IMG/VR virus record: IMGVR_UViG_3300045594_000287
Location: 42,939-106,938 of that record
Strand: one strand, 5' to 3'
Length of the DNA stretch: 64,000 bases
DNA from: a virus
Taxonomy: Duplodnaviria > Caudoviricetes
Position 1 is the stretch's first letter; the number at the start of each line of letters is the position of its first letter. Positions 1 to 64,000 of this stretch are shown here, in pieces. The position numbers were made by a program, and so were the translations under genes. The notes under the pieces are model-generated. The model saw nothing but the letters and a program-made list of their open reading frames with translations, was not told the DNA's origin and did no database searches.

Positions 1-2019
1 GCTGATATCGCACCGATGACCCCAGAATACAAGATGTGGAGAACGATTGCCCAGAAGACTGTGACGGATCCAGACCTCAAAGAGGATATGGATGATATTC
101 GTCAACGTGTTTCTCAACAGGGTAAGAAACATGATTTCTACGAATATAAATCCGTAGGACATGGTTTGGACTACGAGACCGTAACGGTATCCAGCGTTTT
201 GGGATATGGTAAATTTCGTTCGGGATCCAGTATCTATAAAGTCGCCGGAGTAAAAGTTCGCGGCAATGATAACGAGACTATGGACCAAGTGCTTGGGCGG
301 TATCTCCATGTGGGACAAACCGTAACAGTAGCCGTAGATTCAAACCAGGCATATCGGACAAATAGAGATACAGACCATACGATAGACGCTGCTGTGTTTG
401 TCGGTGGAGATAATATCTCTAAACAGATGCTTAAGAACGGTGATGCCACGGTTCGCAAAGGAGACACGTCTTCTGCTGCTATTCTGGCTAACTATGGGCC
501 GATCCAAAGAACAATCGGCTGGGTATCAGAATTGGTTGCTCACACGGATATTCCATGGCTGAGCGATCAGTTCTTGCGGGTCCGCTCCCCTCTCGAATCG
601 TACAGAGCAGAACAAGTATATGGCACTCCATATCAATCATGGGATCACCCAATTGACTCTTATCTAATGCCGGCATGGAATCGTTCCATTCATGGACGTT
701 CCATTATGGGCACTATTGGTACTTATGCATACCAAGCATTACGCGGTGTACCTATGAGTGCCTGGGATAAGAAAGCACTATCTGCTGCTTATCTCTTCGG
801 AAATCGCGGTGCCTTCATGGGCGCAGCGGTAACTAAAATGTTCTTTGCCAATGATGCGGAAAAAGTCATGAAGGGCGCGGATATAGGATCGAATCTGGTA
901 TCACTAGGGCATGTATTGACTGGTGGCAATAGCTACTTGGACGAAATGTCAAGCGCAGCTTCAATCGGAATGTCTGTTGCCAAGTACTTTGAAAAAGACA
1001 GTGGTAAGGGTGCCATTGCCGGAGCTCTCGTTGGAGCTGCGTATCGCACAGCAAAAGGACAAGCCGGCAAAGAATGGATACCAGAAAGAACACAGAAAAA
1101 ATGGGAAATGCAGGATTACTTTGATCGTCTTACCTATATCAAATACACTGCTCTTTATAAGGCTGCAGCTAAAAAGGCTAAGTCTGAAGAAGGCGTAGAC
1201 GTAGACAATCTCGTATCGTCAAGAGATTATAGGGAAGAAAAGCGTCAGAGTGCCCTCGAACGTTTCAAGGGTATAAAAGATGCTCTGCGCGGAACCAAGA
1301 GCAGTTACGAGCACAAGCAGATGATGAAGCTCTTGACAGGAAAAATCAATGCGCTCGACAATGACACTACGATCATTGAAGGTGGAAAATATACCCATTC
1401 CGCTCTTATATACAAGCAAGCAGCTGAAGCTACGATGTATGCTCTGAAGAAAGGGTCTTCATGGTCGCAGATCATCACAGCGTTGCCTACCAACGACAGA
1501 GAGTATTTTACAGAGTTCGTAAAAGAACGAGACCCTGGCAAGCGCTCTGATATATTGAAAACAGCCTCCCCTGCTCTGAAAAAGGCCCTCAACCTGGCCT
1601 GGGGCAAGGATGTCAAGAAAGATGAAGATAACGAGACTTATTTTGCGAAGCATAACCTGCCGCAACTCAACTGGGCTGGTTGGCGCCCGGATACGGATCT
1701 CAAAAACGTAGAAGTGAAAACTATTGCCAATGAAGGTATGAGCTTATCTGATTTTGGTTATTACGAATCGCAGCTTAGGGATCCGGACGTTATAAACGCC
1801 CCGTCTATTGTCAAACCAAAGCACAAGAACTCCCAAATGAATGGGGTGCGACGTAACCTGCAGAAGATCCTTGAAGGTCAAGGGTTAAAGAATGTGAGCG
1901 TCAACGTAACTGACAATGCTTTTGACGGACACCAAATAAAAGCAGATATAGGACTATTTACTGGCAAAAGACAAATTAACGGAATGGTAAAAGACCAGAT
2001 GGACGAGAAAACAAGATAA
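1..2019 (+). CDS. C-terminal part of a large, probably virion-associated protein with a degenerate thermonuclease (SNase)-like OB domain; 5'-truncated
   Basis: The frame is open from base 1. Segment ETVTVSSVLGYGK..YKVAGV..L..G.TVTVAVD..IDAAVFVGGDNISKQMLKNGDA follows the SNase pattern but lacks DGDT and the catalytic Arg. Gly/Ala-rich hydrophobic stretches lie downstream. Confidence 0.55.
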   Translation, partial: ADIAPMTPEYKMWRTIAQKTVTDPDLKEDMDDIRQRVSQQGKKHDFYEYKSVGHGLDYETVTVSSVLGYGKFRSGSSIYKVAGVKVRGNDNETMDQVLGRYLHVGQTVTVAVDSNQAYRTNRDTDHTIDAAVFVGGDNISKQMLKNGDATVRKGDTSSAAILANYGPIQRTIGWVSELVAHTDIPWLSDQFLRVRSPLESYRAEQVYGTPYQSWDHPIDSYLMPAWNRSIHGRSIMGTIGTYAYQALRGVPMSAWDKKALSAAYLFGNRGAFMGAAVTKMFFANDAEKVMKGADIGSNLVSLGHVLTGGNSYLDEMSSAASIGMSVAKYFEKDSGKGAIAGALVGAAYRTAKGQAGKEWIPERTQKKWEMQDYFDRLTYIKYTALYKAAAKKAKSEEGVDVDNLVSSRDYREEKRQSALERFKGIKDALRGTKSSYEHKQMMKLLTGKINALDNDTTIIEGGKYTHSALIYKQAAEATMYALKKGSSWSQIITALPTNDREYFTEFVKERDPGKRSDILKTASPALKKALNLAWGKDVKKDEDNETYFAKHNLPQLNWAGWRPDTDLKNVEVKTIANEGMSLSDFGYYESQLRDPDVINAPSIVKPKHKNSQMNGVRRNLQKILEGQGLKNVSVNVTDNAFDGHQIKADIGLFTGKRQINGMVKDQMDEKTR

Positions 2020-2022
2020 ATG

Positions 2023-2049
2023 AGCAGCTCCAATATGGAGCTGCTTTTT
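2023..2049 (+). terminator. Rho-independent terminator
   Basis: AGCAGCTCCA-ATA-TGGAGCTGCT hairpin followed by a T tract, immediately after the stop at 2019. Confidence 0.85.
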
Positions 2050-2124
2050 GTCCATATACAGATCGCAAAAGGGTAATGAAATAGTTAGTGAATACGTTAA
2101 TGCAGGTAGACTGCTGATATAGAG

Positions 2125-5100
2125 GTGCGAACATTGAGACAGAATTTTATAAATGACGATTCAAAGAAAATCGTTGAAAGCAAAGTAAATGATCATATCG
2201 GGAAAATCACCAGAAACTCCGTCGAAGAGCAGATCCTTGAAAAAAGCGATAAGACAGATAAAAATCTGTATAATAAAAATATTGACCAGTGGAGAGAGAT
2301 TCATGGCGCCGAAATAGCTAATGGACTTCTGAAGTCAACTGACGCGGTTGCGGGAATAAATGTCAGAGCGATAAAAAATACGCTGACAAACGCTCACAGT
2401 TCTCAGATCATAATGAATCCTTCTGAACTTTACGGGGAAACTCGTAAAAGTCGTTACCTCGAAGCAGACGTAAAAGAAGTCTACGAAAAAATGGGAATGG
2501 ATGCCTTCGAGCACGTCCTTGACCTGAATGAAACTGGAAGCAAATACTTTGTAGGAAAAACTGCAACCAGTATTGCATTCCAGCATACTAACCGTGGTGT
2601 AAAACAGAACTATGACAGAATGATGGCCGGAATCAAAAACTCCGAAGAAAAAGGCCTGTTCGTAGACTGGGATACAGAAACCATGAGCGGAACTAATAAA
2701 TTTGGAAAACAAATAGTCGACCAAATGACAGAGTTTACGTTCAAAGTTGCAAATTACGATGACGGATCTATTGTAAAAGGACGTTCCTACGGCTCGATCA
2801 TCGGTGCCACGGAAGCACAATACAATGACTACTTGAAAAAAATTGAACGCTATGAAAATGGTGGATCGCTTTCAAATTTAGATAGAGTTGAACTTAACCG
2901 CTTAGCTTTGATGGGTAAAAGCAAGGTCAAGGAAACCGAAAGCGGCATCCATAATTACTCCTATTTCGCTGGTGCGGAAGAAGTAGCTGAAAACCGTTCA
3001 GAGGATATGCGTGCCGGCCTCGAGCAGTTATTTGGTATAGGTAAAGCTCAGCAAGCAAAAGGCGCCGTAGAAGAATATGGCGGGCAGAAAATGTTTGCCT
3101 GGGAGAAAAAACTATTCCAGGGCTTAGATGAAATCATTCAAAATGATCTCACTGCAGTCGGACACAATACACTCACATTCGATAACGGCGTTATGCTTCA
3201 TCAGTTGCAGCATGGAATGTGGTCTGCAGGCGGCAAGGCATATGCTGACCAAATGCTTAAAGCTACCAATGGATTGCATTTTGAGCATGAGAATGATACT
3301 ATCGCGATGATTCGTCAATCCGTTCCAGATCGTCTTCAGATTTATCGCAATGCCGACGGTACGTTAAACCAAGCAGCAATGCAGTACAACAAAGAACATG
3401 GTCTTACACTATTCCAGCAGGAAGCGATTCAGAATGCAATGAATAGTGACTTCTATGCTTCTATTGGTGCTGCTCATACGTCAGATGTCGACGTACAGGC
3501 AAATGCTATGATGTACGCTTCAAATAAATTGAAGCTCAATACGGAAGAATCGTTCTTCAAAGGAATGCCGGAGTCTGCTCCATCGATCCAGCTGACTGGA
3601 GGAAGTAAGCAGCTACTGTATGCAATGGAAGGCGGCGGCATAGAATATAAGGGACTGCTGGGTTTTGTAACAGATCCATTGACTGGAGATATTCGCACAT
3701 CTGATAAGTATCGGATGAGTAAAGTACCTACGGGCGGAGAAATGGCTTCAGAAGTAAACAAAGACTTCTTTGCCACTGGCAACATTCACAAAGGTGTATC
3801 ATACACCATAAGCAATGCAACAAAAGTGGAGACGTCAGACGAGTTCCGCGACCTTATCGGGAAATATAGGCCGGGGATGGATGTCCGCAGTCTGGTAGCC
3901 GTACAACTTATGCCGGTATCCAATTCAAAAACAATGCGGGCAAAAACACCTTACACTTTGATTGGATCCATGACCGATGTGCAAGACTATATCAATCATA
4001 CTTTTTTGCATACTGGACATGCCGTTGAAGACTCCCAGGGACATAGAACCTGGACTGCCAATGGCATTCCGGAAGAATCGAGACGACTTCTTCAGGTAAG
4101 AGAATTTGCCAACGACGGTGTCCATGCCGGATTTAAGGATTATTCTCTCGAAGACCAGCTTGCTGAAAGCTCCTATCGTCTTACGAATGAATCTGCTGCC
4201 AGAGTAGTCCGTGCGCATGAACTGAAAAAAGACGTTGGCGTATTACGATACGTTCAGGATATGGATAAGTATGCCCGGGAAAACGCTATCGATCCGACTG
4301 ATGAATATCAGATGGAAAATATGCGGCAAAAATTCCGCGACAGCGTATTCAGCCGTTCAAAAAGCATCGAATCCAAAATTCGCAGTGGAAAAGGGTACGA
4401 AGCAGAAGAAATGGTTGGAACGTTCCACGACTATTTCGGGTATATAGATCGTGATACGAAAAATCCAATGGTATGGTCAGATACGGTCATGTCAGCTCTG
4501 GATCGCGAGGGATATGTTCGTAAAAACCAGCAAGTGATTTCCGGCGCTATTAAACATGCCTATGCAAGAGCAGGCGAGTCTGTTACTGATCAAGACATTT
4601 CTCATATGACTGCCCTTCAGAAAAAGAACAAAGAAGCTTCCGCCTACTATAGAATGTACATGGAGTCTGCTACAGATGCAGCTATCCGTAAATTTGGATC
4701 AGGCCGGCCCGTAGGGGAGCATCGGATGGGTATCCATACATACGAACTCAACCAGTTTGAGTTTGACATGAATGGTTACAAAGGGAATTTCAATCCAGAC
4801 AATGATATATTTAGTGTCCATCTCGGTGAAAATGGCAATACGATGGTCAATCGTTTGCTGCGTCATCAAGGCTTGCGCACAGACATATCTGATGAAGCAA
4901 AGATTGCCGAGCTGCGTAGATTTCAAAAATTTATTGGTGGATCCGAAACTCTCAGTGAGCTGAATTCAACCAGAAGAGAACTTCTGGAAAAAAACAACTT
5001 AATCAACATTGGTGAAGATACAATAGACTCTGCTGCAACGAAGATTATAACCCCGCTGCAGAACTCTCGTCAGTACCAGCCGGCAGGCGGTCGTATTACT

Positions 5101-8100
5101 CCTACGCTGAAATACGAGCTTGCCGCTTCCATGGAGAACATGGGACTTGATAACCCTGAGGAGGTGTTGTCAAAAGCAGATAAAACGATCCCCAAGATTT
5201 CTATATATAGTTCTAAAACTGGCGCAGACAGCTATGCACACGATATCGTTAACAGCGTATTGTTCAACGATCTTGATGGGAAAACACTCGATGAAGTAAG
5301 AGACGACCTCCAGGAGTATGGATATACTCGTGAGCAGGCAGAAAAAATCATCGCTATGAGAGAGCAGCGCAAGGCTGATGCGCAGCCGTTCATGAAACGA
5401 CTGATCGAAAGTGTTCAAAAAAATGGAGGCTCAATCGGATATAACGCAGAAGATCGTGAGGTGTTCGTAAGCCATAAAGGGAAGACAACAAAATTAAATA
5501 ATCTTCCCATGGATGAATACTCCAATGGAATGTTCTATACCAGGGTGAATAATTCAAAAGTCCATGCATCGTCAGGATTCTACGCTACTGGAAAGTATAA
5601 AGATGGAAAAGGAACTTTGAAGTTCGGTTCATCGTTATTGAAAGCTGGAGACAGCGTAGGCTGGATGGATACAGCTATCGCCAGAGGTGCTGAAAACGGA
5701 GACCTTGGAGATGAGGTAAACAGCGTCCTTAGTGGGTATGCGAAGGTTATTCGTGAAAATTCTTCTATCATGGAAGAAGATCTTCAGGACATGCGTGGGC
5801 AGTTTGACATTAACTATCGCGAAGTAGCCCCGTTTATCGAAGATAACTGGGATCAGATATCCCAAAATATGGTATTTGATGATTCGCCTCAGGGGCAGAT
5901 AAACCAGATTCTAAGAGATGCTGCGATGGACGGTAAACTTAGTGGTGACCGGCTTAACTTTGAGTTGAATTCTGCCATCATCCAGAATGCAGACAACATC
6001 TTGCCAGTAATGGCACAAAAATATGGTGGAAGCTATGCACAGACCATTATGTCTGGTTTTTCTCTCAATATGAAACATGCTGGAGAACTTAAGGCCAGCG
6101 CAACAGAAATAACGAATTTTGGCGACGACTTAGATAGTGGTAAGCGTGACGTAGCAAGCTTCACAGGACGTGCTTACAAATTCCGCGCGGATGGAAAAGT
6201 TGATGGTGTTCGTATAGGACAATCTGTAACATCTGAGATAGCAGGTAATTATGCAGAAGACGCCGGCGAAGGAATCTCATACGGTGTAGATACAACACTT
6301 CGTACTGGCCGTGTACGAATGACAACCAGCGGGCTGCGTAATCTCGTAAATAGTGCAGACATCGACAATGACTATGTACGAGACGTGTTGACTGGAATAC
6401 ATTTGGACGAAGGATCTGCTGCTGCCGATCCTAGACTTATAGATCAGTATTTCACTAGACGTAAGTCTATGCAGAGAATCGCAATGCATCGAATCTTTGA
6501 CATGGACAAAGATACAATCGATAACCTTAGCACGAAGCAGCATACTGCTCCAATTCTAAACATTGACCCTAAAACGGGTAATATCAGTTTCACGTATTCG
6601 AACGGCCTATTCGTAGAAAGCACAGACTTGTCGGGAGAAAGCCCGATTAGCGTCAAAGGATTCCAGGGTGCAAAAGAAGAAGTTGCAATCAAAGAAGCTG
6701 GTTTGTTCAACGTTGGCTTCTTCTCGAAGAAGGGTAATCTTTTTGCTGACCAGCAGAGCGTAACAGATCTTTTAAATAGCAAGAAATACCATGGCCGCAT
6801 CGTGAATGCAGAAGATTCGCGTCTAGAGGCTCTTAACGTCCTGAATGAAGTATACAACGCTTCGTTCTACAATCTGTCACTGGATGCCAACGGAAATACA
6901 AAACTCGGAGAACAAGCAGAAAAAGGCATGTATAATGCCCTATTTGCTACGCCTGGAGCAATAGATAAACGTGTAGGAAGCACATTAGACCGACTAGGCC
7001 TTAGCAGCATGAAGGATCTTGTGCCGAGGTTGGATTTCATCGAATCCCTAAACGCGAAAGATATATCAAAAACTCCATTGGGAGCAATGATCAGTGCAAA
7101 AGCTGGACGTAACGTATCTCATGATGAGATTCTAAAAGTAATCGGCAGTGAATTTAACAGTGCGAAAAGCATGTACGATGCAATGATGGAAGAGCGCTAT
7201 AAGCCATGGGATACGCTCGAAAGTATTGCTCGTAATGCTAATGTTATAAAAAATGGAGAAACGGTCCATGCTTTCAGCAACACGATTGCTGCAGAGAATA
7301 AGCATTTAAACGCACGATCCGTCTTGAGAGTTACAGATAACCTCCTCGAAAAATATAATGGGGATGCCCAAAAAGTCGCATCATTGCTGCAAGAAGCAAT
7401 GCCAGGGATTCACGTTGGTGGCAGCGGGCGGCTGTATCACAGTGGAGATATTGATATTGATGCTGTGATGGAAATAGCGAATAAGGAACTTGACGGCAAC
7501 GTAAGAACCTTCTACACAAATGGAAACAAAACCATTTCAGCAGAACAATTCAGCATGCTTCCTGAAGGCGAAAAAGGAAAATGGAAAAAGAACGAATCCA
7601 GTTATGCATACACTGAATTAATGCAGCTCCCAGACCAGGACCGTGAGCGCTTAAGTGACGAGAATGGAGTTGGCAAGACCCTAAAGATGGATCATCGTAC
7701 CAAGGCAATGCTTGATACCCAGGTCTACAGCAAAGAAGGTCTTAAGAATGTTCGTAATGGCTTTGTTGATTCAATGGGCAAAGAAGCTGGCGAAGCTCAG
7801 TATCGTAAGTATTTTATGGATGCCCAAAACGGAAAACTTGTGGCTGAAGGACTTAGCGACAAGATAAACGATTCAAGGTATTATGATCCAGGAGATAAAC
7901 GCGTTGCTATCGATGGAGGACAAGATTTAACTAAAAAAGACAAAGAAGAAATAAGCAAGGCAAAGGAAGAGCTTAGAAAATCTGGAATAAACAAAAAGAT
8001 TGCTGACCAGATAATCGAAGAAGCTCGAACCGCCGGAGTTAAAGACGTTGGCGTAGGGGCTATTAAGAAGCAATACTCTTACAATATGTATAGCGTTGCA

Positions 8101-10776
8101 GATGACTTCAACAGAAAAGGCGGACTAACTAAAGATGACATGATCAAAAAATGGGGGTACAAAGAACCTATTTCCTTGACCAGCTTAATCACCGGCGCAA
8201 GCGATACTGTCGGACTCGAAAAATCTATGTATGGATCGAATACGCTTATAGATTTACATATACCTGAACTGGGTGACCATCAGATATATGATGATGAAGC
8301 CCATCGTTATATGGCATTGCCTTGGGCTGATCCTAAAACAATGGGATCTTCAGATGAACTTGCTAGAACAGCATATCAGAAAAAAATTGCGGGCATGCAA
8401 AATGTTGTAAATCGAATGCGTCGAACAGCAGATGAAAACAATGGCCAAATCACAGATAAGGAAAAAATTGAAATCCAAGCAGATCTAAAAAATCGAGTAA
8501 CCCAAACACATGAAGCGATTGCCGCTCAACTTGTACAGAAGAAAGGCTTAATGGCTCAAGCTTCAGAAGCTCACTTCGGAGATGCTGGTTTCAACAAAGC
8601 TTATGGTATACAGCTCGAAGGCAACGAAAAAGGATTCTGGGGAAACATAAACTTTGATGGGCTAAATATCTCAAAAGAAGCTGGGAAGGGAGAAGCCGGA
8701 TTAGAGATTGATTACCAAGTGGCTGGAATGAAAGCGAGGAATCGTTTCTATAACGATAAATACTTCAAGTCATTAGGCCTGGATGAAGAAACGACAAAAG
8801 CTATCCAGGAAAATACATTTGATCGCTTGAACAACGGCGGAACATTATCATTGAATATCCGTAACCCACAGGGTTACGATAAATCGACCAGCGCCGCAGC
8901 AATGTATTTTGACAAATCAATAAAAGGTAACACACTTGCTACATCTGCAGTGATGTGGGAATCCAAAAAAGGCGATTATGACTCAGATGAAGCTGACTTC
9001 AAAATCCTTAAAGGCCGTGCCACTATCGTTGGGAATAATGGCAAGCAAACGGTAACTGATATTGACTATGCTACTTATCAGACGCTGCAGCAGGCCAAAG
9101 AAAAAGGCATAATCAAAGATATATCGATGTCCGAAGAAGGACTTAAACTCTTCGCAGACACTAAGAAATCAATCATGTATAACGCCGCAGACCGGAATAA
9201 AGCTTCAAGGTCTGAACTCGGGAATACTGAATTGGGGCAGGGAGAGTACAACTACAGTAAGTTATACAATGAGTCTCTTGAAGGCAATGGCAACGTTGAT
9301 AAGGTTGGCCACCATCATTTAACAACGGGGCTTAGAGAGCTTGCTCCTGAACGAAAAATGCAGCTGGCAAATATCTATAAAGATACTGAGCAAGCAGTCA
9401 TTAATAAGGTTGGCCAGGAAGCATACGACAAACTGGATAACGCATCTAAGCGATCTGAATACTTCAATTATGTCTCTGAAAATATGACTGGAGAAGCTTC
9501 AAACGAAGCGCGTAAAGCTGCAAGCTTTAATTTCAGAGTAGAGCGAAGCGCTCAGGATGCCGAAGCACGAGCGCGTAAAGTTGCTGCCGGCGAAATGAAT
9601 GACGCAGTGTTCAAGTATTTCCGGGTAGCTGAGCAGGCTAAATTCTCTGACGGGTCAAAAGTCTATAGCGGTGAAGATCTGAAGGCAATGGCTCAGGTTC
9701 ATACTGCATTGAACGAGGCGTTCTTATCTCCTAAGAACGAAAAAGGTGTTGGCAACATCTCAATTGCTTCACAGTTGAGAGATGCTTTCCAGGACGTGTA
9801 TCATGCAGCCAGGAGCAATAGCTTAAATACAGAAGCCAGAGAGAAAGCAAGAAACAAACTCATTGACATCATTGACCCGATCATTCAAGGCAGGCGCGGG
9901 AAAGAAGTTGCAAAGATCCCGGGGATGGAACTTGATGCTGAGGGCAAGGCTACTGAGGCTGGAGCAAGGCATGCAGCAGAAATATTCGCATCCGTAGCCG
10001 ACAGAGTAAGTTTAGCCGGGGTAAATATGAACACCTTGAATATGGGTGTTACTAGCGGGGCTACCTCAGACGGAATCATGCACGCCGCATACCAACGTGC
10101 CAGTGACAATATGATCATGGATATGGCTGAACATCAGGCAAACATCCAGAGAAAGATAAATGGTAATGGATACAGCTCAATAGAGGAATCTACTGGCATT
10201 CACGCCTTCAGAGGATACGAAAAAGAAAATGCCGAACTCATGAGAGAAAATGCAGCTGAGGCAGCACGCAAATTAAAAGACTATGAAAATGGGAAGGCTC
10301 CAAACTTATCCGATGCCGTACCTGTCAGTAGAGGATTGGGGAAAGAAATCGGAGAAGCCTTATCACACATGAAGATTACTGGTAAAGGCTTTGCAAAAGG
10401 CATGCTGGGAATTGCAGGTTCTCTTCTTGTTTCTGGGTATGCCAACAATCCGAGTGCCCCAGCAAGCAGCCAGCCTGCTCCGGCTGAGACTCAAGCTCAA
10501 GGAGCAACCGACTCAGCCAATGGGATGTCTGAAACTCAAGTGCCAAATCTATCTGACGGAAATGTGAATGTATTGAGGGGCGGTCCGAAGTCAGGATACG
10601 TAATCAATATCAATGCCACATCGCCAAGAGGACAATCAGCAGCACAAAACGCCATTAGCCAAGCGATTGGAGGAGCTGTTCCAATGAACTCTTCTATAAA
10701 TGTTGCCACCAATACATCGTACAAAGATAAAATAGACCAATTCCAAATTGGCAAAATCATAGAAGGAATGTTTTAA
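2125..10776 (+). CDS. Giant (~2880 aa) protein: N-terminal DEDDh 3'-5' exonuclease plus putative single-chain two-barrel (beta/beta'-like) RNA polymerase; likely virion-packaged
   Basis: Exonuclease motifs: WDTET, GHNTLTFD, AHTSDVD. RNAP-like motifs in order: HLDEGS (~6400), TKLGEQAEKG (~6900), IRNP (~8860), GDYDSD (8971-8988). There is a hydrophobic helix near the C-terminus. The true start is probably TTG 2134, after the GAGGTG SD. Confidence 0.7.
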   Translation: MRTLRQNFINDDSKKIVESKVNDHIGKITRNSVEEQILEKSDKTDKNLYNKNIDQWREIHGAEIANGLLKSTDAVAGINVRAIKNTLTNAHSSQIIMNPSELYGETRKSRYLEADVKEVYEKMGMDAFEHVLDLNETGSKYFVGKTATSIAFQHTNRGVKQNYDRMMAGIKNSEEKGLFVDWDTETMSGTNKFGKQIVDQMTEFTFKVANYDDGSIVKGRSYGSIIGATEAQYNDYLKKIERYENGGSLSNLDRVELNRLALMGKSKVKETESGIHNYSYFAGAEEVAENRSEDMRAGLEQLFGIGKAQQAKGAVEEYGGQKMFAWEKKLFQGLDEIIQNDLTAVGHNTLTFDNGVMLHQLQHGMWSAGGKAYADQMLKATNGLHFEHENDTIAMIRQSVPDRLQIYRNADGTLNQAAMQYNKEHGLTLFQQEAIQNAMNSDFYASIGAAHTSDVDVQANAMMYASNKLKLNTEESFFKGMPESAPSIQLTGGSKQLLYAMEGGGIEYKGLLGFVTDPLTGDIRTSDKYRMSKVPTGGEMASEVNKDFFATGNIHKGVSYTISNATKVETSDEFRDLIGKYRPGMDVRSLVAVQLMPVSNSKTMRAKTPYTLIGSMTDVQDYINHTFLHTGHAVEDSQGHRTWTANGIPEESRRLLQVREFANDGVHAGFKDYSLEDQLAESSYRLTNESAARVVRAHELKKDVGVLRYVQDMDKYARENAIDPTDEYQMENMRQKFRDSVFSRSKSIESKIRSGKGYEAEEMVGTFHDYFGYIDRDTKNPMVWSDTVMSALDREGYVRKNQQVISGAIKHAYARAGESVTDQDISHMTALQKKNKEASAYYRMYMESATDAAIRKFGSGRPVGEHRMGIHTYELNQFEFDMNGYKGNFNPDNDIFSVHLGENGNTMVNRLLRHQGLRTDISDEAKIAELRRFQKFIGGSETLSELNSTRRELLEKNNLINIGEDTIDSAATKIITPLQNSRQYQPAGGRITPTLKYELAASMENMGLDNPEEVLSKADKTIPKISIYSSKTGADSYAHDIVNSVLFNDLDGKTLDEVRDDLQEYGYTREQAEKIIAMREQRKADAQPFMKRLIESVQKNGGSIGYNAEDREVFVSHKGKTTKLNNLPMDEYSNGMFYTRVNNSKVHASSGFYATGKYKDGKGTLKFGSSLLKAGDSVGWMDTAIARGAENGDLGDEVNSVLSGYAKVIRENSSIMEEDLQDMRGQFDINYREVAPFIEDNWDQISQNMVFDDSPQGQINQILRDAAMDGKLSGDRLNFELNSAIIQNADNILPVMAQKYGGSYAQTIMSGFSLNMKHAGELKASATEITNFGDDLDSGKRDVASFTGRAYKFRADGKVDGVRIGQSVTSEIAGNYAEDAGEGISYGVDTTLRTGRVRMTTSGLRNLVNSADIDNDYVRDVLTGIHLDEGSAAADPRLIDQYFTRRKSMQRIAMHRIFDMDKDTIDNLSTKQHTAPILNIDPKTGNISFTYSNGLFVESTDLSGESPISVKGFQGAKEEVAIKEAGLFNVGFFSKKGNLFADQQSVTDLLNSKKYHGRIVNAEDSRLEALNVLNEVYNASFYNLSLDANGNTKLGEQAEKGMYNALFATPGAIDKRVGSTLDRLGLSSMKDLVPRLDFIESLNAKDISKTPLGAMISAKAGRNVSHDEILKVIGSEFNSAKSMYDAMMEERYKPWDTLESIARNANVIKNGETVHAFSNTIAAENKHLNARSVLRVTDNLLEKYNGDAQKVASLLQEAMPGIHVGGSGRLYHSGDIDIDAVMEIANKELDGNVRTFYTNGNKTISAEQFSMLPEGEKGKWKKNESSYAYTELMQLPDQDRERLSDENGVGKTLKMDHRTKAMLDTQVYSKEGLKNVRNGFVDSMGKEAGEAQYRKYFMDAQNGKLVAEGLSDKINDSRYYDPGDKRVAIDGGQDLTKKDKEEISKAKEELRKSGINKKIADQIIEEARTAGVKDVGVGAIKKQYSYNMYSVADDFNRKGGLTKDDMIKKWGYKEPISLTSLITGASDTVGLEKSMYGSNTLIDLHIPELGDHQIYDDEAHRYMALPWADPKTMGSSDELARTAYQKKIAGMQNVVNRMRRTADENNGQITDKEKIEIQADLKNRVTQTHEAIAAQLVQKKGLMAQASEAHFGDAGFNKAYGIQLEGNEKGFWGNINFDGLNISKEAGKGEAGLEIDYQVAGMKARNRFYNDKYFKSLGLDEETTKAIQENTFDRLNNGGTLSLNIRNPQGYDKSTSAAAMYFDKSIKGNTLATSAVMWESKKGDYDSDEADFKILKGRATIVGNNGKQTVTDIDYATYQTLQQAKEKGIIKDISMSEEGLKLFADTKKSIMYNAADRNKASRSELGNTELGQGEYNYSKLYNESLEGNGNVDKVGHHHLTTGLRELAPERKMQLANIYKDTEQAVINKVGQEAYDKLDNASKRSEYFNYVSENMTGEASNEARKAASFNFRVERSAQDAEARARKVAAGEMNDAVFKYFRVAEQAKFSDGSKVYSGEDLKAMAQVHTALNEAFLSPKNEKGVGNISIASQLRDAFQDVYHAARSNSLNTEAREKARNKLIDIIDPIIQGRRGKEVAKIPGMELDAEGKATEAGARHAAEIFASVADRVSLAGVNMNTLNMGVTSGATSDGIMHAAYQRASDNMIMDMAEHQANIQRKINGNGYSSIEESTGIHAFRGYEKENAELMRENAAEAARKLKDYENGKAPNLSDAVPVSRGLGKEIGEALSHMKITGKGFAKGMLGIAGSLLVSGYANNPSAPASSQPAPAETQAQGATDSANGMSETQVPNLSDGNVNVLRGGPKSGYVININATSPRGQSAAQNAISQAIGGAVPMNSSINVATNTSYKDKIDQFQIGKIIEGMF

Positions 10777-10779
10777 CTT

Positions 10780-10806
10780 AGCCGCCTACGGGCGGCTTTT
10801 TATTTT
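10780..10806 (+). terminator. Rho-independent terminator
   Basis: AGCCGCC-TACG-GGCGGCT (UNCG tetraloop) plus T tract. Confidence 0.9.
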
Positions 10807-10811
10807 CCTCA

Positions 10812-10870
10812 ATTTAGTCAACTGTCGACTAAATCATGAAAAAGTAAATTTAGTCGGTAGTCGACTAAAT
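10812..10870. repeat. Two tandem palindromic sites ATTTAGTC-N7-GACTAAAT (putative operator or recombinase sites)
   Basis: Copies at 10812-10834 and 10848-10870, centres 36 bp apart. The second copy extends to 11-bp perfect arms (10846-10872). Confidence 0.75.
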
Positions 10871-10879
10871 TTAATAGCC

Positions 10880-10896
10880 TTCTACAAAGAGTAATA
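10880..10896 (+). promoter_or_regulatory. Putative phage-specific late promoter TTCTACAAAGAGTAATA
   Basis: An identical 17-mer recurs at 62774-62790 and TCTACA-N4-GTAATA occurs at 43002-43017. All are intergenic, downstream of a hairpin and upstream of an SD. Confidence 0.55.
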
Positions 10897-10924
10897 ATAC
10901 AGGTAGTAAAAGGAGGATATATTC

Positions 10925-13900
10925 ATGGCTAACGAAAATACGACTGAAACAGTAAACAAAGACGTTGCGGCTGCTGCCGATCATGTCAACAACATGGATT
11001 ACCGTGTCTCTGATAAGAATTTCAAGACCCCTGAAATGGGAGATTTTTATATTGGTGCTGTAGATAGCACATATCTTAAAAGACTGGATGAAATAGTAAA
11101 TGGAAAGGGAGAAGGTGAAGGAGACGATAAGAATGCCGCCTTCTACACTGAAGCCCCTCCGGTAAAAGAGCTTGGAGAAACACCTACGTCTCTGTTCGTG
11201 AAAGCTCATGTTAACATTTCCCAGGATGATATCGATAACGGATTGTGCAACGGAAACACTTTGAATGTAAGTCTTGATGGCATTGTCGGCGATTCCGAAG
11301 GAAAAGCAGTAAGCAATATTCAAGCATCTATGTTTAACAATACATTCAATACACCAATGGTTGGAACGGAAAGTAAAAATATTTCTGTTCGTCTGGTAGG
11401 AATGAAATGCCCAGCTAATCCGAAATGGGCTCAAGAAAAAGGAGTTAAAAAGGACTCTATAAAAATGAAGACAGTAGCTATAGGGGATGCCGCAAAATCC
11501 TCTGACTATGTTTTTGCTAACGGCATCCACGATAAGTCCGAAACGATTACGGTTGCTTATATCGGAAATAAATGGAGAGAGATAACCATTTACAACCAAG
11601 ACGACAATGTAATGGATTTTCGTTGGTGTGTTGATAGCGGCGACTCTGATGGAGGAAGCAAGGATTCCGGAGGCGTTACTGCAGCGAATAACTTAAAGAA
11701 ACTGATTGATAGTGCTAATGGAGAAGTGTATTTTCTATTAGATAAGAATTCTTGTCCAACTCAGTTTGCATCAACATCGAGTGATATTTTATCTGATAGC
11801 AGCGCGATCCAACAACTGGCATCATGGAATAAGACTAACGACAATTCGAGCAACGGCTTAAACCAAGTTACTCAAGATGCAGCAGCCAGATTCATAGGAG
11901 CTGCCTATGTAAAACGTGATGGAAAATGGATAAATCTTACGAAAGCAGCCCTTACGGACGATTCTAACCAAACGCTGTCTGCTGATACCTCATACGATGG
12001 TAAATGTAGAGACGTTTTTAAGCCCGCACGCTATGATAAAGATTCGGTCAACTACGCCGATGCGTTTATGAAACTTACCGATGAAATTGACGATCGTAAG
12101 AAAATCCAACATGATATTTTCAACTCAACTCCAGAAGATCTTCGCAAATGGACAGTCACTATAGGCGACGTAACATTATTCGTCCCCCCGACAAGCATTA
12201 CGTGCACCTCTGAAATTGAAAACGAGCGGTTACCAATGCTGAGATCTAAAGGCAGCATGGCAAAAACAGGCCGAAGAAGTGTGCGTCATATCCAGATGCA
12301 CATATACTTTAACGAGGAGCGGGGGATTAACGGGTTCAAATATGAAGCAAAGACTCCGAATGGATCTGCTATAAAATACTCTATCAATGGACTACGATCT
12401 TTAGTCGCTCAGTTTAAGTTCGTTCCGTATGTACCGATTGATAATGAATACATCAATGAAACGCTTGGAATAAGTGCTGTAACTGTAAATAATCTCAGCG
12501 TAAAAAACGTAAATGGTTACCCCCGTTTATTGGATGCTACGCTGACAGTTACTGAATTCGACTATACCGTATACATGCCAGAAGCTACGCTTACAGGTAT
12601 AGACAATGGCGGATTCGTTAATTTTTTTGCAGCTGCTATAAATTGGCCAACTATGCGCTATTACTACCAGCGGGCACTTTCGTATGGAGATTCATTCAAA
12701 GAGAATGGATTAACTTACAATTCTTCCGACTATAACAAGGCAATCATTAAGAATCGTACATCGCTGATCCCAATGTCGTTTACCGACCCAAATGTCAAAT
12801 TTTATGTTGCGAGTGCAGATTACCTCGATAAAATGTTACAAGCCAAGCTTAATGCAAAACGCGGCAAGGGCGATAATAATATTAGCTTTACGCCTGATGA
12901 AAAGAATGCAGCAAAAGATCTTGGAACAATATACGATGCAATAGACGCTTGTAAGAACGACGGAGAATTTCAGAATGCACTTGCTAAATTGAATTCCAGA
13001 GATTTAGCCTGGAGTCCGAAGTACTCTGAAAACGGCAACTACATAAACCTTACGGGTGATACAGCGTTCTCAGGAAAGGAACAATATAGCCAGGGCATGG
13101 TTAGCGGTACAAATCTCTGTATGGTCGCAAGTGGATACACTGGGGATCGTGAAGGAGTAGAAAAAGACCTGAATGGCGCCCTGTCTCTTTTAAAAGCCCA
13201 TATGGATGAGGTCAATGAGAAGGCGGGAAAGACTATTCTCTCTGATCCAAAATTCTATATAAAATGTAGCGGAGGCAATGACGAACGTAAATTCTCTGCT
13301 GGTGTATCTTACGCAGTAAACCTTGAGTATCTTTCTACGGATGCGAATTACAATGACATAAGAAAAGACGTGTCGAATTATATCGATGCGAACTCAGAAG
13401 ACTTCTTCAATGATCGTCGCATAAACGTTCCATTGTCGCTTCCATTGAGCAACCCAAGTGAAAATTACAAAACAACAGTGATGCCTAAAAATGGAGAGCT
13501 CTCGATCGACATGGACAATAAAGATGTTGCTTTTCTGAAGTATTGCCAAACTCTTGGCAAAGAAGCTCCGGATCCGAATGACACGAAACGTATCAGCTTT
13601 GTCAACCTTAATCAGCTCGATAATCTTTATTATGAAGAGTATACGATGCCTGAAACACGGGTATCGAACTGGAGCGTGGCGTTGACTAACCACATCTCAA
13701 ATCTCAATGTATGCGAGATATCCGGCTCTTCTCCTCAGTATCTTGGTGGTGAAGATTTGGCCATTACCATGGAGGTTACCACCACAAGCGATGAAGTCGT
13801 AAAGAAATTATCCTGCCTGCCACAGATCTGTGCAGCATATGGCCGTAAATATCATAGCATTCTCCCTGCGAGTGTGATCAAAGTTCAGTCAGAATTTGCC

Positions 13901-16900
13901 CAATTCTTTGGTGTGAATGAAGTGCTAGTCCAAAATGTACAAGTAGACACTACTCCAAATCTCCCTTCTGTAAAAACGATAACAATAGAGCTTATATCCA
14001 ACGATAGAAGCTTACGCAATCGAGAAGCTTTGAATAAAATTGAAGCGGATAACGCAGGAAAGATTGGAGGAAACGAGCAAGCTGACCGCTCGATAAAGAG
14101 TTACTTCGACATCGAAAAGACGATTGCGCAAGCAGAACTGTATCCAGATCTTGAACTTCCTACGATAGATGAAATGCAATCTGCTGGCTGGGATTATGTA
14201 AGATATAAGTTCCAAGATGACAGAAAATATGTTGATCCAGATTTCTACTTCCTATACTTGAATACATTGAGTTCTCAGATCATCAGAGAATCAATTATCA
14301 CGTCAAAAGATTCGGGGGCAGGGGCAACAACAACGTGGAAGGATTCAACTGGCGCAAATATCAAAACGGAAATGTCTGCTCGTAAAGGCTTCAATGTAAT
14401 CGCAAGAGATGCTAAAGCGCAAAAGCAGAAAGATAAAGTTATTGCTATACAGAACTCAACGAATAAGCTGAACTCAAAAGATCTAACTGAAAATCTTAGG
14501 GATTCTAATCTGTCAAATGCAGAAGCAGCTGACGGCACGGAAACATGGGATATCTGTGAAGACATAAAAGCGGTGTTCCTTGAAAAGGGGTATAAGCAAG
14601 AGTATGATTCCTATCAAGCTCGCGTTCATGCTCAGCAAGTAAGCGGTACAACTGGAAATGCTGGTGCTATTGACATCAGCGGGACTGACAAGACAGCAAC
14701 GCAAACTGCTGCCACTTCATCAACCACGGCAGCTACGAATACCACAGATACATCTTCGAAAGCAGCAGATACCACGAGCGATTCCTCAGATACCGAAAAA
14801 ACAGATGATGCAACAAAATCCGACAGTTCATCTGGAGATATCCAAACAGAGGGGAAATGGGTAGCTACCCAGCTTGCAGATGCACAGAAAGCGTCAAAAG
14901 CTATTGAAGAGTATCTAAACGGAACTGGCATAACAGAAACCGTAACCGACAATAATGTAGTAAAAGAAGCTGCTTCTAAGCAGTCTGCTTCAAACGTCTT
15001 GTCCACAAGTGTTGGAAAAAGCGACACTCCGACGACTGCAGGAACGAGCGAGGCATCGACGTCAGATAAAACAACCACAACATCAACAGAAAAAACATGC
15101 CAGGACAATTCGATGGAAAGCAAGATATCCGAAGCAGTAAATAAATTCTTTCAGGATGCATCCGTCCAAGCAATTCTTGGGTTCTTAAATGTTGAATACA
15201 CGAATGAAACATTCCTGGCTACAGTTAGAGATATCGTTTATGCTGCTGCTTGTGCAGCCACTGGCGAAAAAGAATACTCAAATAAAGACCAAGCTACCGG
15301 ATGGAGGCCGTCACCTGACTTCATTGGTGTCGTAACAGGTAATGGTCAGGATGATAGCAACACCACACTAGCAAAAACAGTTGATGAAGCAATGGATAGG
15401 GCCATAGAATTTGGTTGCTTTAAAATAAAGCAATACGACAGTTCTACATTTCTTAAGATGACCGGGGAAAGCCCAAAAGACGTGTGGGGAGGCAGCGAGG
15501 ATACCAATGCAACTCACTTTTTAATTGATCCATACTACAGAAGCAAATCGATTGAGGAAATTAAGCAGTACAAAAAAGGATGTATCAACAATGCAAGATT
15601 CTGCACAATGGCGTACCTTCGCATCATGCTGTATTGGTTGAAAAAGTTGATTGACATCCAAGCTTTCCCAGCAATGACTGCTGACGTATTAAGGTCGGCA
15701 GCCAAAAACGAAATGTCCATTATTCAAAAGAACAAAGAAAAAAATGTAGATGGCGACATGGATAAATCTATGGAACAGCATTTGAACTTTTTCAGCAAAC
15801 GGTCGTATGCAGTAGATGCCGGAAAGTTTTGGACAGCATGTACCCTAGCATCAGGTGATGGGAATACAACTATTTTTGATCGAATTAAAAAGCGTGATTA
15901 TCGCGGTTTGAATGGTTACATCTCTGGGTGTTCTAAGCCGGCAAGCTTTATCGATCCTTCCGATAATGGAAGTTTAGCTGTACGTAAAATGACCCTCGCT
16001 TTGGTTGGCAAAAAACGAATTAAAGATTCGGATGCTATAGGTGTTCCACAAAATACGCCTGCCACTACCTACATGAGAGACCTGTCAGAAAAAAAATATA
16101 TTGAAGCAGCAGAAGATCCAGCAACTTACTGCATGCATGCTTGTCACGATATGATAGTAAACGATGCAAGAGGGCGCATGCTTAGAGCTTTTCCTACGTA
16201 CTACATGATGTTCATAGATGAAGGCAGAGAAATCGGCATGTGGAAGCTCCATGACAACTTCTATAACAATATGTGCATTTCCAGTATCCAGGTCGTGAAA
16301 TCCAGAAAACTTCCGGCGGATACGGCTATTGTATGTATGAGTAACTTCTACCAGTCATTCACAACTGAAAATGAAGATTATCAAAAAGTAGAAGAAGAAA
16401 CCTGGGGCAATACATTCAAATCTATTATGAGTCCATTCTTCTCGGATGATTATGGTAAGGAGCAAGAAGCCAAACGCAAATCGGCACCGCCTGAAGATAA
16501 GATACGACTCCGCCCGGGTGCACGCATTCATATCCGTATGGGGTACGGATCAAACGCAGCCATGCTGCCGGTTGTCTTTAACGGTAACATTGCGGAAGTA
16601 ACCGCTACAGACACCGTTGAGTTCCAGGCCCAGGGTGATGGCGTGGAGTTGATGAATCCAATCGTAGATGATACGGAAGGACATCAAATTATAAATCAAG
16701 ATAGCCTGGTGAAAGGTTGGTTTACCAACGGAGGAACTCCGAAAGATATCATGAACGCCATCCTGACTTCTTGTGGCGGAATCATAAAAGCCGCTATGAA
16801 AGATCTCGGACGTCAAGATCTTCTCGGTAGAAACCCATACGGAATTTATCATTTTGGTAATCCTGATTTTACACGGATTTTTAAATCAGGAGAGCCAACT

Positions 16901-19192
16901 CAAAACATATTTGAAGCTTGTGCTAAACCGGCCTGGGGTGATGACAACTCCGTAACATCAAAGTATGCAATGGATGAAGCCCCACATATCACATTCGATG
17001 CATTTCAGAAAACGATATGGGATATTGCAAACATCTGCAAGTCCGTTTCGCCAGACTACGTATGCTCAGTAGCTCCATTCGATTTTCGTTCCACTCTGTT
17101 TATCGGCCATCCGCGTTACTATTATGCATACAGTTACGGAAATGAAGGCGGCGCGGTAACGGAGCGACGCAAGCCATTCCAGCAATTTCATTTTTATTCC
17201 AGTGCGTCTGATATCATTTCAAATGGCATCATTGCATCAAAATCGAAAATGAAAACGGCAGCACTTGGTTTGTACCAAGTAGCAGAAGCGTTGAACATCA
17301 AACGGCAAGAAAAAGTTGGACCGTTATTTGCTGATATTGATATCTACCCAGAAAATCAAAAAACCATGATTGTCGACACGCAGCTTTACGGAAAAGGCAT
17401 TCCAATTATTGGATATTTTGGCGGCAATCTGCTGGCAGACCTATTTGATTATGCAGCTGATGATAAAGGGAGCGTTGTAAGTCATGAAAAAATTGCATGG
17501 CGTATGACAGCATCTGCTCTTAAAGACTCTGTAAAAGATATGTACATGGGAGATCTTGTGGTCCTGGGTGATCCGAGTATTAAACCTCATGATCGTGTAT
17601 TTATCATGGATGGATATTCAGGCATAACTGGACAATGTACGGTAAAAGAAGTTGTTATGGACATGTCTGTGGATCAAGGCTTTGTCACAACCATATCTCC
17701 AGACTGTATCAATACCGTTGATGACAGGTTTGAGAATTCCGTGTTCTCATGGGTAAACTCTATGGGGGCTACCGGTTGCGCAGCAATTGGTGGAATCGCC
17801 ATGGCAGCAACATGTTATCTTGCCGGCACGGTGCCTACAATCAACAAGATCAAAGACATTGCTAAAAGTACTAAAATTGCCAAAGGAGCCAAAAAAGCTG
17901 CTGATATCGCTAAAGATTCTAAAACCATAGCTAATGCTGCTAAGGCCGCAAAAACTGCTGCTGCTGCTATAAAAGGAGTAAAGGCAGTAGGAGCAGTTGT
18001 TGGAGTCGCCGGTGCTGCCGTAGGTGGAATAGCAGCAGCAACCGCTGCGGCACCTGCCATAGCTATGACACTGGCAGCGTGCGCAACTACGTATGCTATC
18101 GGATCTTTTGTTAATACGTTTATTGAACGAACAACAAAGAATTGGCAGGTGCTGCAGATCTGGCCGCTCAAACGATATGGTTTATGCTGGACTGCCGGCG
18201 TCGAAGGGAGCAAAGGCCTTGTCGTTGGATCGCCATCGCATGATAAGCAGGGTGCTTTAACAAAAGCATTTTCTTATTTAGCCAATTCCAATAGTAAGAC
18301 CTTTATAGGTGGATTATTAACCGGACTCCTACTCGATGAAGATGTTCAAAAAATTGCAGATAAATACGACACCTCTCAAAACGTTATCGACGAGTCGGGA
18401 GAACCATCGACGCCTGAAGCATCTTACGATAATGTACTTAGATCATCAGCCGGGCAGAGCGGAGGAAACCTTCCGGGAGATTATCGCAACATGCAAATTG
18501 TCCCCCGTGCTGACTACAACTCTGGTGATGATGTGCAGAAGTCGTACGATCACTTTGCGGTGATGGATACGGAACAGTATCAGAACGATCCAAAGATCCA
18601 ATACTATCGCCTGGTAAGTGGAGATACTCGCCTCAAGCCATATATTGATGAGCAGTTCTTTAAAATTATCCACGAGACACCGGCTCTTAATAAAGGGGAG
18701 CAGGTAGATTCTCAAATCATCACAACCAATGGTGTAAATCATTATGTGAAAGTCATACATTATACGATGAATAATGGTAAAGAACTTTGCGATATGCCGC
18801 TGCTTCACCCTGATGCTCTGAATATTCTCTACGAAATTGTTCGCAGGGCAAAAAACAACATGCCGGCAGCCAATGCTTCGGACAAATACGAAGCGTACGA
18901 AGACACAAAAAGTAGTTTCATTGCACTGGAATCGGCGCTCCGAGTCGGAGATACCGAATCCCAGGGGGCGGCAGGTTTTACCTTCATTCTTCAAGCGATG
19001 GAGAATGCAGTAAAGCCTATGACTTCAGCGATAAAAGAACTACATGATGAAATCGCAGCAGACGCAAAAGATGATCCCCTTAAGAACGCTGAGCTTTTTA
19101 ACTCAAAAGATCTGGGAGAGAATAAAGTAGCCGTAGTGGTAAGAATGCCACGAGTCACATCTAAAAACATAACAGATGGAGGCAATGTTTAA
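10925..19192 (+). CDS. Giant baseplate hub protein (2755 aa; gp27/late-control-D-like C-terminal half, degenerate SNase-like N-terminus, Ser/Thr-rich linker)
   Basis: SD AAAGGAGG. LRPGARIHIRMGYGSN..VFNGNIAEV..QGDG and GDLVVLGDPSIKPHDRVFI..VKEVV..GFVTTISP are typical of hub/GPD folds. The gene lies upstream of the spike, gp25 and J genes. Confidence 0.7.
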   Translation: MANENTTETVNKDVAAAADHVNNMDYRVSDKNFKTPEMGDFYIGAVDSTYLKRLDEIVNGKGEGEGDDKNAAFYTEAPPVKELGETPTSLFVKAHVNISQDDIDNGLCNGNTLNVSLDGIVGDSEGKAVSNIQASMFNNTFNTPMVGTESKNISVRLVGMKCPANPKWAQEKGVKKDSIKMKTVAIGDAAKSSDYVFANGIHDKSETITVAYIGNKWREITIYNQDDNVMDFRWCVDSGDSDGGSKDSGGVTAANNLKKLIDSANGEVYFLLDKNSCPTQFASTSSDILSDSSAIQQLASWNKTNDNSSNGLNQVTQDAAARFIGAAYVKRDGKWINLTKAALTDDSNQTLSADTSYDGKCRDVFKPARYDKDSVNYADAFMKLTDEIDDRKKIQHDIFNSTPEDLRKWTVTIGDVTLFVPPTSITCTSEIENERLPMLRSKGSMAKTGRRSVRHIQMHIYFNEERGINGFKYEAKTPNGSAIKYSINGLRSLVAQFKFVPYVPIDNEYINETLGISAVTVNNLSVKNVNGYPRLLDATLTVTEFDYTVYMPEATLTGIDNGGFVNFFAAAINWPTMRYYYQRALSYGDSFKENGLTYNSSDYNKAIIKNRTSLIPMSFTDPNVKFYVASADYLDKMLQAKLNAKRGKGDNNISFTPDEKNAAKDLGTIYDAIDACKNDGEFQNALAKLNSRDLAWSPKYSENGNYINLTGDTAFSGKEQYSQGMVSGTNLCMVASGYTGDREGVEKDLNGALSLLKAHMDEVNEKAGKTILSDPKFYIKCSGGNDERKFSAGVSYAVNLEYLSTDANYNDIRKDVSNYIDANSEDFFNDRRINVPLSLPLSNPSENYKTTVMPKNGELSIDMDNKDVAFLKYCQTLGKEAPDPNDTKRISFVNLNQLDNLYYEEYTMPETRVSNWSVALTNHISNLNVCEISGSSPQYLGGEDLAITMEVTTTSDEVVKKLSCLPQICAAYGRKYHSILPASVIKVQSEFAQFFGVNEVLVQNVQVDTTPNLPSVKTITIELISNDRSLRNREALNKIEADNAGKIGGNEQADRSIKSYFDIEKTIAQAELYPDLELPTIDEMQSAGWDYVRYKFQDDRKYVDPDFYFLYLNTLSSQIIRESIITSKDSGAGATTTWKDSTGANIKTEMSARKGFNVIARDAKAQKQKDKVIAIQNSTNKLNSKDLTENLRDSNLSNAEAADGTETWDICEDIKAVFLEKGYKQEYDSYQARVHAQQVSGTTGNAGAIDISGTDKTATQTAATSSTTAATNTTDTSSKAADTTSDSSDTEKTDDATKSDSSSGDIQTEGKWVATQLADAQKASKAIEEYLNGTGITETVTDNNVVKEAASKQSASNVLSTSVGKSDTPTTAGTSEASTSDKTTTTSTEKTCQDNSMESKISEAVNKFFQDASVQAILGFLNVEYTNETFLATVRDIVYAAACAATGEKEYSNKDQATGWRPSPDFIGVVTGNGQDDSNTTLAKTVDEAMDRAIEFGCFKIKQYDSSTFLKMTGESPKDVWGGSEDTNATHFLIDPYYRSKSIEEIKQYKKGCINNARFCTMAYLRIMLYWLKKLIDIQAFPAMTADVLRSAAKNEMSIIQKNKEKNVDGDMDKSMEQHLNFFSKRSYAVDAGKFWTACTLASGDGNTTIFDRIKKRDYRGLNGYISGCSKPASFIDPSDNGSLAVRKMTLALVGKKRIKDSDAIGVPQNTPATTYMRDLSEKKYIEAAEDPATYCMHACHDMIVNDARGRMLRAFPTYYMMFIDEGREIGMWKLHDNFYNNMCISSIQVVKSRKLPADTAIVCMSNFYQSFTTENEDYQKVEEETWGNTFKSIMSPFFSDDYGKEQEAKRKSAPPEDKIRLRPGARIHIRMGYGSNAAMLPVVFNGNIAEVTATDTVEFQAQGDGVELMNPIVDDTEGHQIINQDSLVKGWFTNGGTPKDIMNAILTSCGGIIKAAMKDLGRQDLLGRNPYGIYHFGNPDFTRIFKSGEPTQNIFEACAKPAWGDDNSVTSKYAMDEAPHITFDAFQKTIWDIANICKSVSPDYVCSVAPFDFRSTLFIGHPRYYYAYSYGNEGGAVTERRKPFQQFHFYSSASDIISNGIIASKSKMKTAALGLYQVAEALNIKRQEKVGPLFADIDIYPENQKTMIVDTQLYGKGIPIIGYFGGNLLADLFDYAADDKGSVVSHEKIAWRMTASALKDSVKDMYMGDLVVLGDPSIKPHDRVFIMDGYSGITGQCTVKEVVMDMSVDQGFVTTISPDCINTVDDRFENSVFSWVNSMGATGCAAIGGIAMAATCYLAGTVPTINKIKDIAKSTKIAKGAKKAADIAKDSKTIANAAKAAKTAAAAIKGVKAVGAVVGVAGAAVGGIAAATAAAPAIAMTLAACATTYAIGSFVNTFIERTTKNWQVLQIWPLKRYGLCWTAGVEGSKGLVVGSPSHDKQGALTKAFSYLANSNSKTFIGGLLTGLLLDEDVQKIADKYDTSQNVIDESGEPSTPEASYDNVLRSSAGQSGGNLPGDYRNMQIVPRADYNSGDDVQKSYDHFAVMDTEQYQNDPKIQYYRLVSGDTRLKPYIDEQFFKIIHETPALNKGEQVDSQIITTNGVNHYVKVIHYTMNNGKELCDMPLLHPDALNILYEIVRRAKNNMPAANASDKYEAYEDTKSSFIALESALRVGDTESQGAAGFTFILQAMENAVKPMTSAIKELHDEIAADAKDDPLKNAELFNSKDLGENKVAVVVRMPRVTSKNITDGGNV

Positions 19193-19560
19193 TGAGTGGA
19201 TTAAAAGGAATCCTGCAGAGCCGCGTAAGTAACGCGGCTCAGCATATAAACAACAGTATAACCACTGTCGGAGTCGTTACTGATTCAGACGAAATGAATA
19301 ATACTTGCTCTGTACGATATGTAGACAAAGACGGGCAAAAGCGTAATAGAGATAATGTAGTAGTTCGACTGTACGGGAGTGGCACAGACTACTTCCCGGC
19401 AAAGGACGACACGGTTGTTATCGAAGAGACGGGCGACACTTGTGTAGTGATCGCACGTCATGTCGGTAACTATGCGATGGATGTTCGTTCGAAAATGAAA
19501 CTCGTCAAAGACATCTTTTCAGATAGTGGCGGGTCAGAACCGGGCGGATCAATCATATAA
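19192..19560 (+). CDS. Baseplate spike OB-fold protein (gpV/gp5 N-terminal-like), 122 aa
   Basis: GVVTDSD..CSVRY..V.V..FPAKDDTVVIE..VVIAR pattern; TAATG-coupled to the hub gene. Confidence 0.55.
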   Translation: MSGLKGILQSRVSNAAQHINNSITTVGVVTDSDEMNNTCSVRYVDKDGQKRNRDNVVVRLYGSGTDYFPAKDDTVVIEETGDTCVVIARHVGNYAMDVRSKMKLVKDIFSDSGGSEPGGSII

Positions 19561-19572
19561 GGGGAGATTATA

Positions 19573-20751
19573 ATGGCAGCAAGCAACAAGTCCATTAATG
19601 TAACGATCGAGCAGGACGAACCGAAAACGTTCAATCCTAAACTCTCTGACGCACAGAAACGAGCTGATAATCTCAGTCGTATGTCGGAGAAGGGGTTGAT
19701 CAATGAGAAATCCGGATCATCACTTGCTCTGCGGGAGAATGGACAAACCAATTTATCGGCGGGAAAATACGCCCAATATAAAATGAATCCTAACGGTAAG
19801 GTGATGGAGAACTCTTTACAGAGCGTAACTATCACCAACCGAAAGGAATTCAAGATAGATGAAATTACTGTAAATGAACACAAGCTGAATCCGCGTTTGT
19901 ACGAACTTGCAGATTTTCGCAAGATCACACTCGACACGAATAAGAACGCTATCGTTGGCAACTTCTGTTTAAACGGCAGCGTATTGGTAAAGGCATGGGA
20001 ACCGAATCTGAAGCGGTATATGCTTATTCGCCGGCCGGCTCGGCTGCCGATGTTTGGACCGCTGCTCAATGTTCCAGAAATTCCTACGGCATTAAAAGTA
20101 AACGATCCACTGAAGGTTGATGAATCGATGCTTGGTATTTCTGCCGATGGGTATCAAGTCAATGCAGCTATATCCGATAAGAACACTCTCGTCGGTAAAA
20201 AAGGTGTCGACCGTAAGGGCATTGACCGTACACCAGAAAAATCTGGTGGCATTATCGGCGCCAGCAATGACAATAGTTCCGGACCGGGAGCAAACCACAG
20301 TTGTAATCCAGGACCAGCAAAAGGTATCGGTAAGGACAATATTCCATCAGATGCAGAACAATGGACAGTCAATATGGCAGTACGTAGTTCTGGAATATGC
20401 GGTCTACCAGCCGATTGGCTATGGGCTCAATGGAAACATGAATCTAATTTTGATGCAAGTGATGGAAATTATAATTTCGGTGGAATCCGTCCTAGTTCCG
20501 GGATGGAATCAAACGCTTATAACTTTGCCGTGTTCCATTCTGCTGAAGAATGGGCGGATTATTTTGGTAAATATATTTTATTGTGGAATGACCCTCCAGT
20601 AACTCAAGCAAAAACAATGAAGGAATATGTACATTGCTTACAAAATGCCGACGGAGGAAAAACAAAATATTGTTCCGACCCTGCCGATGAAGACTTATAT
20701 TACAACACAATGGCAGAATGCTTAGGCAATCAAGGAACTGTAATTAAATAA
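19573..20751 (+). CDS. Baseplate-associated peptidoglycan hydrolase with a C-terminal GH73 (glucosaminidase/FlgJ-like) lysozyme-fold domain
   Basis: AQWKHES..YNFGGI..F.SAEE..DY..YCSDP matches the GH73 AQ..ES / N.FGI / YATDP motifs; SD AAGGGGAG. Confidence 0.7.
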   Translation: MAASNKSINVTIEQDEPKTFNPKLSDAQKRADNLSRMSEKGLINEKSGSSLALRENGQTNLSAGKYAQYKMNPNGKVMENSLQSVTITNRKEFKIDEITVNEHKLNPRLYELADFRKITLDTNKNAIVGNFCLNGSVLVKAWEPNLKRYMLIRRPARLPMFGPLLNVPEIPTALKVNDPLKVDESMLGISADGYQVNAAISDKNTLVGKKGVDRKGIDRTPEKSGGIIGASNDNSSGPGANHSCNPGPAKGIGKDNIPSDAEQWTVNMAVRSSGICGLPADWLWAQWKHESNFDASDGNYNFGGIRPSSGMESNAYNFAVFHSAEEWADYFGKYILLWNDPPVTQAKTMKEYVHCLQNADGGKTKYCSDPADEDLYYNTMAECLGNQGTVIK

Positions 20752-20784
20752 TCGAGTTGAAGAGCTTGTTAAAGGACTGATATT

Positions 20785-21843
20785 TTGGCAAACAAGTTAA
20801 TAACCAAACTCGTAGATAAAACTGTTGAGAAAGCGAATTCAGAGGCATCCGAAAAATATACTTACTGCAAAAATAAATGGATCAAAGAAAAAGGTATCGA
20901 TACGTCGAAGGGGGCATTCGACGTATCTCAGCAGTACGACAAAGCCTGTAAGGCCGGCGGTGACGAGTTTATAAACAATGAATACTATGTTGGTAAAGAT
21001 GATAAACTCCGCACCGACATTACTGCTGCTATTAAAAGTGGAACGGGCAAGGAGATTACTCTTACCGATAAACAGAAAGCAGTAAAAGAAGTTCTTAATG
21101 CCAGCAGTCCAAATGCAGTACTCAGATATGCAGCAAAAACGTTGGTCAATAACAAAGTTGACGACATGATAAACGATAAAATTCAAGCTGAGTGTAAAAA
21201 ATACGGCATTAAATCAACAAAAACAATAACGAACGCAGAACTCAGAGAAGGAATACGTAATGTTATCCGAGGTACGAAAGACTCCGTTTTTCGAAACCAT
21301 GAACTAATGGGGAATCTCGAAGCTGATGCCACCAGCGCCCTGGAAAAGTACATGGAAGGACAACTTGGCAAATACACTTCGGCCACTTACGTGGACAAAG
21401 CATTGAAACCACTGAAGAACGCAGAGGACAAACTAACCAACCTGGATAAGAAAATCACATCTTTTTCGAAATTAGATAAGCTTGAGATATCCAAAAATAT
21501 CGCAAACCAAATCACAGGTAAATTGGACTTCACTTCAAAGCTTTCCGGCAAGTTAAGTAAGTTCGGAGTTAAAGACTCGCAACTAAGTGCTCTTCAGAAC
21601 AAACTTGGACTGTCAATAAACAAGTCACTGCAAGGACATCTCAACAAGTCAATAGAAAAAAATATATCTAAGCTCACCAATGTCACGAAGACAATTCAAA
21701 AATACGAAGAACAGATTAAGCATTACGAAGAGATGGTAACCAAACAGATCGCAGTATGGCAAAATAAAGCAAAGACTTGGTTGAAAAATCAAGAGAAAAA
21801 ATGGATTGGCAGTTTGGCCAAGAGTTTCAAAATCAAACTATGA
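20785..21843 (+). CDS. Lys-rich, predicted helical/coiled-coil hypothetical protein
   Basis: 352-aa ORF with TTG start after AAAGGA, within the baseplate operon. Confidence 0.6.
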   Translation: MANKLITKLVDKTVEKANSEASEKYTYCKNKWIKEKGIDTSKGAFDVSQQYDKACKAGGDEFINNEYYVGKDDKLRTDITAAIKSGTGKEITLTDKQKAVKEVLNASSPNAVLRYAAKTLVNNKVDDMINDKIQAECKKYGIKSTKTITNAELREGIRNVIRGTKDSVFRNHELMGNLEADATSALEKYMEGQLGKYTSATYVDKALKPLKNAEDKLTNLDKKITSFSKLDKLEISKNIANQITGKLDFTSKLSGKLSKFGVKDSQLSALQNKLGLSINKSLQGHLNKSIEKNISKLTNVTKTIQKYEEQIKHYEEMVTKQIAVWQNKAKTWLKNQEKKWIGSLAKSFKIKL

Positions 21844-21855
21844 GGTGATTGTATA

Positions 21856-22371
21856 ATGATAGACTTCGCATTGACAAACACCGGTGATCTTATAGTTGAT
21901 CAGCAAGAATCCTTTCCAGTCTTCTGTCTACAATGGAGAGATTCAGCATTTTCAATCTTCAACATGAGCTTCCTTCAGAAGCAAGAAAAAGACAAACGCA
22001 CTCCTGAAGGCATATTCGAATTTAACTTCGATGCATCATCGGCTACTAATCGAGAGAAAAAGAATACACGAAGCATCCATGGCCTGGAAGAGCTGAAACA
22101 ACGGCTGATCATTCTATTTCGCACGGAAGAGGGGGCTTGTCCTCTCAATACAAACCTGGGGTCGAAGCTTGTGATCCAAAAGCATAAAGATATTAACAGT
22201 ATGCCAGTACTGCAAGAAATCCAGCGTATCGTGAAAGAGAAGATAAACGACCTGGTTGAAGATCCTGCGGTAGTCATAAAGGTCGAAAAAAGTGATAGCG
22301 CATTCTTTTGTCAGAATGTCAGCATATACATATATCAAAACAATGAACTGATTTTTAAATTCGAGGTGTAG
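21856..22371 (+). CDS. gp25-like baseplate wedge / sheath initiator
   Basis: MIDFALTNTGDL..GLEELKQRL..RTEEG.CP...LGSKL pattern; directly precedes the J-like gene. Confidence 0.7.
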   Translation: MIDFALTNTGDLIVDQQESFPVFCLQWRDSAFSIFNMSFLQKQEKDKRTPEGIFEFNFDASSATNREKKNTRSIHGLEELKQRLIILFRTEEGACPLNTNLGSKLVIQKHKDINSMPVLQEIQRIVKEKINDLVEDPAVVIKVEKSDSAFFCQNVSIYIYQNNELIFKFEV

Positions 22372-22374
22372 AGA

Positions 22375-23169
22375 ATGAAGACAATAACAGAAATCCATGA
22401 CGCTATCAAAAAGCGTTTTGAGACGAAAGTACAAGATACTTTTCAAGAGAACTCTGCGATCGATTTATATACAGGCGCCGTGTCTGAAGAGCTACATGAT
22501 GTCTATCAAGAAATTGAAGACAATAAAACTCCTCATATATGGACCGGGCTCACTGGCGAGAATCTTGACAAGACCGGTACAGCAGTAAATCTTCCCCGTG
22601 AGACTGGCGAATCTGATGCAACATATCTATATCGTCTAATGAACTGGACGAAAATAAACGAAGCCAGCAATACGATCGCCATACAGGCTGCTGTGCTTAC
22701 TCCTCAATATTCTTCGAATATTGACTACGTCCCCTACACGAAAGGGAGCGGCACCGGAACATGCTATGTGCTTCCTAAGCACTACACGCAAGAAAATATA
22801 GAAGCTGCCTTAAAAGAAGCAGCCGAACGAATCTCCAAAGTGGCTTCTCCCAGCTTATACATAGAGTATATAATCCCTAAGATCCGTAGCGTTCGGCTCC
22901 AGATCAATATCGAGACCGAGAATGGTGACACTGCTCTGATAAAAGAAAAACTGGAACAGGACATCATGGAATATATTAACACGATTCCACCGAAAAGTTA
23001 TCTGGAAATTGGTCACATAAACAAGATGGGTATCAATACCGACAATGTGAAGTATTTCAATGTGCTTTCTGTCATCATAGATAATGAGAGCATTGACACG
23101 ATCGAAGTATTGCAGGGGATCGATACAAAGTTATTGTTCGACGATATAATATGGACGGGAGACGAATGA
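22375..23169 (+). CDS. Baseplate J-like (gp6-like) wedge protein, short form
   Basis: TGENLD..G..R..GESDATYLYRL and GSGTGTCYV motifs. Confidence 0.7.
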   Translation: MKTITEIHDAIKKRFETKVQDTFQENSAIDLYTGAVSEELHDVYQEIEDNKTPHIWTGLTGENLDKTGTAVNLPRETGESDATYLYRLMNWTKINEASNTIAIQAAVLTPQYSSNIDYVPYTKGSGTGTCYVLPKHYTQENIEAALKEAAERISKVASPSLYIEYIIPKIRSVRLQINIETENGDTALIKEKLEQDIMEYINTIPPKSYLEIGHINKMGINTDNVKYFNVLSVIIDNESIDTIEVLQGIDTKLLFDDIIWTGDE

Positions 23170-23170
23170 C

Positions 23171-26100
23171 ATGTTATCAGCTAGAAATACCTTCTTAAAC
23201 CTCGCGAAGAAATTCCCAAAATGGATGGATGTGCATAAACGCCCATTGAAATCCGTAGGAGGGAAATACCTACAATCGATTGTAGAGGAGCAGAATGACA
23301 TACAGTCTGCCCTGAATGACTTTGAAAGTGACTTTTTCTTAGTCAGTTATATCGGTCGTGAAAATGATATTGTTGCTATAGTTTATGTTATCCCTGTGGG
23401 TGACGTTGCCATCGACATGATTGTGCCGGCTGTCAGCGTCACTTTTGATACGAGAGAGTTTCTCCTGTCGCCAGGTAAATTTGCTTTGATTCAAAACGGC
23501 TTCTTAATCCTGCACCCAGATGCTACGCCGAAAGATCTGAAAGTCCGTTACAGCTACAATGGGAATGAATACGGTGGATTGCTCACGAAACAATATATAT
23601 GGAATATATTTGATGAGTTTGCCATGTTTTCCGGACTATCCCGCTACGAAGATGAAACCAACGCAGACCTATTAAAGCGCTGCCTGCTCGCTTTCAGAAA
23701 CCAGACCAACAGTACGGAAAAAGGATTGAAGAATGCTATCATAAATTCAGTAGAAAATTACCTGCCGATCACAAAGGACCAGATTACTTTTGAAGCTCTT
23801 GATGAAAACAACCTTACGATCGAAGATGATGATTTCGGAACGCTTTATGAAAAGCTTGCTCAATTCAACCAAGATATTTTCCGCACAAAGAAATGGGACA
23901 TGGACACCTGGGAACATAATTTTAAACAGCTCGAGTGGGTTCCTCATATCTGGGACGCAAAAATTGAAACATATCAAGATGGAACAGGGCAGGGCAATGA
24001 TATCCAGGTCCAGCTTACCTCAAACTCTAAAGATGAACTCACCGATGTAGAAGCCTATGGATATGTAAAATCCAGTGTATCCATTGATGAATATACCAGA
24101 AAGAAAAGTATCCGTAAAAAAATAACACTCAACCTTGAACAATATAAGGATGAACTTAAGGCTACTTCTGTTGGCTATAGAATTACGGCTACAGATCTTC
24201 TGAAGATCGATCCTCAGAGTATCTCAATCAAAAGCATGACAAAGACGACTGGCCAGACTGTCCAGTATCTGTCTGATATTGTCACGGATCATGGCGATGC
24301 CACTATTGTGCGCAGAGACCAGGTATTGGAAACTGGCACATATAGGCTCAAGTTTATTCCTAAAAATAATTTTTCTGATATGTCCATCTCAAAAGCTACG
24401 TACAAATCCCCCAATGGCAGCACGAAAGACTTACGTATAGAATCCGGACGTTTCAAAAGGAATGGAAATGTAATTCGAGATACTGATGTTCTGCTGCACG
24501 CCACGAATACAAACCAGTGTTGTTCCTATTCTAAGATCACAAATTCTCCTGAAGGCTTTATGTTAGAAGCAGGCGAAACGGAGGGGGAATTCTCAATAGA
24601 TGTAACCGACATGGGCGGCCATCCTGTTACTTTTGAGGATTCATGCATAGTAAGCGACATCACTCAGAGTCAAAGCTATGTTAAGAGTAACGGATTTGAT
24701 CTTACAAGCGAAAATGTTCTTTCCGCTACGACGCAGGACATGACTCCTACACTCGATATTGATATAGACTGCGTCAGTTTATCCTTCGATTTTCTAAAAT
24801 CGGTCAAAGCCGAAGAGCAAGGCAGCGCAACGGTTATTATAAAAGTCGACGGAAAAGTAGATGAAGTAAACTCAGGCCTATGGACAGGAGCTCGTACATA
24901 TAATAGAAAGTTCAGCAAGCTATCTCGAGTGCAGATCCATATTCAAAAAGCCGGCATGAGCCCCATAAGCTTTGGTAATTTCAAAGCATCGCGCTATGAA
25001 ATCGCAATGTCTCTTGAACATGGTGATTTCATACACACACCGTTTGCGACTTTGATTCCTAACTTAAAAGATGTTCAGAGAAACATCTTGCACGTAAAGA
25101 TAAAAACATACAGCATATACTCTCCTATCGTAAAGTACGTGCATATTGGCGCCTCTCTTCAGGGGGTAAGCTATGATCTCACGGGATTACAACTTGATGC
25201 CGGCGGATCCCTGGATATAGATTCTACGTGCAGAGTTGAACTTTATAGAATGGAAGACGGCAGATCACTGCTATTAAATGGAGACTATATAACGAAGCCT
25301 TTATATCGAAATGATACAGATGAGTCCGTACTACTGTCCCTGGATGTAAGTGCATTCGAAACGATTGAAAAATCATCGATGCCAATATCCAAAACCGTTT
25401 ATAAGGGCAACATGACCTCATATGTCACCCTTTACCCAGGAGAAACCGAAGAATCTATCACGATCACAGGTAAGACATACACTTCTCAGGAATCTCATAC
25501 CTTGGCATATTTACTTGGAATAACTACAGATGAAGATGTTTACGTGAGCAAAGGGGCTTCAGGATTTATTGTCTACAACACAAAAAATCTTGATGAACGA
25601 ATGGAGACAATACCAAGGAGCAGATTTAACTCAAGTGCAGATACATTTAGTTATGAAGGGCTGCCTGATACCATGTCTGCATGGTTCTCGATTGAAGATA
25701 CCGTCATCCAAACGAACAAGTTGCAGACAATATTTGATACAACATACATAACTCCGCTGAAAGGCACAGAATATATAGCATATAATACAACGAAGCTGCT
25801 CAGTTCTTCCATGTCGAACGTACAGATAGTTGACGTGTTCTATCCACTTCTTGATACATCCAAACTATTACTATACAGAATAGAGCCTGATGCTGCCGGC
25901 ACATTATCAAGTACGGTTCTGTTCGAAAAAGAGATCGATGGGAAAGAAGTATATGAAGACTGGTCTTTCGGTCGTAAAAAGAATGGCATTCGTATTCAGG
26001 CGGACCTGGACTACAAAAACAGTAGTAACTACGCTGTAGATGAAACTCAAGTCGATGATTACTATGTTATCTCTAATAATATAGAACTCAAGGACAAGTA

Positions 26101-28168
26101 CACAATAGATGGTGCAGAATCCGAGTTGGCAAGATATATTATTAAGCCGCCAGCAGGTATGGATATTGAATACGCTACAGATCAGTGTGGCCAGAATCTT
26201 ATCTGTGAAAACGATGGATTCAATAAGCTTTGGTATTCCAATGTAGATTCCATTTTATCCATAACAGCCAATGGCGTAAGTGTACCTGTCAGTGAATATT
26301 TCTTCTTACCAAAAGAAGGCATCCTCGTATGGACTTCTTCGAAATATCATGGAAACACGATCCAGGTTCTCTATTCCTATAAAGTCCCAAAGTACATGGT
26401 ATATCGCAGTATAGAGGCTCTCTACGATGTAATCGGATATAGCATAGAAGCTTACGCTGCGCTAAATAAAGACCCTGTAGTGCTTACTGACATGCACAAT
26501 GGTGAAATTAGAGCAATAGATTTTGGAGGAAAAACTGCCGATAAAATCCTGGCCAAATGTACGAACAGAAATTATCAGGTCACAATAACCGGATCAATGG
26601 TACGCACGGATCTTGTAAGTGATAAAGTAAAGGCTATTGCAAAAACAGGATATTACTACGATGATGGCAAGGAATATTATCTATTTGGACATTTACACTC
26701 CGAAGAGATTTCAAAGTACTCCAACATAGAACTTCACAACGTTTCCGATATAGAAGATGAACTTGAATTCATGCAGAAATCAACAAATCATCTCCTTGAC
26801 ACGTATATGCAGGGAGACCGAGAAGACGATATGTGTTTCGTTGACTTCAAGGCCCATAAGGAAATTGACGGCATTAGCCGGCTTGAATCAACAACTGCTT
26901 GCGACAGCTACAATTCTTGGAACGATTTCAATGTAGATATCAGCCTTGTCGAATCTAACGATGGACATGCGATTAAATTTTTGCCAGAAGAAGACGATGC
27001 GTATGCCATCATGGAAATATCGAACGTAGTCAAAAAGAACTCAATCATAACCTTTGTCACGACTGGTTCTGTAATTGCCAAGATCATGCGAGAAGTAAAA
27101 GCCGACGGCGACAGTATGTCAAAATCAATCTTTTCAGAACACTACGGAGACGTCCAGAAACAAGATGAATATTCATATTTCATCTTCGATGATAATACAG
27201 ACTTATCCTATCGTTACTTCTTGATGATTCAGGGGAGCGGGACGATTGATTGTATTATTGCCAAAGACTATGTAGCCGAGGAGAGCGTAAAACTCATACA
27301 TGAAAAGCAACTAGGCGTGCTTGGTTTTAATGTTGAAGAAGCTCTAGTAAAAAACTCCAAAGTCAATATGAGTTTTGACACCCAATATAATGTGCTCGAC
27401 AACCTCGAGCTGGATAAAGCCGGCCGGCTGAGAACAGGATCAAATGTAGATTATGGTGTAACAAAACTGTTTGATTCCAGGCTTCATATGGGAGAAAGCA
27501 AAAACATCGATATCGTCATAAAGAAAAATGCTTTCTATTCTGAGGGGAAACAGGGGACGATAGTATTCTCTGATATTTATCTTCGTAACTATCAAGCAAT
27601 TACCGGACTGTATGTGAAGGTAAATGATGTAATTATTGACAAGATGAATAACTTCAACATCAGAGCATACATGAAAACATCCCTAGATGAATCATACAAC
27701 TCTGTAGAATACAGTCGTAAGACAAATCTCCTGGCCATTTACAAATCAAAGATAGCACCTTATCTACAGATTGAAGTAGAAATGCCAGCCGATAGAGTAA
27801 TAAATAACATAGAGATTTATGCAAGATATGCAGAGACCGGTGGCGGCCTCTTCATTGAAACGTATGATTCCGGCACATTCCTGAGCAAAGTATATGACAC
27901 CATGCAGAGCGCTAACTACAAACTTGTAGGATTAGACGGAACAGCTAAGAAGCTTGACCGTATTTCACTGAGCATGAGAGGCTGCAGATGGGACGACAAC
28001 GGACATGAAGTATGGACAGACTGGTATCCAATGAAACTTAGGGATGATCTCACGATCGACAGCGAAGGGCACTCATTTGATGGATATCAACTATTCCAAT
28101 TCATGATAGACCTGGATCATAAAGATGCAGAAATCACAATTAAAGATTTCATTCTCGAGGTGATTTGA
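23171..28168 (+). CDS. Large baseplate wedge/structural protein (1665 aa)
   Basis: WNIFDEFA..GL.RY.DETN..L..R..NST.KGL.NAI wedge-type motif; follows the J-like gene; beta-rich composition. Confidence 0.6.
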   Translation: MLSARNTFLNLAKKFPKWMDVHKRPLKSVGGKYLQSIVEEQNDIQSALNDFESDFFLVSYIGRENDIVAIVYVIPVGDVAIDMIVPAVSVTFDTREFLLSPGKFALIQNGFLILHPDATPKDLKVRYSYNGNEYGGLLTKQYIWNIFDEFAMFSGLSRYEDETNADLLKRCLLAFRNQTNSTEKGLKNAIINSVENYLPITKDQITFEALDENNLTIEDDDFGTLYEKLAQFNQDIFRTKKWDMDTWEHNFKQLEWVPHIWDAKIETYQDGTGQGNDIQVQLTSNSKDELTDVEAYGYVKSSVSIDEYTRKKSIRKKITLNLEQYKDELKATSVGYRITATDLLKIDPQSISIKSMTKTTGQTVQYLSDIVTDHGDATIVRRDQVLETGTYRLKFIPKNNFSDMSISKATYKSPNGSTKDLRIESGRFKRNGNVIRDTDVLLHATNTNQCCSYSKITNSPEGFMLEAGETEGEFSIDVTDMGGHPVTFEDSCIVSDITQSQSYVKSNGFDLTSENVLSATTQDMTPTLDIDIDCVSLSFDFLKSVKAEEQGSATVIIKVDGKVDEVNSGLWTGARTYNRKFSKLSRVQIHIQKAGMSPISFGNFKASRYEIAMSLEHGDFIHTPFATLIPNLKDVQRNILHVKIKTYSIYSPIVKYVHIGASLQGVSYDLTGLQLDAGGSLDIDSTCRVELYRMEDGRSLLLNGDYITKPLYRNDTDESVLLSLDVSAFETIEKSSMPISKTVYKGNMTSYVTLYPGETEESITITGKTYTSQESHTLAYLLGITTDEDVYVSKGASGFIVYNTKNLDERMETIPRSRFNSSADTFSYEGLPDTMSAWFSIEDTVIQTNKLQTIFDTTYITPLKGTEYIAYNTTKLLSSSMSNVQIVDVFYPLLDTSKLLLYRIEPDAAGTLSSTVLFEKEIDGKEVYEDWSFGRKKNGIRIQADLDYKNSSNYAVDETQVDDYYVISNNIELKDKYTIDGAESELARYIIKPPAGMDIEYATDQCGQNLICENDGFNKLWYSNVDSILSITANGVSVPVSEYFFLPKEGILVWTSSKYHGNTIQVLYSYKVPKYMVYRSIEALYDVIGYSIEAYAALNKDPVVLTDMHNGEIRAIDFGGKTADKILAKCTNRNYQVTITGSMVRTDLVSDKVKAIAKTGYYYDDGKEYYLFGHLHSEEISKYSNIELHNVSDIEDELEFMQKSTNHLLDTYMQGDREDDMCFVDFKAHKEIDGISRLESTTACDSYNSWNDFNVDISLVESNDGHAIKFLPEEDDAYAIMEISNVVKKNSIITFVTTGSVIAKIMREVKADGDSMSKSIFSEHYGDVQKQDEYSYFIFDDNTDLSYRYFLMIQGSGTIDCIIAKDYVAEESVKLIHEKQLGVLGFNVEEALVKNSKVNMSFDTQYNVLDNLELDKAGRLRTGSNVDYGVTKLFDSRLHMGESKNIDIVIKKNAFYSEGKQGTIVFSDIYLRNYQAITGLYVKVNDVIIDKMNNFNIRAYMKTSLDESYNSVEYSRKTNLLAIYKSKIAPYLQIEVEMPADRVINNIEIYARYAETGGGLFIETYDSGTFLSKVYDTMQSANYKLVGLDGTAKKLDRISLSMRGCRWDDNGHEVWTDWYPMKLRDDLTIDSEGHSFDGYQLFQFMIDLDHKDAEITIKDFILEVI

Positions 28169-30315
28169 TGTTCGAACCAAACAGCAGAATAGAACGTGTT
28201 GATAATGGCATCCGCTTTTACGAGCAGGACATACTCTGCTCTTCATATATTTTCGAGGGCAATCTGGTAGTCGATGTAAAATTCGACTACCTAGCTCCCG
28301 GTTTTGGAATTGTTATAGCAGATGATAACGACAAAGGATTTATCGACTCAAAGTATGCCTACTTCTTTAAGCTCGGAATAGACTCATTCAAGATATACGA
28401 ACGGCATATGAATTCAGTAGACAACCCGCAGACAAACTCATGCATATTTGCGCCTGGAGACAACAAGCTGAATCAGCATATAGCATTAGAGATAGGCAAT
28501 ACGCATGTCGCAATGAAGCTCATTCGCAGCAACAATGACGGTGTCGACGATACAATAGAACTTGGTTCATATGATTTCAAAAATGAGTTTGGACGATACC
28601 GGGTCGGAATATATTCCAATGCTGGAAACGTCGTACGCTCTCTGACATTCAAATCAGGAGCTCCTAATAACTGGAGAACCAGTATCAAAAATACCTTTGG
28701 CGGACGCATTGCATTCATGCAAGATGGTTTCGAGTTCGAAAACTGCGCACATGATGCAGAGATCGAGCAGGAAGACGTGGACTTAAAGGCCGGGACATAC
28801 TTCATGGATTATAAAACATTCAATGTAAATGGTAAGTTCGACATCGAATGTTACATATTCCCATCCAAGATGTCGCGAGTAGAAGATAAGCAATTTGAAG
28901 ATCCTAAGAAACAGCTGCTGAAAAAGGATGGCAGCTTTACCATCGATAAGGATATGAAGGTAAACGTAAAATTCAAAGGGACATATGGAAAAATCACAAA
29001 CATCTGTATGAAAGATAATCGAGATAGTTCTTTTGTCAGAACTGAAGGAGCTCCTATATCCAATGACGGCAGCTGGATAGCCGTAAGCTTAACGGGGGTA
29101 CGTTCGGTAGAATGGACTGGCATAATCACAAATACCCCAAAATGGTCCGACCTGACAAAGCCATGTCCATATGCGATATTTTCTACAAGCAACATAACAG
29201 TGACAAAAGAAAAAAGCGATATCACTTTCGGCAGTTACTTCGACTTCAAATATACAGTTGACATTGGGATGCTAACGATAACGGATCCGGCGACCGGTCT
29301 GTCGCACTCCATCGATGCGCCGCTATCTGCGGCAGACAACAATACTATAAAAATCTTCCAAAATATCACCGCGGTAATTACAAAGTTCGTTATTACTGAT
29401 CACAACGGAAGAGAGAACAGCGTTCTCTTTTCAAAAGGATTTCATTCTTACGTGCCAGGATCAATCAACAGTCCTATAATCATCACATCAAATAAGGGCG
29501 CAGCACTCGATCTTTCGGCGGCTTATCGGGAAGTTGTACTTCCACAAGTTAAGATTGAACTTTTCAACCTGAGCAAACCATTGGAGTTATCCGAACACAT
29601 CGTTAGTTCATTTAGCGAAATCGAATTGTATGGTATTCCACATGGGGTTACGGTGTCACCACAAGAAACCGAGATCAGCAAATATGCTCCAGGAGCAATC
29701 AGAATCTCGGATGAAAAATATGTGGCCAACGGAAATGTGATAACTCTTGATCAGACTACTCGAGAAAAGTTCAGATATATCGCTGCCAGGTATATAAGTG
29801 CAGAGAATTATAGTTACCAGTTTACAAATGTAGAACGAGAGTTGTTTTCCAGTTCGCAGAAGCGATTCATCGTATCGAAAAAAATTGCTAAGTCAAGTGA
29901 TGCAGTAAATGTATATGGTATACCAGAGTCTGCAGAGATATGTGAAGATCGTTTCTTTAGGATCCCTCAAAAGACGATGACGCACTCAATTGACCTATAT
30001 GCAGATAAATACGACGCATTGCCCGCCGCAGCGTATACAGTATTGAAAGAGATGAACGAGATCGTAATCGATCCTTTCTACAAAAAGAAGTATTGCAAGT
30101 TTATAATCGATTACGACAAGGCGGACAGCTATTCGATCAATTTCTCGAGCGACATATCACAATACGAAATTGATGTAATGTCGACCGATTCTCGAGTAAC
30201 ACTTTCATACGACATGTACGACGATGGCAGTGTGAATGATTATATCAAGACCGATATAGTTCCTGATAAAAGTAAGTATATCGTGCTCAAGAGAAAGAGG
30301 ATGAAAGAGAATTGA
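28165..30315 (+). CDS. Putative baseplate/virion structural protein (~716 aa)
   Basis: Overlapping start (TTG 28165 or ATG 28168) after GAGGTG; beta-rich; operon context. Confidence 0.5.
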   Translation: MMFEPNSRIERVDNGIRFYEQDILCSSYIFEGNLVVDVKFDYLAPGFGIVIADDNDKGFIDSKYAYFFKLGIDSFKIYERHMNSVDNPQTNSCIFAPGDNKLNQHIALEIGNTHVAMKLIRSNNDGVDDTIELGSYDFKNEFGRYRVGIYSNAGNVVRSLTFKSGAPNNWRTSIKNTFGGRIAFMQDGFEFENCAHDAEIEQEDVDLKAGTYFMDYKTFNVNGKFDIECYIFPSKMSRVEDKQFEDPKKQLLKKDGSFTIDKDMKVNVKFKGTYGKITNICMKDNRDSSFVRTEGAPISNDGSWIAVSLTGVRSVEWTGIITNTPKWSDLTKPCPYAIFSTSNITVTKEKSDITFGSYFDFKYTVDIGMLTITDPATGLSHSIDAPLSAADNNTIKIFQNITAVITKFVITDHNGRENSVLFSKGFHSYVPGSINSPIIITSNKGAALDLSAAYREVVLPQVKIELFNLSKPLELSEHIVSSFSEIELYGIPHGVTVSPQETEISKYAPGAIRISDEKYVANGNVITLDQTTREKFRYIAARYISAENYSYQFTNVERELFSSSQKRFIVSKKIAKSSDAVNVYGIPESAEICEDRFFRIPQKTMTHSIDLYADKYDALPAAAYTVLKEMNEIVIDPFYKKKYCKFIIDYDKADSYSINFSSDISQYEIDVMSTDSRVTLSYDMYDDGSVNDYIKTDIVPDKSKYIVLKRKRMKEN

Positions 30316-32084
30316 AAATCAACTTGCCAAAGCATGATATAAAAGAGGTAGAAAACGTAGGGATCAAAGAAATCCCTCTCGCTTATATTGATACTCATGA
30401 CGATGTGTATCATGCAAACGTAAACGTAGAGAAACAATTTGTAAAGTCACAAAGCAAGAAAATTAGGCCGTATGACGAGTTTGAAGATCCGGACATGTAT
30501 TTCTATGATAGCAACAATAAACTCGTCACAAACGTAGCCCTGAAGCGTCTGGGCAACCGTTATGTATACGAACCGACTTCGATTACTGAATTTACCCCGG
30601 AAACATTTAGCTGCGATATCACAATCCAGAGAAATATGTCGTACTCTAATGATAACGATATTGACCTTTCGGTTTGTGTTGTTGAGCAGAGCAACGTGCT
30701 GGAGCTATCAGGCGACCTGATATCAATCTGTGGAGACGCACCAAAGCGAGGGATATGTCCATCACACATCACCGTGAATGGAGGGTCGATGAGCCCATAT
30801 TCCTTTACTGCATCGGACTATAAAACATGCGACTTTATGTTCATCGATTCTTTTGACGGGAAACATATCCGTTCAGAAAATAACGAAGAACTCATCGATA
30901 TAGATACCATATTAAACGAACATGTAAATGTATGGCTTAGCGTATCTTCATTCGGTGACATGCTGAGAAAATGTGATGACTCTTTTAAATCGCTTACCAT
31001 AGCTTCTCCAATGCTCTATCAGAATAAAGAATACTTATCATCTAAGCCTGATAAAATGTCTATCTTCGACCGGTCGAAAACGTTCGAGGCCTACAGCAAG
31101 AAGGATTACGAATACGAATTTTTATGTGATGCAGTACTGATTCTTCATAAGGCTGGTTGCGGCTTCGTGATTGTATCTCCAAGAGCTTTCTTTGATGATA
31201 TAAACCAGTACGCCGGCATAGTATACGAAGCGATGATGAATGTATATTGCCGAGGATATTACAAAGCATCATCCCCTAAGACATGGATCACTGATTATCC
31301 TATTGATTCTATAGCATACCAGACTGCTCCATTAAATAAAAACCATGGGCGTCTCAACATAAATGATATCCTGGTGAGCAATGGAATTAAGGGGAAAACG
31401 GCCTTTCGTATTGTATCTATCAAATGCAGCTCAAACAATATCCTGTTCAATGGCATCGATTCGTCCGGAAATATGAGCTTCAAAAAATTGATAACAAATA
31501 CAGATCCGGTAAAAAAAGAAGGACAAGTTTCGTATTACACCACAAAACAAACCGTAATTTACTATATGCAGGAAGATATAAATCTGATTGAAGTTCCATT
31601 CGATGTAAAGTACCGGGCAGACGGCAGTACAGTATATATAATAATAAACCCATATCATAGCTCTGCTTCTAAAATTAACTCTGATGACCAACAGGAGCTG
31701 AAGATCCCAAATAACAATGGAGTTTATTTTATCTGTACCAAACCGAGCAAACCAGATTTGTCTAATGTATATAGTTTAGTCCTAGATTCCGAGTACCAGC
31801 CAGACGTTCACGGCTATAAAATGGCCACGGTAAATATCGTGACCACGCCGCAAACAAAGCTTTATGATATCCGAATCATGGGCGGAGGGCTGCCAAAGGT
31901 GCTACCGGACGACTACAACATGATAGATATCGGAAATATCAATGGACGCCCATACAGGGTCGGATCAACATCGATTATACGCCTGCCCAAAAAATATGAA
32001 CCATACAAGGAGAAGATACTCGATGCCATAAACATGCACGCGGCTTCAGGAGATTATCCTTTATTGGTTTTTGAAAAGGAGTAA
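30312..32084 (+). CDS. Putative baseplate structural protein (590 aa)
   Basis: Coupled TTG start; C-terminal DIRIMGGGLP..DIG..G.PY..IIRLP segment; operon context. Confidence 0.5.
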   Translation: MKINLPKHDIKEVENVGIKEIPLAYIDTHDDVYHANVNVEKQFVKSQSKKIRPYDEFEDPDMYFYDSNNKLVTNVALKRLGNRYVYEPTSITEFTPETFSCDITIQRNMSYSNDNDIDLSVCVVEQSNVLELSGDLISICGDAPKRGICPSHITVNGGSMSPYSFTASDYKTCDFMFIDSFDGKHIRSENNEELIDIDTILNEHVNVWLSVSSFGDMLRKCDDSFKSLTIASPMLYQNKEYLSSKPDKMSIFDRSKTFEAYSKKDYEYEFLCDAVLILHKAGCGFVIVSPRAFFDDINQYAGIVYEAMMNVYCRGYYKASSPKTWITDYPIDSIAYQTAPLNKNHGRLNINDILVSNGIKGKTAFRIVSIKCSSNNILFNGIDSSGNMSFKKLITNTDPVKKEGQVSYYTTKQTVIYYMQEDINLIEVPFDVKYRADGSTVYIIINPYHSSASKINSDDQQELKIPNNNGVYFICTKPSKPDLSNVYSLVLDSEYQPDVHGYKMATVNIVTTPQTKLYDIRIMGGGLPKVLPDDYNMIDIGNINGRPYRVGSTSIIRLPKKYEPYKEKILDAINMHAASGDYPLLVFEKE

Positions 32085-32087
32085 ATT

Positions 32088-34046
32088 ATGGAAAACTTAA
32101 TCGATCTCGACTTCGCGCCCGGTATCAGGGCCAGCGACATAAACAGCAACTTCAACTTAATACATGATTGGCTGGAACGTGAACGCCTTCGTACTGCAGG
32201 CTGGGGATTAGTAGAAGGTTTCGAGATGTCTGCTAACCTCAATGATTTCACCGTGACAGTATCGGCCGGCATCATGATAAACCGGAAGGGTGAAGAGGTT
32301 CATGTGCCAGGGCATACATTCAATGTTGGCAGCCCGATAACGGTAGCCACGGTAGAGGATGTCGTAGTTCCGGAAGATGGACATATCATCCTTAAGCATC
32401 GGCCGTATTCTCCGAAACTTCGCGGATATATGACTTATAATCCGCCCAGGGATATCAACTACCCAGACCCGAATGAATTCAAAATTGAAGATGTCGTTAC
32501 GGGTATGGTGATTCCAGTGTCCCAGGTGGTCGGCAGCGATGTGTTCGTAAACATAGATGCATGGAAGGGACATGAAGTAACCATATCATATCTAAGCACC
32601 GAGAATCGAATCGACTCTATCATGCTGAATCTTGATGGTGAATACATGTACGAGAAGAGCATCATATCAACTTCCCCTTCTCATGTGGACCTTTCGGATT
32701 ACGTGAACACATTCACCATCGGCATCGTATACTGGGACATACAAGAAAGCATACGCGTACAGTTCTTCGATGAGCATCGTACGTTCCGTAAGATATACGT
32801 CGACCAGAATAACAAGCTGTATCTGAACGGCAAGCTCTACAAAGATGCTCAGATGATCTATTTCGAGAAGCCTGAGTCACCGATGATGCATGACCTATGG
32901 TATGACGAGATGAACAATGTCCTCATGATATGGAAGGAAAAGGATGGCATTGTTGGATGGTTTACCGTGAACGATCAATCGTCGATGCCGGTACGAGAGA
33001 TAAAGATGTGGAAGCCAGAAGAGAATCCGCTCGACCTGCAGACGTTCCTGTTTGCGGATAACGAAGTGAATTATCGTTATGTACCAAACACGAATGCGGT
33101 CACTGTCATCGTGGACAACACCCCGTTGATGAATGATCAATTCTCTGAGGTATTGATGCCATGCTATAAAGATTATATGAGCACAGGAATCGGGATAAAG
33201 CTGGCCGAGCCTCTGGATCATGCCGCCCATGTCCAAGTCGTTGTGACACATAGGGTACGCAGCTCGCCGCTGACAGAAACTTTCCAGCGTGCAGCGATCT
33301 TCATATCAGAAGGCGCTGACTACTATGACATCTCAAACAGCAGGAAGATCTTTACTACGAAGAGCGAGTTCGTCATCGGCGAGGATCAACTCGAGATATT
33401 CGTGAACGGGAAACGACTGGAAGAGCATAAGGACTTCGTCGAACTCAATCGACAGCAACAAGATGCCACTGAAAATGATAGAGACTATATGAGCAGATAC
33501 TTCAGAATCATAGCTGCTCTTAACAGTGGTGATCGCGTAGTTCACAAAATCAGCAAACATGTCTGGAGCTATGACCAGCTCGATCGTCTGTTGAAAGAAA
33601 CGCAAATGGATGTAGAAGAGGCATTAAAAGAGTGTAAATTATTGCGGCAAGATCTAACCCAGACGAACGCTGACTTCTCCAATCAGTTTGACGGGCTCTG
33701 CACTGAGATAGACGATATCAAAGCAGGAATTTCGAACACAGGAGATTTTCTACATAAAAACGATGTACTCACTGCCGCCAATCTAAATGACGACATTCGC
33801 AAAAGACTGATCGGCAGCAGGATTGAGGAGCTTATGCCAACAACGGCAATCGTAGCAATAAAAAATTGCACGCCCAATGACTTCTTCCAGGTCCACTATG
33901 TTAGTGAGACTGTAAATCGAATCCTAATTAGGGATACAGAATATGCCGCTCAGACTGAAGGTATAAACATGCTTATTAGCCTGCAGGCGAATCTCATCTC
34001 AAAGGGAGCAAGTATATATGTGACAGGATTTAGATTGGGGGCATAA
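32088..34046 (+). CDS. Putative baseplate/tail-fibre attachment protein (652 aa)
   Basis: SD AAAGGAG. N-terminal F..GI.ASDINSNF..GWGLVEGF..VTVSAG, an LEIFVNG beta-domain and a coiled coil. Confidence 0.5.
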   Translation: MENLIDLDFAPGIRASDINSNFNLIHDWLERERLRTAGWGLVEGFEMSANLNDFTVTVSAGIMINRKGEEVHVPGHTFNVGSPITVATVEDVVVPEDGHIILKHRPYSPKLRGYMTYNPPRDINYPDPNEFKIEDVVTGMVIPVSQVVGSDVFVNIDAWKGHEVTISYLSTENRIDSIMLNLDGEYMYEKSIISTSPSHVDLSDYVNTFTIGIVYWDIQESIRVQFFDEHRTFRKIYVDQNNKLYLNGKLYKDAQMIYFEKPESPMMHDLWYDEMNNVLMIWKEKDGIVGWFTVNDQSSMPVREIKMWKPEENPLDLQTFLFADNEVNYRYVPNTNAVTVIVDNTPLMNDQFSEVLMPCYKDYMSTGIGIKLAEPLDHAAHVQVVVTHRVRSSPLTETFQRAAIFISEGADYYDISNSRKIFTTKSEFVIGEDQLEIFVNGKRLEEHKDFVELNRQQQDATENDRDYMSRYFRIIAALNSGDRVVHKISKHVWSYDQLDRLLKETQMDVEEALKECKLLRQDLTQTNADFSNQFDGLCTEIDDIKAGISNTGDFLHKNDVLTAANLNDDIRKRLIGSRIEELMPTTAIVAIKNCTPNDFFQVHYVSETVNRILIRDTEYAAQTEGINMLISLQANLISKGASIYVTGFRLGA

Positions 34047-34050
34047 CACA

Positions 34051-34497
34051 ATGGACAAGGCAAACATTTCATGGTACGCAAAAACTGGAGCGGATATAAA
34101 ATATGCTGCTACGGAAGAGATATATGCAGGTACTCATACAGACGAAACCCCGGTAACGGCATCCGTTCAACTTTGGAACAATCGCTGGGGAAAGTATGAT
34201 GTAGAGGATTTGGCAAACTTCAACATCCTGATGTATTTCAGAGAACTTGAAGATTTCGCGCTATTGCCGTATTGCTCGATAACGGTAAACGGGAAAGCAC
34301 AGAATTTCGAGTACATAAACCATAGAGCGATCATAAAATTCGATACACCGCCGATCCTCAAAGGGACGGCCAACAATGGCAAGAGCGAGGGAAATGAAAA
34401 CAATTATTTAGCATTCGATATAACCTTCTCGGCGCCAAACAAAAATCTCAAGGAGGACGATCTGAAGTCTTTATATTTCGAGATCGTCAAACAATAA
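34051..34497 (+). CDS. Hypothetical structural protein (148 aa)
   Basis: ORF at the end of the baseplate operon. Confidence 0.5.
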   Translation: MDKANISWYAKTGADIKYAATEEIYAGTHTDETPVTASVQLWNNRWGKYDVEDLANFNILMYFRELEDFALLPYCSITVNGKAQNFEYINHRAIIKFDTPPILKGTANNGKSEGNENNYLAFDITFSAPNKNLKEDDLKSLYFEIVKQ

Positions 34498-34560
34498 CGG
34501 GGTATCAAAGGTAATAAATCCTATGAGCAAAGAATGATGGCTCGTAGGGGGACAATCATC

Positions 34561-34588
34561 AGGAGTAGTCTTCCGGCTACTCCTTTTT
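34561..34588 (+). terminator. Rho-independent terminator upstream of the tailspike gene
   Basis: AGGAGTAGTC-TTCC-GGCTACTCCT plus TTTT. Confidence 0.8.
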
Positions 34589-34620
34589 CGTTCCTCAAAA
34601 TATAGAATGGAAGTGAAATA

Positions 34621-37600
34621 GTGGACACAGAGTTCAATAAAGTACAAGCAGAAGTGCTGACAACTGATGTTACAACGAATCCATATATGGATGAAACTCC
34701 GAGATATTCTACTAACAAAGGGCTGAAAACGACCAAGAAGAATGTCATCGGAGCTATCAATGAGCTGCTTGAAGCTATTGGAGAATTGACAGATGGATCC
34801 GGCGCCGATGCAAGAGTGAGCAAAATTATCGACGTAGTCGGAAATTTCTTCAATAACCCGGATTTGCTTACGAAACTAAAAAGCATAGATAATTCTTTGA
34901 TTGAAGCTGTCTGCGATATTAATGTCCAGCTGCAGGAATTAAAGAAGAAGCAGGATGACAACTCCCTGGATCAAATCACAAAAACGATTGAAGAATTTCG
35001 AAGCATTGTAAAAGATGCAAAAGATACAGCTTATGAAGCAAAAAAGATAGCGCAGCAAGCGCTTAGCGAGATAGAGCGCATAAGCGATGCTCGATCCACT
35101 GGCGTGAAGAAATACAATATCGTATCTGACATGATAAAGGATACCGGATTGCGTTGTGATCTATATGTCGAAACGTTAGGGTATTTCTATGTTGGTGATG
35201 AAGGCGGTGCTACGTATCATATCGAAGCAAACAACCTGAATAAGCCATGGGCTATTCAACTCGACAATGGCTACTATGCCTGCATAGCTGAGACGAAACG
35301 CGTAACATATCGTATGTTTGGCGCGCCTCTAAATGGTACTGATGATGATGGCCAAGCTATGGCATGGGCGCATGATTACGCTAACAGCATCTACACGAAA
35401 GACGAAACTGGCCGTATTTTTCAGTACCCAGTAACCGTAGAAAATCATCATGGACAAATCTACAAAAAGAATAAAACCTTTATCAGCTGTTATACGAATG
35501 TTGACCTATCAGGATCAACACTCATACTTGACGACAACAATAGCACATGGTTTGGGCTGTATGTTCTTGGAGATAATGATTCAAATTACTATAACTATGA
35601 GTTCACTCCAGAACAAAAAGCAGAACTTGTAGAAGACAGCTATCATTTTAGTATGCTTGATAACAGTATTCCTGGTAACGTTGCGATCAAAATGGATGAA
35701 GGCCCATATGTTGCTCGTGATGACGCCGGGTATATGTACACTGTAAACCGTCGTGAGCTATTGATACACGACATGCATGGAATATGCGCTAGTCCACTCG
35801 TAAATGATTGGTCGGATGCTGGAGGCCGAGATATTAATTGTCCAACTACTGATGAAATAACAAAAGTGGTCAGCTTATATCATCACACTACTCATAGTAC
35901 AGTTTCATTTACGCACATTCCTAACCAAAGAATATGTTTTACCGGCTGTGATGTCCTGCTTAATCAAGGTGCAGATAAATACTGCTCGATCCTTTGGGTA
36001 AAACGCCACAATTGCATCGTTAAGGATTTTGTCATGAGACCTCATCGTGACAAACTGCGCAACAGCATGTTCAAGAACTCCATGATCTACATCTGGGATT
36101 CATACAATGTGGTTGTACAGAATATCCAGGGATTCAACTCTTCCGGCCGCAGTGATGACGGAAAAAAATGGAACGCTACATCTGGTTACATGGTTCGTAT
36201 GACGAACTGTTCGGATGTCGTCGTGAGGGACTGCCGGCTGCTCGGATATTGGGGTGCCACCGCGATGGACTCCACAAAGAATATCCGCTTTGAGCGCTGC
36301 CAGATCAATCGTATTGATTCCCATGACTACGTATCGAATCTTTCGATTGATGATTGCATCATATATAACCATGGTGTACAGGTTGGTTATGGAACAGGCA
36401 TGCTTTCTATCACAAACTGCGCATTTTATCTGAAGCCGATCGTTGATATGCCATATCCAGATAACCATCTCCTTGAGCTTAATCTTTCATACGGTCGAGT
36501 GTTTGGTGGAAAGGTATATATCAACAACTGCAGATGTCAAAGCTTCGATTCATCCGACTATAAACTGGTAAAAGCAGAGTTCAGTCCAAATGCTGTATCG
36601 ATACAGCCGCAGTTCAAGTTCCCAGAGATCACAATAGAAAATATTAAAGTCGATCTGCCGAAGGGAACCAATCTGATCTATATACAAGTTGAAGGTAGTC
36701 GCGATGCACATAGCGGAACAACTGCAACCAAACCTCGCCATATAACTTACCAGACGGAAGATAACGATATTATCTGGGAATATCACGGCCGTGTATTTGA
36801 TTGGGCTCCAGGCGTCCGGGTAGAAGTAGACGACGTCTTCAAGAACGCTTACGGGTATTTCGTATGCCGTAAGGCAGGCCAGCTAGATACAAAGAAAAAT
36901 CCTGATGACACGTCGGGGAATTGGTTTGCGAATGGCTCTTCAGAATGCCGTTTTATCGGAGTAAGCGCCATATGGAGAGCACGTCATAAATATAATGTCA
37001 ATGACATCATCGTTGTAGAGCCAAACCATGACTTCCCCGGATTCGTCTATAAGTGCGTAAACGTAAAAAAAGCCGGCGGTGAATCTAACGGCGAGATGCC
37101 TGTACATGAAGAACTCGGAAAAGTAGTGCTTGAAGGTACGCAGGTTCCTTTGGATGGTATCCCCTGGAAATACATTGGTAAAAAAGCGAATCTCATAAAA
37201 GATTGGCCTGTAGGTGGAGAAATTGTCAAAGATGAATATTATCTCTGCGGAAGAAATATCTATCACGTTATTCAGAGCGGCACTACTGATCCACAAACTT
37301 CACCAACGCAGCGCGGATGGTTCTTCCAGGAAATAACTGGTAAAGCAGTTGTCGAATATGTTGGCGGCCTTTGGGAGCCTCAAATGTGGTTTGACTTAAA
37401 CTCTTACTGCATTGCCAACGACAATGTATACCAATGCGTGGAGCATTATGGTACAACAACCGGTGAGTACCCGCAATACAACAATGGATATGCGAACGAC
37501 AACGACATCATCTGGAAAGATTTAGGGTCAACAAAGGACCTCTTGAGATCTTGGACTGCCCATACGACCTATACGACGGGAACCATTATCCATACGAATA

Positions 37601-38814
37601 TCGGAACGTATCGTGTAGTAGCTGGACCTTGCGGGCCAAGCATGCCTACATCGAAAGATGTGAATGAAGAGATCAAAGATGGCTCTCTCATAGATAAATA
37701 TATCGGGACAGGAGATGTATGGCATGCGTCTACGCATTATGACGTAGGAGACATTGTGATCGATAACACAAAGATATATCGCTGCATCGTAGCCGGCACT
37801 TCCGCATCAAGCGGCTGGGGTCCGGTAGAACTACAGGGAACCATCATCGATGGCCAGAATACGTGGGAAACGTTGACAGCTGTTGGCATATGGAGAACCT
37901 CCGGGAAGACCTATAAAGACGGCACTTACTTCCTTTGCGACGATAGCGACGGGAAGCATATCAATGTCTACTTATCATACCCGGGCGCATCGGGAGATCA
38001 AGAGCCGACTGATACATCCGGATCCTCATTCAAGAACGGTGATATCTACATGGAATTCGTAAGCCATAGCCAAGGGTATCCAGACTGGGCAGAGAAGACG
38101 GCATATGCGATCGGTGATCGGGTTATCTCAAACGCTCGCGTCTATGAATGCATATTCGATGGCAAGGTAGCACTTCCTCATCGCATGATGTTCAACAACA
38201 TCGAAACGAACGTAAGCAGCGTCACTCCATTCTTATTCAAGGAAAAGACAAGCATACCTATACGGATGAGTGATGATCGCTGCGAGATCGTATTCAGGGA
38301 TTGCGCCAATATATCAAGCTCGTCTATCCCTATCGGGATAGCATGGTTTGGACTCATAAGCAATCCTTCTCCTAGCATATCGTATGAGTTCGGAGCTCCG
38401 TCAGGTGCAGATATGAAACAGATCCAGGATTCTATCAGCACACTGCAGACATCACTCAGTCAGTGCTTGAGTGCAGGATCGATGAAGGATATCTACAGGT
38501 TCCGTGGAAACGTTGCCCGCTACGAGGATCTGCCAGCACAAGCAGATCGTGGCGATGTGTACAATATCGTTTCCGCTGATGCAACCCACAAGCTTGCCCC
38601 TGGAGCGAACGTAGCCTGGAACGGCACAGAATGGGATGCCTTGGGCGGACAAACAGGTACAGGAACATCTACAGGCCCTGCAAGCTATTACGACACCATA
38701 ACGGATGCCGAGCTCGATTACATCATAAGCGGGCAAGGCATACCGGGAGATGACCCGCATAGTGCAGATGCATTGACGGATAAGGATATCGATCAGATCA
38801 TTGATTCCAATTGA
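34621..38814 (+). CDS. Tailspike/receptor-binding protein 1: coiled coil, pectate-lyase-like beta-helix, multiple CBM5/12-like repeats
   Basis: VETLGYF..GDEGGATY..FGA..NG..DD tailspike entry motif and beta-helix Asn/Cys ladders. Repeats such as WHASTHYDVGDIV..IYRC and WAEKTAYAIGDRV..VYEC. Confidence 0.75.
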   Translation: MDTEFNKVQAEVLTTDVTTNPYMDETPRYSTNKGLKTTKKNVIGAINELLEAIGELTDGSGADARVSKIIDVVGNFFNNPDLLTKLKSIDNSLIEAVCDINVQLQELKKKQDDNSLDQITKTIEEFRSIVKDAKDTAYEAKKIAQQALSEIERISDARSTGVKKYNIVSDMIKDTGLRCDLYVETLGYFYVGDEGGATYHIEANNLNKPWAIQLDNGYYACIAETKRVTYRMFGAPLNGTDDDGQAMAWAHDYANSIYTKDETGRIFQYPVTVENHHGQIYKKNKTFISCYTNVDLSGSTLILDDNNSTWFGLYVLGDNDSNYYNYEFTPEQKAELVEDSYHFSMLDNSIPGNVAIKMDEGPYVARDDAGYMYTVNRRELLIHDMHGICASPLVNDWSDAGGRDINCPTTDEITKVVSLYHHTTHSTVSFTHIPNQRICFTGCDVLLNQGADKYCSILWVKRHNCIVKDFVMRPHRDKLRNSMFKNSMIYIWDSYNVVVQNIQGFNSSGRSDDGKKWNATSGYMVRMTNCSDVVVRDCRLLGYWGATAMDSTKNIRFERCQINRIDSHDYVSNLSIDDCIIYNHGVQVGYGTGMLSITNCAFYLKPIVDMPYPDNHLLELNLSYGRVFGGKVYINNCRCQSFDSSDYKLVKAEFSPNAVSIQPQFKFPEITIENIKVDLPKGTNLIYIQVEGSRDAHSGTTATKPRHITYQTEDNDIIWEYHGRVFDWAPGVRVEVDDVFKNAYGYFVCRKAGQLDTKKNPDDTSGNWFANGSSECRFIGVSAIWRARHKYNVNDIIVVEPNHDFPGFVYKCVNVKKAGGESNGEMPVHEELGKVVLEGTQVPLDGIPWKYIGKKANLIKDWPVGGEIVKDEYYLCGRNIYHVIQSGTTDPQTSPTQRGWFFQEITGKAVVEYVGGLWEPQMWFDLNSYCIANDNVYQCVEHYGTTTGEYPQYNNGYANDNDIIWKDLGSTKDLLRSWTAHTTYTTGTIIHTNIGTYRVVAGPCGPSMPTSKDVNEEIKDGSLIDKYIGTGDVWHASTHYDVGDIVIDNTKIYRCIVAGTSASSGWGPVELQGTIIDGQNTWETLTAVGIWRTSGKTYKDGTYFLCDDSDGKHINVYLSYPGASGDQEPTDTSGSSFKNGDIYMEFVSHSQGYPDWAEKTAYAIGDRVISNARVYECIFDGKVALPHRMMFNNIETNVSSVTPFLFKEKTSIPIRMSDDRCEIVFRDCANISSSSIPIGIAWFGLISNPSPSISYEFGAPSGADMKQIQDSISTLQTSLSQCLSAGSMKDIYRFRGNVARYEDLPAQADRGDVYNIVSADATHKLAPGANVAWNGTEWDALGGQTGTGTSTGPASYYDTITDAELDYIISGQGIPGDDPHSADALTDKDIDQIIDSN

Positions 38815-38826
38815 GGAGGCTAATAA

Positions 38827-41157
38827 ATGGCAGATACAAAGGATTACTTCCTTGACCGCGAGGGACTCGCATATTTCTATCGGCGGATAAGCAAGAAATT
38901 CGCGAAGAACGTGACGGTCAACGGAGTAGGGCAGGATGACAGCGGAGCGATAACAGTCGACTCCGTTGCCCATGCCAACACGGCAACTGAAGATGAATAT
39001 GGTAACAGAATTGCCATGACATATGCAACAAAAAAAGAATTGTCTGATGCGAAACTAAATGGCGGCGGCGGGAATACTCCAACTCCATCTCTGAGTGGAT
39101 ACATTAAAACAATTAATGGCTTATCGGCGGACAGTAATGGGAATATCACCATTACTCAGGTGGATAAGGCAAATTCAGCTACGACTGCAGCGACTGCCGC
39201 AAAAGCAGATACCGCAACGAACGCAACGAGTGCAACAAAAGCAGGGTCTGCTGATAATGCCGATCATGCAAACAAAGCTGATCTTGACAGCGATGGAAAC
39301 AATATCGTAACTACATATGCTACCAAGAAAGAACTCTCAGACGCTAAAAAAAGTTTTAGCGGAGGAGGAAGTTCTGGCGGCGTAAAACAGATATTCAATA
39401 CCGTACAAGAATTAAAGGTAACCTCCGGGCTGCCAGTAGACAGTTACGTTCAAACACTTGGCTATTACAACTACGGAGATGAAGGAACAGGAACATACCG
39501 TATCGCCACAGCAAGTGAAAATGAATGGGATGTTCCATTGGCCGATGGCAAGTTCGCGATCCTTTCGAATAAGGATCGTGTAACTTATGCGATGTTTGGA
39601 GCAAAGCTTGACGGAAAAACTGATGATGAGAAAGCTATCATGAATGCACACGCTTATGCAAATGTATGTGGAGCAAAAGTAGAAAACCACCACGGAACTA
39701 TATACAAGAAAAGCCCAGCGGTTATCCGATGTCTAACGAGCGTAGACCTTTCCGGGTCGAAGCTTATCATGGATGATAACAATACTGCATTCTTCTCCTG
39801 GTGGAAGCTCGGCGACTGCATGGAAAGTCAAAGTGTTCATGAATTTGACATGTCCACTTATAAAAGCCAATTAACAGCCGGCACAAGCGGAATCAACTTT
39901 GCAGATAACGGACCACAGCTACCTCAAAACGTAGTAGTAAAACTCAGCGAAGATCCATATATGACTCGTAATGACTCTGGTAATCGATACAATGTAGATC
40001 GTACGGAGTTATTCGTTCACGATGTAAATGGAATTTGTACTGGCCCGCTTATTGATGATTGGGTAAATGCAGGAAACCGGACTCTGCCGGGAACCTCAGA
40101 TAAATCAACATTTATTTGTACATACTCGGCCATACCTAAAAACACATTGACATTCGTAGGCTGCGAAGTTCATATCAAAGTATCTGCAAAAACGCAGGTT
40201 GGTTTGATACAGTGCACCAGGCACAATGTTGTCATCCGTGACTTTACAATCATTGTCGATCCGGAAAGCATGCATAACATCCAGCTATTTAAGGCTGCTA
40301 TATTTTACCTGAGGGAGTGCTATAATGTCACACTGGAAAATATCATAAGCACGAATCTGGCTGGCTTCAATACGGCCGAAGCAAAAGCAACGTCTGGCTA
40401 TGTATTCGATGCAAACTGCGCAATGAAAATCCTTATAAGGCATTGCCACTTCAATGGCTATTGGGGATCGACTTGCATGGACAACATAAAAGACGTCCAT
40501 ATCGAAGACTGCACCACTAACCGTATCGATGTCCATAACTATTTCAGGGATCTGTACATCCGTGACGTTACGTTACAGACCCACGGAATCCAAATTGGCT
40601 ACGGTTCCGGTATCTGCAGCATAGAGAATGTCACATGCAGTTATCAGCCATTGAATGGTATGACGCATCCGAATGCTTTCTTGGAATTTAACAATAGTTA
40701 TGGGCAACTGTTTCATGGAATGCTTTCGATCAACAATCTCGTATTCGAAGTCTTCGGCCCCGGCGGCGATTCAGACAGCAATCCAGTTCTTTGTTATCTT
40801 GAATTCAATGACGGTGCTGCTTGTGTAGATGAATCGATCAAACAGACATTACCAGAGATGCGTTTCAAAAATATATGTTTTAATGTACATAATAACTTAC
40901 CTCTATATTTCTTTGAAATATGGGGGACGGCATCCAGTACGGTATATAATCCCCGCTTGATCAGCCTTGAGAACATCATATGCAATCAAGATAAAGCTTA
41001 TATGGCTTTGGTTCACGATGGAGTAAAGGTGACGACAGCAAACACGAGCGACGTCGTTGGCAGCAAAATATCTATCCAAAATGTCCCAGGATTTACCAAT
41101 ACGGCTACATGGATCGGCAGTGGAAAATCTCCAACTGTTAAGAACTATGACGCCTAA
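38827..41157 (+). CDS. Tailspike 2 (beta-helix putative depolymerase), paralogue of tailspike 1
   Basis: Shares VENHHG.IYKK, VDLSGS.LI.DDNN, RNDSG..Y.V.R.EL..HD, GYWG.T.MD..K and LE.N.SYG with tailspike 1. Confidence 0.75.
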   Translation: MADTKDYFLDREGLAYFYRRISKKFAKNVTVNGVGQDDSGAITVDSVAHANTATEDEYGNRIAMTYATKKELSDAKLNGGGGNTPTPSLSGYIKTINGLSADSNGNITITQVDKANSATTAATAAKADTATNATSATKAGSADNADHANKADLDSDGNNIVTTYATKKELSDAKKSFSGGGSSGGVKQIFNTVQELKVTSGLPVDSYVQTLGYYNYGDEGTGTYRIATASENEWDVPLADGKFAILSNKDRVTYAMFGAKLDGKTDDEKAIMNAHAYANVCGAKVENHHGTIYKKSPAVIRCLTSVDLSGSKLIMDDNNTAFFSWWKLGDCMESQSVHEFDMSTYKSQLTAGTSGINFADNGPQLPQNVVVKLSEDPYMTRNDSGNRYNVDRTELFVHDVNGICTGPLIDDWVNAGNRTLPGTSDKSTFICTYSAIPKNTLTFVGCEVHIKVSAKTQVGLIQCTRHNVVIRDFTIIVDPESMHNIQLFKAAIFYLRECYNVTLENIISTNLAGFNTAEAKATSGYVFDANCAMKILIRHCHFNGYWGSTCMDNIKDVHIEDCTTNRIDVHNYFRDLYIRDVTLQTHGIQIGYGSGICSIENVTCSYQPLNGMTHPNAFLEFNNSYGQLFHGMLSINNLVFEVFGPGGDSDSNPVLCYLEFNDGAACVDESIKQTLPEMRFKNICFNVHNNLPLYFFEIWGTASSTVYNPRLISLENIICNQDKAYMALVHDGVKVTTANTSDVVGSKISIQNVPGFTNTATWIGSGKSPTVKNYDA

Positions 41158-41168
41158 GGAGGATTAAT

Positions 41169-42293
41169 ATGGCTACAGGATCTTATTTAGATGTTGCCGG
41201 TGTTGCTCACTTCTTCACGAAGCTATGTAATGTTTTCGGCAAAACTAAGAAAGTAAATGGAATCACACCAGATGAAACCGGCAATGTAAAACTCGAAACA
41301 ATATCAAAAGCAATCTCGGACCAAAATGGCCATGAGATATCAAGTACATATGCAACGAAGCAGGAACTTGCCCAGGCATCGATGGCCTCATCCGTCGGAA
41401 TCATTTCCGGGGTATCGATGGTGAACAGCATAAGACCAGACAAATTTGGCAATGTTGAGATTGATGTTATAGACAAAGCGATGTGCGATCAGTACGGTAA
41501 CACAATTTCCTCCACATATGTATCAAATGCTGCACTTAACGATAAGCTCGCTCTATATCCAACCATGAAAGAAATGTGGAAAGCCGTATCCTCGGGGACG
41601 GTTATTTCGGTAAATGGCGTGCATCCAGATCAAGAAGGGGATGTACAGATCAAGAACGTAGAAATTGCATCCAGCGCAGGGGTGGCTCAGAACGCAACCT
41701 GCGATAGTATCGGACGAGTAATCACAACAACATATGCCACAAAAGAAGATCTCAAGAATCTATCGCCTAGCAGTGGAGGTGGCGGCACAGTAAAAGCTGT
41801 AAACGGTATCTCTCCAGATGGAGTAGGTAATGTTACCATTTCTACAGTAGCAAACGCTACTCGGGCTACTAACGCCACATACGACGGTACTGGTAATGAA
41901 ATCTCCAGTTTTTATGCTACTAAAACGGAATTAGAAGCAGTCAAGAAAAGTATCTCGGATAATAAGGGGGGCGGGACAACCCCAACACCTACTGATTCAA
42001 CCGGATACGTAAAAAACGTTTCCACTAAGGTGAAGACAGGAGATTGTAATTTGCTGGTTGCTGGTGGCACGTATATAATTGATTCTGCTGTCACGAATAA
42101 CCCAGCAAACACAGAAGGATATCTGCAAGTACTTCCTGGAACTGATACGGATCCAAGCAGCAGTACATGCGCTCAACTATTTATTGCTGCAAGTACTGGA
42201 GTTCTTTATACTAGAACATCTTATTGGCAAGAACCAGATTACAACAAGATTGCATGGAGAAGTTGGAATAAACTCACTCCTGCAGCATCATAA
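41169..42293 (+). CDS. Tail fibre with repeated VNG..PD..GNV / D..GN.I..TYATK modules and a C-terminal knob-like domain
   Basis: Four module repeats; C-terminal G.Y..NNP..GYLQV..QLF..YTR..W.SW. Confidence 0.7.
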   Translation: MATGSYLDVAGVAHFFTKLCNVFGKTKKVNGITPDETGNVKLETISKAISDQNGHEISSTYATKQELAQASMASSVGIISGVSMVNSIRPDKFGNVEIDVIDKAMCDQYGNTISSTYVSNAALNDKLALYPTMKEMWKAVSSGTVISVNGVHPDQEGDVQIKNVEIASSAGVAQNATCDSIGRVITTTYATKEDLKNLSPSSGGGGTVKAVNGISPDGVGNVTISTVANATRATNATYDGTGNEISSFYATKTELEAVKKSISDNKGGGTTPTPTDSTGYVKNVSTKVKTGDCNLLVAGGTYIIDSAVTNNPANTEGYLQVLPGTDTDPSSSTCAQLFIAASTGVLYTRTSYWQEPDYNKIAWRSWNKLTPAAS

Positions 42294-42298
42294 ATATA

Positions 42299-42324
42299 GA
42301 CTCCGACCTCGGTCGGAGTTTTTT
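42299..42324 (+). terminator. Rho-independent terminator
   Basis: ACTCCGAC-CTCG-GTCGGAGT plus T tract. Confidence 0.85.
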
Positions 42325-42416
42325 CTTTTATCTGTACAATTTGTAAGTGTACGTTGGGTGTTCTACAGCGTAATCAATTTATGAAATACAATTTCATGAA
42401 TAAAGGAGGAATACTC

Positions 42417-42938
42417 ATGGAAGGATTATCAGGCATCGTCTCCTCGCTGGCAACAGTTACTCCTGGTTACGGTATCTTTCTATCCATCATGGCCCTAATT
42501 GGCTTCTATGTTTGGTACTATATGTCCAAAATACTCAAGCCAAGAATTGACGAACGAGAGAAGAGAGAAACCGCAGCGGTGAAAAACCAAACTCATTCAT
42601 TGAATCTACTACAGAAAACAGTAGATGCAAATGAAGGAGTAACCAAACAACTCATGTCAACGATGAACCGACTTGATCTCACCTTAGAAAAAGTCTCTGA
42701 AAAACTCAGCAGCGTAGACGAGCGTACCTCCAATGATTCAAAGATGCTTAGTGATATTAATAACAACATGCCGTCAAAGGATAATGTTAATAAACTTCAC
42801 GAGCGAATCAATGCAATCACTGATAACATGGCAGACAAAAATGATGTCAAGCGCATCATGGATGCTGTCAATGAGGTCAGCAACGGAGTATCCAAAGCAA
42901 ATGAAGCTTTGGTCGAGCTCCGAGCAAAGCAATCCTAA
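42417..42938 (+). CDS. Membrane protein with an N-terminal TM helix and coiled coil (holin-like, BhlA/XhlA-type architecture)
   Basis: Start reassigned to ATG 42417 after AAAGGAGGA; TM segment YGIFLSIMALIGFYVWYYM. Confidence 0.5.
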   Translation: MEGLSGIVSSLATVTPGYGIFLSIMALIGFYVWYYMSKILKPRIDEREKRETAAVKNQTHSLNLLQKTVDANEGVTKQLMSTMNRLDLTLEKVSEKLSSVDERTSNDSKMLSDINNNMPSKDNVNKLHERINAITDNMADKNDVKRIMDAVNEVSNGVSKANEALVELRAKQS

Positions 42939-43001
42939 GCTGGTATCCCTCGCATCAATAGCAGTGCGAGGGATATTGGTATCTATGGAGGTTTTTACAC
43001 C

Positions 43002-43017
43002 TCTACAATGCGTAATA
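43002..43017 (+). promoter_or_regulatory. Putative late promoter of the fibre + radical-SAM operon
   Basis: TCTACA-ATGC-GTAATA matches the motif at 10881 and 62775; preceded by a hairpin at 42944-42975. Confidence 0.5.
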
Positions 43018-43054
43018 TAGTCAATAGATAATGTCGAAAAGAAAGGTGAAATAT

Positions 43055-44422
43055 ATGGCAAATGATACTTATAAAGAAGCTACTTACCAGGAAAAGATCG
43101 CCACTGGTAATGGCGTCAGGAAAATATCCGAAAAAGTCATCCAGGATGGAAGGGCCCTTGTCATCACAGACGAAGACCTTAATAAATACTCCTGGAGCGA
43201 TCTGCCAGATGGTACGATCAAAGTAAATCCGAATACGGGATTGATGGACGTCAAACTGAAAGGGCAGACGAGTTGGGTTCCAGCAGGGATCAAAAATGAC
43301 GGAACGATCTGCATTGCAAAAGACAGCATGATCATACAGGAAGATTTCGTGATCGAGAAAGTACCAGCATATGCGAATGGTCGTTACGGTACAACATCCA
43401 GCGAAACGTTCACATATTCCATGCCGACGATAGACACACAAAGTAATCCGTCGACTACCCCGAACTCATTCACTGGGAAAGTTACAGCTGACGGAAAAGG
43501 CTTGATCTTCCGTCTTACGCAGGGCACGTATATGAATCTACGTAATCACCTGGAAGTGATCATTGATGATGTACTGTATCGTTCTTTCCGCACTGGCGGA
43601 GTAGATGAGCGCAACGAACAGGAATTCATCATCTATGACCAGCTGGAAGCTGGGCAAAAGATCACTGCTAAATACATCCGCATCATTCGGATCGGTAATC
43701 CGTATCCACGAGTATTCATGAATACCAATACTCCGGATTCTTCAGAAGCCGGTGACATGTGGATTGATCCTGCAGGCGACATGGAACAGAACATCTACAA
43801 GAACTATCTTGATAACATCGAGATAGATCCAAAAGTAAAAACCTTCATGGATGGCATCACATCCTCTTACCAGGCTGCGGTAACTGACTCGATGAAGGGC
43901 TATACCTCCAACAACCCGGACCTCAAGAAGCGTATCGATGATTTCTGCGCTACCCTGGATAAGGATTATCCAAATACGGGTATGGGGAAAGACATGGCCA
44001 AAGCTCTCCTCAGTTATTGCTCTGGGATTATTCCTTGGGAATTCACCACACATCCAAGTACGATTGCCGGCTATGGCATCCAGGATAACTTATCGTATAA
44101 TGGCCACGTTCATAAGAAGCAGGATATCATAGATTTCCCGAGTTCGCTTCCTGCCAGTGGCGGTAACTCGAATACAGTAGGCGGATATGCACCGGGGCGC
44201 AATGCGAACCAGCTGCTTGTAATCGATTCAAACGGAAAAATCCCAACTGCAGTACTCCCAGATAGTGAGCAGAAGGATTCCGATTTCCTGACAACAGGAC
44301 CGAACCCGCCGGCTGTCCCTGTGAACGACAGGAGTGTATGGATCTGTACTAAGGCAGGAGAGCAATGTATAAAGCTTTATACGAACAATAACTGGATCAT
44401 ACTTCACGCGGCATGGTCATAA
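43055..44422 (+). CDS. Tail-fibre-related protein (455 aa)
   Basis: Start after GAAAGGTG; fibre motifs HPSTIAGYGIQD and GHVHKKQDIIDFP. Confidence 0.6.
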   Translation: MANDTYKEATYQEKIATGNGVRKISEKVIQDGRALVITDEDLNKYSWSDLPDGTIKVNPNTGLMDVKLKGQTSWVPAGIKNDGTICIAKDSMIIQEDFVIEKVPAYANGRYGTTSSETFTYSMPTIDTQSNPSTTPNSFTGKVTADGKGLIFRLTQGTYMNLRNHLEVIIDDVLYRSFRTGGVDERNEQEFIIYDQLEAGQKITAKYIRIIRIGNPYPRVFMNTNTPDSSEAGDMWIDPAGDMEQNIYKNYLDNIEIDPKVKTFMDGITSSYQAAVTDSMKGYTSNNPDLKKRIDDFCATLDKDYPNTGMGKDMAKALLSYCSGIIPWEFTTHPSTIAGYGIQDNLSYNGHVHKKQDIIDFPSSLPASGGNSNTVGGYAPGRNANQLLVIDSNGKIPTAVLPDSEQKDSDFLTTGPNPPAVPVNDRSVWICTKAGEQCIKLYTNNNWIILHAAWS

Positions 44423-44436
44423 GGAGGAACTAAACG

Positions 44437-45750
44437 ATGGCAGCATTGAATGCAAATAAAATCCAGTCTAGAAACCTTGACCCGGATTTTAAGAATAAGC
44501 TCGCTATAAGAGGCGAGATATCGATGGACGACTTATCAGAAGATGTGCGAGCAACCATATCGAATGGTAAGGGTGATGTAAACTATACAGCCTTGAGCAA
44601 TACTGTTGAAGGACTGAAAAACACCAAGGCTGATAAAACGACCTTGGACAATTACTTCAACAAGACTACGGACAAACTCTCGAAAGAGCAGTTGGATGAC
44701 AAGCTGCAGAGTACGATATCGAACACTGAGAACATCCTTACGGTAGCTCAGGCTACGTACAGATTGAAGTCAGAACCGATCACGGAAAAGGATATCTCCA
44801 ATGATTTCCTCACGAGACTGACCGGCGTAGAAAATAAGGCAGCAGCTGCTGCGACCCAGGCCCAGGCTTCAGCCGACACAGTCAATACTCTTACGACACA
44901 GGTAAACGAAGTGAAGGAGACTGCGAAGTCGATGACTGACGCTATCAGTCAGATAAGCCTGCTCAATACGACGGTATCATCATTGGATAAGAACGTCGGC
45001 ACGAACCGTTCGTCATGTGAGAACCTGGACAACAAGATCGTCCAGACGAACAGGGATATGGATGCCCTTCGTCTGAAGATAGATGCCAATACGTATTCCA
45101 GCACAAATAAAATCCCTCTTGATTCAATAGATGATAAAGTGAAATCTGGCCTTGACGATATCAAGACCACGCAGGATTCCATCAAGGTGCTGCAAGGGGT
45201 CCAGGGGAAGCTTTCTGAAGGAAAGTCCGGCCAGATTGTTTCGATCTGCGACGGCAGCGGCACGATGAAGGCATCGGATCTTATCACGCCATGTACCATT
45301 GTCCATACGGATAATGATTTTGAGAATGGCAAGAAAGCCGGTAAACCAATCATCTTCTACCCTGAAGCCGGTAAGCTTTCATTCTCGACAGATGGTAAGG
45401 CAAAGATGAGATCTCCTCTGAATACGATTGCGGACAATTCAGATGCCACTCTTTTGCAGGATGAGACAACACCAAAGGACAGCAATGGCAAAGCCGTTTA
45501 TTCTTCTTTCATCAAAGCAAAAGACATGTGGATCTTCCAGAACCATTTCTTCCATGATGCAGAAACGGGCGAGATCCTTTTCAACAATCCGTATAATGAC
45601 AACTTAACCACGTTCATGCCGGGCGGGATCGTAAGTAACCTGAACACGATCAGCGGGAATACTACGAAAGTGCAGTCTACGATTACAGATATGCAAGCAG
45701 CCATAGCGAACCTGCAGACCAGGATCGCAGCACTGGAAACCAATAAATAA
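44437..45750 (+). CDS. Coiled-coil tail-fibre-related protein (437 aa)
   Basis: SD AAGGAGG; long heptad segments; C-terminal LQTRIAALE. Confidence 0.5.
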   Translation: MAALNANKIQSRNLDPDFKNKLAIRGEISMDDLSEDVRATISNGKGDVNYTALSNTVEGLKNTKADKTTLDNYFNKTTDKLSKEQLDDKLQSTISNTENILTVAQATYRLKSEPITEKDISNDFLTRLTGVENKAAAAATQAQASADTVNTLTTQVNEVKETAKSMTDAISQISLLNTTVSSLDKNVGTNRSSCENLDNKIVQTNRDMDALRLKIDANTYSSTNKIPLDSIDDKVKSGLDDIKTTQDSIKVLQGVQGKLSEGKSGQIVSICDGSGTMKASDLITPCTIVHTDNDFENGKKAGKPIIFYPEAGKLSFSTDGKAKMRSPLNTIADNSDATLLQDETTPKDSNGKAVYSSFIKAKDMWIFQNHFFHDAETGEILFNNPYNDNLTTFMPGGIVSNLNTISGNTTKVQSTITDMQAAIANLQTRIAALETNK

Positions 45751-45762
45751 AGGAGTGATACC

Positions 45763-46707
45763 ATGGCTATATTAAAATGGAAGAATGCGAAAGACTGGAT
45801 CTCATTTTATGTTGATTCTATCGCACTCCGTTTGAGAAAAGATAAGAACCTCAGTGACGTGAACGATGTCGTGGCAGCCAGGAACAACCTGGAGCTCAGT
45901 GGAGTGAATAACCACACCCATTATCACGACGACCATTATATGCCGCTGATAAATCGTGAAGAGAAATCACGTACCACGGAACGAGACTCTTCCTCGTTCT
46001 GCATCACAGGAGATGTCGAAGCTCCTTTTGTCGGCTTCACTAATGATATGAAAGTGATGTTGCAGGCGAAGAATGTCATCGCTACTACCACAATGATCAA
46101 TGATGGAAGCAATATTCCAGTTAAACTTACCGGTGCAAGTAATACAGGAATACAACAAATCCGTACTACGGGGGTGACTGCTGATGCGGCAGGAAACCTC
46201 ACTTCAACCAGCGTGCAGTCAGGTTCTATAAGCGGAACGGTAGCCAATTTCAGCACAGTAAATGCTCAAAAAGTATACAATGCCATTTGGAATGACTATG
46301 CTGAATTCTTCCCCCGCGGTGGAGAAACCAACCCTGGCGATCTGATTATGCTTGACATTAAGAGCAAGAAAGAGCAATATATAAGAGCAACGAAAGATGC
46401 GCAGCTCATTGTCGGAGTCCATAGTGATGAATTCGCCATGCTCATCGGCGGAGAGAAGCCGGCTGCTGGCGAAGATTATTTCAAGACGAACATCGAGAAG
46501 TATATCCCCGTAGCCTTGGCTGGCCGCGTCCACGTCAACTTCACTGGCGCGTCTGCAAAGGGCGGGAAAGTAGTTCCGAGTGATATCCCGGGCTATGCAC
46601 GTCTTTATAATCCAGAGAAAGATACTCTGGATAGAGTAATTGGATATCTCGTTGAATCCGATGACTCCACGGGGGAAAGAAAGCTTAAGATCAAAATCGG
46701 GAGATAA
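45763..46707 (+). CDS. Tail fibre/spike protein with a C-terminal intramolecular chaperone autocleavage domain (Peptidase G2-like)
   Basis: LRKDKNLSDV..ARNNL and HYHDDHY; VYNAIWNDYAEFF..PGD..VGV.SD..PVALAGRV.V. Confidence 0.7.
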   Translation: MAILKWKNAKDWISFYVDSIALRLRKDKNLSDVNDVVAARNNLELSGVNNHTHYHDDHYMPLINREEKSRTTERDSSSFCITGDVEAPFVGFTNDMKVMLQAKNVIATTTMINDGSNIPVKLTGASNTGIQQIRTTGVTADAAGNLTSTSVQSGSISGTVANFSTVNAQKVYNAIWNDYAEFFPRGGETNPGDLIMLDIKSKKEQYIRATKDAQLIVGVHSDEFAMLIGGEKPAAGEDYFKTNIEKYIPVALAGRVHVNFTGASAKGGKVVPSDIPGYARLYNPEKDTLDRVIGYLVESDDSTGERKLKIKIGR

Positions 46708-46709
46708 TT

Positions 46710-47690
46710 ATGGATCTGATCATTAAACCTACGAAGGCTTGCAACTTCGCTTGCACCTTCTGCTCTTCTAATAAAATATCGAAGGCATTAACACTCGACC
46801 TGGAAAAGGTATTTCCGATCCTTCTCGAGAATGATGTCCAGACGATCATAGTAAACGGCGGCGATCCACTGATGGTCCCGCCGGCTTATTATGAGAGGCT
46901 TATCAATTTCCTGGACGAACATGACATGAAGACTACTATATCTTTCACGTCGAATCTCTGGGATTTCTTTTTGCATCCAGACAAATGGGAAAAACTATTC
47001 AAGGATGAACGAATGGGAGTCTGCACTTCGTTCCAATATGGAGGAGAACGAAGGATAGCTGATGGCCAAGAATTCACGGAAGAACTGTTCCGTAAAGTGT
47101 TCTCATTATTCGAAGACAGGATTGGATACAAGCTCTCATTCATCTCTGTCATCACCAGGAACAACGAAGAACGAGTACTCGATACCGTAAGGCTTGCGAA
47201 AGAACTCGGAACGGAATGCAAGATAAACCCAGCTTTCAAATCCGGACGTAGCGAGGAGTTCTACCCCCTATATAAGGCGTATGGAAGATACCTCGATATC
47301 ATCAAAGCTGGTCTGGCAGAATATGAGTTCAACAGCAAGAACCTCAAGCAGCTGTTTGGGTCAAGCAACGTGTGCTGCCCATACAACAGGAATTGCTACA
47401 AGACCATCCGTTGCATAAGTCCAGACGGACTGATCCATAGCTGCGGGGCCTTCAATGACGACCATTACATGAATGCCGCCCAGGGGAAGAAGACATACTG
47501 CCTAGGCCAATATGACGAGAAAGAGCTGGCAAGGGATTTCAAGATGCTGAAGCCGGCATGCCTTTCCTGCGACATGTTCCGGTTCTGCAACTCATGCTAC
47601 AAGCAGATCGCTGACATCACGAGCAGCGGCACGACGGAAGAACACTGCACAGGCATGAAAGCATTAGAGGGGAGACTGAAAAGCATATGA
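46710..47690 (+). CDS. Radical SAM/SPASM-type protein 1
   Basis: CNFACTFC, GGDPL and a C-terminal Cys cluster (CCP..C..C..C..CLSC..CNSC..C). Confidence 0.9.
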   Translation: MDLIIKPTKACNFACTFCSSNKISKALTLDLEKVFPILLENDVQTIIVNGGDPLMVPPAYYERLINFLDEHDMKTTISFTSNLWDFFLHPDKWEKLFKDERMGVCTSFQYGGERRIADGQEFTEELFRKVFSLFEDRIGYKLSFISVITRNNEERVLDTVRLAKELGTECKINPAFKSGRSEEFYPLYKAYGRYLDIIKAGLAEYEFNSKNLKQLFGSSNVCCPYNRNCYKTIRCISPDGLIHSCGAFNDDHYMNAAQGKKTYCLGQYDEKELARDFKMLKPACLSCDMFRFCNSCYKQIADITSSGTTEEHCTGMKALEGRLKSI

Positions 47691-48514
47691 CACTGTACAT
47701 AAAAGTCACGGAAAGCTGCAACTTGCATTGCCCCTTCTGCTACATCAAGCAGAAGCCTGGTACGATAGATATGGATTCGATCGACAGGGCAATGCAAGAG
47801 CTGCAGCCAAATCGAATCATCTTCCATGGAGGAGAGCCGCTCCTATATCCAAAGATCATCCTGGAGACGATCAAGCAGTATCCGGATATAGAATACTCGG
47901 TCACGTCGAACCTCATGGTTCCATTGACCGATCAGGTACTCGAAGTGATCAAGAGATGCAAGATAGCTACAAGCTATTCCGTGGACAGGTTCACCGAAGA
48001 GCAATTCGAAGATTTCAAGGCGGCCGTGAAGATGGTAAGTTCTTACCAGCCGATAACCCTGCTTGTCACGTTATCCGAAGCCCAGCTGCAGCAGCCTCCA
48101 AAAATCCTGTCTGATACAATTAAGGAACTGGAGATCAGTAATATAACATTTGAAAGGCTTTTTACAGAACGCAAAAGCAAAGAGCTGTACGAACAAACGG
48201 ACGAATATCTGCTGGAAGCATTCAAGCATGTCGATACCGAGAAGAACAACATGTTGCATTGGATGGAAGACGCGATAAGGAGCAACGGCACCGTATTCAA
48301 CCACGATTGCGATGTGCAGACATTGAATCCAGATGGTTCTCTTTGCGGATGCCCGAACCTCTATCGAACGAGAATCCACGATCAGCGGAAAAGGGAATGC
48401 TTGTATTGCGATATATATCAATATTGCAAAGAAGATTGCCCGAGCTTCGGTGGCATATGCTGTTTTCCTAAGAAGACCTTCCAATCAATATTGAAAGCGA
48501 GCGTGAATAAATAA
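47687..48514 (+). CDS. Radical SAM/SPASM-type protein 2
   Basis: CNLHCPFC, FHGGEPL and GCP..CLYC..C..DCP..C. Confidence 0.9.
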   Translation: MTLYIKVTESCNLHCPFCYIKQKPGTIDMDSIDRAMQELQPNRIIFHGGEPLLYPKIILETIKQYPDIEYSVTSNLMVPLTDQVLEVIKRCKIATSYSVDRFTEEQFEDFKAAVKMVSSYQPITLLVTLSEAQLQQPPKILSDTIKELEISNITFERLFTERKSKELYEQTDEYLLEAFKHVDTEKNNMLHWMEDAIRSNGTVFNHDCDVQTLNPDGSLCGCPNLYRTRIHDQRKRECLYCDIYQYCKEDCPSFGGICCFPKKTFQSILKASVNK

Positions 48515-49065
48515 TGAATACAGGCGACACTATAACCCCTGAGGGTTTAGCATATCATATCAATGATAACTTGAAAGAGAAGATTCAGGACTATGTGCAT
48601 TGGTGGCTCAGCGCGCCACCGAACTTCGATGACAACTGGGATAAGATCTTGCAGAATACAGACAACCTGGCTGCGATAACCAGTGACATGATCGGGAAGA
48701 AAGGCGAATGGCTCAATGCAGCTTCATTCTATAAGAATATCCAGGCTACCGTTAACTCCTGGTCAACTGTCCGCCCATTCAGCGTGATCGGATATAAAGG
48801 CAACAACACGAATGGTGGAACGCCTACCTATACGAAAGTGTATAGTGAGATGCGCTATGCCAACATAAAGGTAGCACATGAAGACATACTCGGCCGGGCC
48901 GGGCAGCCTTTCACAGCCGGCAGCATCGCTTCTGCAGAAACCATGAACCAGCTGATAAACAACATCTTCAGGCAGTGGAAAGATCTTCCTATCTATACCT
49001 ATGAATCAAAGAACTGTCACGGCAACTGCCATGATAACTGCCATGGATCTGGCGGCTGGCGTTGA
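48514..49065 (+). CDS. Putative radical-SAM substrate/precursor protein with a C-terminal (NCHx)3 tail
   Basis: 183 aa ending SKNCHGNCHDNCHGSGGWR; all its Cys residues are in this tail; TAATG-coupled to rSAM 2. Confidence 0.65.
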   Translation: MNTGDTITPEGLAYHINDNLKEKIQDYVHWWLSAPPNFDDNWDKILQNTDNLAAITSDMIGKKGEWLNAASFYKNIQATVNSWSTVRPFSVIGYKGNNTNGGTPTYTKVYSEMRYANIKVAHEDILGRAGQPFTAGSIASAETMNQLINNIFRQWKDLPIYTYESKNCHGNCHDNCHGSGGWR

Positions 49066-49084
49066 TAATACCGGAGGGGAAACA

Positions 49085-49786
49085 ATGACAAAAGATTCCG
49101 TACTCACTGCTCTTCCATTCACCGAGGAGCAGCTCGATAAATACTTAGATGACATGGACAAGCATAGCTTCTATATTGAATTCAGTGATTGCAAACTGAA
49201 AGGCAACAAGCTGCTGAACTACATATACAACTCGGGAATGGAATGTGATCTGCATCTGACCGATTTTACTTCGAACGATCTCGAGGGGTTCGTGAAAGAC
49301 TATATCTGTACAGACAAGATCGTCAACATCCCTGCTGTGAATGATATCTGGTGTGATATCCTCCTGTATCGAATAGAGAAAGAGATATTCGATACGAATA
49401 AAGAAGAGAAAGAGTTTATAGAAAGATTTTATGAAGATCACGGTGACCTGATTGATGAGTTGTTTGATATATTGTTTAGCTTAAAAGCTCATCTTATTGC
49501 TGCCATCGTCAACGATGATGATGGAATGATTGAGGGGAAAGAATCACGCAGCATGAATGAGGTTGGCCTTAACTTCGTCACGCTCAGGAACTCTGGAGCA
49601 TTCTGGAACGTCCTTACCAGGATAGACTCCCTTGGGCTTCCCGTGTACAACTACAAGGATTTCCAAGAATTCAGCTACGATGGAAGAAAGATACGCCACA
49701 ATTTCCTTGATGAATTCGGACCATTCTCCATCTTAAGCATATACATCAAAGACTCTATAGAAAGGGCTGGAAGTGCCGATGAATAA
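49085..49786 (+). CDS. Acidic hypothetical protein of the rSAM cluster (233 aa)
   Basis: Start reassigned to ATG 49085 after GGAGGGG; no recognisable catalytic motif. Confidence 0.6.
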   Translation: MTKDSVLTALPFTEEQLDKYLDDMDKHSFYIEFSDCKLKGNKLLNYIYNSGMECDLHLTDFTSNDLEGFVKDYICTDKIVNIPAVNDIWCDILLYRIEKEIFDTNKEEKEFIERFYEDHGDLIDELFDILFSLKAHLIAAIVNDDDGMIEGKESRSMNEVGLNFVTLRNSGAFWNVLTRIDSLGLPVYNYKDFQEFSYDGRKIRHNFLDEFGPFSILSIYIKDSIERAGSADE

Positions 49787-51023
49787 AACTATTCCTATCA
49801 GACAGTACAAGATCGATTACGAGACCTTATCCAAAGAGTTCCCCGAGATCATCCCTGCAGACACAGAAGCTTCTATCGATGGCTTCATATCGAAAGGGAA
49901 ACTTTACCTGAAATCCTCTGCGGATAAAAGTAACCCGCTTGTTATTGTCTCAAACGATCATACATTTGACCATAAGTTCCTGGATAAGGAAGATACCATA
50001 ACATTGAAGCTGGCTGATCCTGCCAAGTCATTCTCCACTATGCCAGAATATGGTTTCACGATAGATGACAATATCAGCGTGCATCAGTTCACAGTAGATA
50101 AAGATATGGCTGATAAACTTATCAGCAATAATGGTTTCCATTATTGGGGGATGGACAAGCAGCTGCATGTCAATGCCCACACATACAAACCAGATACGGT
50201 CATCGAATATGCGAATCGTATCCTCGAGAAAGGATATTCTTATCCGATCGTCTGTTATGTCGATACGACCATCCAGATAGAGAAGAATGATTATATCCCA
50301 TACCTGCATGAGCTGCTGGAAATCGGAAACGTCCCTTTTCGGATAATGACCTACAAGGACATCAGGTATCTGATGCATGTGACTCCAGAATTGTATACGA
50401 TAATATACGGGATTCCCAGTAATAAACGCTATCAGAAAGAAGATTCCGTTGACATAAGCAGCTTCCTCTTGACCAATTACAGCGATAAGCGCGACGCAAT
50501 CAAGAACTACCAGATAAAGGTAAGCAAGCCTGAGGACTCGGAATATGCATATATCGACAACCCGTTTGATCAATGCTTCTCTTACTATTTCATTTTTGAT
50601 TCCGACCATGCTTTCCTCAACGATCGGCTCATAACCAACATCATCAACAGGAATGACCTCGATTATGTATCCTGGGATGGAGATGAGTCTGGAGACATGG
50701 CAGCCGGCATGCATCTGAAGAATGCATTATATGGACGCACTCCGGTCAAGCAGATCCATCATGCCCATCCAGGTGAGGCAAAGGACACGGATGCTTTCGA
50801 GGAATATTGCGTGGAACATCATATCGACCTTGGTCTGTTTGATATGTTGTCATTTGGATACTCGAACGATAAGATCGAATTTACGAAATCTATCCTGGAT
50901 AAATTCAAGGCGGATCTCATCGTTATCGAGAATGACCAGTCAGCACTCTTGGGAGTAGAGATGCTGCAAGACCTTCTCGACAAGGACGACCTTTGTATCA
51001 AATATCTGAAACTTAAGAAGTAG
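49779..51023 (+). CDS. Hypothetical protein of the rSAM cluster (414 aa)
   Basis: Overlapping ATG after GGAAGTG; no recognisable family. Confidence 0.6.
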   Translation: MNKTIPIRQYKIDYETLSKEFPEIIPADTEASIDGFISKGKLYLKSSADKSNPLVIVSNDHTFDHKFLDKEDTITLKLADPAKSFSTMPEYGFTIDDNISVHQFTVDKDMADKLISNNGFHYWGMDKQLHVNAHTYKPDTVIEYANRILEKGYSYPIVCYVDTTIQIEKNDYIPYLHELLEIGNVPFRIMTYKDIRYLMHVTPELYTIIYGIPSNKRYQKEDSVDISSFLLTNYSDKRDAIKNYQIKVSKPEDSEYAYIDNPFDQCFSYYFIFDSDHAFLNDRLITNIINRNDLDYVSWDGDESGDMAAGMHLKNALYGRTPVKQIHHAHPGEAKDTDAFEEYCVEHHIDLGLFDMLSFGYSNDKIEFTKSILDKFKADLIVIENDQSALLGVEMLQDLLDKDDLCIKYLKLKK

Positions 51024-51034
51024 GGGGAACGAGC

Positions 51035-51985
51035 ATGATTGTATTCATTAAGCCGGTAGAGGCATGTAACCTCAAGTGCCTGCATTGCTACAATTGTGCC
51101 AACAGCAACTCCATCGACTTCAAAGCTCTTGGCTCTTTCCTTTCCTGTGTGAATAGGGAACAGCCGAAGAGCTTTTTTGTCTTACATGGCGGAGAGCCGC
51201 TGCTGGCAGACACGGATAAGACATTGGACTTGGTCAAGGGTTTCCCTGATAATCCATGGAGGATAACCACCAACCTTACTATGCCGCTCACAAGGGGCAG
51301 GATGGAGATCATCTCCTTGATGGATGAGGTCAGGACGTCTTTCGATATCGGTATCCGCTTCGGAACACTCCACAATCTCATGATGTGGAAGCACAACATG
51401 CAGGAACTGGTAGCAAATGGCATAAACGTCTACGTGAATATATGCTTCACGAAACAGCTGTTAAAAAAAGATCCAAGGAAACTGATGGACATGATGCACC
51501 ACCTTCATATAAAGACATTGAGCTTCGAACGGATCTGTAAGGCCGGCCGAGCGGCTGAAGGCGTGGACTTCATTCCATCATATGAAGATGTCGATGAATG
51601 GTTATGCAAGCTGTACCAGGTAGCAAAAGATTTTAAGGACGTGAAAGTAAGAGAGTTCGAAAACATTGCCTTTGGCATCATGAAAGAGTATAATTACTAC
51701 AGAGGCAAGGAGTGCTGCATCGCCACGCTTACCGTGAATGCCGATGGCACTATTGGCCGCTGCCCAAACGATGCGCAGGTATCAGTTTATGGAAACATGA
51801 AAGAACCGGAAAAGGCCATTGCGGCCAAGATGTGTGCCGGATGTCAAAGGGTAAAGACGGAATGCCTTTCATGTAATTCATTCGAAGATTGCCAAGGGGG
51901 ATGCCCCGCAGCAGAATGGCAGGGGAGCTCCTGCCCATACCCGAAAAAGCTATCCCAATTGATCAAGGAGGATCTCGGCCGATGA
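51035..51985 (+). CDS. Radical SAM/SPASM-type protein 3
   Basis: CNLKCLHC, LHGGEPLL and CC..GRCP..CLSC..CQGGCP..CP. Confidence 0.9.
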   Translation: MIVFIKPVEACNLKCLHCYNCANSNSIDFKALGSFLSCVNREQPKSFFVLHGGEPLLADTDKTLDLVKGFPDNPWRITTNLTMPLTRGRMEIISLMDEVRTSFDIGIRFGTLHNLMMWKHNMQELVANGINVYVNICFTKQLLKKDPRKLMDMMHHLHIKTLSFERICKAGRAAEGVDFIPSYEDVDEWLCKLYQVAKDFKDVKVREFENIAFGIMKEYNYYRGKECCIATLTVNADGTIGRCPNDAQVSVYGNMKEPEKAIAAKMCAGCQRVKTECLSCNSFEDCQGGCPAAEWQGSSCPYPKKLSQLIKEDLGR

Positions 51986-52839
51986 ACATACTACCTAGTT
52001 ACGCTTGCAACTTTCATTGCCCATTCTGTGCGATTCACCAGCAGGATTGCGGGCAGCTGCTCAATCTTGACTATGCCAAGCAGCAGCTGTCTTCGATTCC
52101 CGGCATAAGGCAGATAGACATCCTCGGAGGGGAACCATCGCTATTACCAGATGAATACTTATCAGAGCTGATTGACATATGCACATCAAGACTTAATGGC
52201 AAGCTGCCAGGCATGTATACCAATCTCAGTCGTGTATCTCCATTGATCGACAGGGTCAAGCTCACTGTAAGTTTCGATCCTGGGATGAGAGAAGCAAGGA
52301 ACAGCGTTATCCAGAACATGCTCATGTTGGATAATGAATTCGATATCAACACGATTGTCAGTTCAAAGCTCGTAGCTCTGGGTGCCGGCCATATAGAGAA
52401 GATGCTATCGAGATTCCGTATGGCAAAGCGAATATGCTTGAGCTCTTTCACGCATTTTCCAGGCATGCCAGATTATACCCCAGCTCCTGAGGATATGCTG
52501 AAATTCATGAAAGATATCCTGTCATTGGATGAGCCACATCGTATCCACTTCTCTCCTATATCATCTATAAGAGAAGGATCACGAAAAAGCTATGCAGCAG
52601 AGGAATCTGCAGAGATGCTGCCAAGTGGCAAGTATCGATATGCACTTCGAGACGTCACGAGCGCAAAAGAGTTCGAGACATTTGACGCCGTCAAGAAATA
52701 CCGATACAACAATGAATCTTATCCTGGCGAATGCAATAGCTGCAGATACAGAGGACAATGCCTGAATAAATACCGGACAGAAGCTGGATGCTATTGGGAC
52801 AAGAAGATCATGGAGACAATAGAGGAGAGGCTATCATGA
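51982..52839 (+). CDS. Radical SAM protein 4
   Basis: Start reassigned to ATG 51982 (ATGA overlap, SD AAGGAGG); SYACNFHCPFC, ILGGEPS and C-terminal CNSC..C..C. Confidence 0.85.
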   Translation: MNILPSYACNFHCPFCAIHQQDCGQLLNLDYAKQQLSSIPGIRQIDILGGEPSLLPDEYLSELIDICTSRLNGKLPGMYTNLSRVSPLIDRVKLTVSFDPGMREARNSVIQNMLMLDNEFDINTIVSSKLVALGAGHIEKMLSRFRMAKRICLSSFTHFPGMPDYTPAPEDMLKFMKDILSLDEPHRIHFSPISSIREGSRKSYAAEESAEMLPSGKYRYALRDVTSAKEFETFDAVKKYRYNNESYPGECNSCRYRGQCLNKYRTEAGCYWDKKIMETIEERLS

Positions 52840-53717
52840 ACATATACGCAAGCTATGCCTGCAATGCAAATTGTGCATTCTGCTCACTGCATGACCGCCC
52901 GGGTAAACGGATTGCCCTGGATTGGCTAGAGCAGCAACTGGAAAAGCACGAAGACCTATGCGAGGATATCAACATCCTGGGCGGGGAACCATCCGTACTG
53001 CCACTTGATTATCAGGAGCGCCTGGTCGACATCTGCACGAAGGCGGCAGGAGAGAAGCCGTATTACATCACGAACCTGCTCAACGTGAGCCCAGTCCTCG
53101 GGAAGACCCGGCCGATCGTCAGCTATGACTTCGGCCTGCGGGAGGACAACGTCCAGACGATGAACAACATCCTGCAGTTGGACATGCCGTATTCCCTGTC
53201 TACGATCCTCACCGACGAGCTGATAAGCCGTGGGAGCAAGAAGCTGCTCCGCTTCGTCGACATGCAGCCGAACTGCGAGCGGATCGATCTCGTGATGTAT
53301 CGCAGCGGCACCACGGAAAAAGACTTTACTCCTGATCACGAGGAGCTCATGAAATTCGTATCTGAAGTCATGGATCATCCGAAGATAAATCTTACGCCAT
53401 ACTCGGCTATGAAGGGGTGGACAGACAACTCGTTCGCAAACGTCGCTGGCCGCTTCGGCTTTCTGCCGGACAATAAGTATGGAGTCCGCATCGATTATGG
53501 TCAACAAGGGTACACTCCATTCGACTCTTACGATGACGCTTTAATTTATTACATCAAGCGTATCAATGAGATCAATCGGACGAAACTATGCGGCAGCTGT
53601 CCATACAAGGGGCGATGCTGGTGCGTGGGCGGATATGAGAATGAGGTATGTCACGGTGATCGTGAAATGATGGAACTATTCGAGAGGAGATTGAAAGATG
53701 TTCATCCACATGTTTGA
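52836..53717 (+). CDS. Radical SAM protein 5 (paralogue of 4)
   Basis: Start ATG 52836 (ATGA overlap); SYACNANCAFC, ILGGEPS and C-terminal CGSC..CWC..C. Confidence 0.85.
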   Translation: MNIYASYACNANCAFCSLHDRPGKRIALDWLEQQLEKHEDLCEDINILGGEPSVLPLDYQERLVDICTKAAGEKPYYITNLLNVSPVLGKTRPIVSYDFGLREDNVQTMNNILQLDMPYSLSTILTDELISRGSKKLLRFVDMQPNCERIDLVMYRSGTTEKDFTPDHEELMKFVSEVMDHPKINLTPYSAMKGWTDNSFANVAGRFGFLPDNKYGVRIDYGQQGYTPFDSYDDALIYYIKRINEINRTKLCGSCPYKGRCWCVGGYENEVCHGDREMMELFERRLKDVHPHV

Positions 53718-54450
53718 TAAGATCTATGCAGTCAACAGTACATGCGAACCGCAGGACAGCGTTGATATCCGGAAACGATTTATCGACTACCACGGAATGA
53801 AATGCGAGCATCCATTCCTTGAGACATTGTACGATGAGATCATGGACAACCGGCTCCCAGGTGGCATAGAGGACCGCAGCGTGAACGTGCTCATCGTTCC
53901 TGACGAGCAGTACAACGAGCTGATGCAGGATTACTGCATCTACCTCGGTCTCGACTATAAAGCTTACAGCTTGATCAAATGGCACAGCAGTTTCTGTATT
54001 TGTTATCTCGACAACGTCGCAGAGACAATAAGCCAAGGATTCCCATATCCGGTCATCAAGAAAGAGAACTTCATCGTCGGCAAGAAGAAAATCCGACGCG
54101 GCTATGAGCATTTCCCCGTAGAGTTTGCTGTCAACAGCAATGAGAAGTGGGCAAATGACAAGCGGGACAACTGCAGGATACATGAGGTATTCGAAGTCAT
54201 AAAGGATTATCAGTATAAATGCTACCGAGAAGGCATACCATGCCCGACATGTCTCAAGAACTTCAGCGCGAGTCATCAAAGCGCAAAAGCACTGAAAGAG
54301 CCGGCGGTGATGGATGCCTGCTTATCTGCTCTTAACGATCTCGACATAAGCATCGAGCATAACAGAGGTTACAACAGGTTCCATGGGTATAAGTACAACT
54401 TCCCATTGGAAAAATATCTTAAGAAGGAAGGATATCGCATCGATGGATAA
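53698..54450 (+). CDS. Hypothetical protein of the rSAM cluster (250 aa)
   Basis: SD GAGGAG; overlaps both neighbours; contains CPTC. Confidence 0.55.
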   Translation: MFIHMFDKIYAVNSTCEPQDSVDIRKRFIDYHGMKCEHPFLETLYDEIMDNRLPGGIEDRSVNVLIVPDEQYNELMQDYCIYLGLDYKAYSLIKWHSSFCICYLDNVAETISQGFPYPVIKKENFIVGKKKIRRGYEHFPVEFAVNSNEKWANDKRDNCRIHEVFEVIKDYQYKCYREGIPCPTCLKNFSASHQSAKALKEPAVMDACLSALNDLDISIEHNRGYNRFHGYKYNFPLEKYLKKEGYRIDG

Positions 54451-55756
54451 TTGGAAAGAATATCTAAAGTTCAACTTGAAAGCACAAGACACACCGAGAC
54501 TGTTCGACGCGACGAAACTGGATGGCAGGCAGTTCAACGTGAACCATAAGAATGTAGCCTGGACCGCTGCCATGTATTTCCACGCGGACCCAGATGTATG
54601 GGAACTGCCAGCTAAGAACTACTTCGTCCGGATATGCTTGGCCTATTACATCAGTCGGAGATACCGGGAATCATTCTATGACCTGCTGAACGACAAAGAT
54701 CTGCTGCCATATGACGACCGCTATTCCGGCACATACGACGAGGACAAGGAGACCTACGACAAGATACTGGATATCACGTATCCAGGGTGCTTCGAGACAT
54801 TCCTTGGCTATCAACATACGATCGACGTATTCGGTTATCTATACGATCCGATCATCTCAGATCACTCGCTCACCATCGGATACAATCTGACCGGGCAGGA
54901 ATTCTTCGACACGATCTGCTTCAAAAAGAGATACATCGAGGAGTTCTTCTTCTCTCTTACCCATACGATGCCGAAACAGAAACTGGACACGGAAGATGTC
55001 CTGGCTCAATTGAGAGACTGTGATACCTATGGCATCCCGGGCAACCTGCTTCTCAATACAGAAGCATCAGAAGGAGCGTGGCAGCAGCTGATACAGTCTG
55101 CTATGGATGCCGTACCGCTGCAAGCAGTCACCGTGCTCACTATCGATTACGCAGAGAAGGTGAAGAAGGCCTTCCCAGATCTACAGGTACACATCTCTAC
55201 GCATGGTGCAACGAAGCTGAAAGCCGAAGACCTTGGCTCAGGATATGTAGACGTCCTGAATGTAGCTGAGCCATACTATTACAGTGAGCAGCAGCAGGGT
55301 CTTATCCGCAGATGCAAGGAGCTCGGGATCCGCGTGAAATACATTGTCAACCGTGGATGTGTGAACAATAAGCATTACCTTATGAGCGAGCTGGTCGGCC
55401 GGCCCATCATGTGCTGTCAGAATTACCAATGCAAGCAGCTGCTAAAAGAAGTGCCATGGTTGGACCTCGTTCGCACGAACCTGTACAAGGAGATGCTCCC
55501 ATATTACGATTTCAAGTACCTGAAGATATCAACCAGGGAATTGTCCAACGAAAAGGTAAGGCAGGAACTTGAATATTGGACAAGCACGGTGCCTACCAAA
55601 AAAGTTGGGCAAATAGAGATCACCCCGGACAACTACAACACTTTCATCGTATGGTGCAAGACTAAGGCCTCATGCAAAGGTAATTGTTCAAGATGTGATA
55701 AGTGCAAGAAGATTTACGAGAGGTTGATGAAACAATGTCAGTTAAAGAACGAGTAG
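54443..55756 (+). CDS. Unknown N-terminal domain fused to a U32-family (Fe-S, UbiU/TrhP/RlhA-like) domain
   Basis: GIPGNLLLN, FPDLQVHIST, VKYIVNRGC..H..CC..C, LKISTRE and C-terminal CKGNCSRCDKC; start reassigned to ATG 54443. Confidence 0.65.
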   Translation: MDNWKEYLKFNLKAQDTPRLFDATKLDGRQFNVNHKNVAWTAAMYFHADPDVWELPAKNYFVRICLAYYISRRYRESFYDLLNDKDLLPYDDRYSGTYDEDKETYDKILDITYPGCFETFLGYQHTIDVFGYLYDPIISDHSLTIGYNLTGQEFFDTICFKKRYIEEFFFSLTHTMPKQKLDTEDVLAQLRDCDTYGIPGNLLLNTEASEGAWQQLIQSAMDAVPLQAVTVLTIDYAEKVKKAFPDLQVHISTHGATKLKAEDLGSGYVDVLNVAEPYYYSEQQQGLIRRCKELGIRVKYIVNRGCVNNKHYLMSELVGRPIMCCQNYQCKQLLKEVPWLDLVRTNLYKEMLPYYDFKYLKISTRELSNEKVRQELEYWTSTVPTKKVGQIEITPDNYNTFIVWCKTKASCKGNCSRCDKCKKIYERLMKQCQLKNE

Positions 55757-56601
55757 ACCTTATCTCCAACAATAAAGGTCTATCTATAAACACTCCGATA
55801 ACGACAGCTAAGATAGAGGTAAGCGGTATCTGCACGCTTCAATGCAAGTTCTGTTACAACAAAGAGATGAAGAAGAACAATGAGCGGCAGAAGCTGATGA
55901 GTATGGATGACTTCCATAAAGCACTGGACTTTATCAGCCGGATTAAGACATTGAAAGAAGTCGGCCTGTTCTATATGGGGGAGTCTGGTATTCATCCTCA
56001 GCTTGCAGAGATGTATAAAGAACTGAAAGATCGCGGGTACTTCACCTACCTCACAACGAATGCAACATACATAGACACTATCCTGCAGGCTATTCCATAT
56101 ATCGACAGTCTGAAGGTGTCGTGGAATTATACTGGCCACAAAGACTTTGAAGAAAAGACAGGCTGCCCAGAGTCTACGTATCACAAAATCCGAAAGAATA
56201 TCACATACCTCTATCAGGAATGCCATCTGCAGGGCAAGCAACTCGCGATCTCAACAGTACTCGATCGTGATAAAGAGGACTATTTTAATTCGCTGATCAT
56301 GCTTCCGCGTGATGAGCACTATTGGATTCCGCTGCAGACCCAGGGTGGCCTAAACGAGTTCGGTGAAGACGGAGTGGTCGGCGAAGATGAACACAAAGTT
56401 TCTCCTTTCCCGTGCTGGTCACTGTTCAAGGGAATCTATATTGATGCCGATCTTATGATAAGGGCCTGCTGCTACGGCCATACTGAAAAGCACATCATAG
56501 GAAGATGTGAAAAAGGCTTCTATAAAACTCAATATAAGATGAAACAGCTTGAAGGAAAAATCCCTGAAATGTGCAAAGAATGCCTGCGCAGCCAAGCCTA
56601 A
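55735..56601 (+). CDS. Radical SAM protein 6 with a C-terminal SPASM/twitch-like domain
   Basis: CTLQCKFC, YMGES, LTTNA and PCWSLF..ACC..CKEC; start after GAGGTTG. Confidence 0.85.
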   Translation: MSVKERVDLISNNKGLSINTPITTAKIEVSGICTLQCKFCYNKEMKKNNERQKLMSMDDFHKALDFISRIKTLKEVGLFYMGESGIHPQLAEMYKELKDRGYFTYLTTNATYIDTILQAIPYIDSLKVSWNYTGHKDFEEKTGCPESTYHKIRKNITYLYQECHLQGKQLAISTVLDRDKEDYFNSLIMLPRDEHYWIPLQTQGGLNEFGEDGVVGEDEHKVSPFPCWSLFKGIYIDADLMIRACCYGHTEKHIIGRCEKGFYKTQYKMKQLEGKIPEMCKECLRSQA

Positions 56602-56669
56602 TTTTTCTACATAATGAACATCTGCCTTTTGGATGGTAATAACCCTAGTAGATTATAGAAAAAAGGTAG

Positions 56670-59600
56670 GTGTTATTTTTGTCCTTATATGACAGAAAGT
56701 TCACTGTTGGCCACCAGTCAGAGTTGCTATACAATGAAGAGCTGCATAAGATGTATGAATCCATGCGGCACTTGCTTGAAATACCGACGGATAAGAAATT
56801 TCCAGAGGCTAAACTCGACGGGTCACTCTGGCTTGATAAAAGTAAGAATGAACTAAATACATATGATAAGACTGCCCAGGAGTGGAAGAACGTCTTCTCT
56901 AACAAATTCCAGATTGTAGATCAGATAATGACTCCTTATGAGCCTACCAACCCTGTACCGGGGCAGCTTTGGTTATGCAGCGGAGTGCTGATGTATTATG
57001 ATGGTACTCAATGGCAGCCAGTGAAAGCAGTCCAGGAATCAGATGCCCAGTTCAACCTGTCCATCTTCAGCAACTTCACGATGGCCAGTCCCCTTTGGAC
57101 GATAGGGAACACAGTCCTTGAGTCGAAAGATTCCAAGCTGGCATATCTCAACGAATATCAGGAAGCCGTACGTAAAGTACAGCAGGGCAAGATAGACGCA
57201 GAGAATGACGCAGCGGAGATCGGACATGAGAAGCAATGGGATGTTGGCGACGTATGCGGAGACGATGTGAAATATCCGTATCCAACAAGCCTTCTCGAGG
57301 GATACAGCCAGATGCTGATCCCGAATGCAGACATGGACAGGATCTTCGTGGATGACAAGCTTGACTTCTCATTCAGGAAACAATCCTCGATATGCATCGA
57401 ATATCCTAAGAAGCTGCTGGTAGACCATACCCCATCGTTGATCCATATCAATCCTGGCAGGCTGAACCATATCAGCAAGCGTCTCTTCAAGGTCGACCCA
57501 ATTAACCCGAAGATCAATATCGACACGAAGGCCACGGAATTCTATGGATTCTGTGACAATCACCGGCAGGGACATTACCTGCGCCCGGAAGACAATAAAG
57601 GGAAAGGGGACTACAGGACTCTCTCCGATGGTATATATCTTTCGAAATATGCTTGTGACAACTATGGATACGTGCTGGCTATTGCTTATGACTTCACTTG
57701 GTATCGGAATTCCGGAGACCTCGCTTTCATAGACAACCAGGGGGACACCCCAAGCTACTACATCAAGGACTACACCGGTACGATGAGCGTATTCGTAGAA
57801 GGGTTGAACCTCGACGATAATCAGTATACCGAGGATAACACTTCCCGCGTGCTCACGGTCAAGTCGAATGGCAATGAGGTCACCGGCGCGATCCACGCTC
57901 CTAAACAGGAGTCAGGATATATCCGCGAGATATCCTTGAATAACCAAGGTGTTATCCATCTCGTGAAGTCATTCACCAATCCATTGGTATTCGTGAACGG
58001 AGAGCTGCTGAATCCTATTGCCAACGACTATATCAAAGATGGCCAATGGATCTATGTACCTAATGCCAGCATAAACATGATGTGGAATGTCATCGAATCC
58101 CATGACGAGAAGAACAGCTATGACATGCTCGCAGCTGCCGGGAAAGTCACGGATAAGGCCGGCACGAATGCGATCATCAAATATGACCCCAAGACGATCT
58201 CTCCTGAAGAAGATATCGCCCTGTTCATCAATGGACTTCTCATCAAGAAGGTTGATGTCACCCGCGATATCGTAAACAACTACATCACGGTATCCAACCT
58301 ACAGGTTGGACAGGATTATATCATCCTTAAGGATAAGTACCATTACTTCTATTCAGAAGAAGACATGACTCCAGCTATCCCTATTGGGGGGACGGTAAGC
58401 CAGTGTATCGTCTATTACAATGGGCTGTACCTCGGAGACAGTACTCAGGTATTCACGACGGCATCACAAGCTGATGCTGCTACCACCGCCCGCCATAATG
58501 AGGTTCGCTACTTCCTCAGCAGCGAAGTATCTGGCACTGGTGTGAAGTACTACGTCAATGGCGTATCGGAAGCGACCATGAGGAACTCCATCGAAAGCTA
58601 TATGGACGGTAACCGGAAAGGGCAGAGCCCGGCTATGCCGGATGCATCGAAAATCGCTGGGCAGTTCATGATCTACGATGAGCCGAATGGAGTATGGAAA
58701 CTCTTGCCGGCCGCAGATATCATGCAATGCCTCTACATCAGCGATGGGTATGATATCACTCCCCACGCTGCTAAGCTCAACTTCACGCCGACGGAAGATG
58801 ATGATATCAAGATCTACGGATATCGGTATGCACACGACAGTGGACAGACATTGTTCATCCGGAACCTTCCGAGTGCAGATGGGGTAGATCCTAAGAATCT
58901 TGGCGATCATCTGATCTACGACCATTACAAGACGGATAAGGATGGCAAACCCGTATATTTCCCAGGCACAACGATCAAGCAACCGGATGATGGTGCGCAT
59001 CTCGTGGTGAACGGAGAAACGATATTCAATACGGAGAAGGAATATATCCCGAACATTGGAGCTCTTTCTGTATGGGTAAATGGAGTACGTCAATACGACG
59101 TGATAGAAGCAGTTGATGGCAAGTCCTTTACCTTACCAGAACCGGTATGTGGCATCGTCACATACTGCATCGAGACTCCAGAGAAAGGTAGGATGACCGT
59201 ATGCCAGCGGGAAATACTCACGGAAGACAATGCTATCGCAGATACTCCTAACGTATACCGCACGAAGCGTCCTCTCTATCCTGGCAGAGTCATCTTGTAT
59301 ATCGACGGCGTCCGTCAACCTCAGGATTCATTTACTGCCATCGATAACTATACGCTTGCGATCAATGATCCCGGTGTGATGCTGGTAGGCAGCAACAAGA
59401 ACTACCCGAATGAGACCATCATGGTAGATGGCAAGACCAAGACCCTTACCCATCACAAAGCAGACCGCCTGCTCGTAGAGGTACGCCAAGATTATTCCCG
59501 GAAAGAGCAGACGATCAAATTCGATCCAGCTGATAAATATGATATCCAGGTCAACAAATATAACCTGTCAGAAGAGATCCTTGAGAGCACAGATGAGATC

Positions 59601-59834
59601 ATGATCTTCGTCAATGGCTTGTTCTATGGAACTCGAGACCTTATTAGCTATCGCCTAGATAAATATCGCAATACAATCACCCTCTTGGATGTCGATATTG
59701 TAGATAAGATTATTTCGGATCCGCTATATTCGTTCCTCATGAATAATCCCGCAGCTCTTGCTAAGTATGAGAAGCTGAATGGCGGCAAACCGTACATCTT
59801 GAAACCAAAAATGTTGACAATCGACTGGAGGTAA
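56670..59834 (+). CDS. Large virion structural protein (~1050 aa) with repeated V.VNG beta-domains
   Basis: Repeated VFVEG/VFVNG/LFING/VWVNG/LYIDG motifs and P..GQLW; probable start TTG 56679. Confidence 0.55.
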   Translation: MLFLSLYDRKFTVGHQSELLYNEELHKMYESMRHLLEIPTDKKFPEAKLDGSLWLDKSKNELNTYDKTAQEWKNVFSNKFQIVDQIMTPYEPTNPVPGQLWLCSGVLMYYDGTQWQPVKAVQESDAQFNLSIFSNFTMASPLWTIGNTVLESKDSKLAYLNEYQEAVRKVQQGKIDAENDAAEIGHEKQWDVGDVCGDDVKYPYPTSLLEGYSQMLIPNADMDRIFVDDKLDFSFRKQSSICIEYPKKLLVDHTPSLIHINPGRLNHISKRLFKVDPINPKINIDTKATEFYGFCDNHRQGHYLRPEDNKGKGDYRTLSDGIYLSKYACDNYGYVLAIAYDFTWYRNSGDLAFIDNQGDTPSYYIKDYTGTMSVFVEGLNLDDNQYTEDNTSRVLTVKSNGNEVTGAIHAPKQESGYIREISLNNQGVIHLVKSFTNPLVFVNGELLNPIANDYIKDGQWIYVPNASINMMWNVIESHDEKNSYDMLAAAGKVTDKAGTNAIIKYDPKTISPEEDIALFINGLLIKKVDVTRDIVNNYITVSNLQVGQDYIILKDKYHYFYSEEDMTPAIPIGGTVSQCIVYYNGLYLGDSTQVFTTASQADAATTARHNEVRYFLSSEVSGTGVKYYVNGVSEATMRNSIESYMDGNRKGQSPAMPDASKIAGQFMIYDEPNGVWKLLPAADIMQCLYISDGYDITPHAAKLNFTPTEDDDIKIYGYRYAHDSGQTLFIRNLPSADGVDPKNLGDHLIYDHYKTDKDGKPVYFPGTTIKQPDDGAHLVVNGETIFNTEKEYIPNIGALSVWVNGVRQYDVIEAVDGKSFTLPEPVCGIVTYCIETPEKGRMTVCQREILTEDNAIADTPNVYRTKRPLYPGRVILYIDGVRQPQDSFTAIDNYTLAINDPGVMLVGSNKNYPNETIMVDGKTKTLTHHKADRLLVEVRQDYSRKEQTIKFDPADKYDIQVNKYNLSEEILESTDEIMIFVNGLFYGTRDLISYRLDKYRNTITLLDVDIVDKIISDPLYSFLMNNPAALAKYEKLNGGKPYILKPKMLTIDWR

Positions 59835-59840
59835 TTATAA

Positions 59841-61910
59841 ATGGCAAATTTATCTAAGATCGGTACATCCCTTCTTGAGATGGAAGATATATCAAACTAT
59901 CTTCATCTGAAGGACCAGTTCCTTCTGAAGGGAGAGAATGCCACCGACGTTGACAATGTATCCAATATCGCAGCGCAGAACATCGCTAAGGCATACACCA
60001 TTGGTAATGAGGCTGCCCGTGATAGGGAGACTATCCGCAATGCGGTCAATCTGAATGGTCATCCGGAATCGTATTTCCTTTCTGCAGAGAAAGGCGCCGA
60101 GATCGTAAACAATGCAATGGAGATGAAGAAAACATATTCCGATGAGATCAAGGATCTTCGGGATGAACTTTATCAGCTGCGGGCGGAACTCGCTCGTAAG
60201 GGTGAAGTCGCAGCCTTTGCTCCGTACGCTGGCTTCTATGATCTGTTCCGCAGCGGAATGCCGGTACATGAAGCTGCTGTCATAGCTACGGCTACGAAGA
60301 CGAGCTCCGATCAGTATACTATGAGTATCCCTGATTATCTTTATGATAAGTTCGCAGTGAACGATAAGGTGCTCCTTGTCGATCGCGCCGGCGGAAAACC
60401 ATCGATCGTCGTTACGATCGACAAGATCATGCCAGATCATTCCACACTCCATTTCAGTAAGGCAAGCGGATTCGATATCATCAAGGACAGCACTGAGATA
60501 TACAAGTCCTATGGCACGCTTCTCAATGGAACATTCACATTCGGTATCAGCGCATCTCGCTACCCTGGCGCGAAGGAACTGGTAACGACTGTTGATGATG
60601 ATACTCATCTGGTAAGCTATCCTATGCAGGATGCCACTGGAGATGTCCATTGCGGTATCGGATACTCTTTCCGTATTCCGGCCAACTTCCAGAATAACTA
60701 CCTGTCCAAGATCGAAGTCATGGGAAAGCAGTATGGCAACCCGGGCGCCATGAAATGCTACATCATAGATGAACGAAACATTTCTCATTGGAAGAACCCG
60801 ACGCAGGCAGCAAAGGATGGCTTCATCGTTGCTGAATCCCAGCCAGTTCTCGCCGAGCCGTGGGACAAACCAACGGACCGCATCAAAATGCCGGCACATT
60901 TCATCACCTTCAACTTCTATGATCCGGCCACTCGTGAATTCCCATTCCTCGACGCTACGGACTCTACAGACCATAAGATCCGTTATGTCATGATCATCGA
61001 TATCGCCAGCGCAAAACTCAATTACCTGGACGAAGCGAAGAAGAGCGTCGACTACAAGGACAGTGACACTTATGAGATCTTCTACGTCCAGGGCAAAGAC
61101 TCAGGCGATCTGGAAGTAAACAACAACGTGTATGTCTACAATCAGAAAGTGGACAACAGCATCGTTGATGCACTCACTCCGATGCCTTTCGTAGCAGACC
61201 TATATTACAGCGCTACGCTTATCGAAGCGCGTACTGGTAAATTCGTTCCTTATGACGAAGGCCTCTATAGTGCACGGTTCTCCACTGCAGACCCGATCAA
61301 AGTATCGAAGGCTCGTCTGACCATGAGGATCGCACGAGAAGGACTGTTCACCATCAATAAGTACAGCGCAGCCGATACGGATCCGAACTTCTCTGGGCAA
61401 CCAAGCGTCACTGTTGCTGGAGAACAGTATGTAGATGACAATGGATCTGCACAATACGATAAAGATGGGTTCACTCTCAGCAACAACAAGAATATCATCA
61501 TAGGAACGAATGTCTGCAAGGTTACAGCTGTCAATGATGACACGTTGCATATCGACAAGGCAGCCAATATCAATGTCAACGATATCGTGTATCCGATCAA
61601 CTATACTGCTACATTGCTCGCAAAGAACAAGACATGGGATGCCACGAAGAACACGATCGTCACGACAGGCGACAAAAAGTTCAACCTGAAACTGGTAGGC
61701 GTAGTTCCTGATGTGAGCAAGGAGAACAGCTCTGTATCGGATCGACTGGTATTCGAGGCAGATCTCGTGAACGACACGGGGGATACTGAATTTCTTTACA
61801 ATGATTTCGAGCTTCAGCTTTCATGGGAAAAATCTTCGAAGATCAACAACGACCGTTTGGCCGGCCGCATCTATGATCTGAGTGTAAGCTTGAGCAGAGC
61901 AATCAGCTGA
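59841..61910 (+). CDS. Putative virion structural protein (689 aa)
   Basis: SD GGAGGT; AVNLNGHPESYFL fibre-like motif, coiled coil and beta-rich C-terminus. Confidence 0.5.
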   Translation: MANLSKIGTSLLEMEDISNYLHLKDQFLLKGENATDVDNVSNIAAQNIAKAYTIGNEAARDRETIRNAVNLNGHPESYFLSAEKGAEIVNNAMEMKKTYSDEIKDLRDELYQLRAELARKGEVAAFAPYAGFYDLFRSGMPVHEAAVIATATKTSSDQYTMSIPDYLYDKFAVNDKVLLVDRAGGKPSIVVTIDKIMPDHSTLHFSKASGFDIIKDSTEIYKSYGTLLNGTFTFGISASRYPGAKELVTTVDDDTHLVSYPMQDATGDVHCGIGYSFRIPANFQNNYLSKIEVMGKQYGNPGAMKCYIIDERNISHWKNPTQAAKDGFIVAESQPVLAEPWDKPTDRIKMPAHFITFNFYDPATREFPFLDATDSTDHKIRYVMIIDIASAKLNYLDEAKKSVDYKDSDTYEIFYVQGKDSGDLEVNNNVYVYNQKVDNSIVDALTPMPFVADLYYSATLIEARTGKFVPYDEGLYSARFSTADPIKVSKARLTMRIAREGLFTINKYSAADTDPNFSGQPSVTVAGEQYVDDNGSAQYDKDGFTLSNNKNIIIGTNVCKVTAVNDDTLHIDKAANINVNDIVYPINYTATLLAKNKTWDATKNTIVTTGDKKFNLKLVGVVPDVSKENSSVSDRLVFEADLVNDTGDTEFLYNDFELQLSWEKSSKINNDRLAGRIYDLSVSLSRAIS

Positions 61911-61931
61911 TAATGAGGGGAGGAATAAGCG

Positions 61932-62123
61932 TTGAAGTTGAATGAGATACAACAGATCGCAGAGATACGGGAGAAATACCCGGAAGCATTGGAATACATC
62001 AAGGACATCATTCACAGCAAACCTGATGTTGAGGACATCAATGCCCTGTATGTTCCAACCTTCGATAATAACGATGAGGTAGACGGAATGATTAATCTTC
62101 GTCTTCCTGCCTCAGAAGGATAA
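61932..62123 (+). CDS. Small hypothetical protein (63 aa)
   Basis: TTG start after a strong SD GGGAGGA; followed by a terminator. Confidence 0.55.
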   Translation: MKLNEIQQIAEIREKYPEALEYIKDIIHSKPDVEDINALYVPTFDNNDEVDGMINLRLPASEG

Positions 62124-62144
62124 TCACATTCGAATAATAGAAAT

Positions 62145-62180
62145 AACCGCCGGGCATAATAGCTTCGGCGGTTGATTTTT
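62145..62180 (+). terminator. Rho-independent terminator
   Basis: AACCGCCG...CGGCGGTT stem followed by GATTTTT. Confidence 0.7.
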
Positions 62181-62200
62181 AAGATATCATGTGGTAATAT
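62172..62200 (+). promoter_or_regulatory. Sigma-A-type promoter for a putative antisense RNA
   Basis: TTGATT-N17-TAATAT with an extended -10 TG. Confidence 0.5.
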
Positions 62201-62206
62201 AACTAT

Positions 62207-62350
62207 AGAAACAAAAAAAGAGCGAACCACAATGATGGTCGTCCAACGTAGTTTCGTGATTGAAATTTTTCAGCCATTTAACAACGTCTGCAAACGCTGA
62301 TGGCTCCGGTATCCTTTCATCTTCAAGCCGTCCTGCCAGGGGCGGCTTTT
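62207..62350 (+). ncRNA. Putative type I antitoxin sRNA (~145 nt)
   Basis: Upstream promoter, internal hairpin AGCCAT..ATGGCT and terminator AAGCCGTCC..GGGCGGCTTTT (62325-62350); convergent with a small hydrophobic ORF. Confidence 0.45.
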
Positions 62351-62375
62351 AGTTTGCCGGAAACCGGTCTAGGGG

Positions 62376-62543
62376 TTAACTGCGGAATGTCTTTATCAGA
62401 TCAAGTAGATAGCTACCATCAATGACTCCGACACTTGCCAAAAAAATGTACACTACCAAGACAACCGCCAAGAAGGCAACCACCAAGGTCAAAATCTGTG
62501 CACAAAATTCATATGAAGCAAGAGCTGCGAAGAACTGTTCCAA
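62376..62543 (-). CDS. Small single-TM hydrophobic protein, type I toxin-like; possibly frameshifted at its 5' end
   Basis: Manual translation gives (M)EQFFAALASYEFCAQILTLVVAFLAVVLVVYIFLASVGVIDGSYLLDLIKTFRS, 55 aa, below the ORF-track cutoff. Confidence 0.5.
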   Translation of the reverse strand: MEQFFAALASYEFCAQILTLVVAFLAVVLVVYIFLASVGVIDGSYLLDLIKTFRS

Positions 62544-62678
62544 TATATATTAGTGATATCAATAGACATCACTTCCCTTTCGTCGGATTTACGTTGATTT
62601 CTCGACTACCGCGACCATCATTATGCATCATGTGATTACGGCAGTCTTAAGCCAACTGCCGTATTCGCCCATTCAACA

Positions 62679-62708
62679 ATTATACCGTATAAATAGTCAA
62701 AATGTCAA
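62679..62708 (-). promoter_or_regulatory. Consensus sigma-A promoter TTGACA-N18-TATAAT driving the toxin-like transcript
   Basis: Perfect -35 (62708-62703) and -10 (62684-62679) on the minus strand. Confidence 0.75.
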
Positions 62709-62732
62709 GAAAATATTGAGATATTCAACCAG

Positions 62733-62761
62733 GCTACCTTCTTTCAAGGTAGCTCTTTTTT
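62733..62761 (+). terminator. Rho-independent terminator
   Basis: GCTACCTT-CTTTC-AAGGTAGC plus TCTTTTTT. Confidence 0.75.
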
Positions 62762-62773
62762 GTTATATATTCT

Positions 62774-62790
62774 TTCTACAAAGAGTAATA
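62774..62790 (+). promoter_or_regulatory. Putative phage late promoter (second copy of TTCTACAAAGAGTAATA)
   Basis: Identical to 10880-10896. Confidence 0.55.
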
Positions 62791-62810
62791 TATCCAGTGA
62801 GGTGTTAAGA

Positions 62811-63782
62811 ATGATAAAGACCGCAACGGATTTCAACACAACAATCGAGATGCTCACGGAAGAAAAAGACCCGCTGACTACATCTTTTGATGAGAAGATG
62901 GACTCCGACACATATAATACGATCTTCAGCGACATAGAGACCGAGCTTGATGCCCTATATGAAAAGCTTCGGATGCTTGAAGATGTCAAATCATATTGTC
63001 GAGAGTTCGTGATAAAAGAGATACAGGACAAGAAGGATCAGTTTACCAATAAACTGAAAGTGATCGAAGACACGTCTGATAAGTTCCAGGACACGTCATG
63101 TGTAACCTATATGGTTCCATTGGAGTCCAAGGAAGATATTGTCAGGGATCGTAATGGTGACAGTATAGCTGTAATGAGCGTAACAAATGGACGACTGGAA
63201 GCTCCAGGAACGGAGGGGCAGGCTGCCGTTATTGATACGCTAAAACGTACATCAACCTTTGCCTGCTACAACAGTTCAGCAAAAGAACTTACACAAGACA
63301 ACCCAGGTCGAAGTTATTACAAAATGGATGAGCCGGCCGAGAATGGGGTAACCGAAGATTATGTTATTACATTCCAGAAGCCTATAAACTGTAATTATAT
63401 CAACGTATCTCAAGTAAACTGTCAAATTGAAAACTTCAAGGCCACACTTGCTGATGGAAACTCAGAAGCAGTTGACCCCACCGATAGCTATCTTGCAGAA
63501 AATAAGATCACCGGTCTTACTTTTACCCTGCGAGCAAAAGATTTCAATATATCAGCTATAGATATAGCCGACGGCTCCGGAGACAACTCTTTCGGAAAAA
63601 TAGATGGTAACGCATATAACAGACGCGGCAGCGAACTTCTTATTCATGACATGGTAAATGAAACCAACGATAAGAACAACACCAGATATAAAAATCAGTT
63701 CAGCGCAGATTATGCTACATGGAAGGCTGCTGCGGATGAGGCAGACAGCAAGAACAAACTAGTAAAGAAGGTGACTGGCTAA
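62811..63782 (+). CDS. Putative structural protein (323 aa)
   Basis: Start reassigned to ATG 62811 after GAGGTG; N-terminal coiled coil followed by a beta-rich region. Confidence 0.55.
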   Translation: MIKTATDFNTTIEMLTEEKDPLTTSFDEKMDSDTYNTIFSDIETELDALYEKLRMLEDVKSYCREFVIKEIQDKKDQFTNKLKVIEDTSDKFQDTSCVTYMVPLESKEDIVRDRNGDSIAVMSVTNGRLEAPGTEGQAAVIDTLKRTSTFACYNSSAKELTQDNPGRSYYKMDEPAENGVTEDYVITFQKPINCNYINVSQVNCQIENFKATLADGNSEAVDPTDSYLAENKITGLTFTLRAKDFNISAIDIADGSGDNSFGKIDGNAYNRRGSELLIHDMVNETNDKNNTRYKNQFSADYATWKAAADEADSKNKLVKKVTG

Positions 63783-64000
63783 TGGCCACAGAATATTCTT
63801 TTACAGGAACCAAAAGTGGAAATACTGCAAACAACGATAATGTCATTTCGTACAATAATGATAGTGGATTATTAATAAGCACGGGAGAGATCGGCGGCTA
63901 CAAATATATTCCAGCCAGTGAATTAAAAATTGACTCTACTTCAACTGACGGTGCATATAGTGCCGGCAAGATCCCTTCTCTGGAAACTGGCCTTACAAGC
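63782..64000 (+). CDS. 5' part of the next gene (MATEYSFTGTKSGN...), truncated by the window end
   Basis: TAATG coupling; frame open to the end of the window. Confidence 0.55.
   Translation, partial: MATEYSFTGTKSGNTANNDNVISYNNDSGLLISTGEIGGYKYIPASELKIDSTSTDGAYSAGKIPSLETGLTS

Follow-up and report, generated by a model that had tools for sequence, protein, structure and literature searches.

To our knowledge, phage-borne two-barrel RNA polymerases (RNAPs) have been demonstrated experimentally in only a few lineages, namely crAss-like gp66, P23-45 gp96 and the multisubunit enzymes of phiKZ and AR9. The multisubunit RNAPs, including the non-virion enzymes of phiKZ and AR9 (PDB 7ogp, 7s00), are built of two to five subunits in which the beta barrel is followed by the beta' barrel. 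In the siphovirus P23-45, gp96 (PDB 8h2m/8h2n) is a single-chain two-barrel polymerase at the N terminus of a true tape measure of 5002 aa that also carries metallopeptidase and membrane domains; this tail-protein-fused RNAP has DFDGD with otherwise no detectable RNAP similarity, and is thought to enter the host via the tail (PMC10770324). The crAss phages are podoviruses without a fused exonuclease, and gp66 of phi14:2 (PDB 6vr4) is a giant virion protein (2180 aa) with both barrels in one chain, active despite a triad, DFDID, that lacks Gly at position 4 (10.1101/2020.03.07.982082). The gp66 gene stands at the centre of a tandem of three giants (g067-g066(RNAP)-g065), and the products of all three are virion proteins by mass spectrometry (MS), according to the phage record.

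Here we describe a giant protein with a predicted two-barrel polymerase core, encoded in a 64,000-nucleotide stretch of DNA (the window) from an uncultured, large, contractile-tailed phage. Its gene likewise stands between two other giant genes in a tandem of three:

1–2019, + strand: first giant gene, C-terminal 672 codons (full product 2146 aa, G000:C1:38517-44957)
2125–10776, + strand: giant gene with predicted exonuclease and RNAP regions, 2883 codons, GTG start
10925–19192, + strand: third giant gene (product 2755 aa), encoding a lysin-like region and hydrophobic segments

Residues of the giant protein are counted from nt 2125; a database copy, P0002, starts three codons later at 2134 and is 2880 aa long and 100% identical. 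The three giants are preceded by genes for terminase, capsid and tail sheath and followed by those for baseplate wedge and tail fibres; the middle gene stands inside a co-oriented structural block with the tail sheath on one side and the baseplate on the other. This order of three giants is kept in relatives, with genes for ~2130, 2900 and 2750 aa. Searches of Pfam and PHROG with the first giant returned no match, residues 1986–2442 of the third match phrog_20474 ('endolysin', E 1.8e-177) with hydrophobic windows at 2285–2396, and a hydrophobicity scan of the middle protein found no strongly hydrophobic window. A C-terminal signal shared among the three giants was sought by BLASTP, with none found. 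The middle giant ends in a conserved domain:

10402–10773, + strand: conserved C-terminal domain, residues ~2760–2883, after a Gly/Ala-rich, mildly hydrophobic stretch

This domain, in which Y2825 (82/82), N2828 (80/82) and G2771 (75/82) are conserved, is of unknown function and may have a role in virion incorporation or ejection. The record covers only ~45% of the phage genome, and other polymerases of the same phage are therefore not excluded.

There is no sequence-level link from the giant protein to any known RNAP. The whole protein had no real match in Pfam or PHROGs; neither megablast nor tblastn found a match among 50,697 phage records, whether the query was the whole protein or only the barrel (E ≤ 1), and a pattern scan of IMG/VR found no relative. 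Profile searches against PDB sequences, with eight- and 32-sequence profiles, recovered no RNAP. Across the whole record, neither RNA_pol_Rpb1_2 (PF00623) nor RNA_pol_Rpb2_6 (PF00562) matched at E ≤ 10, whereas the control genomes all match Pfam RNAP models, and the Pfam RdRP models likewise gave no match. The protein does have homologues, a family of 91 representative clusters (50% identity) whose members are all metagenomic and nearly all 2500–3700 aa long, with no match to Pfam, PHROGs or an RNAP sequence of the PDB, and we counted conservation over about 85 distant ones (18–38% identical) at the following positions:

6400–6420, + strand: HLDEGSA, residues 1426–1432
6409–6411, + strand: E1429, the acidic residue of 'HLDEG'
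6898–6927, + strand: TKLGEQAEKG, residues 1592–1601
6901–6924, + strand: K1593...E1599-K1600, two first-barrel basic residues (compare beta GDK..(8)..KG)
8857–8868, + strand: IRNP, residues 2245–2248
8860–8868, + strand: R2246-N-P2248 (compare beta' NRAPTLH, gp66 YRIPNQG)
8971–8988, + strand: GDYDSD, residues 2283–2288
8974–8988, + strand: D2284-Y-D2286-S-D2288, predicted Mg-binding triad

The earlier note had picked out these four strings as polymerase motifs, and all of them lie where it had put them in the open reading frame at 2125–10776, including the distance of 38 residues that it gave from R2246 to D2284 (35 in E. coli beta', 39 in phi14:2 gp66). It had also let the reading stand or fall with conservation in homologues, which proved to be high: each of the three Asp is present in 83/83 sequences, K1593 in 82/85, E1599 in 84/85 and K1600 in 85/85 (the comparison string in E. 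coli rpoB is GDKMAGRHGNKG at 1063), and RxP is nearly invariant (R2246 82/84, P2248 84/84), followed by Y2251 (66/84) and S2254 (77/84). The likening of HLDEGSA to beta FEDS survives for its acidic residue, with E1429 a Glu in 72/79 and an Asp in 6/79, and fails for the rest, which is poorly conserved outside close relatives (H 16/78, L 27/78); the equivalence of E1429 with the Glu/Asp of FEDS (E813/D814) is proposed on the strength of motif order and distances, without residue-level superposition. DYDSD had been described as a departure from DxDGD. Ser does occupy position 4 in 42 of the 83 homologues, but 36 have the canonical Gly (A in 3, T in 2), the family consensus is D[YNF]D[SG]D, and DYDSD is a subfamily variant. 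Two residues before the first Asp, where beta' (NADFDGD) has Asn, the family has mostly Lys (K 54/83, N 9/83). Around the catalytic residues the mean column identity is 14–21%; that the predicted catalytic residues stay invariant while their surroundings vary is a signature of selection on catalysis. That the Asp triad and Lys pair sit at the metal/NTP site is deduced only from how the motifs are ordered and spaced.

Structure prediction, from a 32-sequence alignment, resolved two modules and a long helix:

6289–7644, + strand: beta/Rpb2-like module, residues ~1389–1840, with the first double-psi beta-barrel
8116–9885, + strand: beta'/Rpb1-like module, residues 1998–2587, from the AlphaFold model and structure searches
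8581–9210, + strand: second double-psi beta-barrel, residues ~2153–2362, where generic barrels align (model 765–975)
9490–9651, + strand: 54-residue helix, residues 2456–2509 (model helix H1069–1122)

In the model of the N-terminal half (m1e51cf1e9f58, residues about 1340–1850, pLDDT 84.8), the first barrel is interrupted by a helical insert and by a strand-rich one (~1451–1534), the latter agreeing with the beta-rich insert that the earlier note had described between the first two motifs. A wide VIA search with this half returned nine of 48,161 chains at Z ≥ 8, all of them second-largest (beta/Rpb2) RNAP subunits and the phiKZ and AR9 phage subunits among them (Z 9.4–10.8, 189–259 residues aligned); below these chains there is a clear gap, and then generic barrels at Z ≤ 6. 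With Foldseek, most of the top 50 matches of this half were beta/Rpb2 chains as well, with individually insignificant E values (best 6e-3), and the half on its own gave nothing at E ≤ 1e-3.

The C-terminal half was examined within a 1200-residue AlphaFold model that spans both barrels (mfdad666011f5, pLDDT 85.1, pTM 0.84). Foldseek against the PDB gave 90 matches at E ≤ 1e-3, and bacterial beta' filled all of the top 50 places (E 2e-5 to 5e-4). In VIA, this half aligned with the largest RNAP subunits at Z about 11 over 300–380 residues, with matches from all domains of life as well as African swine fever virus (ASFV) and vaccinia; the partners of model residues 611–1200—Rpb1, A190, C160, archaeal A' and the ASFV and vaccinia subunits—aligned from their N termini to about residue 1390. 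Generic barrels (Cdc48/VAT N-domain, designed double-psi barrel) fell on model 765–975 at Z 7.3–8.4. TM-scores of the structural matches were low (0.10–0.14) and rmsd was high over the long alignments. The helix at 2456–2509, in which G2489 (74/74) and A2488 (63/74) are conserved, is a candidate bridge helix inferred from the predicted model, with no residue mapping. The earlier note would have counted its reading as refuted had the predicted structure lacked double-psi barrels; the confident models contain both, and their matches are specific for beta'- and beta-type RNAP subunits.

Several single-chain polymerases aligned with both barrels at once in VIA, namely QDE-1 (Z 8.8, 303 residues), P74-26 gp62 (Z 8.4) and RDR2 (Z 7.3), each alignment covering the model from residue 1 or 2 to 1173 or 1177. 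The expectation that the barrels lie juxtaposed as one active centre is met in the predicted model only, without residue-level distances; facing each other as in cellular RNAP, they would make this one polypeptide an active centre. In a viral structure library, uncharacterized giants came first, followed by crAss 'putative RNA polymerase' and by giant-virus and jumbo-phage RNAP subunits, and the best viral match is annotated 'minor tail protein'. phi14:2 gp66 is absent from the best 50 matches listed for the 1200-residue model, and no PolD chain is among the matches listed in the structure searches.

The protein has two features of the two-barrel superfamily, an invariant DxDxD in a beta'-type barrel and two conserved Lys in a beta-type barrel, and its core seems nearer to multisubunit beta/beta' than to crAss gp66 or QDE-1. 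With multisubunit RNAPs, which match both halves best in structure (Z 9.4–11.1), it shares the barrel order, the DxDxD 35–39 residues after RxP, the two Lys in the first barrel, and an acidic residue that precedes the Lys pair by ~165 residues, a strand-rich insert lying in that interval. It differs in being one polypeptide encoded in a tail module, in the Ser that replaces Gly at triad position 4 in its subfamily, and in its fused exonuclease and ~1700 further residues of unknown fold. The comparison with crAss-like and P23-45 single-chain RNAPs drawn in the earlier note stands for the two-barrel architecture, but the core is multisubunit-like and has no sequence kin in either.

P23-45 gp96 resembles the giant protein as a single-chain two-barrel polymerase within a giant tail-module protein, but its structural match is confined to the barrel (Z 5.3–5.8, ~95 residues). 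In the contractile-tailed phage studied here, by contrast, the polymerase occupies the C-terminal two thirds (residues 1389–2590 of 2883) of a protein that has an exonuclease, no peptidase family match in Pfam or PHROGs and no membrane domain that we could find. The position of the polymerase, the lack of a peptidase or membrane domain and the barrel-only match do not fit a gp96-type RNAP. phi14:2 gp66 also has a non-Gly residue at triad position 4 and, 39 residues before the triad, an R-x-P-x-Q-G..S string like the one here, but it belongs to a QDE-1-like lineage with an inter-barrel connector of roughly 140 residues, compared with ~650 here, as in a beta-beta' fusion; its structure match is again limited to the barrel (Z 4.8). 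Membership in the gp66 family of crAss-like virion RNAPs is not supported, with no profile match between our family and gp66 (hhalign probability 0.4) and a triad that is not DFDxD with Ile/Val. Foldseek against BFVD also matched a 1607-aa open reading frame (ORF) of the Acinetobacter jumbo phage vB_AbaM_ME3 (E 1.3e-6) and an uncharacterized protein of Microcystis phage MaMV-DC (E 2.3e-3). Both come from cultured phages, and the ME3 ORF (33160–37980) is the nearest cultured structural analogue. Much shorter than the giant protein, it is likewise flanked by two tandem giants and, alone among the giant ORFs of its phage, contains a DxDxD, a single one (DHDQD at aa 1221). In sequence, neither protein is matched significantly by the family profiles, which found nothing significant in phage ME3.

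A conserved DEDDh exonuclease, unmentioned in the earlier note, forms part of the same giant protein:

2647–3504, + strand: DEDDh 3'-5' exonuclease domain, residues ~175–460, from conservation and a profile match, fold not modelled

Its motifs are D183/E185 (Exo I), N348/D353 (Exo II) and H451/D456 (Exo III), conserved in 75/75 sequences for D183 and E185, 80/80 for D353, 75/80 for H451 and 76/80 for D456, N348 being conserved as well. They follow the DnaQ/RNase T-type DEDDh pattern of D-x-E, N-x3-F-D and H-x4-D, whereas the ~165 residues between Exo I and Exo II amount to a large insert relative to those enzymes. A profile built from 32 family sequences finds PDB 9mrd_A/9mrc_A ('exodeoxyribonuclease III', 195 aa) at E 3.7e-7, the match spanning Exo II and Exo III. 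No Pfam exonuclease family, RNase_T included, matched the whole protein or seven N-terminal domains, and hhalign of the N-terminal domain with E. coli DnaQ gave a probability of 0.1. A fused 3'-5' exonuclease is not normal for RNA polymerases and is typical of DNA polymerases. The literature that we searched contained no paper on a giant exonuclease–RNAP architecture and no fusion of an exonuclease with a two-barrel polymerase. Trimming or proofreading of 3' ends is the role that we infer for the domain.

Taken as a whole, the two-barrel RNAP reading of the earlier note is supported, and we extend it as follows. An N-terminal DEDDh 3'-5' exonuclease (residues about 175–460) would precede a beta/Rpb2-like module (about 1389–1840), whose first barrel would contribute K1593 and K1600, and a beta'/Rpb1-like module (about 1998–2590), whose second barrel would contribute R2246-x-P and the Mg-binding D2284-x-D-x-D, with a long bridge-helix-like helix after it. 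Such a DNA-dependent RNAP would be built into the virion, enter the cell together with the DNA by way of the contractile tail, and transcribe the earliest phage genes without need of the host polymerase. We regard this joint reading as the likely one, and the phage probably infects with a transcription enzyme of its own. Against it stand the missing sequence link to known RNAPs, the low TM-scores, the lack of a strongly hydrophobic segment and the fused exonuclease, more typical of DNA polymerases. What the analysis shows is the predicted fold, conserved catalytic residues, the order of the domains and a gene neighbourhood kept in relatives; that the enzyme makes RNA rather than DNA, is packaged in the virion and is injected is inferred. 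For packaging, the inference draws on gene position and on analogy with phi14:2, with no proteomic or expression data, and for injection, which the earlier note had already proposed, on gene position alone.

A genuine two-barrel RNAP that is not packaged and is made after infection for middle or late genes would draw on the same structural and conservation evidence, because nothing here demonstrates packaging. Such an enzyme would resemble P23-45 gp64 or the phiKZ non-virion RNAP, its place in the tail module would be incidental, and a non-virion enzyme, P74-26 gp62, is among the structural matches. We nevertheless consider it unlikely: the gene lies within the co-oriented block between tail sheath and baseplate genes and adjoins two other giants, as do the genes of the MS-verified phi14:2 virion proteins, and a length of 2883 aa with conserved non-catalytic domains, the C-terminal one among them, is typical of ejected proteins, whereas gp62 has only 592 aa.

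The core could also be a two-barrel polymerase of another chemistry—a DNA polymerase, a primase-like or an RNA-dependent enzyme—forming a proofreading pair with the exonuclease. Archaeal PolD combines the two-barrel DP2 with the exonuclease DP1. The family-wide conservation of the DEDDh exonuclease in the same chain and the Lys that mostly replaces the beta' Asn before the first Asp are compatible with this, and the superfamily includes DNA polymerases and RNA-dependent enzymes (PMC7281927; PMC7824862). The best and longest matches are, however, to the largest and second-largest subunits of DNA-dependent RNAPs, in alignments that start in their N-terminal regions and run beyond the bridge-helix region; PolD is missing from the matches listed, and the RxP arginine is conserved. 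On these grounds we rate another chemistry as improbable. Still less credible is a structural ejection or tail-length protein of polymerase descent that has lost catalysis, since the predicted polymerase and exonuclease residues are invariant at 18–38% identity, although the gene does lie where a contractile-tail module has its tape measure and its closest viral structural match carries a minor-tail-protein annotation. A chance constellation of motifs in a very long protein is effectively refuted, because, of four bare DxDxD present (1412, 1459, 1775, 2284) where ~0.96 would be expected at this composition, only the 2284 motif is conserved, and because two independent domain models match beta'- and beta-type subunits, respectively.

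Two further ideas remain doubtful: that the exonuclease acts in cis with the two-barrel site, so that the polymerase has a distinct nuclease for proofreading or for processing 3' ends, and that the core is a missing link. If true, the first would mean an RNAP with editing in the style of DNA polymerases, or a two-barrel enzyme for DNA synthesis or repair on the injected genome; the second would make the fused beta-beta' core the link from the multisubunit RNAPs of cells and jumbo phages to the single-chain viral enzymes. The RNAP itself, if confirmed, would mean that one more group of large contractile-tailed phages transcribes its early genes independently of the host, and would offer a natural single-chain beta-beta' core, useful for work on minimal RNAPs and on RNAP evolution. 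With it would come a new mechanistic question, the job of a DEDDh exonuclease on a transcription enzyme, as well as a function for part of the giant 'hypothetical' genes in phage tail modules.

The window covers the last 64 kb (3' end) of a 106,938-bp IMG/VR virus record (estimated completeness ~45%). The gene studied here is the second of three giant genes, encoding in order 2146-aa, 2883-aa and 2755-aa proteins:

1-2019 (G000:C1:38517-44957 in full-record coordinates), + strand, first giant gene, 2146 aa, the last 672 codons of which open the window
2125-10776, + strand, predicted exonuclease-polymerase giant ORF, 2883 codons, GTG start
10925-19192, + strand, third giant gene, 2755 aa, with a lysin-like region and hydrophobic segments

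The database copy of the middle protein is 2880 aa long, starting three codons downstream of the GTG at 2125. The first giant has no Pfam or PHROG match, lacks DxDxD and does not detectably resemble either of the others; the third matches phrog_20474 ('endolysin', a 1954-position PHROG) over residues 1986-2442 (E = 1.8e-177) and, weakly, DUF6046, with hydrophobic windows at residues 2285-2396. A Dda-like helicase, large terminase, major head protein and tail sheath protein are encoded 5' of the giants, and a baseplate-wedge-like gene and tail fibres 3' of them, gene content indicating a large contractile-tailed phage. The 2883-aa gene thus sits in the tail module, at a place where, as in the earlier note's reading, a tape measure or ejection proteins would be expected. 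The tail fibres are immediately followed by a co-oriented run of genes (43031-56601) that includes at least two radical SAM genes (46710-47687 and 51035-51982; phrog_1802, E = 1.5e-40 and 1.5e-28).

Sequence methods (Pfam, PHROGs, PDB sequence profiles, Pfam RNA polymerase (RNAP) models and hhalign against gp66, the virion RNAP of crAss-like phage phi14:2) detected no polymerase in the 2883-aa protein. AlphaFold2 modelling of residues 1388-2587 from a 32-sequence alignment (pLDDT 85.1, pTM 0.84) yielded 90 Foldseek matches in the PDB at E ≤ 1e-3, the top 50 being, without exception, bacterial beta' chains (E = 2e-5 to 5e-4). VIA-align matched model positions 611-1200 (residues 1998-2587) to the largest subunits of six kinds of enzyme (Pol I, Pol II, Pol III, archaeal, ASFV and vaccinia), over a stretch running from the N-terminal region to about residue 1390 (Z ~11, 300-380 residues aligned), and generic double-psi barrels aligned to model positions 765-975 (residues ~2153-2362), spanning the RxP motif and the Asp triad. 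The second of the double-psi barrels anticipated in the earlier note is therefore present, as a prediction, with a beta'-type match. A model of the upstream half (residues 1340-1997; pLDDT 84.8) was compared with 48,161 chains without a Foldseek prefilter. Only nine reached Z ≥ 8, all second-largest subunits (Z 9.4-10.8, 189-259 residues aligned): ASFV RPB2, vaccinia Rpo132, the beta-like subunits of the phiKZ and AR9 non-virion RNAPs, Pol I A135, Pol IV, Pol III C128, plastid beta and Xanthomonas beta. Next came generic barrels, P23-45 gp96 (Z 5.8), gp66 (Z 4.8) and QDE-1 (Z 4.6), at Z 6.0 and lower. Foldseek returned mostly beta/Rpb2 chains for this half, each with an individually insignificant E value.

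The catalytic motifs had been proposed as HLDEGSA, TKLGEQAEKG, IRNP and GDYDSD, and these strings occur at residues 1426-1432, 1592-1601, 2245-2248 and 2283-2288. R2246 and D2284 are 38 residues apart (35 for the equivalent in E. coli beta', 39 in gp66), and the upstream gp66 string YRIPNQGQSS is similar to IRNPQGYDKSTS of the 2883-aa protein. DxDxD alone carries little weight, with about one such string expected by chance in this protein and four present; conservation is the real test. The three extra strings (DIDND, DMDKD and DIDID, at residues 1412, 1459 and 1775) are all unconserved in the family and could therefore mislead motif-based annotation. A word-indexed search found seven relatives (29-37% identity). 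Searched exhaustively with a profile, 1.84 billion representatives yielded 91 clusters, almost all of them 2500-3700 aa long and none a known polymerase. In an HMM alignment of ~85 of these clusters, the three Asp, RxP and both Lys proved nearly or fully invariant: D2284, D2286 and D2288 (83/83 each), P2248 (84/84) and R2246 (82/84), with S2254 (77/84), in the second barrel, and K1600 (85/85), E1599 (84/85) and K1593 (82/85) in the first. E1429 is Glu in 72/79 homologues and Asp in six more; the remaining HLDEGSA residues are conserved in close relatives only. Beyond the triad, G2489 (74/74) and K2537 (70/70) are invariant, and a C-terminal conserved block surrounds Y2825 and N2828. At triad position 4, 42 of 83 homologues have Ser and 36 have the canonical Gly, so DYDSD, previously read as a departure from DxDGD, is one for the Ser subfamily but not for the whole family. 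In crAss gp66, a non-Gly residue there is compatible with activity (10.1101/2020.03.07.982082).

Single-chain polymerases span both barrels of the 1200-residue model at once (model range 2-1173; QDE-1, Z 8.8 over 303 residues; P74-26 gp62, Z 8.4; maize RDR2, Z 7.3), indicating that the predicted barrel arrangement is that of a two-barrel active centre. Absent barrels or unconserved motifs would have refuted a single-polypeptide two-barrel polymerase; neither was the case, and model and alignment support the proposal. About 650 residues separate the barrels, as would be the case for beta and beta' fused end to end, whereas the connector is ~140 residues in gp66 and QDE-1. A strand-rich insert (~1451-1534) lies within the ~165 residues that separate the acidic E1429 from the Lys pair; cellular-type beta barrels carry an inserted flap domain that the YonO/RdRP lineage lacks (Iyer et al., PMC7824862). 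On the spacing, the insert (whose identity with the flap is not established) and the Z gap, we infer that the core is nearer the multisubunit lineage, including jumbo-phage enzymes, than the crAss/QDE-1 lineage; support is only moderate, since Z varies with the length aligned.

The N-terminal exonuclease domain, predicted from sequence alone, was missed by Pfam and by single-sequence DnaQ comparison. Homologues keep D183/E185, N348/D353 and H451/D456, at 75/75 to 80/80 apart from H451 (75/80) and D456 (76/80), and a 32-sequence family profile matches PDB 9mrd_A and 9mrc_A, a 195-aa DEDDh-type nuclease deposited as 'exodeoxyribonuclease III', over Exo II to Exo III (E = 3.7e-7); Exo I aligns separately. 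Trimming or proofreading of 3' ends is the most likely role, although this is inferred and function is not established. The fused nuclease is also the main reason for still considering a rival reading, in which the enzyme would be something other than a plain RNA polymerase.

Relatives keep the three-giant order (~2130, 2900 and 2750 aa); the next genes encode a 120-aa protein and a lysozyme or glucosaminidase. In phi14:2, too, gp66 is encoded by the central one of three giant genes in tandem, and the database record of that phage lists all three products as virion proteins by MS. Two relatives (L002, 7884-9269, - strand; the P0004 contig) carry an opposite-strand Rep3_N/Rep3_C gene (Pfam), a plasmid-type replication initiator, between the first and second giants, and a third (L006, 18235-19080) a ParA/CbiA-type ATPase just downstream. 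For part of the lineage, these genes may point to life as a phage-plasmid; at 2019-2125, the window lacks any such initiator. In a viral structure library, the best matches were uncharacterised giants, among them one annotated 'minor tail protein' and others from two cultured phages, Acinetobacter ME3 and Microcystis MaMV-DC; putative RNAPs of crAss phages and RNAP subunits of giant viruses and jumbo phages came further down. The ME3 genes are:

KU935715 (Acinetobacter phage vB_AbaM_ME3), 29369-44985, three giant ORFs in tandem (1267, 1607 and 2333 aa)

The matching 1607-aa ORF (33160-37980; Foldseek E = 1.3e-6 to the polymerase model) is also the middle giant and holds the only DxDxD in any giant ORF of this phage (DHDQD, aa 1221). 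It has no significant sequence similarity to the polymerase family, and papers mentioning ME3 report no polymerase. ME3 has an additional 5422-aa ORF (104786-121051, - strand).

We are highly confident that the 2883-aa protein combines a two-barrel polymerase, its catalytic residues intact, with a fused DEDDh exonuclease. That it also makes RNA and is packaged and injected is probable but less certain, resting on analogy with crAss gp66 and P23-45 gp96 (PMC10770324) and on gene position. No published description of such an exonuclease-RNAP giant was found in the literature searchable here. Virion or tail-associated single-chain two-barrel RNAPs are a known kind; what sets this protein apart is its inferred lineage, its domain architecture and the fused nuclease.

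Follow-up and report, generated by a model that had tools for sequence, protein, structure and literature searches.

The closest solved relative of the phage enzymes described here is anSME (PDB 4K36-4K39), a radical SAM (rSAM) enzyme that modifies a short Cys/Ser motif of a folded protein in the absence of oxygen. Its SPASM domain comprises two auxiliary clusters. A protein is also the substrate in HXS (HxsA/B/C/D), a bacterial antiphage system in which two rSAMs mature a protein whose tandem His-x-Ser repeats have many basic residues; three positions of the SHRSS motif, namely both outer S residues and the H, are essential (PMC13128918). The rSAM-SPASM maturases of RiPPs belong to the same enzyme subfamily, and include those of sacti- and ranthipeptides (for example PapB, CteB), the cyclophane formers of triceptides (XyeB/GrrM/FxsB/YhhB/ChlB) and DarE/DynA. 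Among phages, homologous cupin, Fe-S oxidoreductase/rSAM and 2OG oxygenase genes have been annotated in jumbo phages of the RSL2/RSF1/FLC6/S13 type (PMC8066314, PMC5468394, PMC11898562). These papers list the genes only, with neither a link to a Cys/His-rich tail nor a proposed function, and the word 'radical' is absent from a review of 224 jumbo-phage genomes.

The window, meaning the whole 64,000-nucleotide stretch of phage DNA analysed here, contains what looks like a hitherto undescribed system for the chemical maturation of a virus-particle protein. The features of the region are the following.

42298..42321, plus strand: strong intrinsic terminator, a 10-bp stem with 5 GC pairs, then a T-run
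43031..44422, plus strand: gene A, 463 aa, presumed structural, no Pfam or PHROG match
44437..45750, plus strand: gene B, 437 aa, coiled-coil protein (weak DUF7310 coiled-coil match)
45763..46707, plus strand: gene C, 314 aa, conserved just ahead of the module in the window's lineage
46710..47690, plus strand: R1, rSAM/SPASM enzyme (PF04055, E=1e-9; phrog_1802, E=1.5e-40)
47687..48514, plus strand: R2, rSAM/SPASM enzyme, candidate CH-tail maturase (PF04055, E=8e-12)
48514..49065, plus strand: CH protein, 183 aa, a globular, phage-specific body whose C-terminal tail is (C-H-x-x)3; candidate for both substrate and virion component
49012..49062, plus strand: core of the CH tail, NCHGNCHDNCHGSGGWR (residues 167-183), with a coding sequence of three 12-nt repeats
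49085..49786, plus strand: E, about 233 aa if translated from the ATG at 49085 (phrog_20767, E=4e-20)
49773..51023, plus strand: F, 416 aa, fast-evolving and lineage-specific, no family match
51035..51985, plus strand: R3, rSAM/SPASM enzyme, paralogue of R2 (phrog_1802, E=1.5e-28)
~51982..52839, plus strand: R4, rSAM enzyme with a short Cys-rich C-terminus, paralogue of R5 (PF04055, E=1.6e-7)
~52836..53717, plus strand: R5, rSAM enzyme, paralogue of R4 (PF04055, E=3.8e-5, under the cut-off; phrog_1802, E=4.5e-12)
53698..54450, plus strand: G, 250 aa, orphan with no matches in searches
54443..55756 (or from 54383), plus strand: H, 437 aa when read from the called start, a phrog_20737 N-domain with a C-terminal TIM barrel
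55702..56601, plus strand: R6, rSAM enzyme of a different subtype (PF04055, E=3.6e-10), possible alternative start at 55735
56670..59834, plus strand: I, 1054 aa, probable structural protein, downstream of R6 in the same transcription unit

A preliminary description of this DNA had placed six tightly coupled rSAM genes behind three tail-fibre genes and a putative late promoter, with no terminator in between. All six rSAM genes are present, each with CX3CX2C in its first ~50 residues; R1, R2, R4 and R6 exceed the Pfam cut-off for PF04055, and R3 and R5, which fall below it, both match phrog_1802. The tight coupling was confirmed as well (from C through R6 the junctions lie between -55 and +19 nt, with gaps of 14 nt between A and B and 12 nt between B and C), and a scan of the plus strand from 43000 to 56600 found no convincing terminator, just three weak candidates that are all intragenic. 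The R2 gene overlaps the CH gene by one base. The identification of A-C as fibre genes is not supported: Pfam and PHROG gave no fibre-family match for them (B has a weak match to DUF7310). The PHROG-supported fibre genes are those at 34621-38814 and 38827-41157, and the strong terminator stands between them and the rSAM cluster. It ends the unit of these fibre genes, and the cluster belongs to a transcription unit that begins beyond it. The proposed promoter sequence (TTTACA-16-TATAGT, 42994-43021) does exist, but such sigma-70-like matches occur at chance level (31 observed against 34.3 expected from shuffled sequence); what suggests late expression is the co-orientation of the cluster within a structural block.

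The genes on either side have counterparts in related loci. The C-terminus of A resembles a 160-aa ORF adjoining a CH-like gene in locus L017. Gene C is 45% identical to L027 723-1697, and in L025 two C-like genes stand before the rSAM-CH pair. A homologue of B was sought by BLASTP in L027 and GCA_016648615.1 and not found; its position there is occupied by proteins with weak coiled-coil Pfam matches. Downstream, the N-terminus of I has weak similarity (E=5e-4) to the Atu_ph07 virion protein gp176, and proteins of 1043 and 691 aa come after the cluster of GCA_016648615.1.

The candidate substrate is the Cys/His-tailed protein, CH. The product of 48514-49065 terminates in NCHGNCHDNCHGSGGWR, which confirms the Cys/His-tailed protein of the preliminary description. 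Its family is confined to phages, comprises at least 670 clusters at 50% identity (profile search, E<=1e-3) and has a C-terminus of (C-H-x-S/N)3, usually followed by R-G-R-R. The family body is variable and nearly Cys-free; the tail is the invariant part, its Cys and His being conserved throughout the family alignment (A2). Repeat number ranges from 2 to 6, with exactly three in 137 of the top 150 profile matches. The window's subfamily ends in GSGGWR and not in R-x-R-R, so a mechanism needing that arginine does not carry over to it. In the structural model the body is a confident alpha/beta fold (pLDDT 88), to which no match was found among solved structures, and the tail, modelled with low confidence, is predicted to be flexible. 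Some family members are fused to Gly_rich_2, a fibre-type domain.

A gene-neighbourhood check, as proposed in the preliminary description, bore out the expected association: wherever a related locus was examined, R2/R3-type rSAMs and CHxxCHxxCH-tailed proteins occurred together. Among these loci are those of Pseudomonas phage DT01, Ralstonia phages RSL2 and RSF1, the T4-like Atu_ph07 and many metagenomic phages. In about 18 of 21 loci an R2/R3-family rSAM gene immediately precedes the CH gene; in the remainder the two are within about 3 kb of each other, the exceptions to strict adjacency being L009, L017 and L031. The pairing spans several large-phage lineages and often adjoins fibre or virion genes; E, R1, R4/R5 and the N-domain of H accompany it across loci. 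Where the host is aerobic, relatives add cupin and 2OG-Fe(II) oxygenases to the module. The window's lineage has extra rSAMs in their place; neither a cupin nor a 2OG oxygenase is present on its own contig (107 kb, from a genome estimated to be ~45% complete), and the proposed oxygen-independent character of its module fits this contrast.

R1 is the most conserved enzyme of the module, with 36-46% identity to R1 homologues in other large-phage loci. R2 is a paralogue of both R3 and the rSAM preceding CH genes in other phages, and R3 is the nearest counterpart of those upstream rSAMs (114-164 bits). The full seven-Cys SPASM motif is found in R1, R2 and R3 (alignments A3 and A5); R4, R5 and R6 have shorter Cys-rich tails. 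R3 scores 22.5 bits against the SPASM domain TIGR04085, under the cut-off of 27. An RRE was sought in the cluster enzymes and none carries one, including R2 (A3). When family profiles were used, anSME was the closest solved structure over the full length for both R2/R3 (E=5e-16) and R1 (E=9e-11), and the NCBIfam neighbours of these families are peptide and protein maturases. R4 homologues come after R1 in most loci. R6 is 52% identical to L027 11497-12372, and its best NCBIfam matches, a tungsten-cofactor oxidoreductase maturase and YfkAB, are both far under cut-off.

Three of the remaining proteins had been called orphans, which is right for the lineage-specific F and G and wrong for E, a member of the conserved family phrog_20767. 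E is an accessory protein that comes after CH in most loci, with homologues in DT01, RSL2, RSF1, Atu_ph07 (gp169) and metagenomic loci; homologues of F were limited to L023, L027 and one database match. The proposed likeness of H to U32 proteins was not upheld: PF01136 is silent even at E<=10, the U32 signature is absent, and H is modelled with confidence as a generic TIM barrel. Among ESM Atlas clusters, those of U32, rSAM and methyltransferase proteins fit it equally well (TM ~0.53). H matched nothing in NCBIfam or among PDB sequences. Its barrel has conserved cysteines (C306, C330 and CX3CX2CX2C), and relatives whose hosts are aerobic encode its N-domain as a separate protein.

Published proteomics of the Agrobacterium phage Atu_ph07 identified the CH homologue gp170 (31.89 kDa, tail CHSSCHASCHNSRSRR) in virions by 8 peptides with 35% coverage, whereas the neighbouring gp165, gp168, gp169, gp171 and gp172, the adjacent enzymes among them, were not detected (PMC6102473 Table S5). 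The E homologue gp169 is thus among those missing from the virion list. In the gel, gp170 peaks in fragment 1, the top slice and the range of 87-137 kDa proteins, and other ~30 kDa proteins of this phage peak in fragment 8 (PMC6102473 Table S5). Aggregation or smearing could account for the pattern, many Atu_ph07 proteins being spread over several slices.

The conserved linkage, gp170 in the Atu_ph07 virion and the affinity of the enzymes to anSME all support the earlier suggestion of post-translational modification of a virion component. We put the probability at about 0.6 that this is an oxygen-independent rSAM phage module that matures one small virion protein, CH, at its tail. The substrate would be a folded body with a flexible tail of three C-H-x-(S/N) repeats. 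The upstream anSME-like rSAM (R2, its paralogue R3 or the equivalents elsewhere), having no leader-binding RRE, would take the tail into its barrel and abstract a hydrogen from the side chain of a Cys, His or Ser/Asn. Further steps, or the holding of the substrate, may fall to R1, R4/R5, R6, the accessory protein E and H, the Fe-S-type TIM-barrel protein. In relatives with aerobic hosts, part of the maturation would be performed by the cupin and 2OG-Fe(II) dioxygenases, for which extra rSAMs and H would substitute in the window's lineage. In the particle, the simplest role of the matured tail would be that of a staple, covalent or metal-mediated, between CH and other virion proteins. Six enzymes are many for a 16-residue tail, so some may have other substrates.

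It is unlikely that the rSAMs act instead on fibre or structural proteins or on a small molecule, with the CH tail binding metal or scaffolding the enzymes. Structural genes do surround the module, but they change while the rSAM-CH adjacency outlasts extensive rearrangement across unrelated lineages. Cys-His repeats make good metal ligands, and the His motifs of T4 fibres bind metal on the trimer axis. The absence of an assigned role for H and E would also suit this alternative, as would the impression that one short tail is too little for six enzymes; the Atu_ph07 particle, however, contains CH and not the enzymes, which counts against a scaffold or electron-carrier role.

A released, RiPP-like product is less likely than a virion component, and we consider it quite improbable that the CH body is a long leader from which the modified tail is cleaved as a metallophore, toxin or signal. 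An invariant C-terminal core behind a variable upstream part would agree with it, but the supposed leader is modelled as a well-folded 165-aa domain, is sometimes fused to fibre-type domains and, as a CH-type body, occurs in Atu_ph07 virions. The varying repeat number and the tandem precursor-like copies in L031 are also in its favour. Several tailoring enzymes surround CH, to which relatives add a B12-rSAM and 2OG oxygenases, and the closest NCBIfam models are RiPP maturases; yet RREs are absent from all the cluster enzymes and the module has no conserved protease or exporter.

Hypermodification of phage DNA or synthesis of a nucleotide or cofactor, by analogy with queuosine pathways or with phage thymidine hypermodification, in which rSAMs participate (PMC8989533), is very improbable. 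Dihydrofolate reductase genes inserted inside the clusters of RSL2 and RSF1 and weak MoaA, viperin and NrdG matches would speak for it, but such reductase genes are absent from most loci and from the window's cluster, which also has no kinase, glycosylase or transferase gene, the weak matches are limited to the shared N-terminal rSAM core and far under family cut-offs, and the best full-length match, anSME, modifies proteins, as the preliminary description had expected of this cluster.

Maturation of the CH tail would place the module beside several known systems. With the rSAM-SPASM RiPP maturases it shares a short repeated C-terminal core with Cys and aromatic-x-x (His-x-Ser/Asn) units and an operon that holds several tailoring enzymes. 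It differs in lacking an RRE, protease and exporter, in having a folded virion domain as its 'leader', and in HMM scores that are all far under the family cut-offs. In HXS the substrate is, like CH, a protein and not a short peptide, and the essential residues of SHRSS are spaced as in the phage C-H-x-S-C; HxsC is the top NCBIfam match for R4 and R5, though a weak one (~20 bits against a cut-off of 268), and no match to HxsB or HxsD was found. Unlike the phage module, HXS is bacterial, periplasmic and defensive, with a repeat of period 3 that contains no Cys, and the CH body has no peptidoglycan-binding domain. The module also departs from anSME: its enzymes reach 31-36 bits where the equivalog cut-off is 349, CH is not a sulfatase, its motif occurs three times and includes an invariant His, an Arg at +4 is missing from the window's tail, and several further rSAMs take part. 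Even so, anSME resembles R2/R3 in having a seven-Cys SPASM domain and no RRE, and the common tail of the CH family, C-H-[GS]-S-R, bears a loose likeness to the sulfatase motif C-x-P/A-x-R on which anSME acts.

Six radical-SAM (rSAM) genes, R1 to R6, lie close together in the window, and we put at roughly 60% the probability that they form a system maturing the C-terminal tail of a virion protein. The window covers the right-hand 64 kb of an IMG/VR contig of 106.9 kb, which is itself estimated at about 45% of the genome. Encoded on this contig are a Dda-like helicase, the large terminase, a tail sheath of 1007 aa and baseplate proteins, and from about 13.8 kb onward every gene lies on the + strand; together with the giant and fibre genes listed here, this makes the window the structural block of a large myovirus.

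Giant and tail-fibre genes of the window
2125-10776, + strand, giant ORF of 2883 aa, baseplate/fibre block
10925-19192, + strand, giant ORF of 2755 aa, baseplate/fibre block
23171-28168, + strand, giant ORF of 1665 aa, baseplate/fibre block
34621-38814, + strand, tail fibre of 1397 aa, PHROG support
38827-41157, + strand, tail fibre, PHROG support

At the nucleotide level no cultured phage matched the region, and a phiKZ-type affiliation was rejected after an RNA polymerase family match was found in 0 of 10 long ORFs scanned in the upstream 40 kb. The fibre at 34621-38814 contains a CBM_5_12 carbohydrate-binding module (residues 1034-1068, E=1e-10), suggesting that it may bind a chitin-like or other glycan receptor. 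The intergenic stretch 10777-10924, 3' of a terminator, holds repeated palindromic units, TTTAGTCAACTGTCGACTAAAT and then AAATTTAGTCGGTAGTCGACTAAATTT, which may be a paired operator or a site for protein binding, upstream of the gene for the 2755-aa protein. Positions 61911-62765 comprise 850 nt free of long ORFs, with at least two hairpin-plus-T-run terminators; a tRNA scan of the window and an Rfam search of 61800-62900 gave no match.

The preliminary description had placed the rSAM genes in a tail-fibre operon. A strong terminator at 42298-42321 ends the preceding fibre unit, so the cluster lies in a unit separate from the fibre genes, and A-C, the genes upstream of R1 that had been called tail-fibre genes, are without any fibre-family match. 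Also in this unit are A-C, the large proteins I (encoded after R6) and J, and a small coiled-coil protein. The small protein (42418-42938) comes first in the unit and has a hydrophobic segment at its N-terminus, a long coiled coil and a weak DUF948 match. Tight packing does hold, with junctions from gene C to R6 spanning -55 to +19 nt, as does the lack of a convincing + strand terminator inside the region. Of the proposed late promoter, a sigma-70-like match is indeed present at 42994-43021; such matches occur at chance level here (31 found against 34.3 expected in shuffled sequence), and the sigma-70 promoter claim was rejected. Searches of Pfam, NCBIfam and PHROG returned nothing informative for A, B, C, I, J, F (after CH, the Cys/His-tail protein gene) or G (between R5 and R6). 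For E, which also follows CH, an ESM Atlas search gave no usable match; a homology search with F found one distant relative, and I is weakly similar to gp176 of phage Atu_ph07.

Radical-SAM genes of the cluster
46710-47690, + strand, R1, full SPASM
47687-48514, + strand, R2, full SPASM
51035-51985, + strand, R3, full SPASM
about 51982-52839, + strand, R4, shorter Cys-rich end
about 52836-53717, + strand, R5, shorter Cys-rich end
55702-56601, + strand, R6, shorter Cys-rich end

These six genes are real, and their products belong to the Radical SAM superfamily, for which the test was CX3CX2C near the N-terminus plus a PF04055 match. The motif is in place in all six, each of which is backed by Pfam, PHROG or both: R1, R2, R4 and R6 exceed the PF04055 cut-off, and R3 (18.9 bits) and R5 (24.4 bits), which fall under it, match phrog_1802 at E=1.5e-28 and E=4.5e-12, respectively. 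By the SPASM criterion, a C-terminal domain with the seven-Cys motif CX9-15GX4C...CX2CX5CX3C...C, R1, R2 and R3 carry the full motif, and R4, R5 and R6 only partial, twitch-like ones. In the alignment of the R2/R3 family, C208, G217, C222, C238, C241, C247 and C258 are invariant and C251 is present in at least 90%; the SPASM cysteines are also conserved in the R1 family alignment. The SPASM model TIGR04085 scores 22.5 bits on R3 against a cut-off of 27.

The candidate substrate, CH, is a 183-aa protein (48514-49065) that has, as first described, a Cys/His tail (C-terminus NCHGNCHDNCHGSGGWR). Both tblastn and a pattern search with the single sequence found no relatives, and the family was reached through ORFs adjoining rSAM homologues and then a profile of seven such proteins. 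In related phages the ORF adjoining an R3-like rSAM has the same type of C-terminus: RSL2 ORF068 ends in CHSSCHTSCHGSRGRR, DT01 PA10_00065 in CHTSCHTSCHSARGRR, and six IMG/VR loci have comparable endings. When 1.84 billion representative sequences were searched, the profile matched 670 clusters at E<=1e-3, of which 262 reach E<=1e-10. Among the 150 best matches, Cys and His are invariant, and Ser or Asn fills position four of the repeat; C-H-x-x occurs three times in 137 and from two to six times in the others, 117 end in R-x-R-R, and there are on average 0.6 cysteines in the body; the subfamily that includes the window's protein terminates in GSGG(W/Y)R or GSKGW. One relative, at 7379-7936 of L010, has six CHxx repeats instead of three, and a MAG contig (L031, 5471-6288) has two tandem short CH genes of 137 and 134 aa. 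AlphaFold2 (121 sequences) predicts a confident alpha/beta body (pLDDT 88, pTM 0.82) with a low-confidence tail. The body had no Foldseek match to solved structures at E<=1e-3 (best VIA Z 3.8) and in BFVD matched only uncharacterised phage proteins. When the genomes of 185,579 prokaryote species were scanned with a pattern as seed, two hits were confirmed among the matches listed, both MAG contigs with the same module; within the limits of that pattern, the family appears to be phage-restricted.

Pairing of an rSAM with CH is kept across large-phage loci, as a neighbourhood comparison was expected to reveal if the two are linked. An rSAM lies directly upstream of CH in the cultured phages DT01, RSL2, RSF1 and Atu_ph07, in IMG/VR loci L010-L013 and L016, and in metagenomic contigs L020, L023, L025, L027, L030, L035 and L036, and in two further contigs. 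Three loci depart from strict adjacency with the genes still within about 3 kb: E lies between the two in L009, in L017 the rSAMs lie downstream of a CH-like protein of 435 aa, and in L031 the tandem CH genes are upstream of the rSAMs. In loci compared by DNA, the CH-adjacent rSAM matches both R3 (114-164 bits) and R2 (63-93 bits), so R2 and R3 are paralogues of a single family that was duplicated in the window's lineage. Companions of the pair are E (phrog_20767), R1 (36-46% identity across lineages), an R4/R5-type rSAM and the approximately 140-aa N-domain of H, a gene between R5 and R6. Because the module occurs both in Atu_ph07, which is T4-like, and in RSL2 and RSF1, described as phiKZ-related (PMC5468394), it crosses major large-phage lineages. 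That the enzymes act elsewhere, with CH and its invariant Cys and His as a metal-binding bystander, has to be set beside this retained pairing and is in our judgement unlikely.

Evidence for a place in the particle comes from Atu_ph07. Its CH homologue, gp170 (C-terminus CHSSCHASCHNSRSRR, calculated 31.89 kDa), is encoded between the rSAM gp171 and the E-like gp169, and was identified among the virion proteins by 8 unique peptides that give 35% coverage (PMC6102473 Table S5). The same list includes gp176 and gp177 just upstream, and omits gp165, gp168, gp169, gp171 and gp172; the CH homologue is therefore a particle protein and the enzymes are not. By analogy with gp170, the one homologue for which this is seen, CH is probably a virion structural protein in the window's own, uncultured phage. 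Peptides of gp170 were spread over gel fragments 1-9 with a peak in fragment 1, where the 127-kDa gp20 and 87-kDa gp197 run, while a dozen virion proteins of about 30 kDa peak in fragment 7 or 8 (PMC6102473 Table S5). This hints at a high-mass form that is stable in SDS, though weakly, since smearing over several slices is common among the proteins of that table.

The nearest relatives of the enzymes are peptide and protein maturases. For both profiles the best full-length match of solved structure is the anaerobic sulfatase-maturating enzyme, anSME (R2/R3 E=5e-16, R1 E=9e-11), followed by others that include ChlB (rSAM core only), CteB, SkfB and SuiB. Scores on the anSME equivalog TIGR03942 are only 31-36 bits against a cut-off of 349, and the NCBIfam neighbours (DynA, DarE, PapB, CbpB, cyclophane formers, anSME and HxsC) all lie far under their cut-offs, which makes these enzymes a new branch of the protein- and peptide-modifying SPASM enzymes outside the named families. 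The preliminary description had also allowed for a RiPP-like product. Peptide maturases are indeed among these neighbours; the CX3CX2C motif starts at residue 11 in R1-R3 of the window and about 11-20 residues from the aligned start in relatives (a single L012 ORF call is longer), too near the start for an N-terminal RiPP recognition element (RRE) to fit, and none was found ahead of the rSAM core in R1-R3 or the aligned relatives, as an RRE-dependent RiPP maturase would have. With a homologue found in virions, release of a RiPP-like peptide seems quite improbable. Nucleic-acid or cofactor chemistry, beside maturase neighbours of this kind, is very hard to credit.

The module exists in two versions. 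Ralstonia, Burkholderia and Pseudomonas phages, together with several metagenomic loci, have a cupin gene immediately upstream of the CH-adjacent rSAM, along with at least two 2OG-Fe(II) oxygenases (PMC8066314, PMC11898562), and some of these relatives also carry B12-rSAM or IscA-type Fe-S carriers. On one contig (JGI 3300045366, 3089-3772), two IscA-type Fe-S assembly genes lie directly upstream of a cupin-oxygenase-rSAM-CH module, which suggests that the phage may supply cluster-assembly help for its own rSAM enzymes. Neither a cupin nor PF13759 was matched on the window's contig, or in Pfam listings of its closest relatives, L023, L027 (344-kb contig) and GCA_016648615.1 (245 kb), which share the gene order R1-R2-CH-E-(F)-R3-R4-R5-...-H-R6. 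This contrast between lineages supports the earlier proposal that the pathway is oxygen-independent, as it would be in the window's lineage. In the L027 relative, the large terminase (18136-20583) is split by an intein with a LAGLIDADG endonuclease, as judged by Pfam matches. The window's lineage also has the H N-domain fused to a Cys-bearing TIM barrel. H had been called U32-like, a label that sequence searches did not bear out: there is no match to PF01136, the family of peptidase U32 and UbiU-UbiV-type Fe-S hydroxylases, even at E<=10, and the U32 signature, which we take to be E-x-F-x2-G-[SA]-[LIVM]-C-x4-G-x-C-x-[LIVM]-S, is absent from it. The H model, a confident one (pLDDT 93), shows a TIM barrel of generic type; its best Z scores, 12-15, are to enzymes such as pyruvate kinase and aldolases, and the PDB likewise gave only generic TIM barrels; in the ESM Atlas, U32, rSAM and methyltransferase clusters tie at TM of about 0.53. 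Its cysteines are conserved, including a C-terminal CX3CX2CX2C, so an Fe-S or zinc site is plausible.

If the system does mature such a tail, the enzyme specific to it would be R2/R3, with tailoring or accessory roles for the others, and the matured tail could form a covalent or metal-mediated link in the particle. More tentatively, and with considerable doubt, rSAM enzymes in several lineages of tailed phages may hypermodify a dedicated virion protein on its (Cys-His-x-Ser)3 tail. That tail would either staple the protein covalently into SDS-stable high-mass assemblies or, when DNA enters, serve as the viral equivalent of the HxS-repeat effector of bacteria; an aerobic form of the pathway (cupin/2OG oxygenase) and an anaerobic one (all-rSAM plus Fe-S TIM-barrel) would be interchangeable. 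Protein maturation by rSAM enzymes is known for sulfatases, RiPPs and, very recently, one bacterial antiphage effector. Literature searches found no report of rSAM maturation of a virus-particle protein and nothing relevant on rSAM/SPASM modification of phage peptides or fibres; the word 'radical' is absent from a jumbo-phage review of 224 genomes, and published phage papers list these rSAM, cupin and 2OG genes without comment on function. What is new is the candidate substrate family within a viral structural setting, rSAM/SPASM maturation of proteins being known already: an unannotated, apparently phage-restricted family of at least 670 clusters with a fixed enzyme partner. It offers a testable function for the rSAM, cupin and 2OG genes of jumbo phages, with Pseudomonas DT01, Ralstonia RSL2/RSF1, Burkholderia FLC6/S13 and Agrobacterium Atu_ph07 as cultured test systems. 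New Cys/His chemistry may be revealed, and one pathway may have been re-tooled for hosts living without oxygen.

Known systems offer several candidate chemistries. Thioether links from Cys would be one. Like R2/R3 and R1, anSME begins at the rSAM motif without an RRE; its sulfatase substrate motif is C/S-x-P/A-x-R, whereas the window tail, CHGSG, lacks that Arg, and Cys-to-formylglycine oxidation was for this reason rejected as the committed chemistry and kept only as a candidate. A His-x-Ser/Asn cyclophane or HXS-type bridge is a third candidate. Triceptide systems, which make three-residue cyclophanes, combine a 3-CyFE equivalog enzyme with repeated aromatic-x-x motifs in the precursor. His-x-Ser/Asn units occur in the CH tail; the models XyeB, GrrM, FxsB, YhhB and AmcB score 18-35 bits against cut-offs of 310-450. 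In the bacterial HXS system, two rSAMs and HxsD mature HxsA, whose five His-x-Ser repeats are basic; the protein gains +8 Da at SHRSS, a motif in which the H and both terminal S residues are essential (PMC13128918). Phage C-H-x-S-C has the same spacing as SHRSS with Cys replacing Ser, and the phage end is usually basic; H-x-S/N triads occur in the CH tail too, but with period 4 and the added Cys. Scores on HxsC (TIGR03977), whose cut-off is 267.9 bits, do not exceed 24 bits, and HxsB is not among the NCBIfam matches listed for the rSAMs. Judged on HxsC, HxsB and the repeats, the phage module resembles HXS without belonging to it, with E as the likeliest candidate for a counterpart of HxsD.

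Follow-up and report, generated by a model that had tools for sequence, protein, structure and literature searches.

A conserved Cys-His tail on a jumbo phage protein encoded among radical SAM enzymes

Why does a large phage encode a small protein, with a short cysteine and histidine repeat at its extreme C-terminus, in the midst of six genes for radical SAM (rSAM) enzymes? rSAM/SPASM enzymes are maturases of small peptides and of a few cellular proteins. We analyzed the locus in a DNA stretch of 64,000 nucleotides, hereafter called the window, which covers positions 42,939 to 106,938 of the IMG/VR record IMGVR_UViG_3300045594_000287. The record is 106.9 kb long and estimated to be 45% complete, and thus the phage is of jumbo size.

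The CH-tail protein and its family

The protein, here called P0001, is encoded at 48514..49065 on the plus strand. In brief, it consists of a predicted folded alpha/beta body (residues 1-168) and a C-terminal tail of predicted disorder, encoded at 49012..49062 on the plus strand, in which three N-C-H-x units (49012-49047) are followed by S-G-G-W-R. Translation bears out the original prediction of a 183-aa protein with a threefold four-residue repeat that holds all of its cysteines at the extreme C-terminus: the protein ends in N167-C-H-G-N-C-H-D-N-C-H-G-S-G-G-W-R183 and has exactly three Cys (168, 172 and 176), every one within the tail. A repeat had also been proposed for the DNA, and the 36 bases at 49012-49047 are indeed three 12-bp units. 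These differ from each other at synonymous sites (TGT/TGC and CAC/CAT), which argues for maintenance of the repeat in the protein and against a recent DNA duplication. The pattern C-H-x-x-C-H-x-x-C-H occurs once in the six-frame translation of the 64-kb window, against an expectation of 1.4e-4 from composition.

An exhaustive HMMER search of 1.84 billion representative proteins found 36 homologues, two of which were left out as repeat proteins that match just short stretches of the body. A back-translated motif scan confirmed 64 loci in IMG/VR. With the cultured jumbo phages included, the CH-tail family comprises 96 distinct proteins. The suggested search for C-H-x-x-C-H-x-x-C-H at the ends of phage proteins recovered many of these homologues, among them those of cultured jumbo phages. 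Conservation of the tail among homologues had been set beforehand as a refuting test, and the tail is nearly invariant across the 96 proteins.

The mean column identity of the whole family alignment is 23%, whereas the tail's C and H columns show little or no variation. The family logo reads as a beta-strand-like stretch followed by C-H-[A/S]-[S/N]-C-H-x-[S/N]-C-H-G-S-[R/G]-G-[R/W]-R-COOH. Rare exceptions at single positions aside, each unit has Ser or Asn as its fourth residue, and this is why both of the readings first given to the tail, H-x-S/N and C-x3-C, fit the logo. Exactly six residues follow the third C-H in 87 of the 96 proteins, and the terminal Arg is invariant in those 87; a few family members have four or five units. 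P0001 belongs to a minority subfamily with Asn-rich units and the ending GSGG[W/R/F/Y]R. The family bodies are poor in Cys (0.39%, vs 1.05% in neighbouring ORFs) and 55% of them are Cys-free.

Cultured family members were located via rSAM synteny and the motif scan. They are found in Pseudomonas phage pPa_SNUABM_DT01, Agrobacterium phage Atu_ph07, Sinorhizobium phage Phosso and the RSL2/RSF1/FLC/SURPRISE13 group, and the CH-tail proteins of this last group constitute phrog_35144. P0001 itself has no match in PHROG at E<=0.01, though its relatives do match phrog_35144; its kinship to that group rests on the shared tail and the predicted fold. P0001 and three typical members of the family drew no tblastn match in 50,697 phage records, because the low-complexity filter and the divergence of the bodies hide the family. 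Longer or fused CH-tail forms were not found by a word-index search, which is a weak test. Among 185,579 species genomes, at least two confirmed CH-tail matches are listed, both on phage-like contigs in MAGs. The CH-tail cassette is nearly confined to phages.

The AlphaFold2 model of P0001, made from the family alignment, has a pLDDT of 87.6 and a pTM of 0.81, and predicts three helices and three long strands that are ordered to residue 168. The recurring G..I/L.A/P segments that had been noticed in the body are real: two fall on family-conserved GxxIxA and GxxI columns, and each of the three directly precedes a predicted helix. The first approximately 165 residues had been proposed to be a leader or a structural domain; the model points to a folded domain and speaks against a short leader. 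The tail is predicted to be disordered (pLDDT 51 falling to 37), as expected for a core segment that is accessible.

No solved fold resembles the body by a Foldseek search of PDB at E<=0.001, a PDB profile search gave E>0.4, and other fold searches were unconvincing (VIA-wide best Z 4.1; Atlas TM<0.4). The BFVD matches of the model are family members only. They include a 178-aa viral protein (TM 0.76, E 2.5e-9), an Atu_ph07 protein of 296 aa, which is the length of gp170 (E 3.4e-5), and three proteins of 504-660 aa from one uncultured myovirus.

The gene cassette and its enzymes

All large ORFs of the window, and all features named below, are on the plus strand. The first 46 kb of the window encode giant and fibre-like proteins, the last of which (45763..46707) lies directly before the cassette. 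This fibre-like protein has a short C-terminal motif in common with the Atu_ph07 virion protein gp176, and the motif is the sole part that the two share.

Six genes, starting at 46710, 47687, 51035, 51982, 52836 and 55702, encode proteins with an N-terminal CX3CX2C that match Pfam Radical_SAM or phrog_1802. Of these, rS1 (46710..47690, 326 aa) is a rSAM/SPASM protein with 41-45% identity to rSAMs of cultured jumbo phages. It is followed by rS2 (47687..48514, 275 aa), also of the rSAM/SPASM type, with the CX3CX2C at residues 10-17 and a Cx2Cx5Cx3C SPASM motif. The stop codon of rS2 overlaps the ATG of P0001 (TAATG), and the two genes are thus translationally coupled. Directly downstream of the CH gene is a partner protein of 233 aa, phrog_20767 (49085..49786), and then a 416-aa protein X (49773..51023), which is conserved in the window-type cassettes L008 and L010. 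The third rSAM/SPASM enzyme, rS3 (51035..51985, 316 aa), aligns over its full length with anSME. Its gene is joined by an ATGA overlap to rS4 (51982..52839), and rS5 (52836..53717) is a tandem paralogue of rS4. The cassette continues with a 250-aa protein Y (53698..54450), conserved in window-type cassettes, a fusion protein (54443..55756) with an N-terminal phrog_20737 domain and a Cys-rich C-terminus, and rS6 (55702..56601), the start of which is uncertain. In other cassettes the phrog_20737 domain is a stand-alone protein of approximately 135 aa. The identification of 54443-55756 as a 'U32' protein was not supported by sequence searches of Pfam, NCBIfam or PDB. The model of the phrog_20767 partner has a pLDDT of 85.7 and gave no convincing fold match; a weak likeness (Z about 4) between the partner and the rear half of ChlB and anSME was dismissed, as its comparison with the rS3 profile gave a probability of just 0.1%.

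SPASM-type C-terminal Cys motifs are present in at least rS1, rS2 and rS3, and RRE domains are absent from the window rSAM enzymes. The nearest NCBIfam models of these enzymes, PapB, DynA, DarE, YhhB, AmcB, anSME and HxsC, are all peptide or protein maturases, and the scores are all far under the family cut-offs. The best match of rS2, for example, is PapB (NF047865), with 46.6 bits against a cut-off of 340 and over residues 3-133 only. The closest solved relative of rS3 is anSME 4K37, with which the rS3 profile aligns over its full length at an E-value of 6.6e-14. Since no window rSAM reaches any family cut-off, the chemistry is not readable from homology.

The order of the genes was compared across 60 distinct loci. 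In 48 of them a rSAM gene is the immediate upstream neighbour of the CH gene, and in 52 one lies no more than two genes away; in 42 the immediate downstream neighbour is a phrog_20767 gene that BLAST recognises. The median number of rSAM genes within 9 kb is four. The commonest order is (cupin)-rS3-CH-partner-X'-rS2-...-rS1-...-rS4, often followed by 2OG-Fe(II) oxygenases. The window and the closely related loci L006, L008 and L010 have the order fibre-rS1-rS2-CH-partner-(X, rS3)-rS4-rS5-Y-(phrog_20737 fusion)-rS6, where the coordinates of the window put X ahead of rS3. Thus, CH and partner form a fixed pair in both orders, and both rS3 and rS2 stay near it. In most other phages it is an rS3 orthologue that is directly upstream of the CH gene, whereas in the window it is rS2, and the cognate enzyme of the tail is therefore ambiguous. 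The window is a variant of the cassette, with an Asn-rich GSGGWR tail, rS2 instead of rS3 coupled upstream, and no recognised oxygenase genes. Nor was any protease or exporter gene recognised in the window's cassette.

Some loci have a short CH-tail gene (124-191 aa), or two in tandem, immediately behind a gene for a protein of 1,979-3,214 aa. The C-terminus of this giant protein matches phrog_22593 in both of the giants scanned, and one of the two also weakly matches a tail-fibre PHROG. The virion protein ORF78 of phage PhiRP31, encoded beside a cluster of four rSAM genes, was suspected to be a CH-tail protein. It is not one, and the four-rSAM cluster of PhiRP31 has no CH-tail gene.

Comparison with known systems

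As judged by sequence, the P0001 system is outside the catalogued CXXX-repeat, HXS, triceptide, ranthipeptide and anSME families. The kinship to triceptide, His-Xaa-Ser and ranthipeptide systems that the original prediction had put forward found no family-level match, with all enzyme scores far under the cut-offs. There are nevertheless likenesses to each of these systems in form.

The HXS antiphage system is a bacterial defence in which HxsA, with five His-Xaa-Ser repeats, is encoded with the rSAMs HxsB and HxsC and a small partner, HxsD (Li et al., Nat Commun 2026, PMC13128918). The H-x-S repeats are modified by rSAM, with a mass change that maps to an S-H-R-S-S unit, and the effector is exported and binds peptidoglycan (PMC13128918). 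The likeness is to HxsA as a whole protein with tandem H-x-S units rich in basic residues, served by two rSAMs and a small partner; the units of the P0001 family likewise read H-x-S/N, with basic residues after them. Unlike HxsA, the P0001 family has an invariant Cys in each unit, three units, a position at the exact C-terminus, and a place in a phage late/fibre module. The window rSAMs score 19.6-23.9 bits with HxsC (cut-off 267.9), and HxsB is absent among the NCBIfam matches listed for them (the best 25 for two of the enzymes). P0001 has H-x-S/N three times in form and matches no NCBIfam or Pfam family, that of HxsA included.

In the CXXX-repeat system (target TIGR04114, maturase TIGR04115; Pfam PF27846), the target has a Cys at every fourth residue and the rSAM/SPASM maturase is encoded next to it. 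P0001 has this spacing in tandem (C168, C172 and C176), in three units only. The targets of the CXXX-repeat system have tens of units, whereas P0001 has three, with invariant His and Ser/Asn. No match to TIGR04114 (cut-off 20 bits) was found at E<=1 across the entire phage record, and the best match to TIGR04115, with the N-terminal core of rS2, reaches 14.6 of the 350 bits required. The sole link of P0001 to this system is a weak Atlas lead (rank 24, score 0.79).

Triceptide rSAM/SPASM enzymes with His motifs, HaaB on H-A-A, YhhB on H-N-R and HtkB on H-T-K, link His-C2 to the Cbeta of X3 (PMC11499958). The triceptide cross-link joins an aromatic carbon to Cbeta, with a loss of 2 Da per unit. 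An aromatic-X2-X3 motif is found in P0001 as H-G-N, H-D-N and H-G-S, with X3 strongly conserved. P0001 differs from triceptides in being a folded 20-kDa protein and not a leader-core peptide, the window enzymes have no RRE, and the tail Cys have no counterpart in triceptides. All cyclophane-synthase scores are under the cut-off (YhhB 35.1/445, AmcB 31.9/425, GrrM/OscB 27.7/310, FxsB 28.4/370 and XyeB 18.2/450).

The enzymes of the ranthipeptide PapB and CrpC systems resemble those of the window in being of the rSAM/SPASM type; they link regularly spaced Cys to nearby carbon atoms. The acceptor pattern of PapB is Cys-x3-Asp/Glu, which has no counterpart in the P0001 tail. CrpC installs thioethers on a Cys-rich, protein-sized substrate, CrpA, and carries an RRE (PMC13692751).

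Finally, anSME (TIGR03942; PDB 4K36-4K39) is like the window enzymes a minimal, RRE-less rSAM/SPASM enzyme, and its target is a Cys or Ser residue within an intact protein. Scores with TIGR03942 are 36.0 bits for rS3 and 31.1 bits for rS1, against a cut-off of 349, and the full-length PDB alignment is distant. The sulfatase motif of anSME substrates, C/S-x-P/A-x-R, is loosely echoed by C-H-G-S-R in the RGRR subfamily, whereas the window tail reads C-H-G-S-G. We therefore rejected formylglycine formation by an anSME-like enzyme, as the window tail is without the Arg of the sulfatase-like motif.

Virion association and the possible role of the tail

Evidence on the location of the protein comes from Atu_ph07. 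Mass spectrometry of purified virions identified its Gp170, of 31.89 kDa, by 8 unique peptides, at a coverage of 35.16% (Attai et al. 2018, Table S5; PMC6102473). The mass calculated for the CH-tail protein of Atu_ph07 is likewise 31.89 kDa, and Table S5 agrees with the masses of gp176 and gp177 as well; on these grounds, the Gp170 of Table S5 is the CH-tail protein. It carries the same CH tail as the rest of the family. Gp170 spread over gel fragments 1-9, with its maximum in fragment 1, the top slice, whereas other Atu_ph07 proteins of 30-32 kDa peak in fragments 7-8 and proteins of 117-137 kDa in fragments 1-2 (PMC6102473). The neighbouring rSAMs gp171, gp168 and gp165 and the partner gp169 are missing from the virion list (PMC6102473). 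It should be noted that the phage stock was merely PEG-purified, that the list includes some non-structural proteins, and that no reductant is listed for the loading buffer as described (PMC6102473). In such a buffer the high-mass gp170 may be disulfide-linked and not enzymatically cross-linked.

We lean towards the view that P0001 is a virion-associated protein whose tail is a substrate of the co-encoded rSAM enzymes. Several features suggest an enzyme substrate that is retained on a folded particle protein: three positions are strictly kept in each unit, the units lie at a fixed distance from the C-terminus, the tail is predicted to be accessible, and it is inseparable from SPASM enzymes. 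In brief, the family would consist of small folded proteins that join the virus particle, and the disordered (C-H-x-S/N)3 tail, with its fixed six-residue spacer ending in Arg, would be acted upon by minimal rSAM/SPASM enzymes. Of these, rS3, rS2 or both are the likeliest candidates, and the phrog_20767 partner perhaps assists. The enzymes are without RRE and may act on the whole protein, with the product staying on the body, as for anSME, QhpD, CrpC and HxsB/C. The likeliest chemistry would be an intramolecular cross-linking of the units, through Cys thioethers to carbons nearby, through His-C2-to-Cbeta cyclophanes on H-x-S/N, or through the two combined. We infer all three of these points: the modification of the tail, the enzyme responsible and the type of bond.

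Each of the rival explanations accounts for less of the pattern than does the substrate reading. A flexible tail that holds three Cys and three His would be able to bind metals or form disulfides without any enzyme, and it is a plausible metal site. Phage fibres use His-metal sites, such as the HxH of T4 gp37. The tail may thus be an unmodified end that binds Zn, Fe, Cu or Fe-S, or forms disulfides, and so anchors or oligomerises the protein in the virion, while the rSAMs act on fibres, sugar decoration or DNA. Phage rSAMs do act also in the hypermodification of DNA (PMC8989533), and disulfides in the reductant-free gel buffer could put gp170 in the top fragment. Such an end leaves unexplained, however, the restriction of the fourth unit position to Ser or Asn, the length of the spacer with its fixed terminal Arg, and the adjacency of rSAM genes in 48 of 60 loci, with the CH gene never found without the cassette. 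We regard it as unlikely, albeit with a real chance of being right. Somewhat less probable is that the rSAMs do more than cyclise the tail and use it as an intermolecular covalent staple, in which a Cys or His is linked to a carbon of a fibre or baseplate protein. A staple would account for the peak of the 31.9-kDa gp170 in the top gel fragment and for the short CH-tail genes that some phages have immediately behind genes for giant proteins whose ends are fibre-like.

A fixed spacing and a core placed at the very C-terminus bring to mind the precursors MftA and PqqA, and the many tailoring enzymes clustered around one short motif would also suit a true RiPP or cofactor precursor. Here, the approximately 165-aa body would be a leader or scaffold, and the modified tail of 15-17 residues would be cleaved off to give a small diffusible peptide or a redox or metal cofactor. 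This is improbable: the cassette has no recognised protease or exporter, the enzymes are without RRE domains, the body is predicted to be a well-folded conserved domain, and the Atu_ph07 homologue is in virions. We give slightly less weight still to P0001 as an accessory factor of the enzymes, i.e. a donor of Fe-S clusters, an electron carrier or an assembly scaffold. Six Fe-S enzymes require many clusters, Cys/His tails are able to hold them, and in marine phages rich in rSAM genes, genes for Fe-S assembly are present as well (PMC5332604). Sequence and fold searches gave, however, no similarity to IscU, A-type carriers or ferredoxins. Moreover, in Atu_ph07 it is the CH protein and not the enzymes that is found in virions, and in some loci the gene just before the short CH-tail genes encodes a giant protein whose end is fibre-like.

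We found no paper in the literature on the CH-tail motif or the function of the cassette, and none on rSAM/SPASM enzymes that finish a virus-particle protein; the genome papers of these phages list the rSAM genes merely as accessory. If the staple reading were true, the tail would amount to a counterpart of capsid chainmail that enzymes build by radical chemistry. Should the tail be modified, as the substrate reading has it, then 4-8 Fe-S enzymes are devoted to 16 residues of a single virion protein by large phages from soil, from plant-associated and marine settings and probably from anaerobic habitats, and such an outlay would point to a chemically demanding task at the host-contact apparatus or close to it. 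The family would then also provide radical peptide chemistry with a new substrate motif and several new enzyme subfamilies, for which cultured systems are at hand in Atu_ph07, pPa_SNUABM_DT01 and the RSL2/RSF1/FLC6/SURPRISE13 group.

Variation of the tail and relatives of the body

The CH-tail proteins, represented in the window by P0001 (48514-49065), differ among themselves in both the number and the form of the tail units. One member (L010 9983-10564) carries five C-H-x-x units and has a GW end, and in another, P0031, the tail is aberrant and acidic, with additional Cys and without the terminal Arg. A search of BFVD with m72f60be4cde9, the predicted model of P0001, showed that the body fold is common to three proteins of 504-660 aa from one uncultured myovirus (TM 0.44-0.57). 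The three may be fused or fibre-attached versions of the CH-tail body domain.

Giant and fibre-like proteins near CH-tail genes

Short CH-tail genes, with products of 124-138 aa, are found as tandem pairs in the phage loci L025 (9588-10345), L029 (10004-10833) and L039 (6118-6935), each pair directly after a giant protein (1,979-3,140 aa). Two of these giants were scanned; both match phrog_22593 at the C-terminus, and one weakly matches a tail-fibre PHROG. In the window, two giant ORFs, of 2,883 aa (2125-10776) and 2,755 aa (10925-19192), stand back-to-back ahead of the region that holds the fibre and rSAM genes. The fibre-like protein before the cassette (45763-46707) has only a C-terminal motif of approximately 35 residues in common with gp176 of the Agrobacterium phage Atu_ph07 (pairwise E 0.02), a virion protein whose gene precedes the CH-tail gene of that phage at a distance of a few genes.

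The partner and the phrog_20737 fusion

The partner protein (phrog_20767; 49085-49786) has no conserved Cys, and its profile comparison with the rSAM/SPASM enzyme rS3 (51035-51985) was negative. Its model, m768a4306b6b6, bears a weak structural likeness to two rSAM enzymes, ChlB and anSME, in their rear half (Z about 4). The product of 54443-55756 matches phrog_20737 over its N-terminal ~85 residues, joined in one protein to a Cys-rich C-terminal part. In other cassettes the same domain is a separate protein of ~135 aa, encoded beside 2OG oxygenases. Sequence searches of Pfam, NCBIfam and PDB gave no support for the 'U32' label originally assigned to this gene.

Multi-rSAM clusters in jumbo phages

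In Ralstonia phage RP31, four rSAM-motif genes (ORF72-75; L076 25788-30898) form a separate cluster after the fibre-like ORF68-69. This cluster contains no CH-tail gene, and jumbo phages therefore harbor multi-rSAM clusters of at least two kinds.
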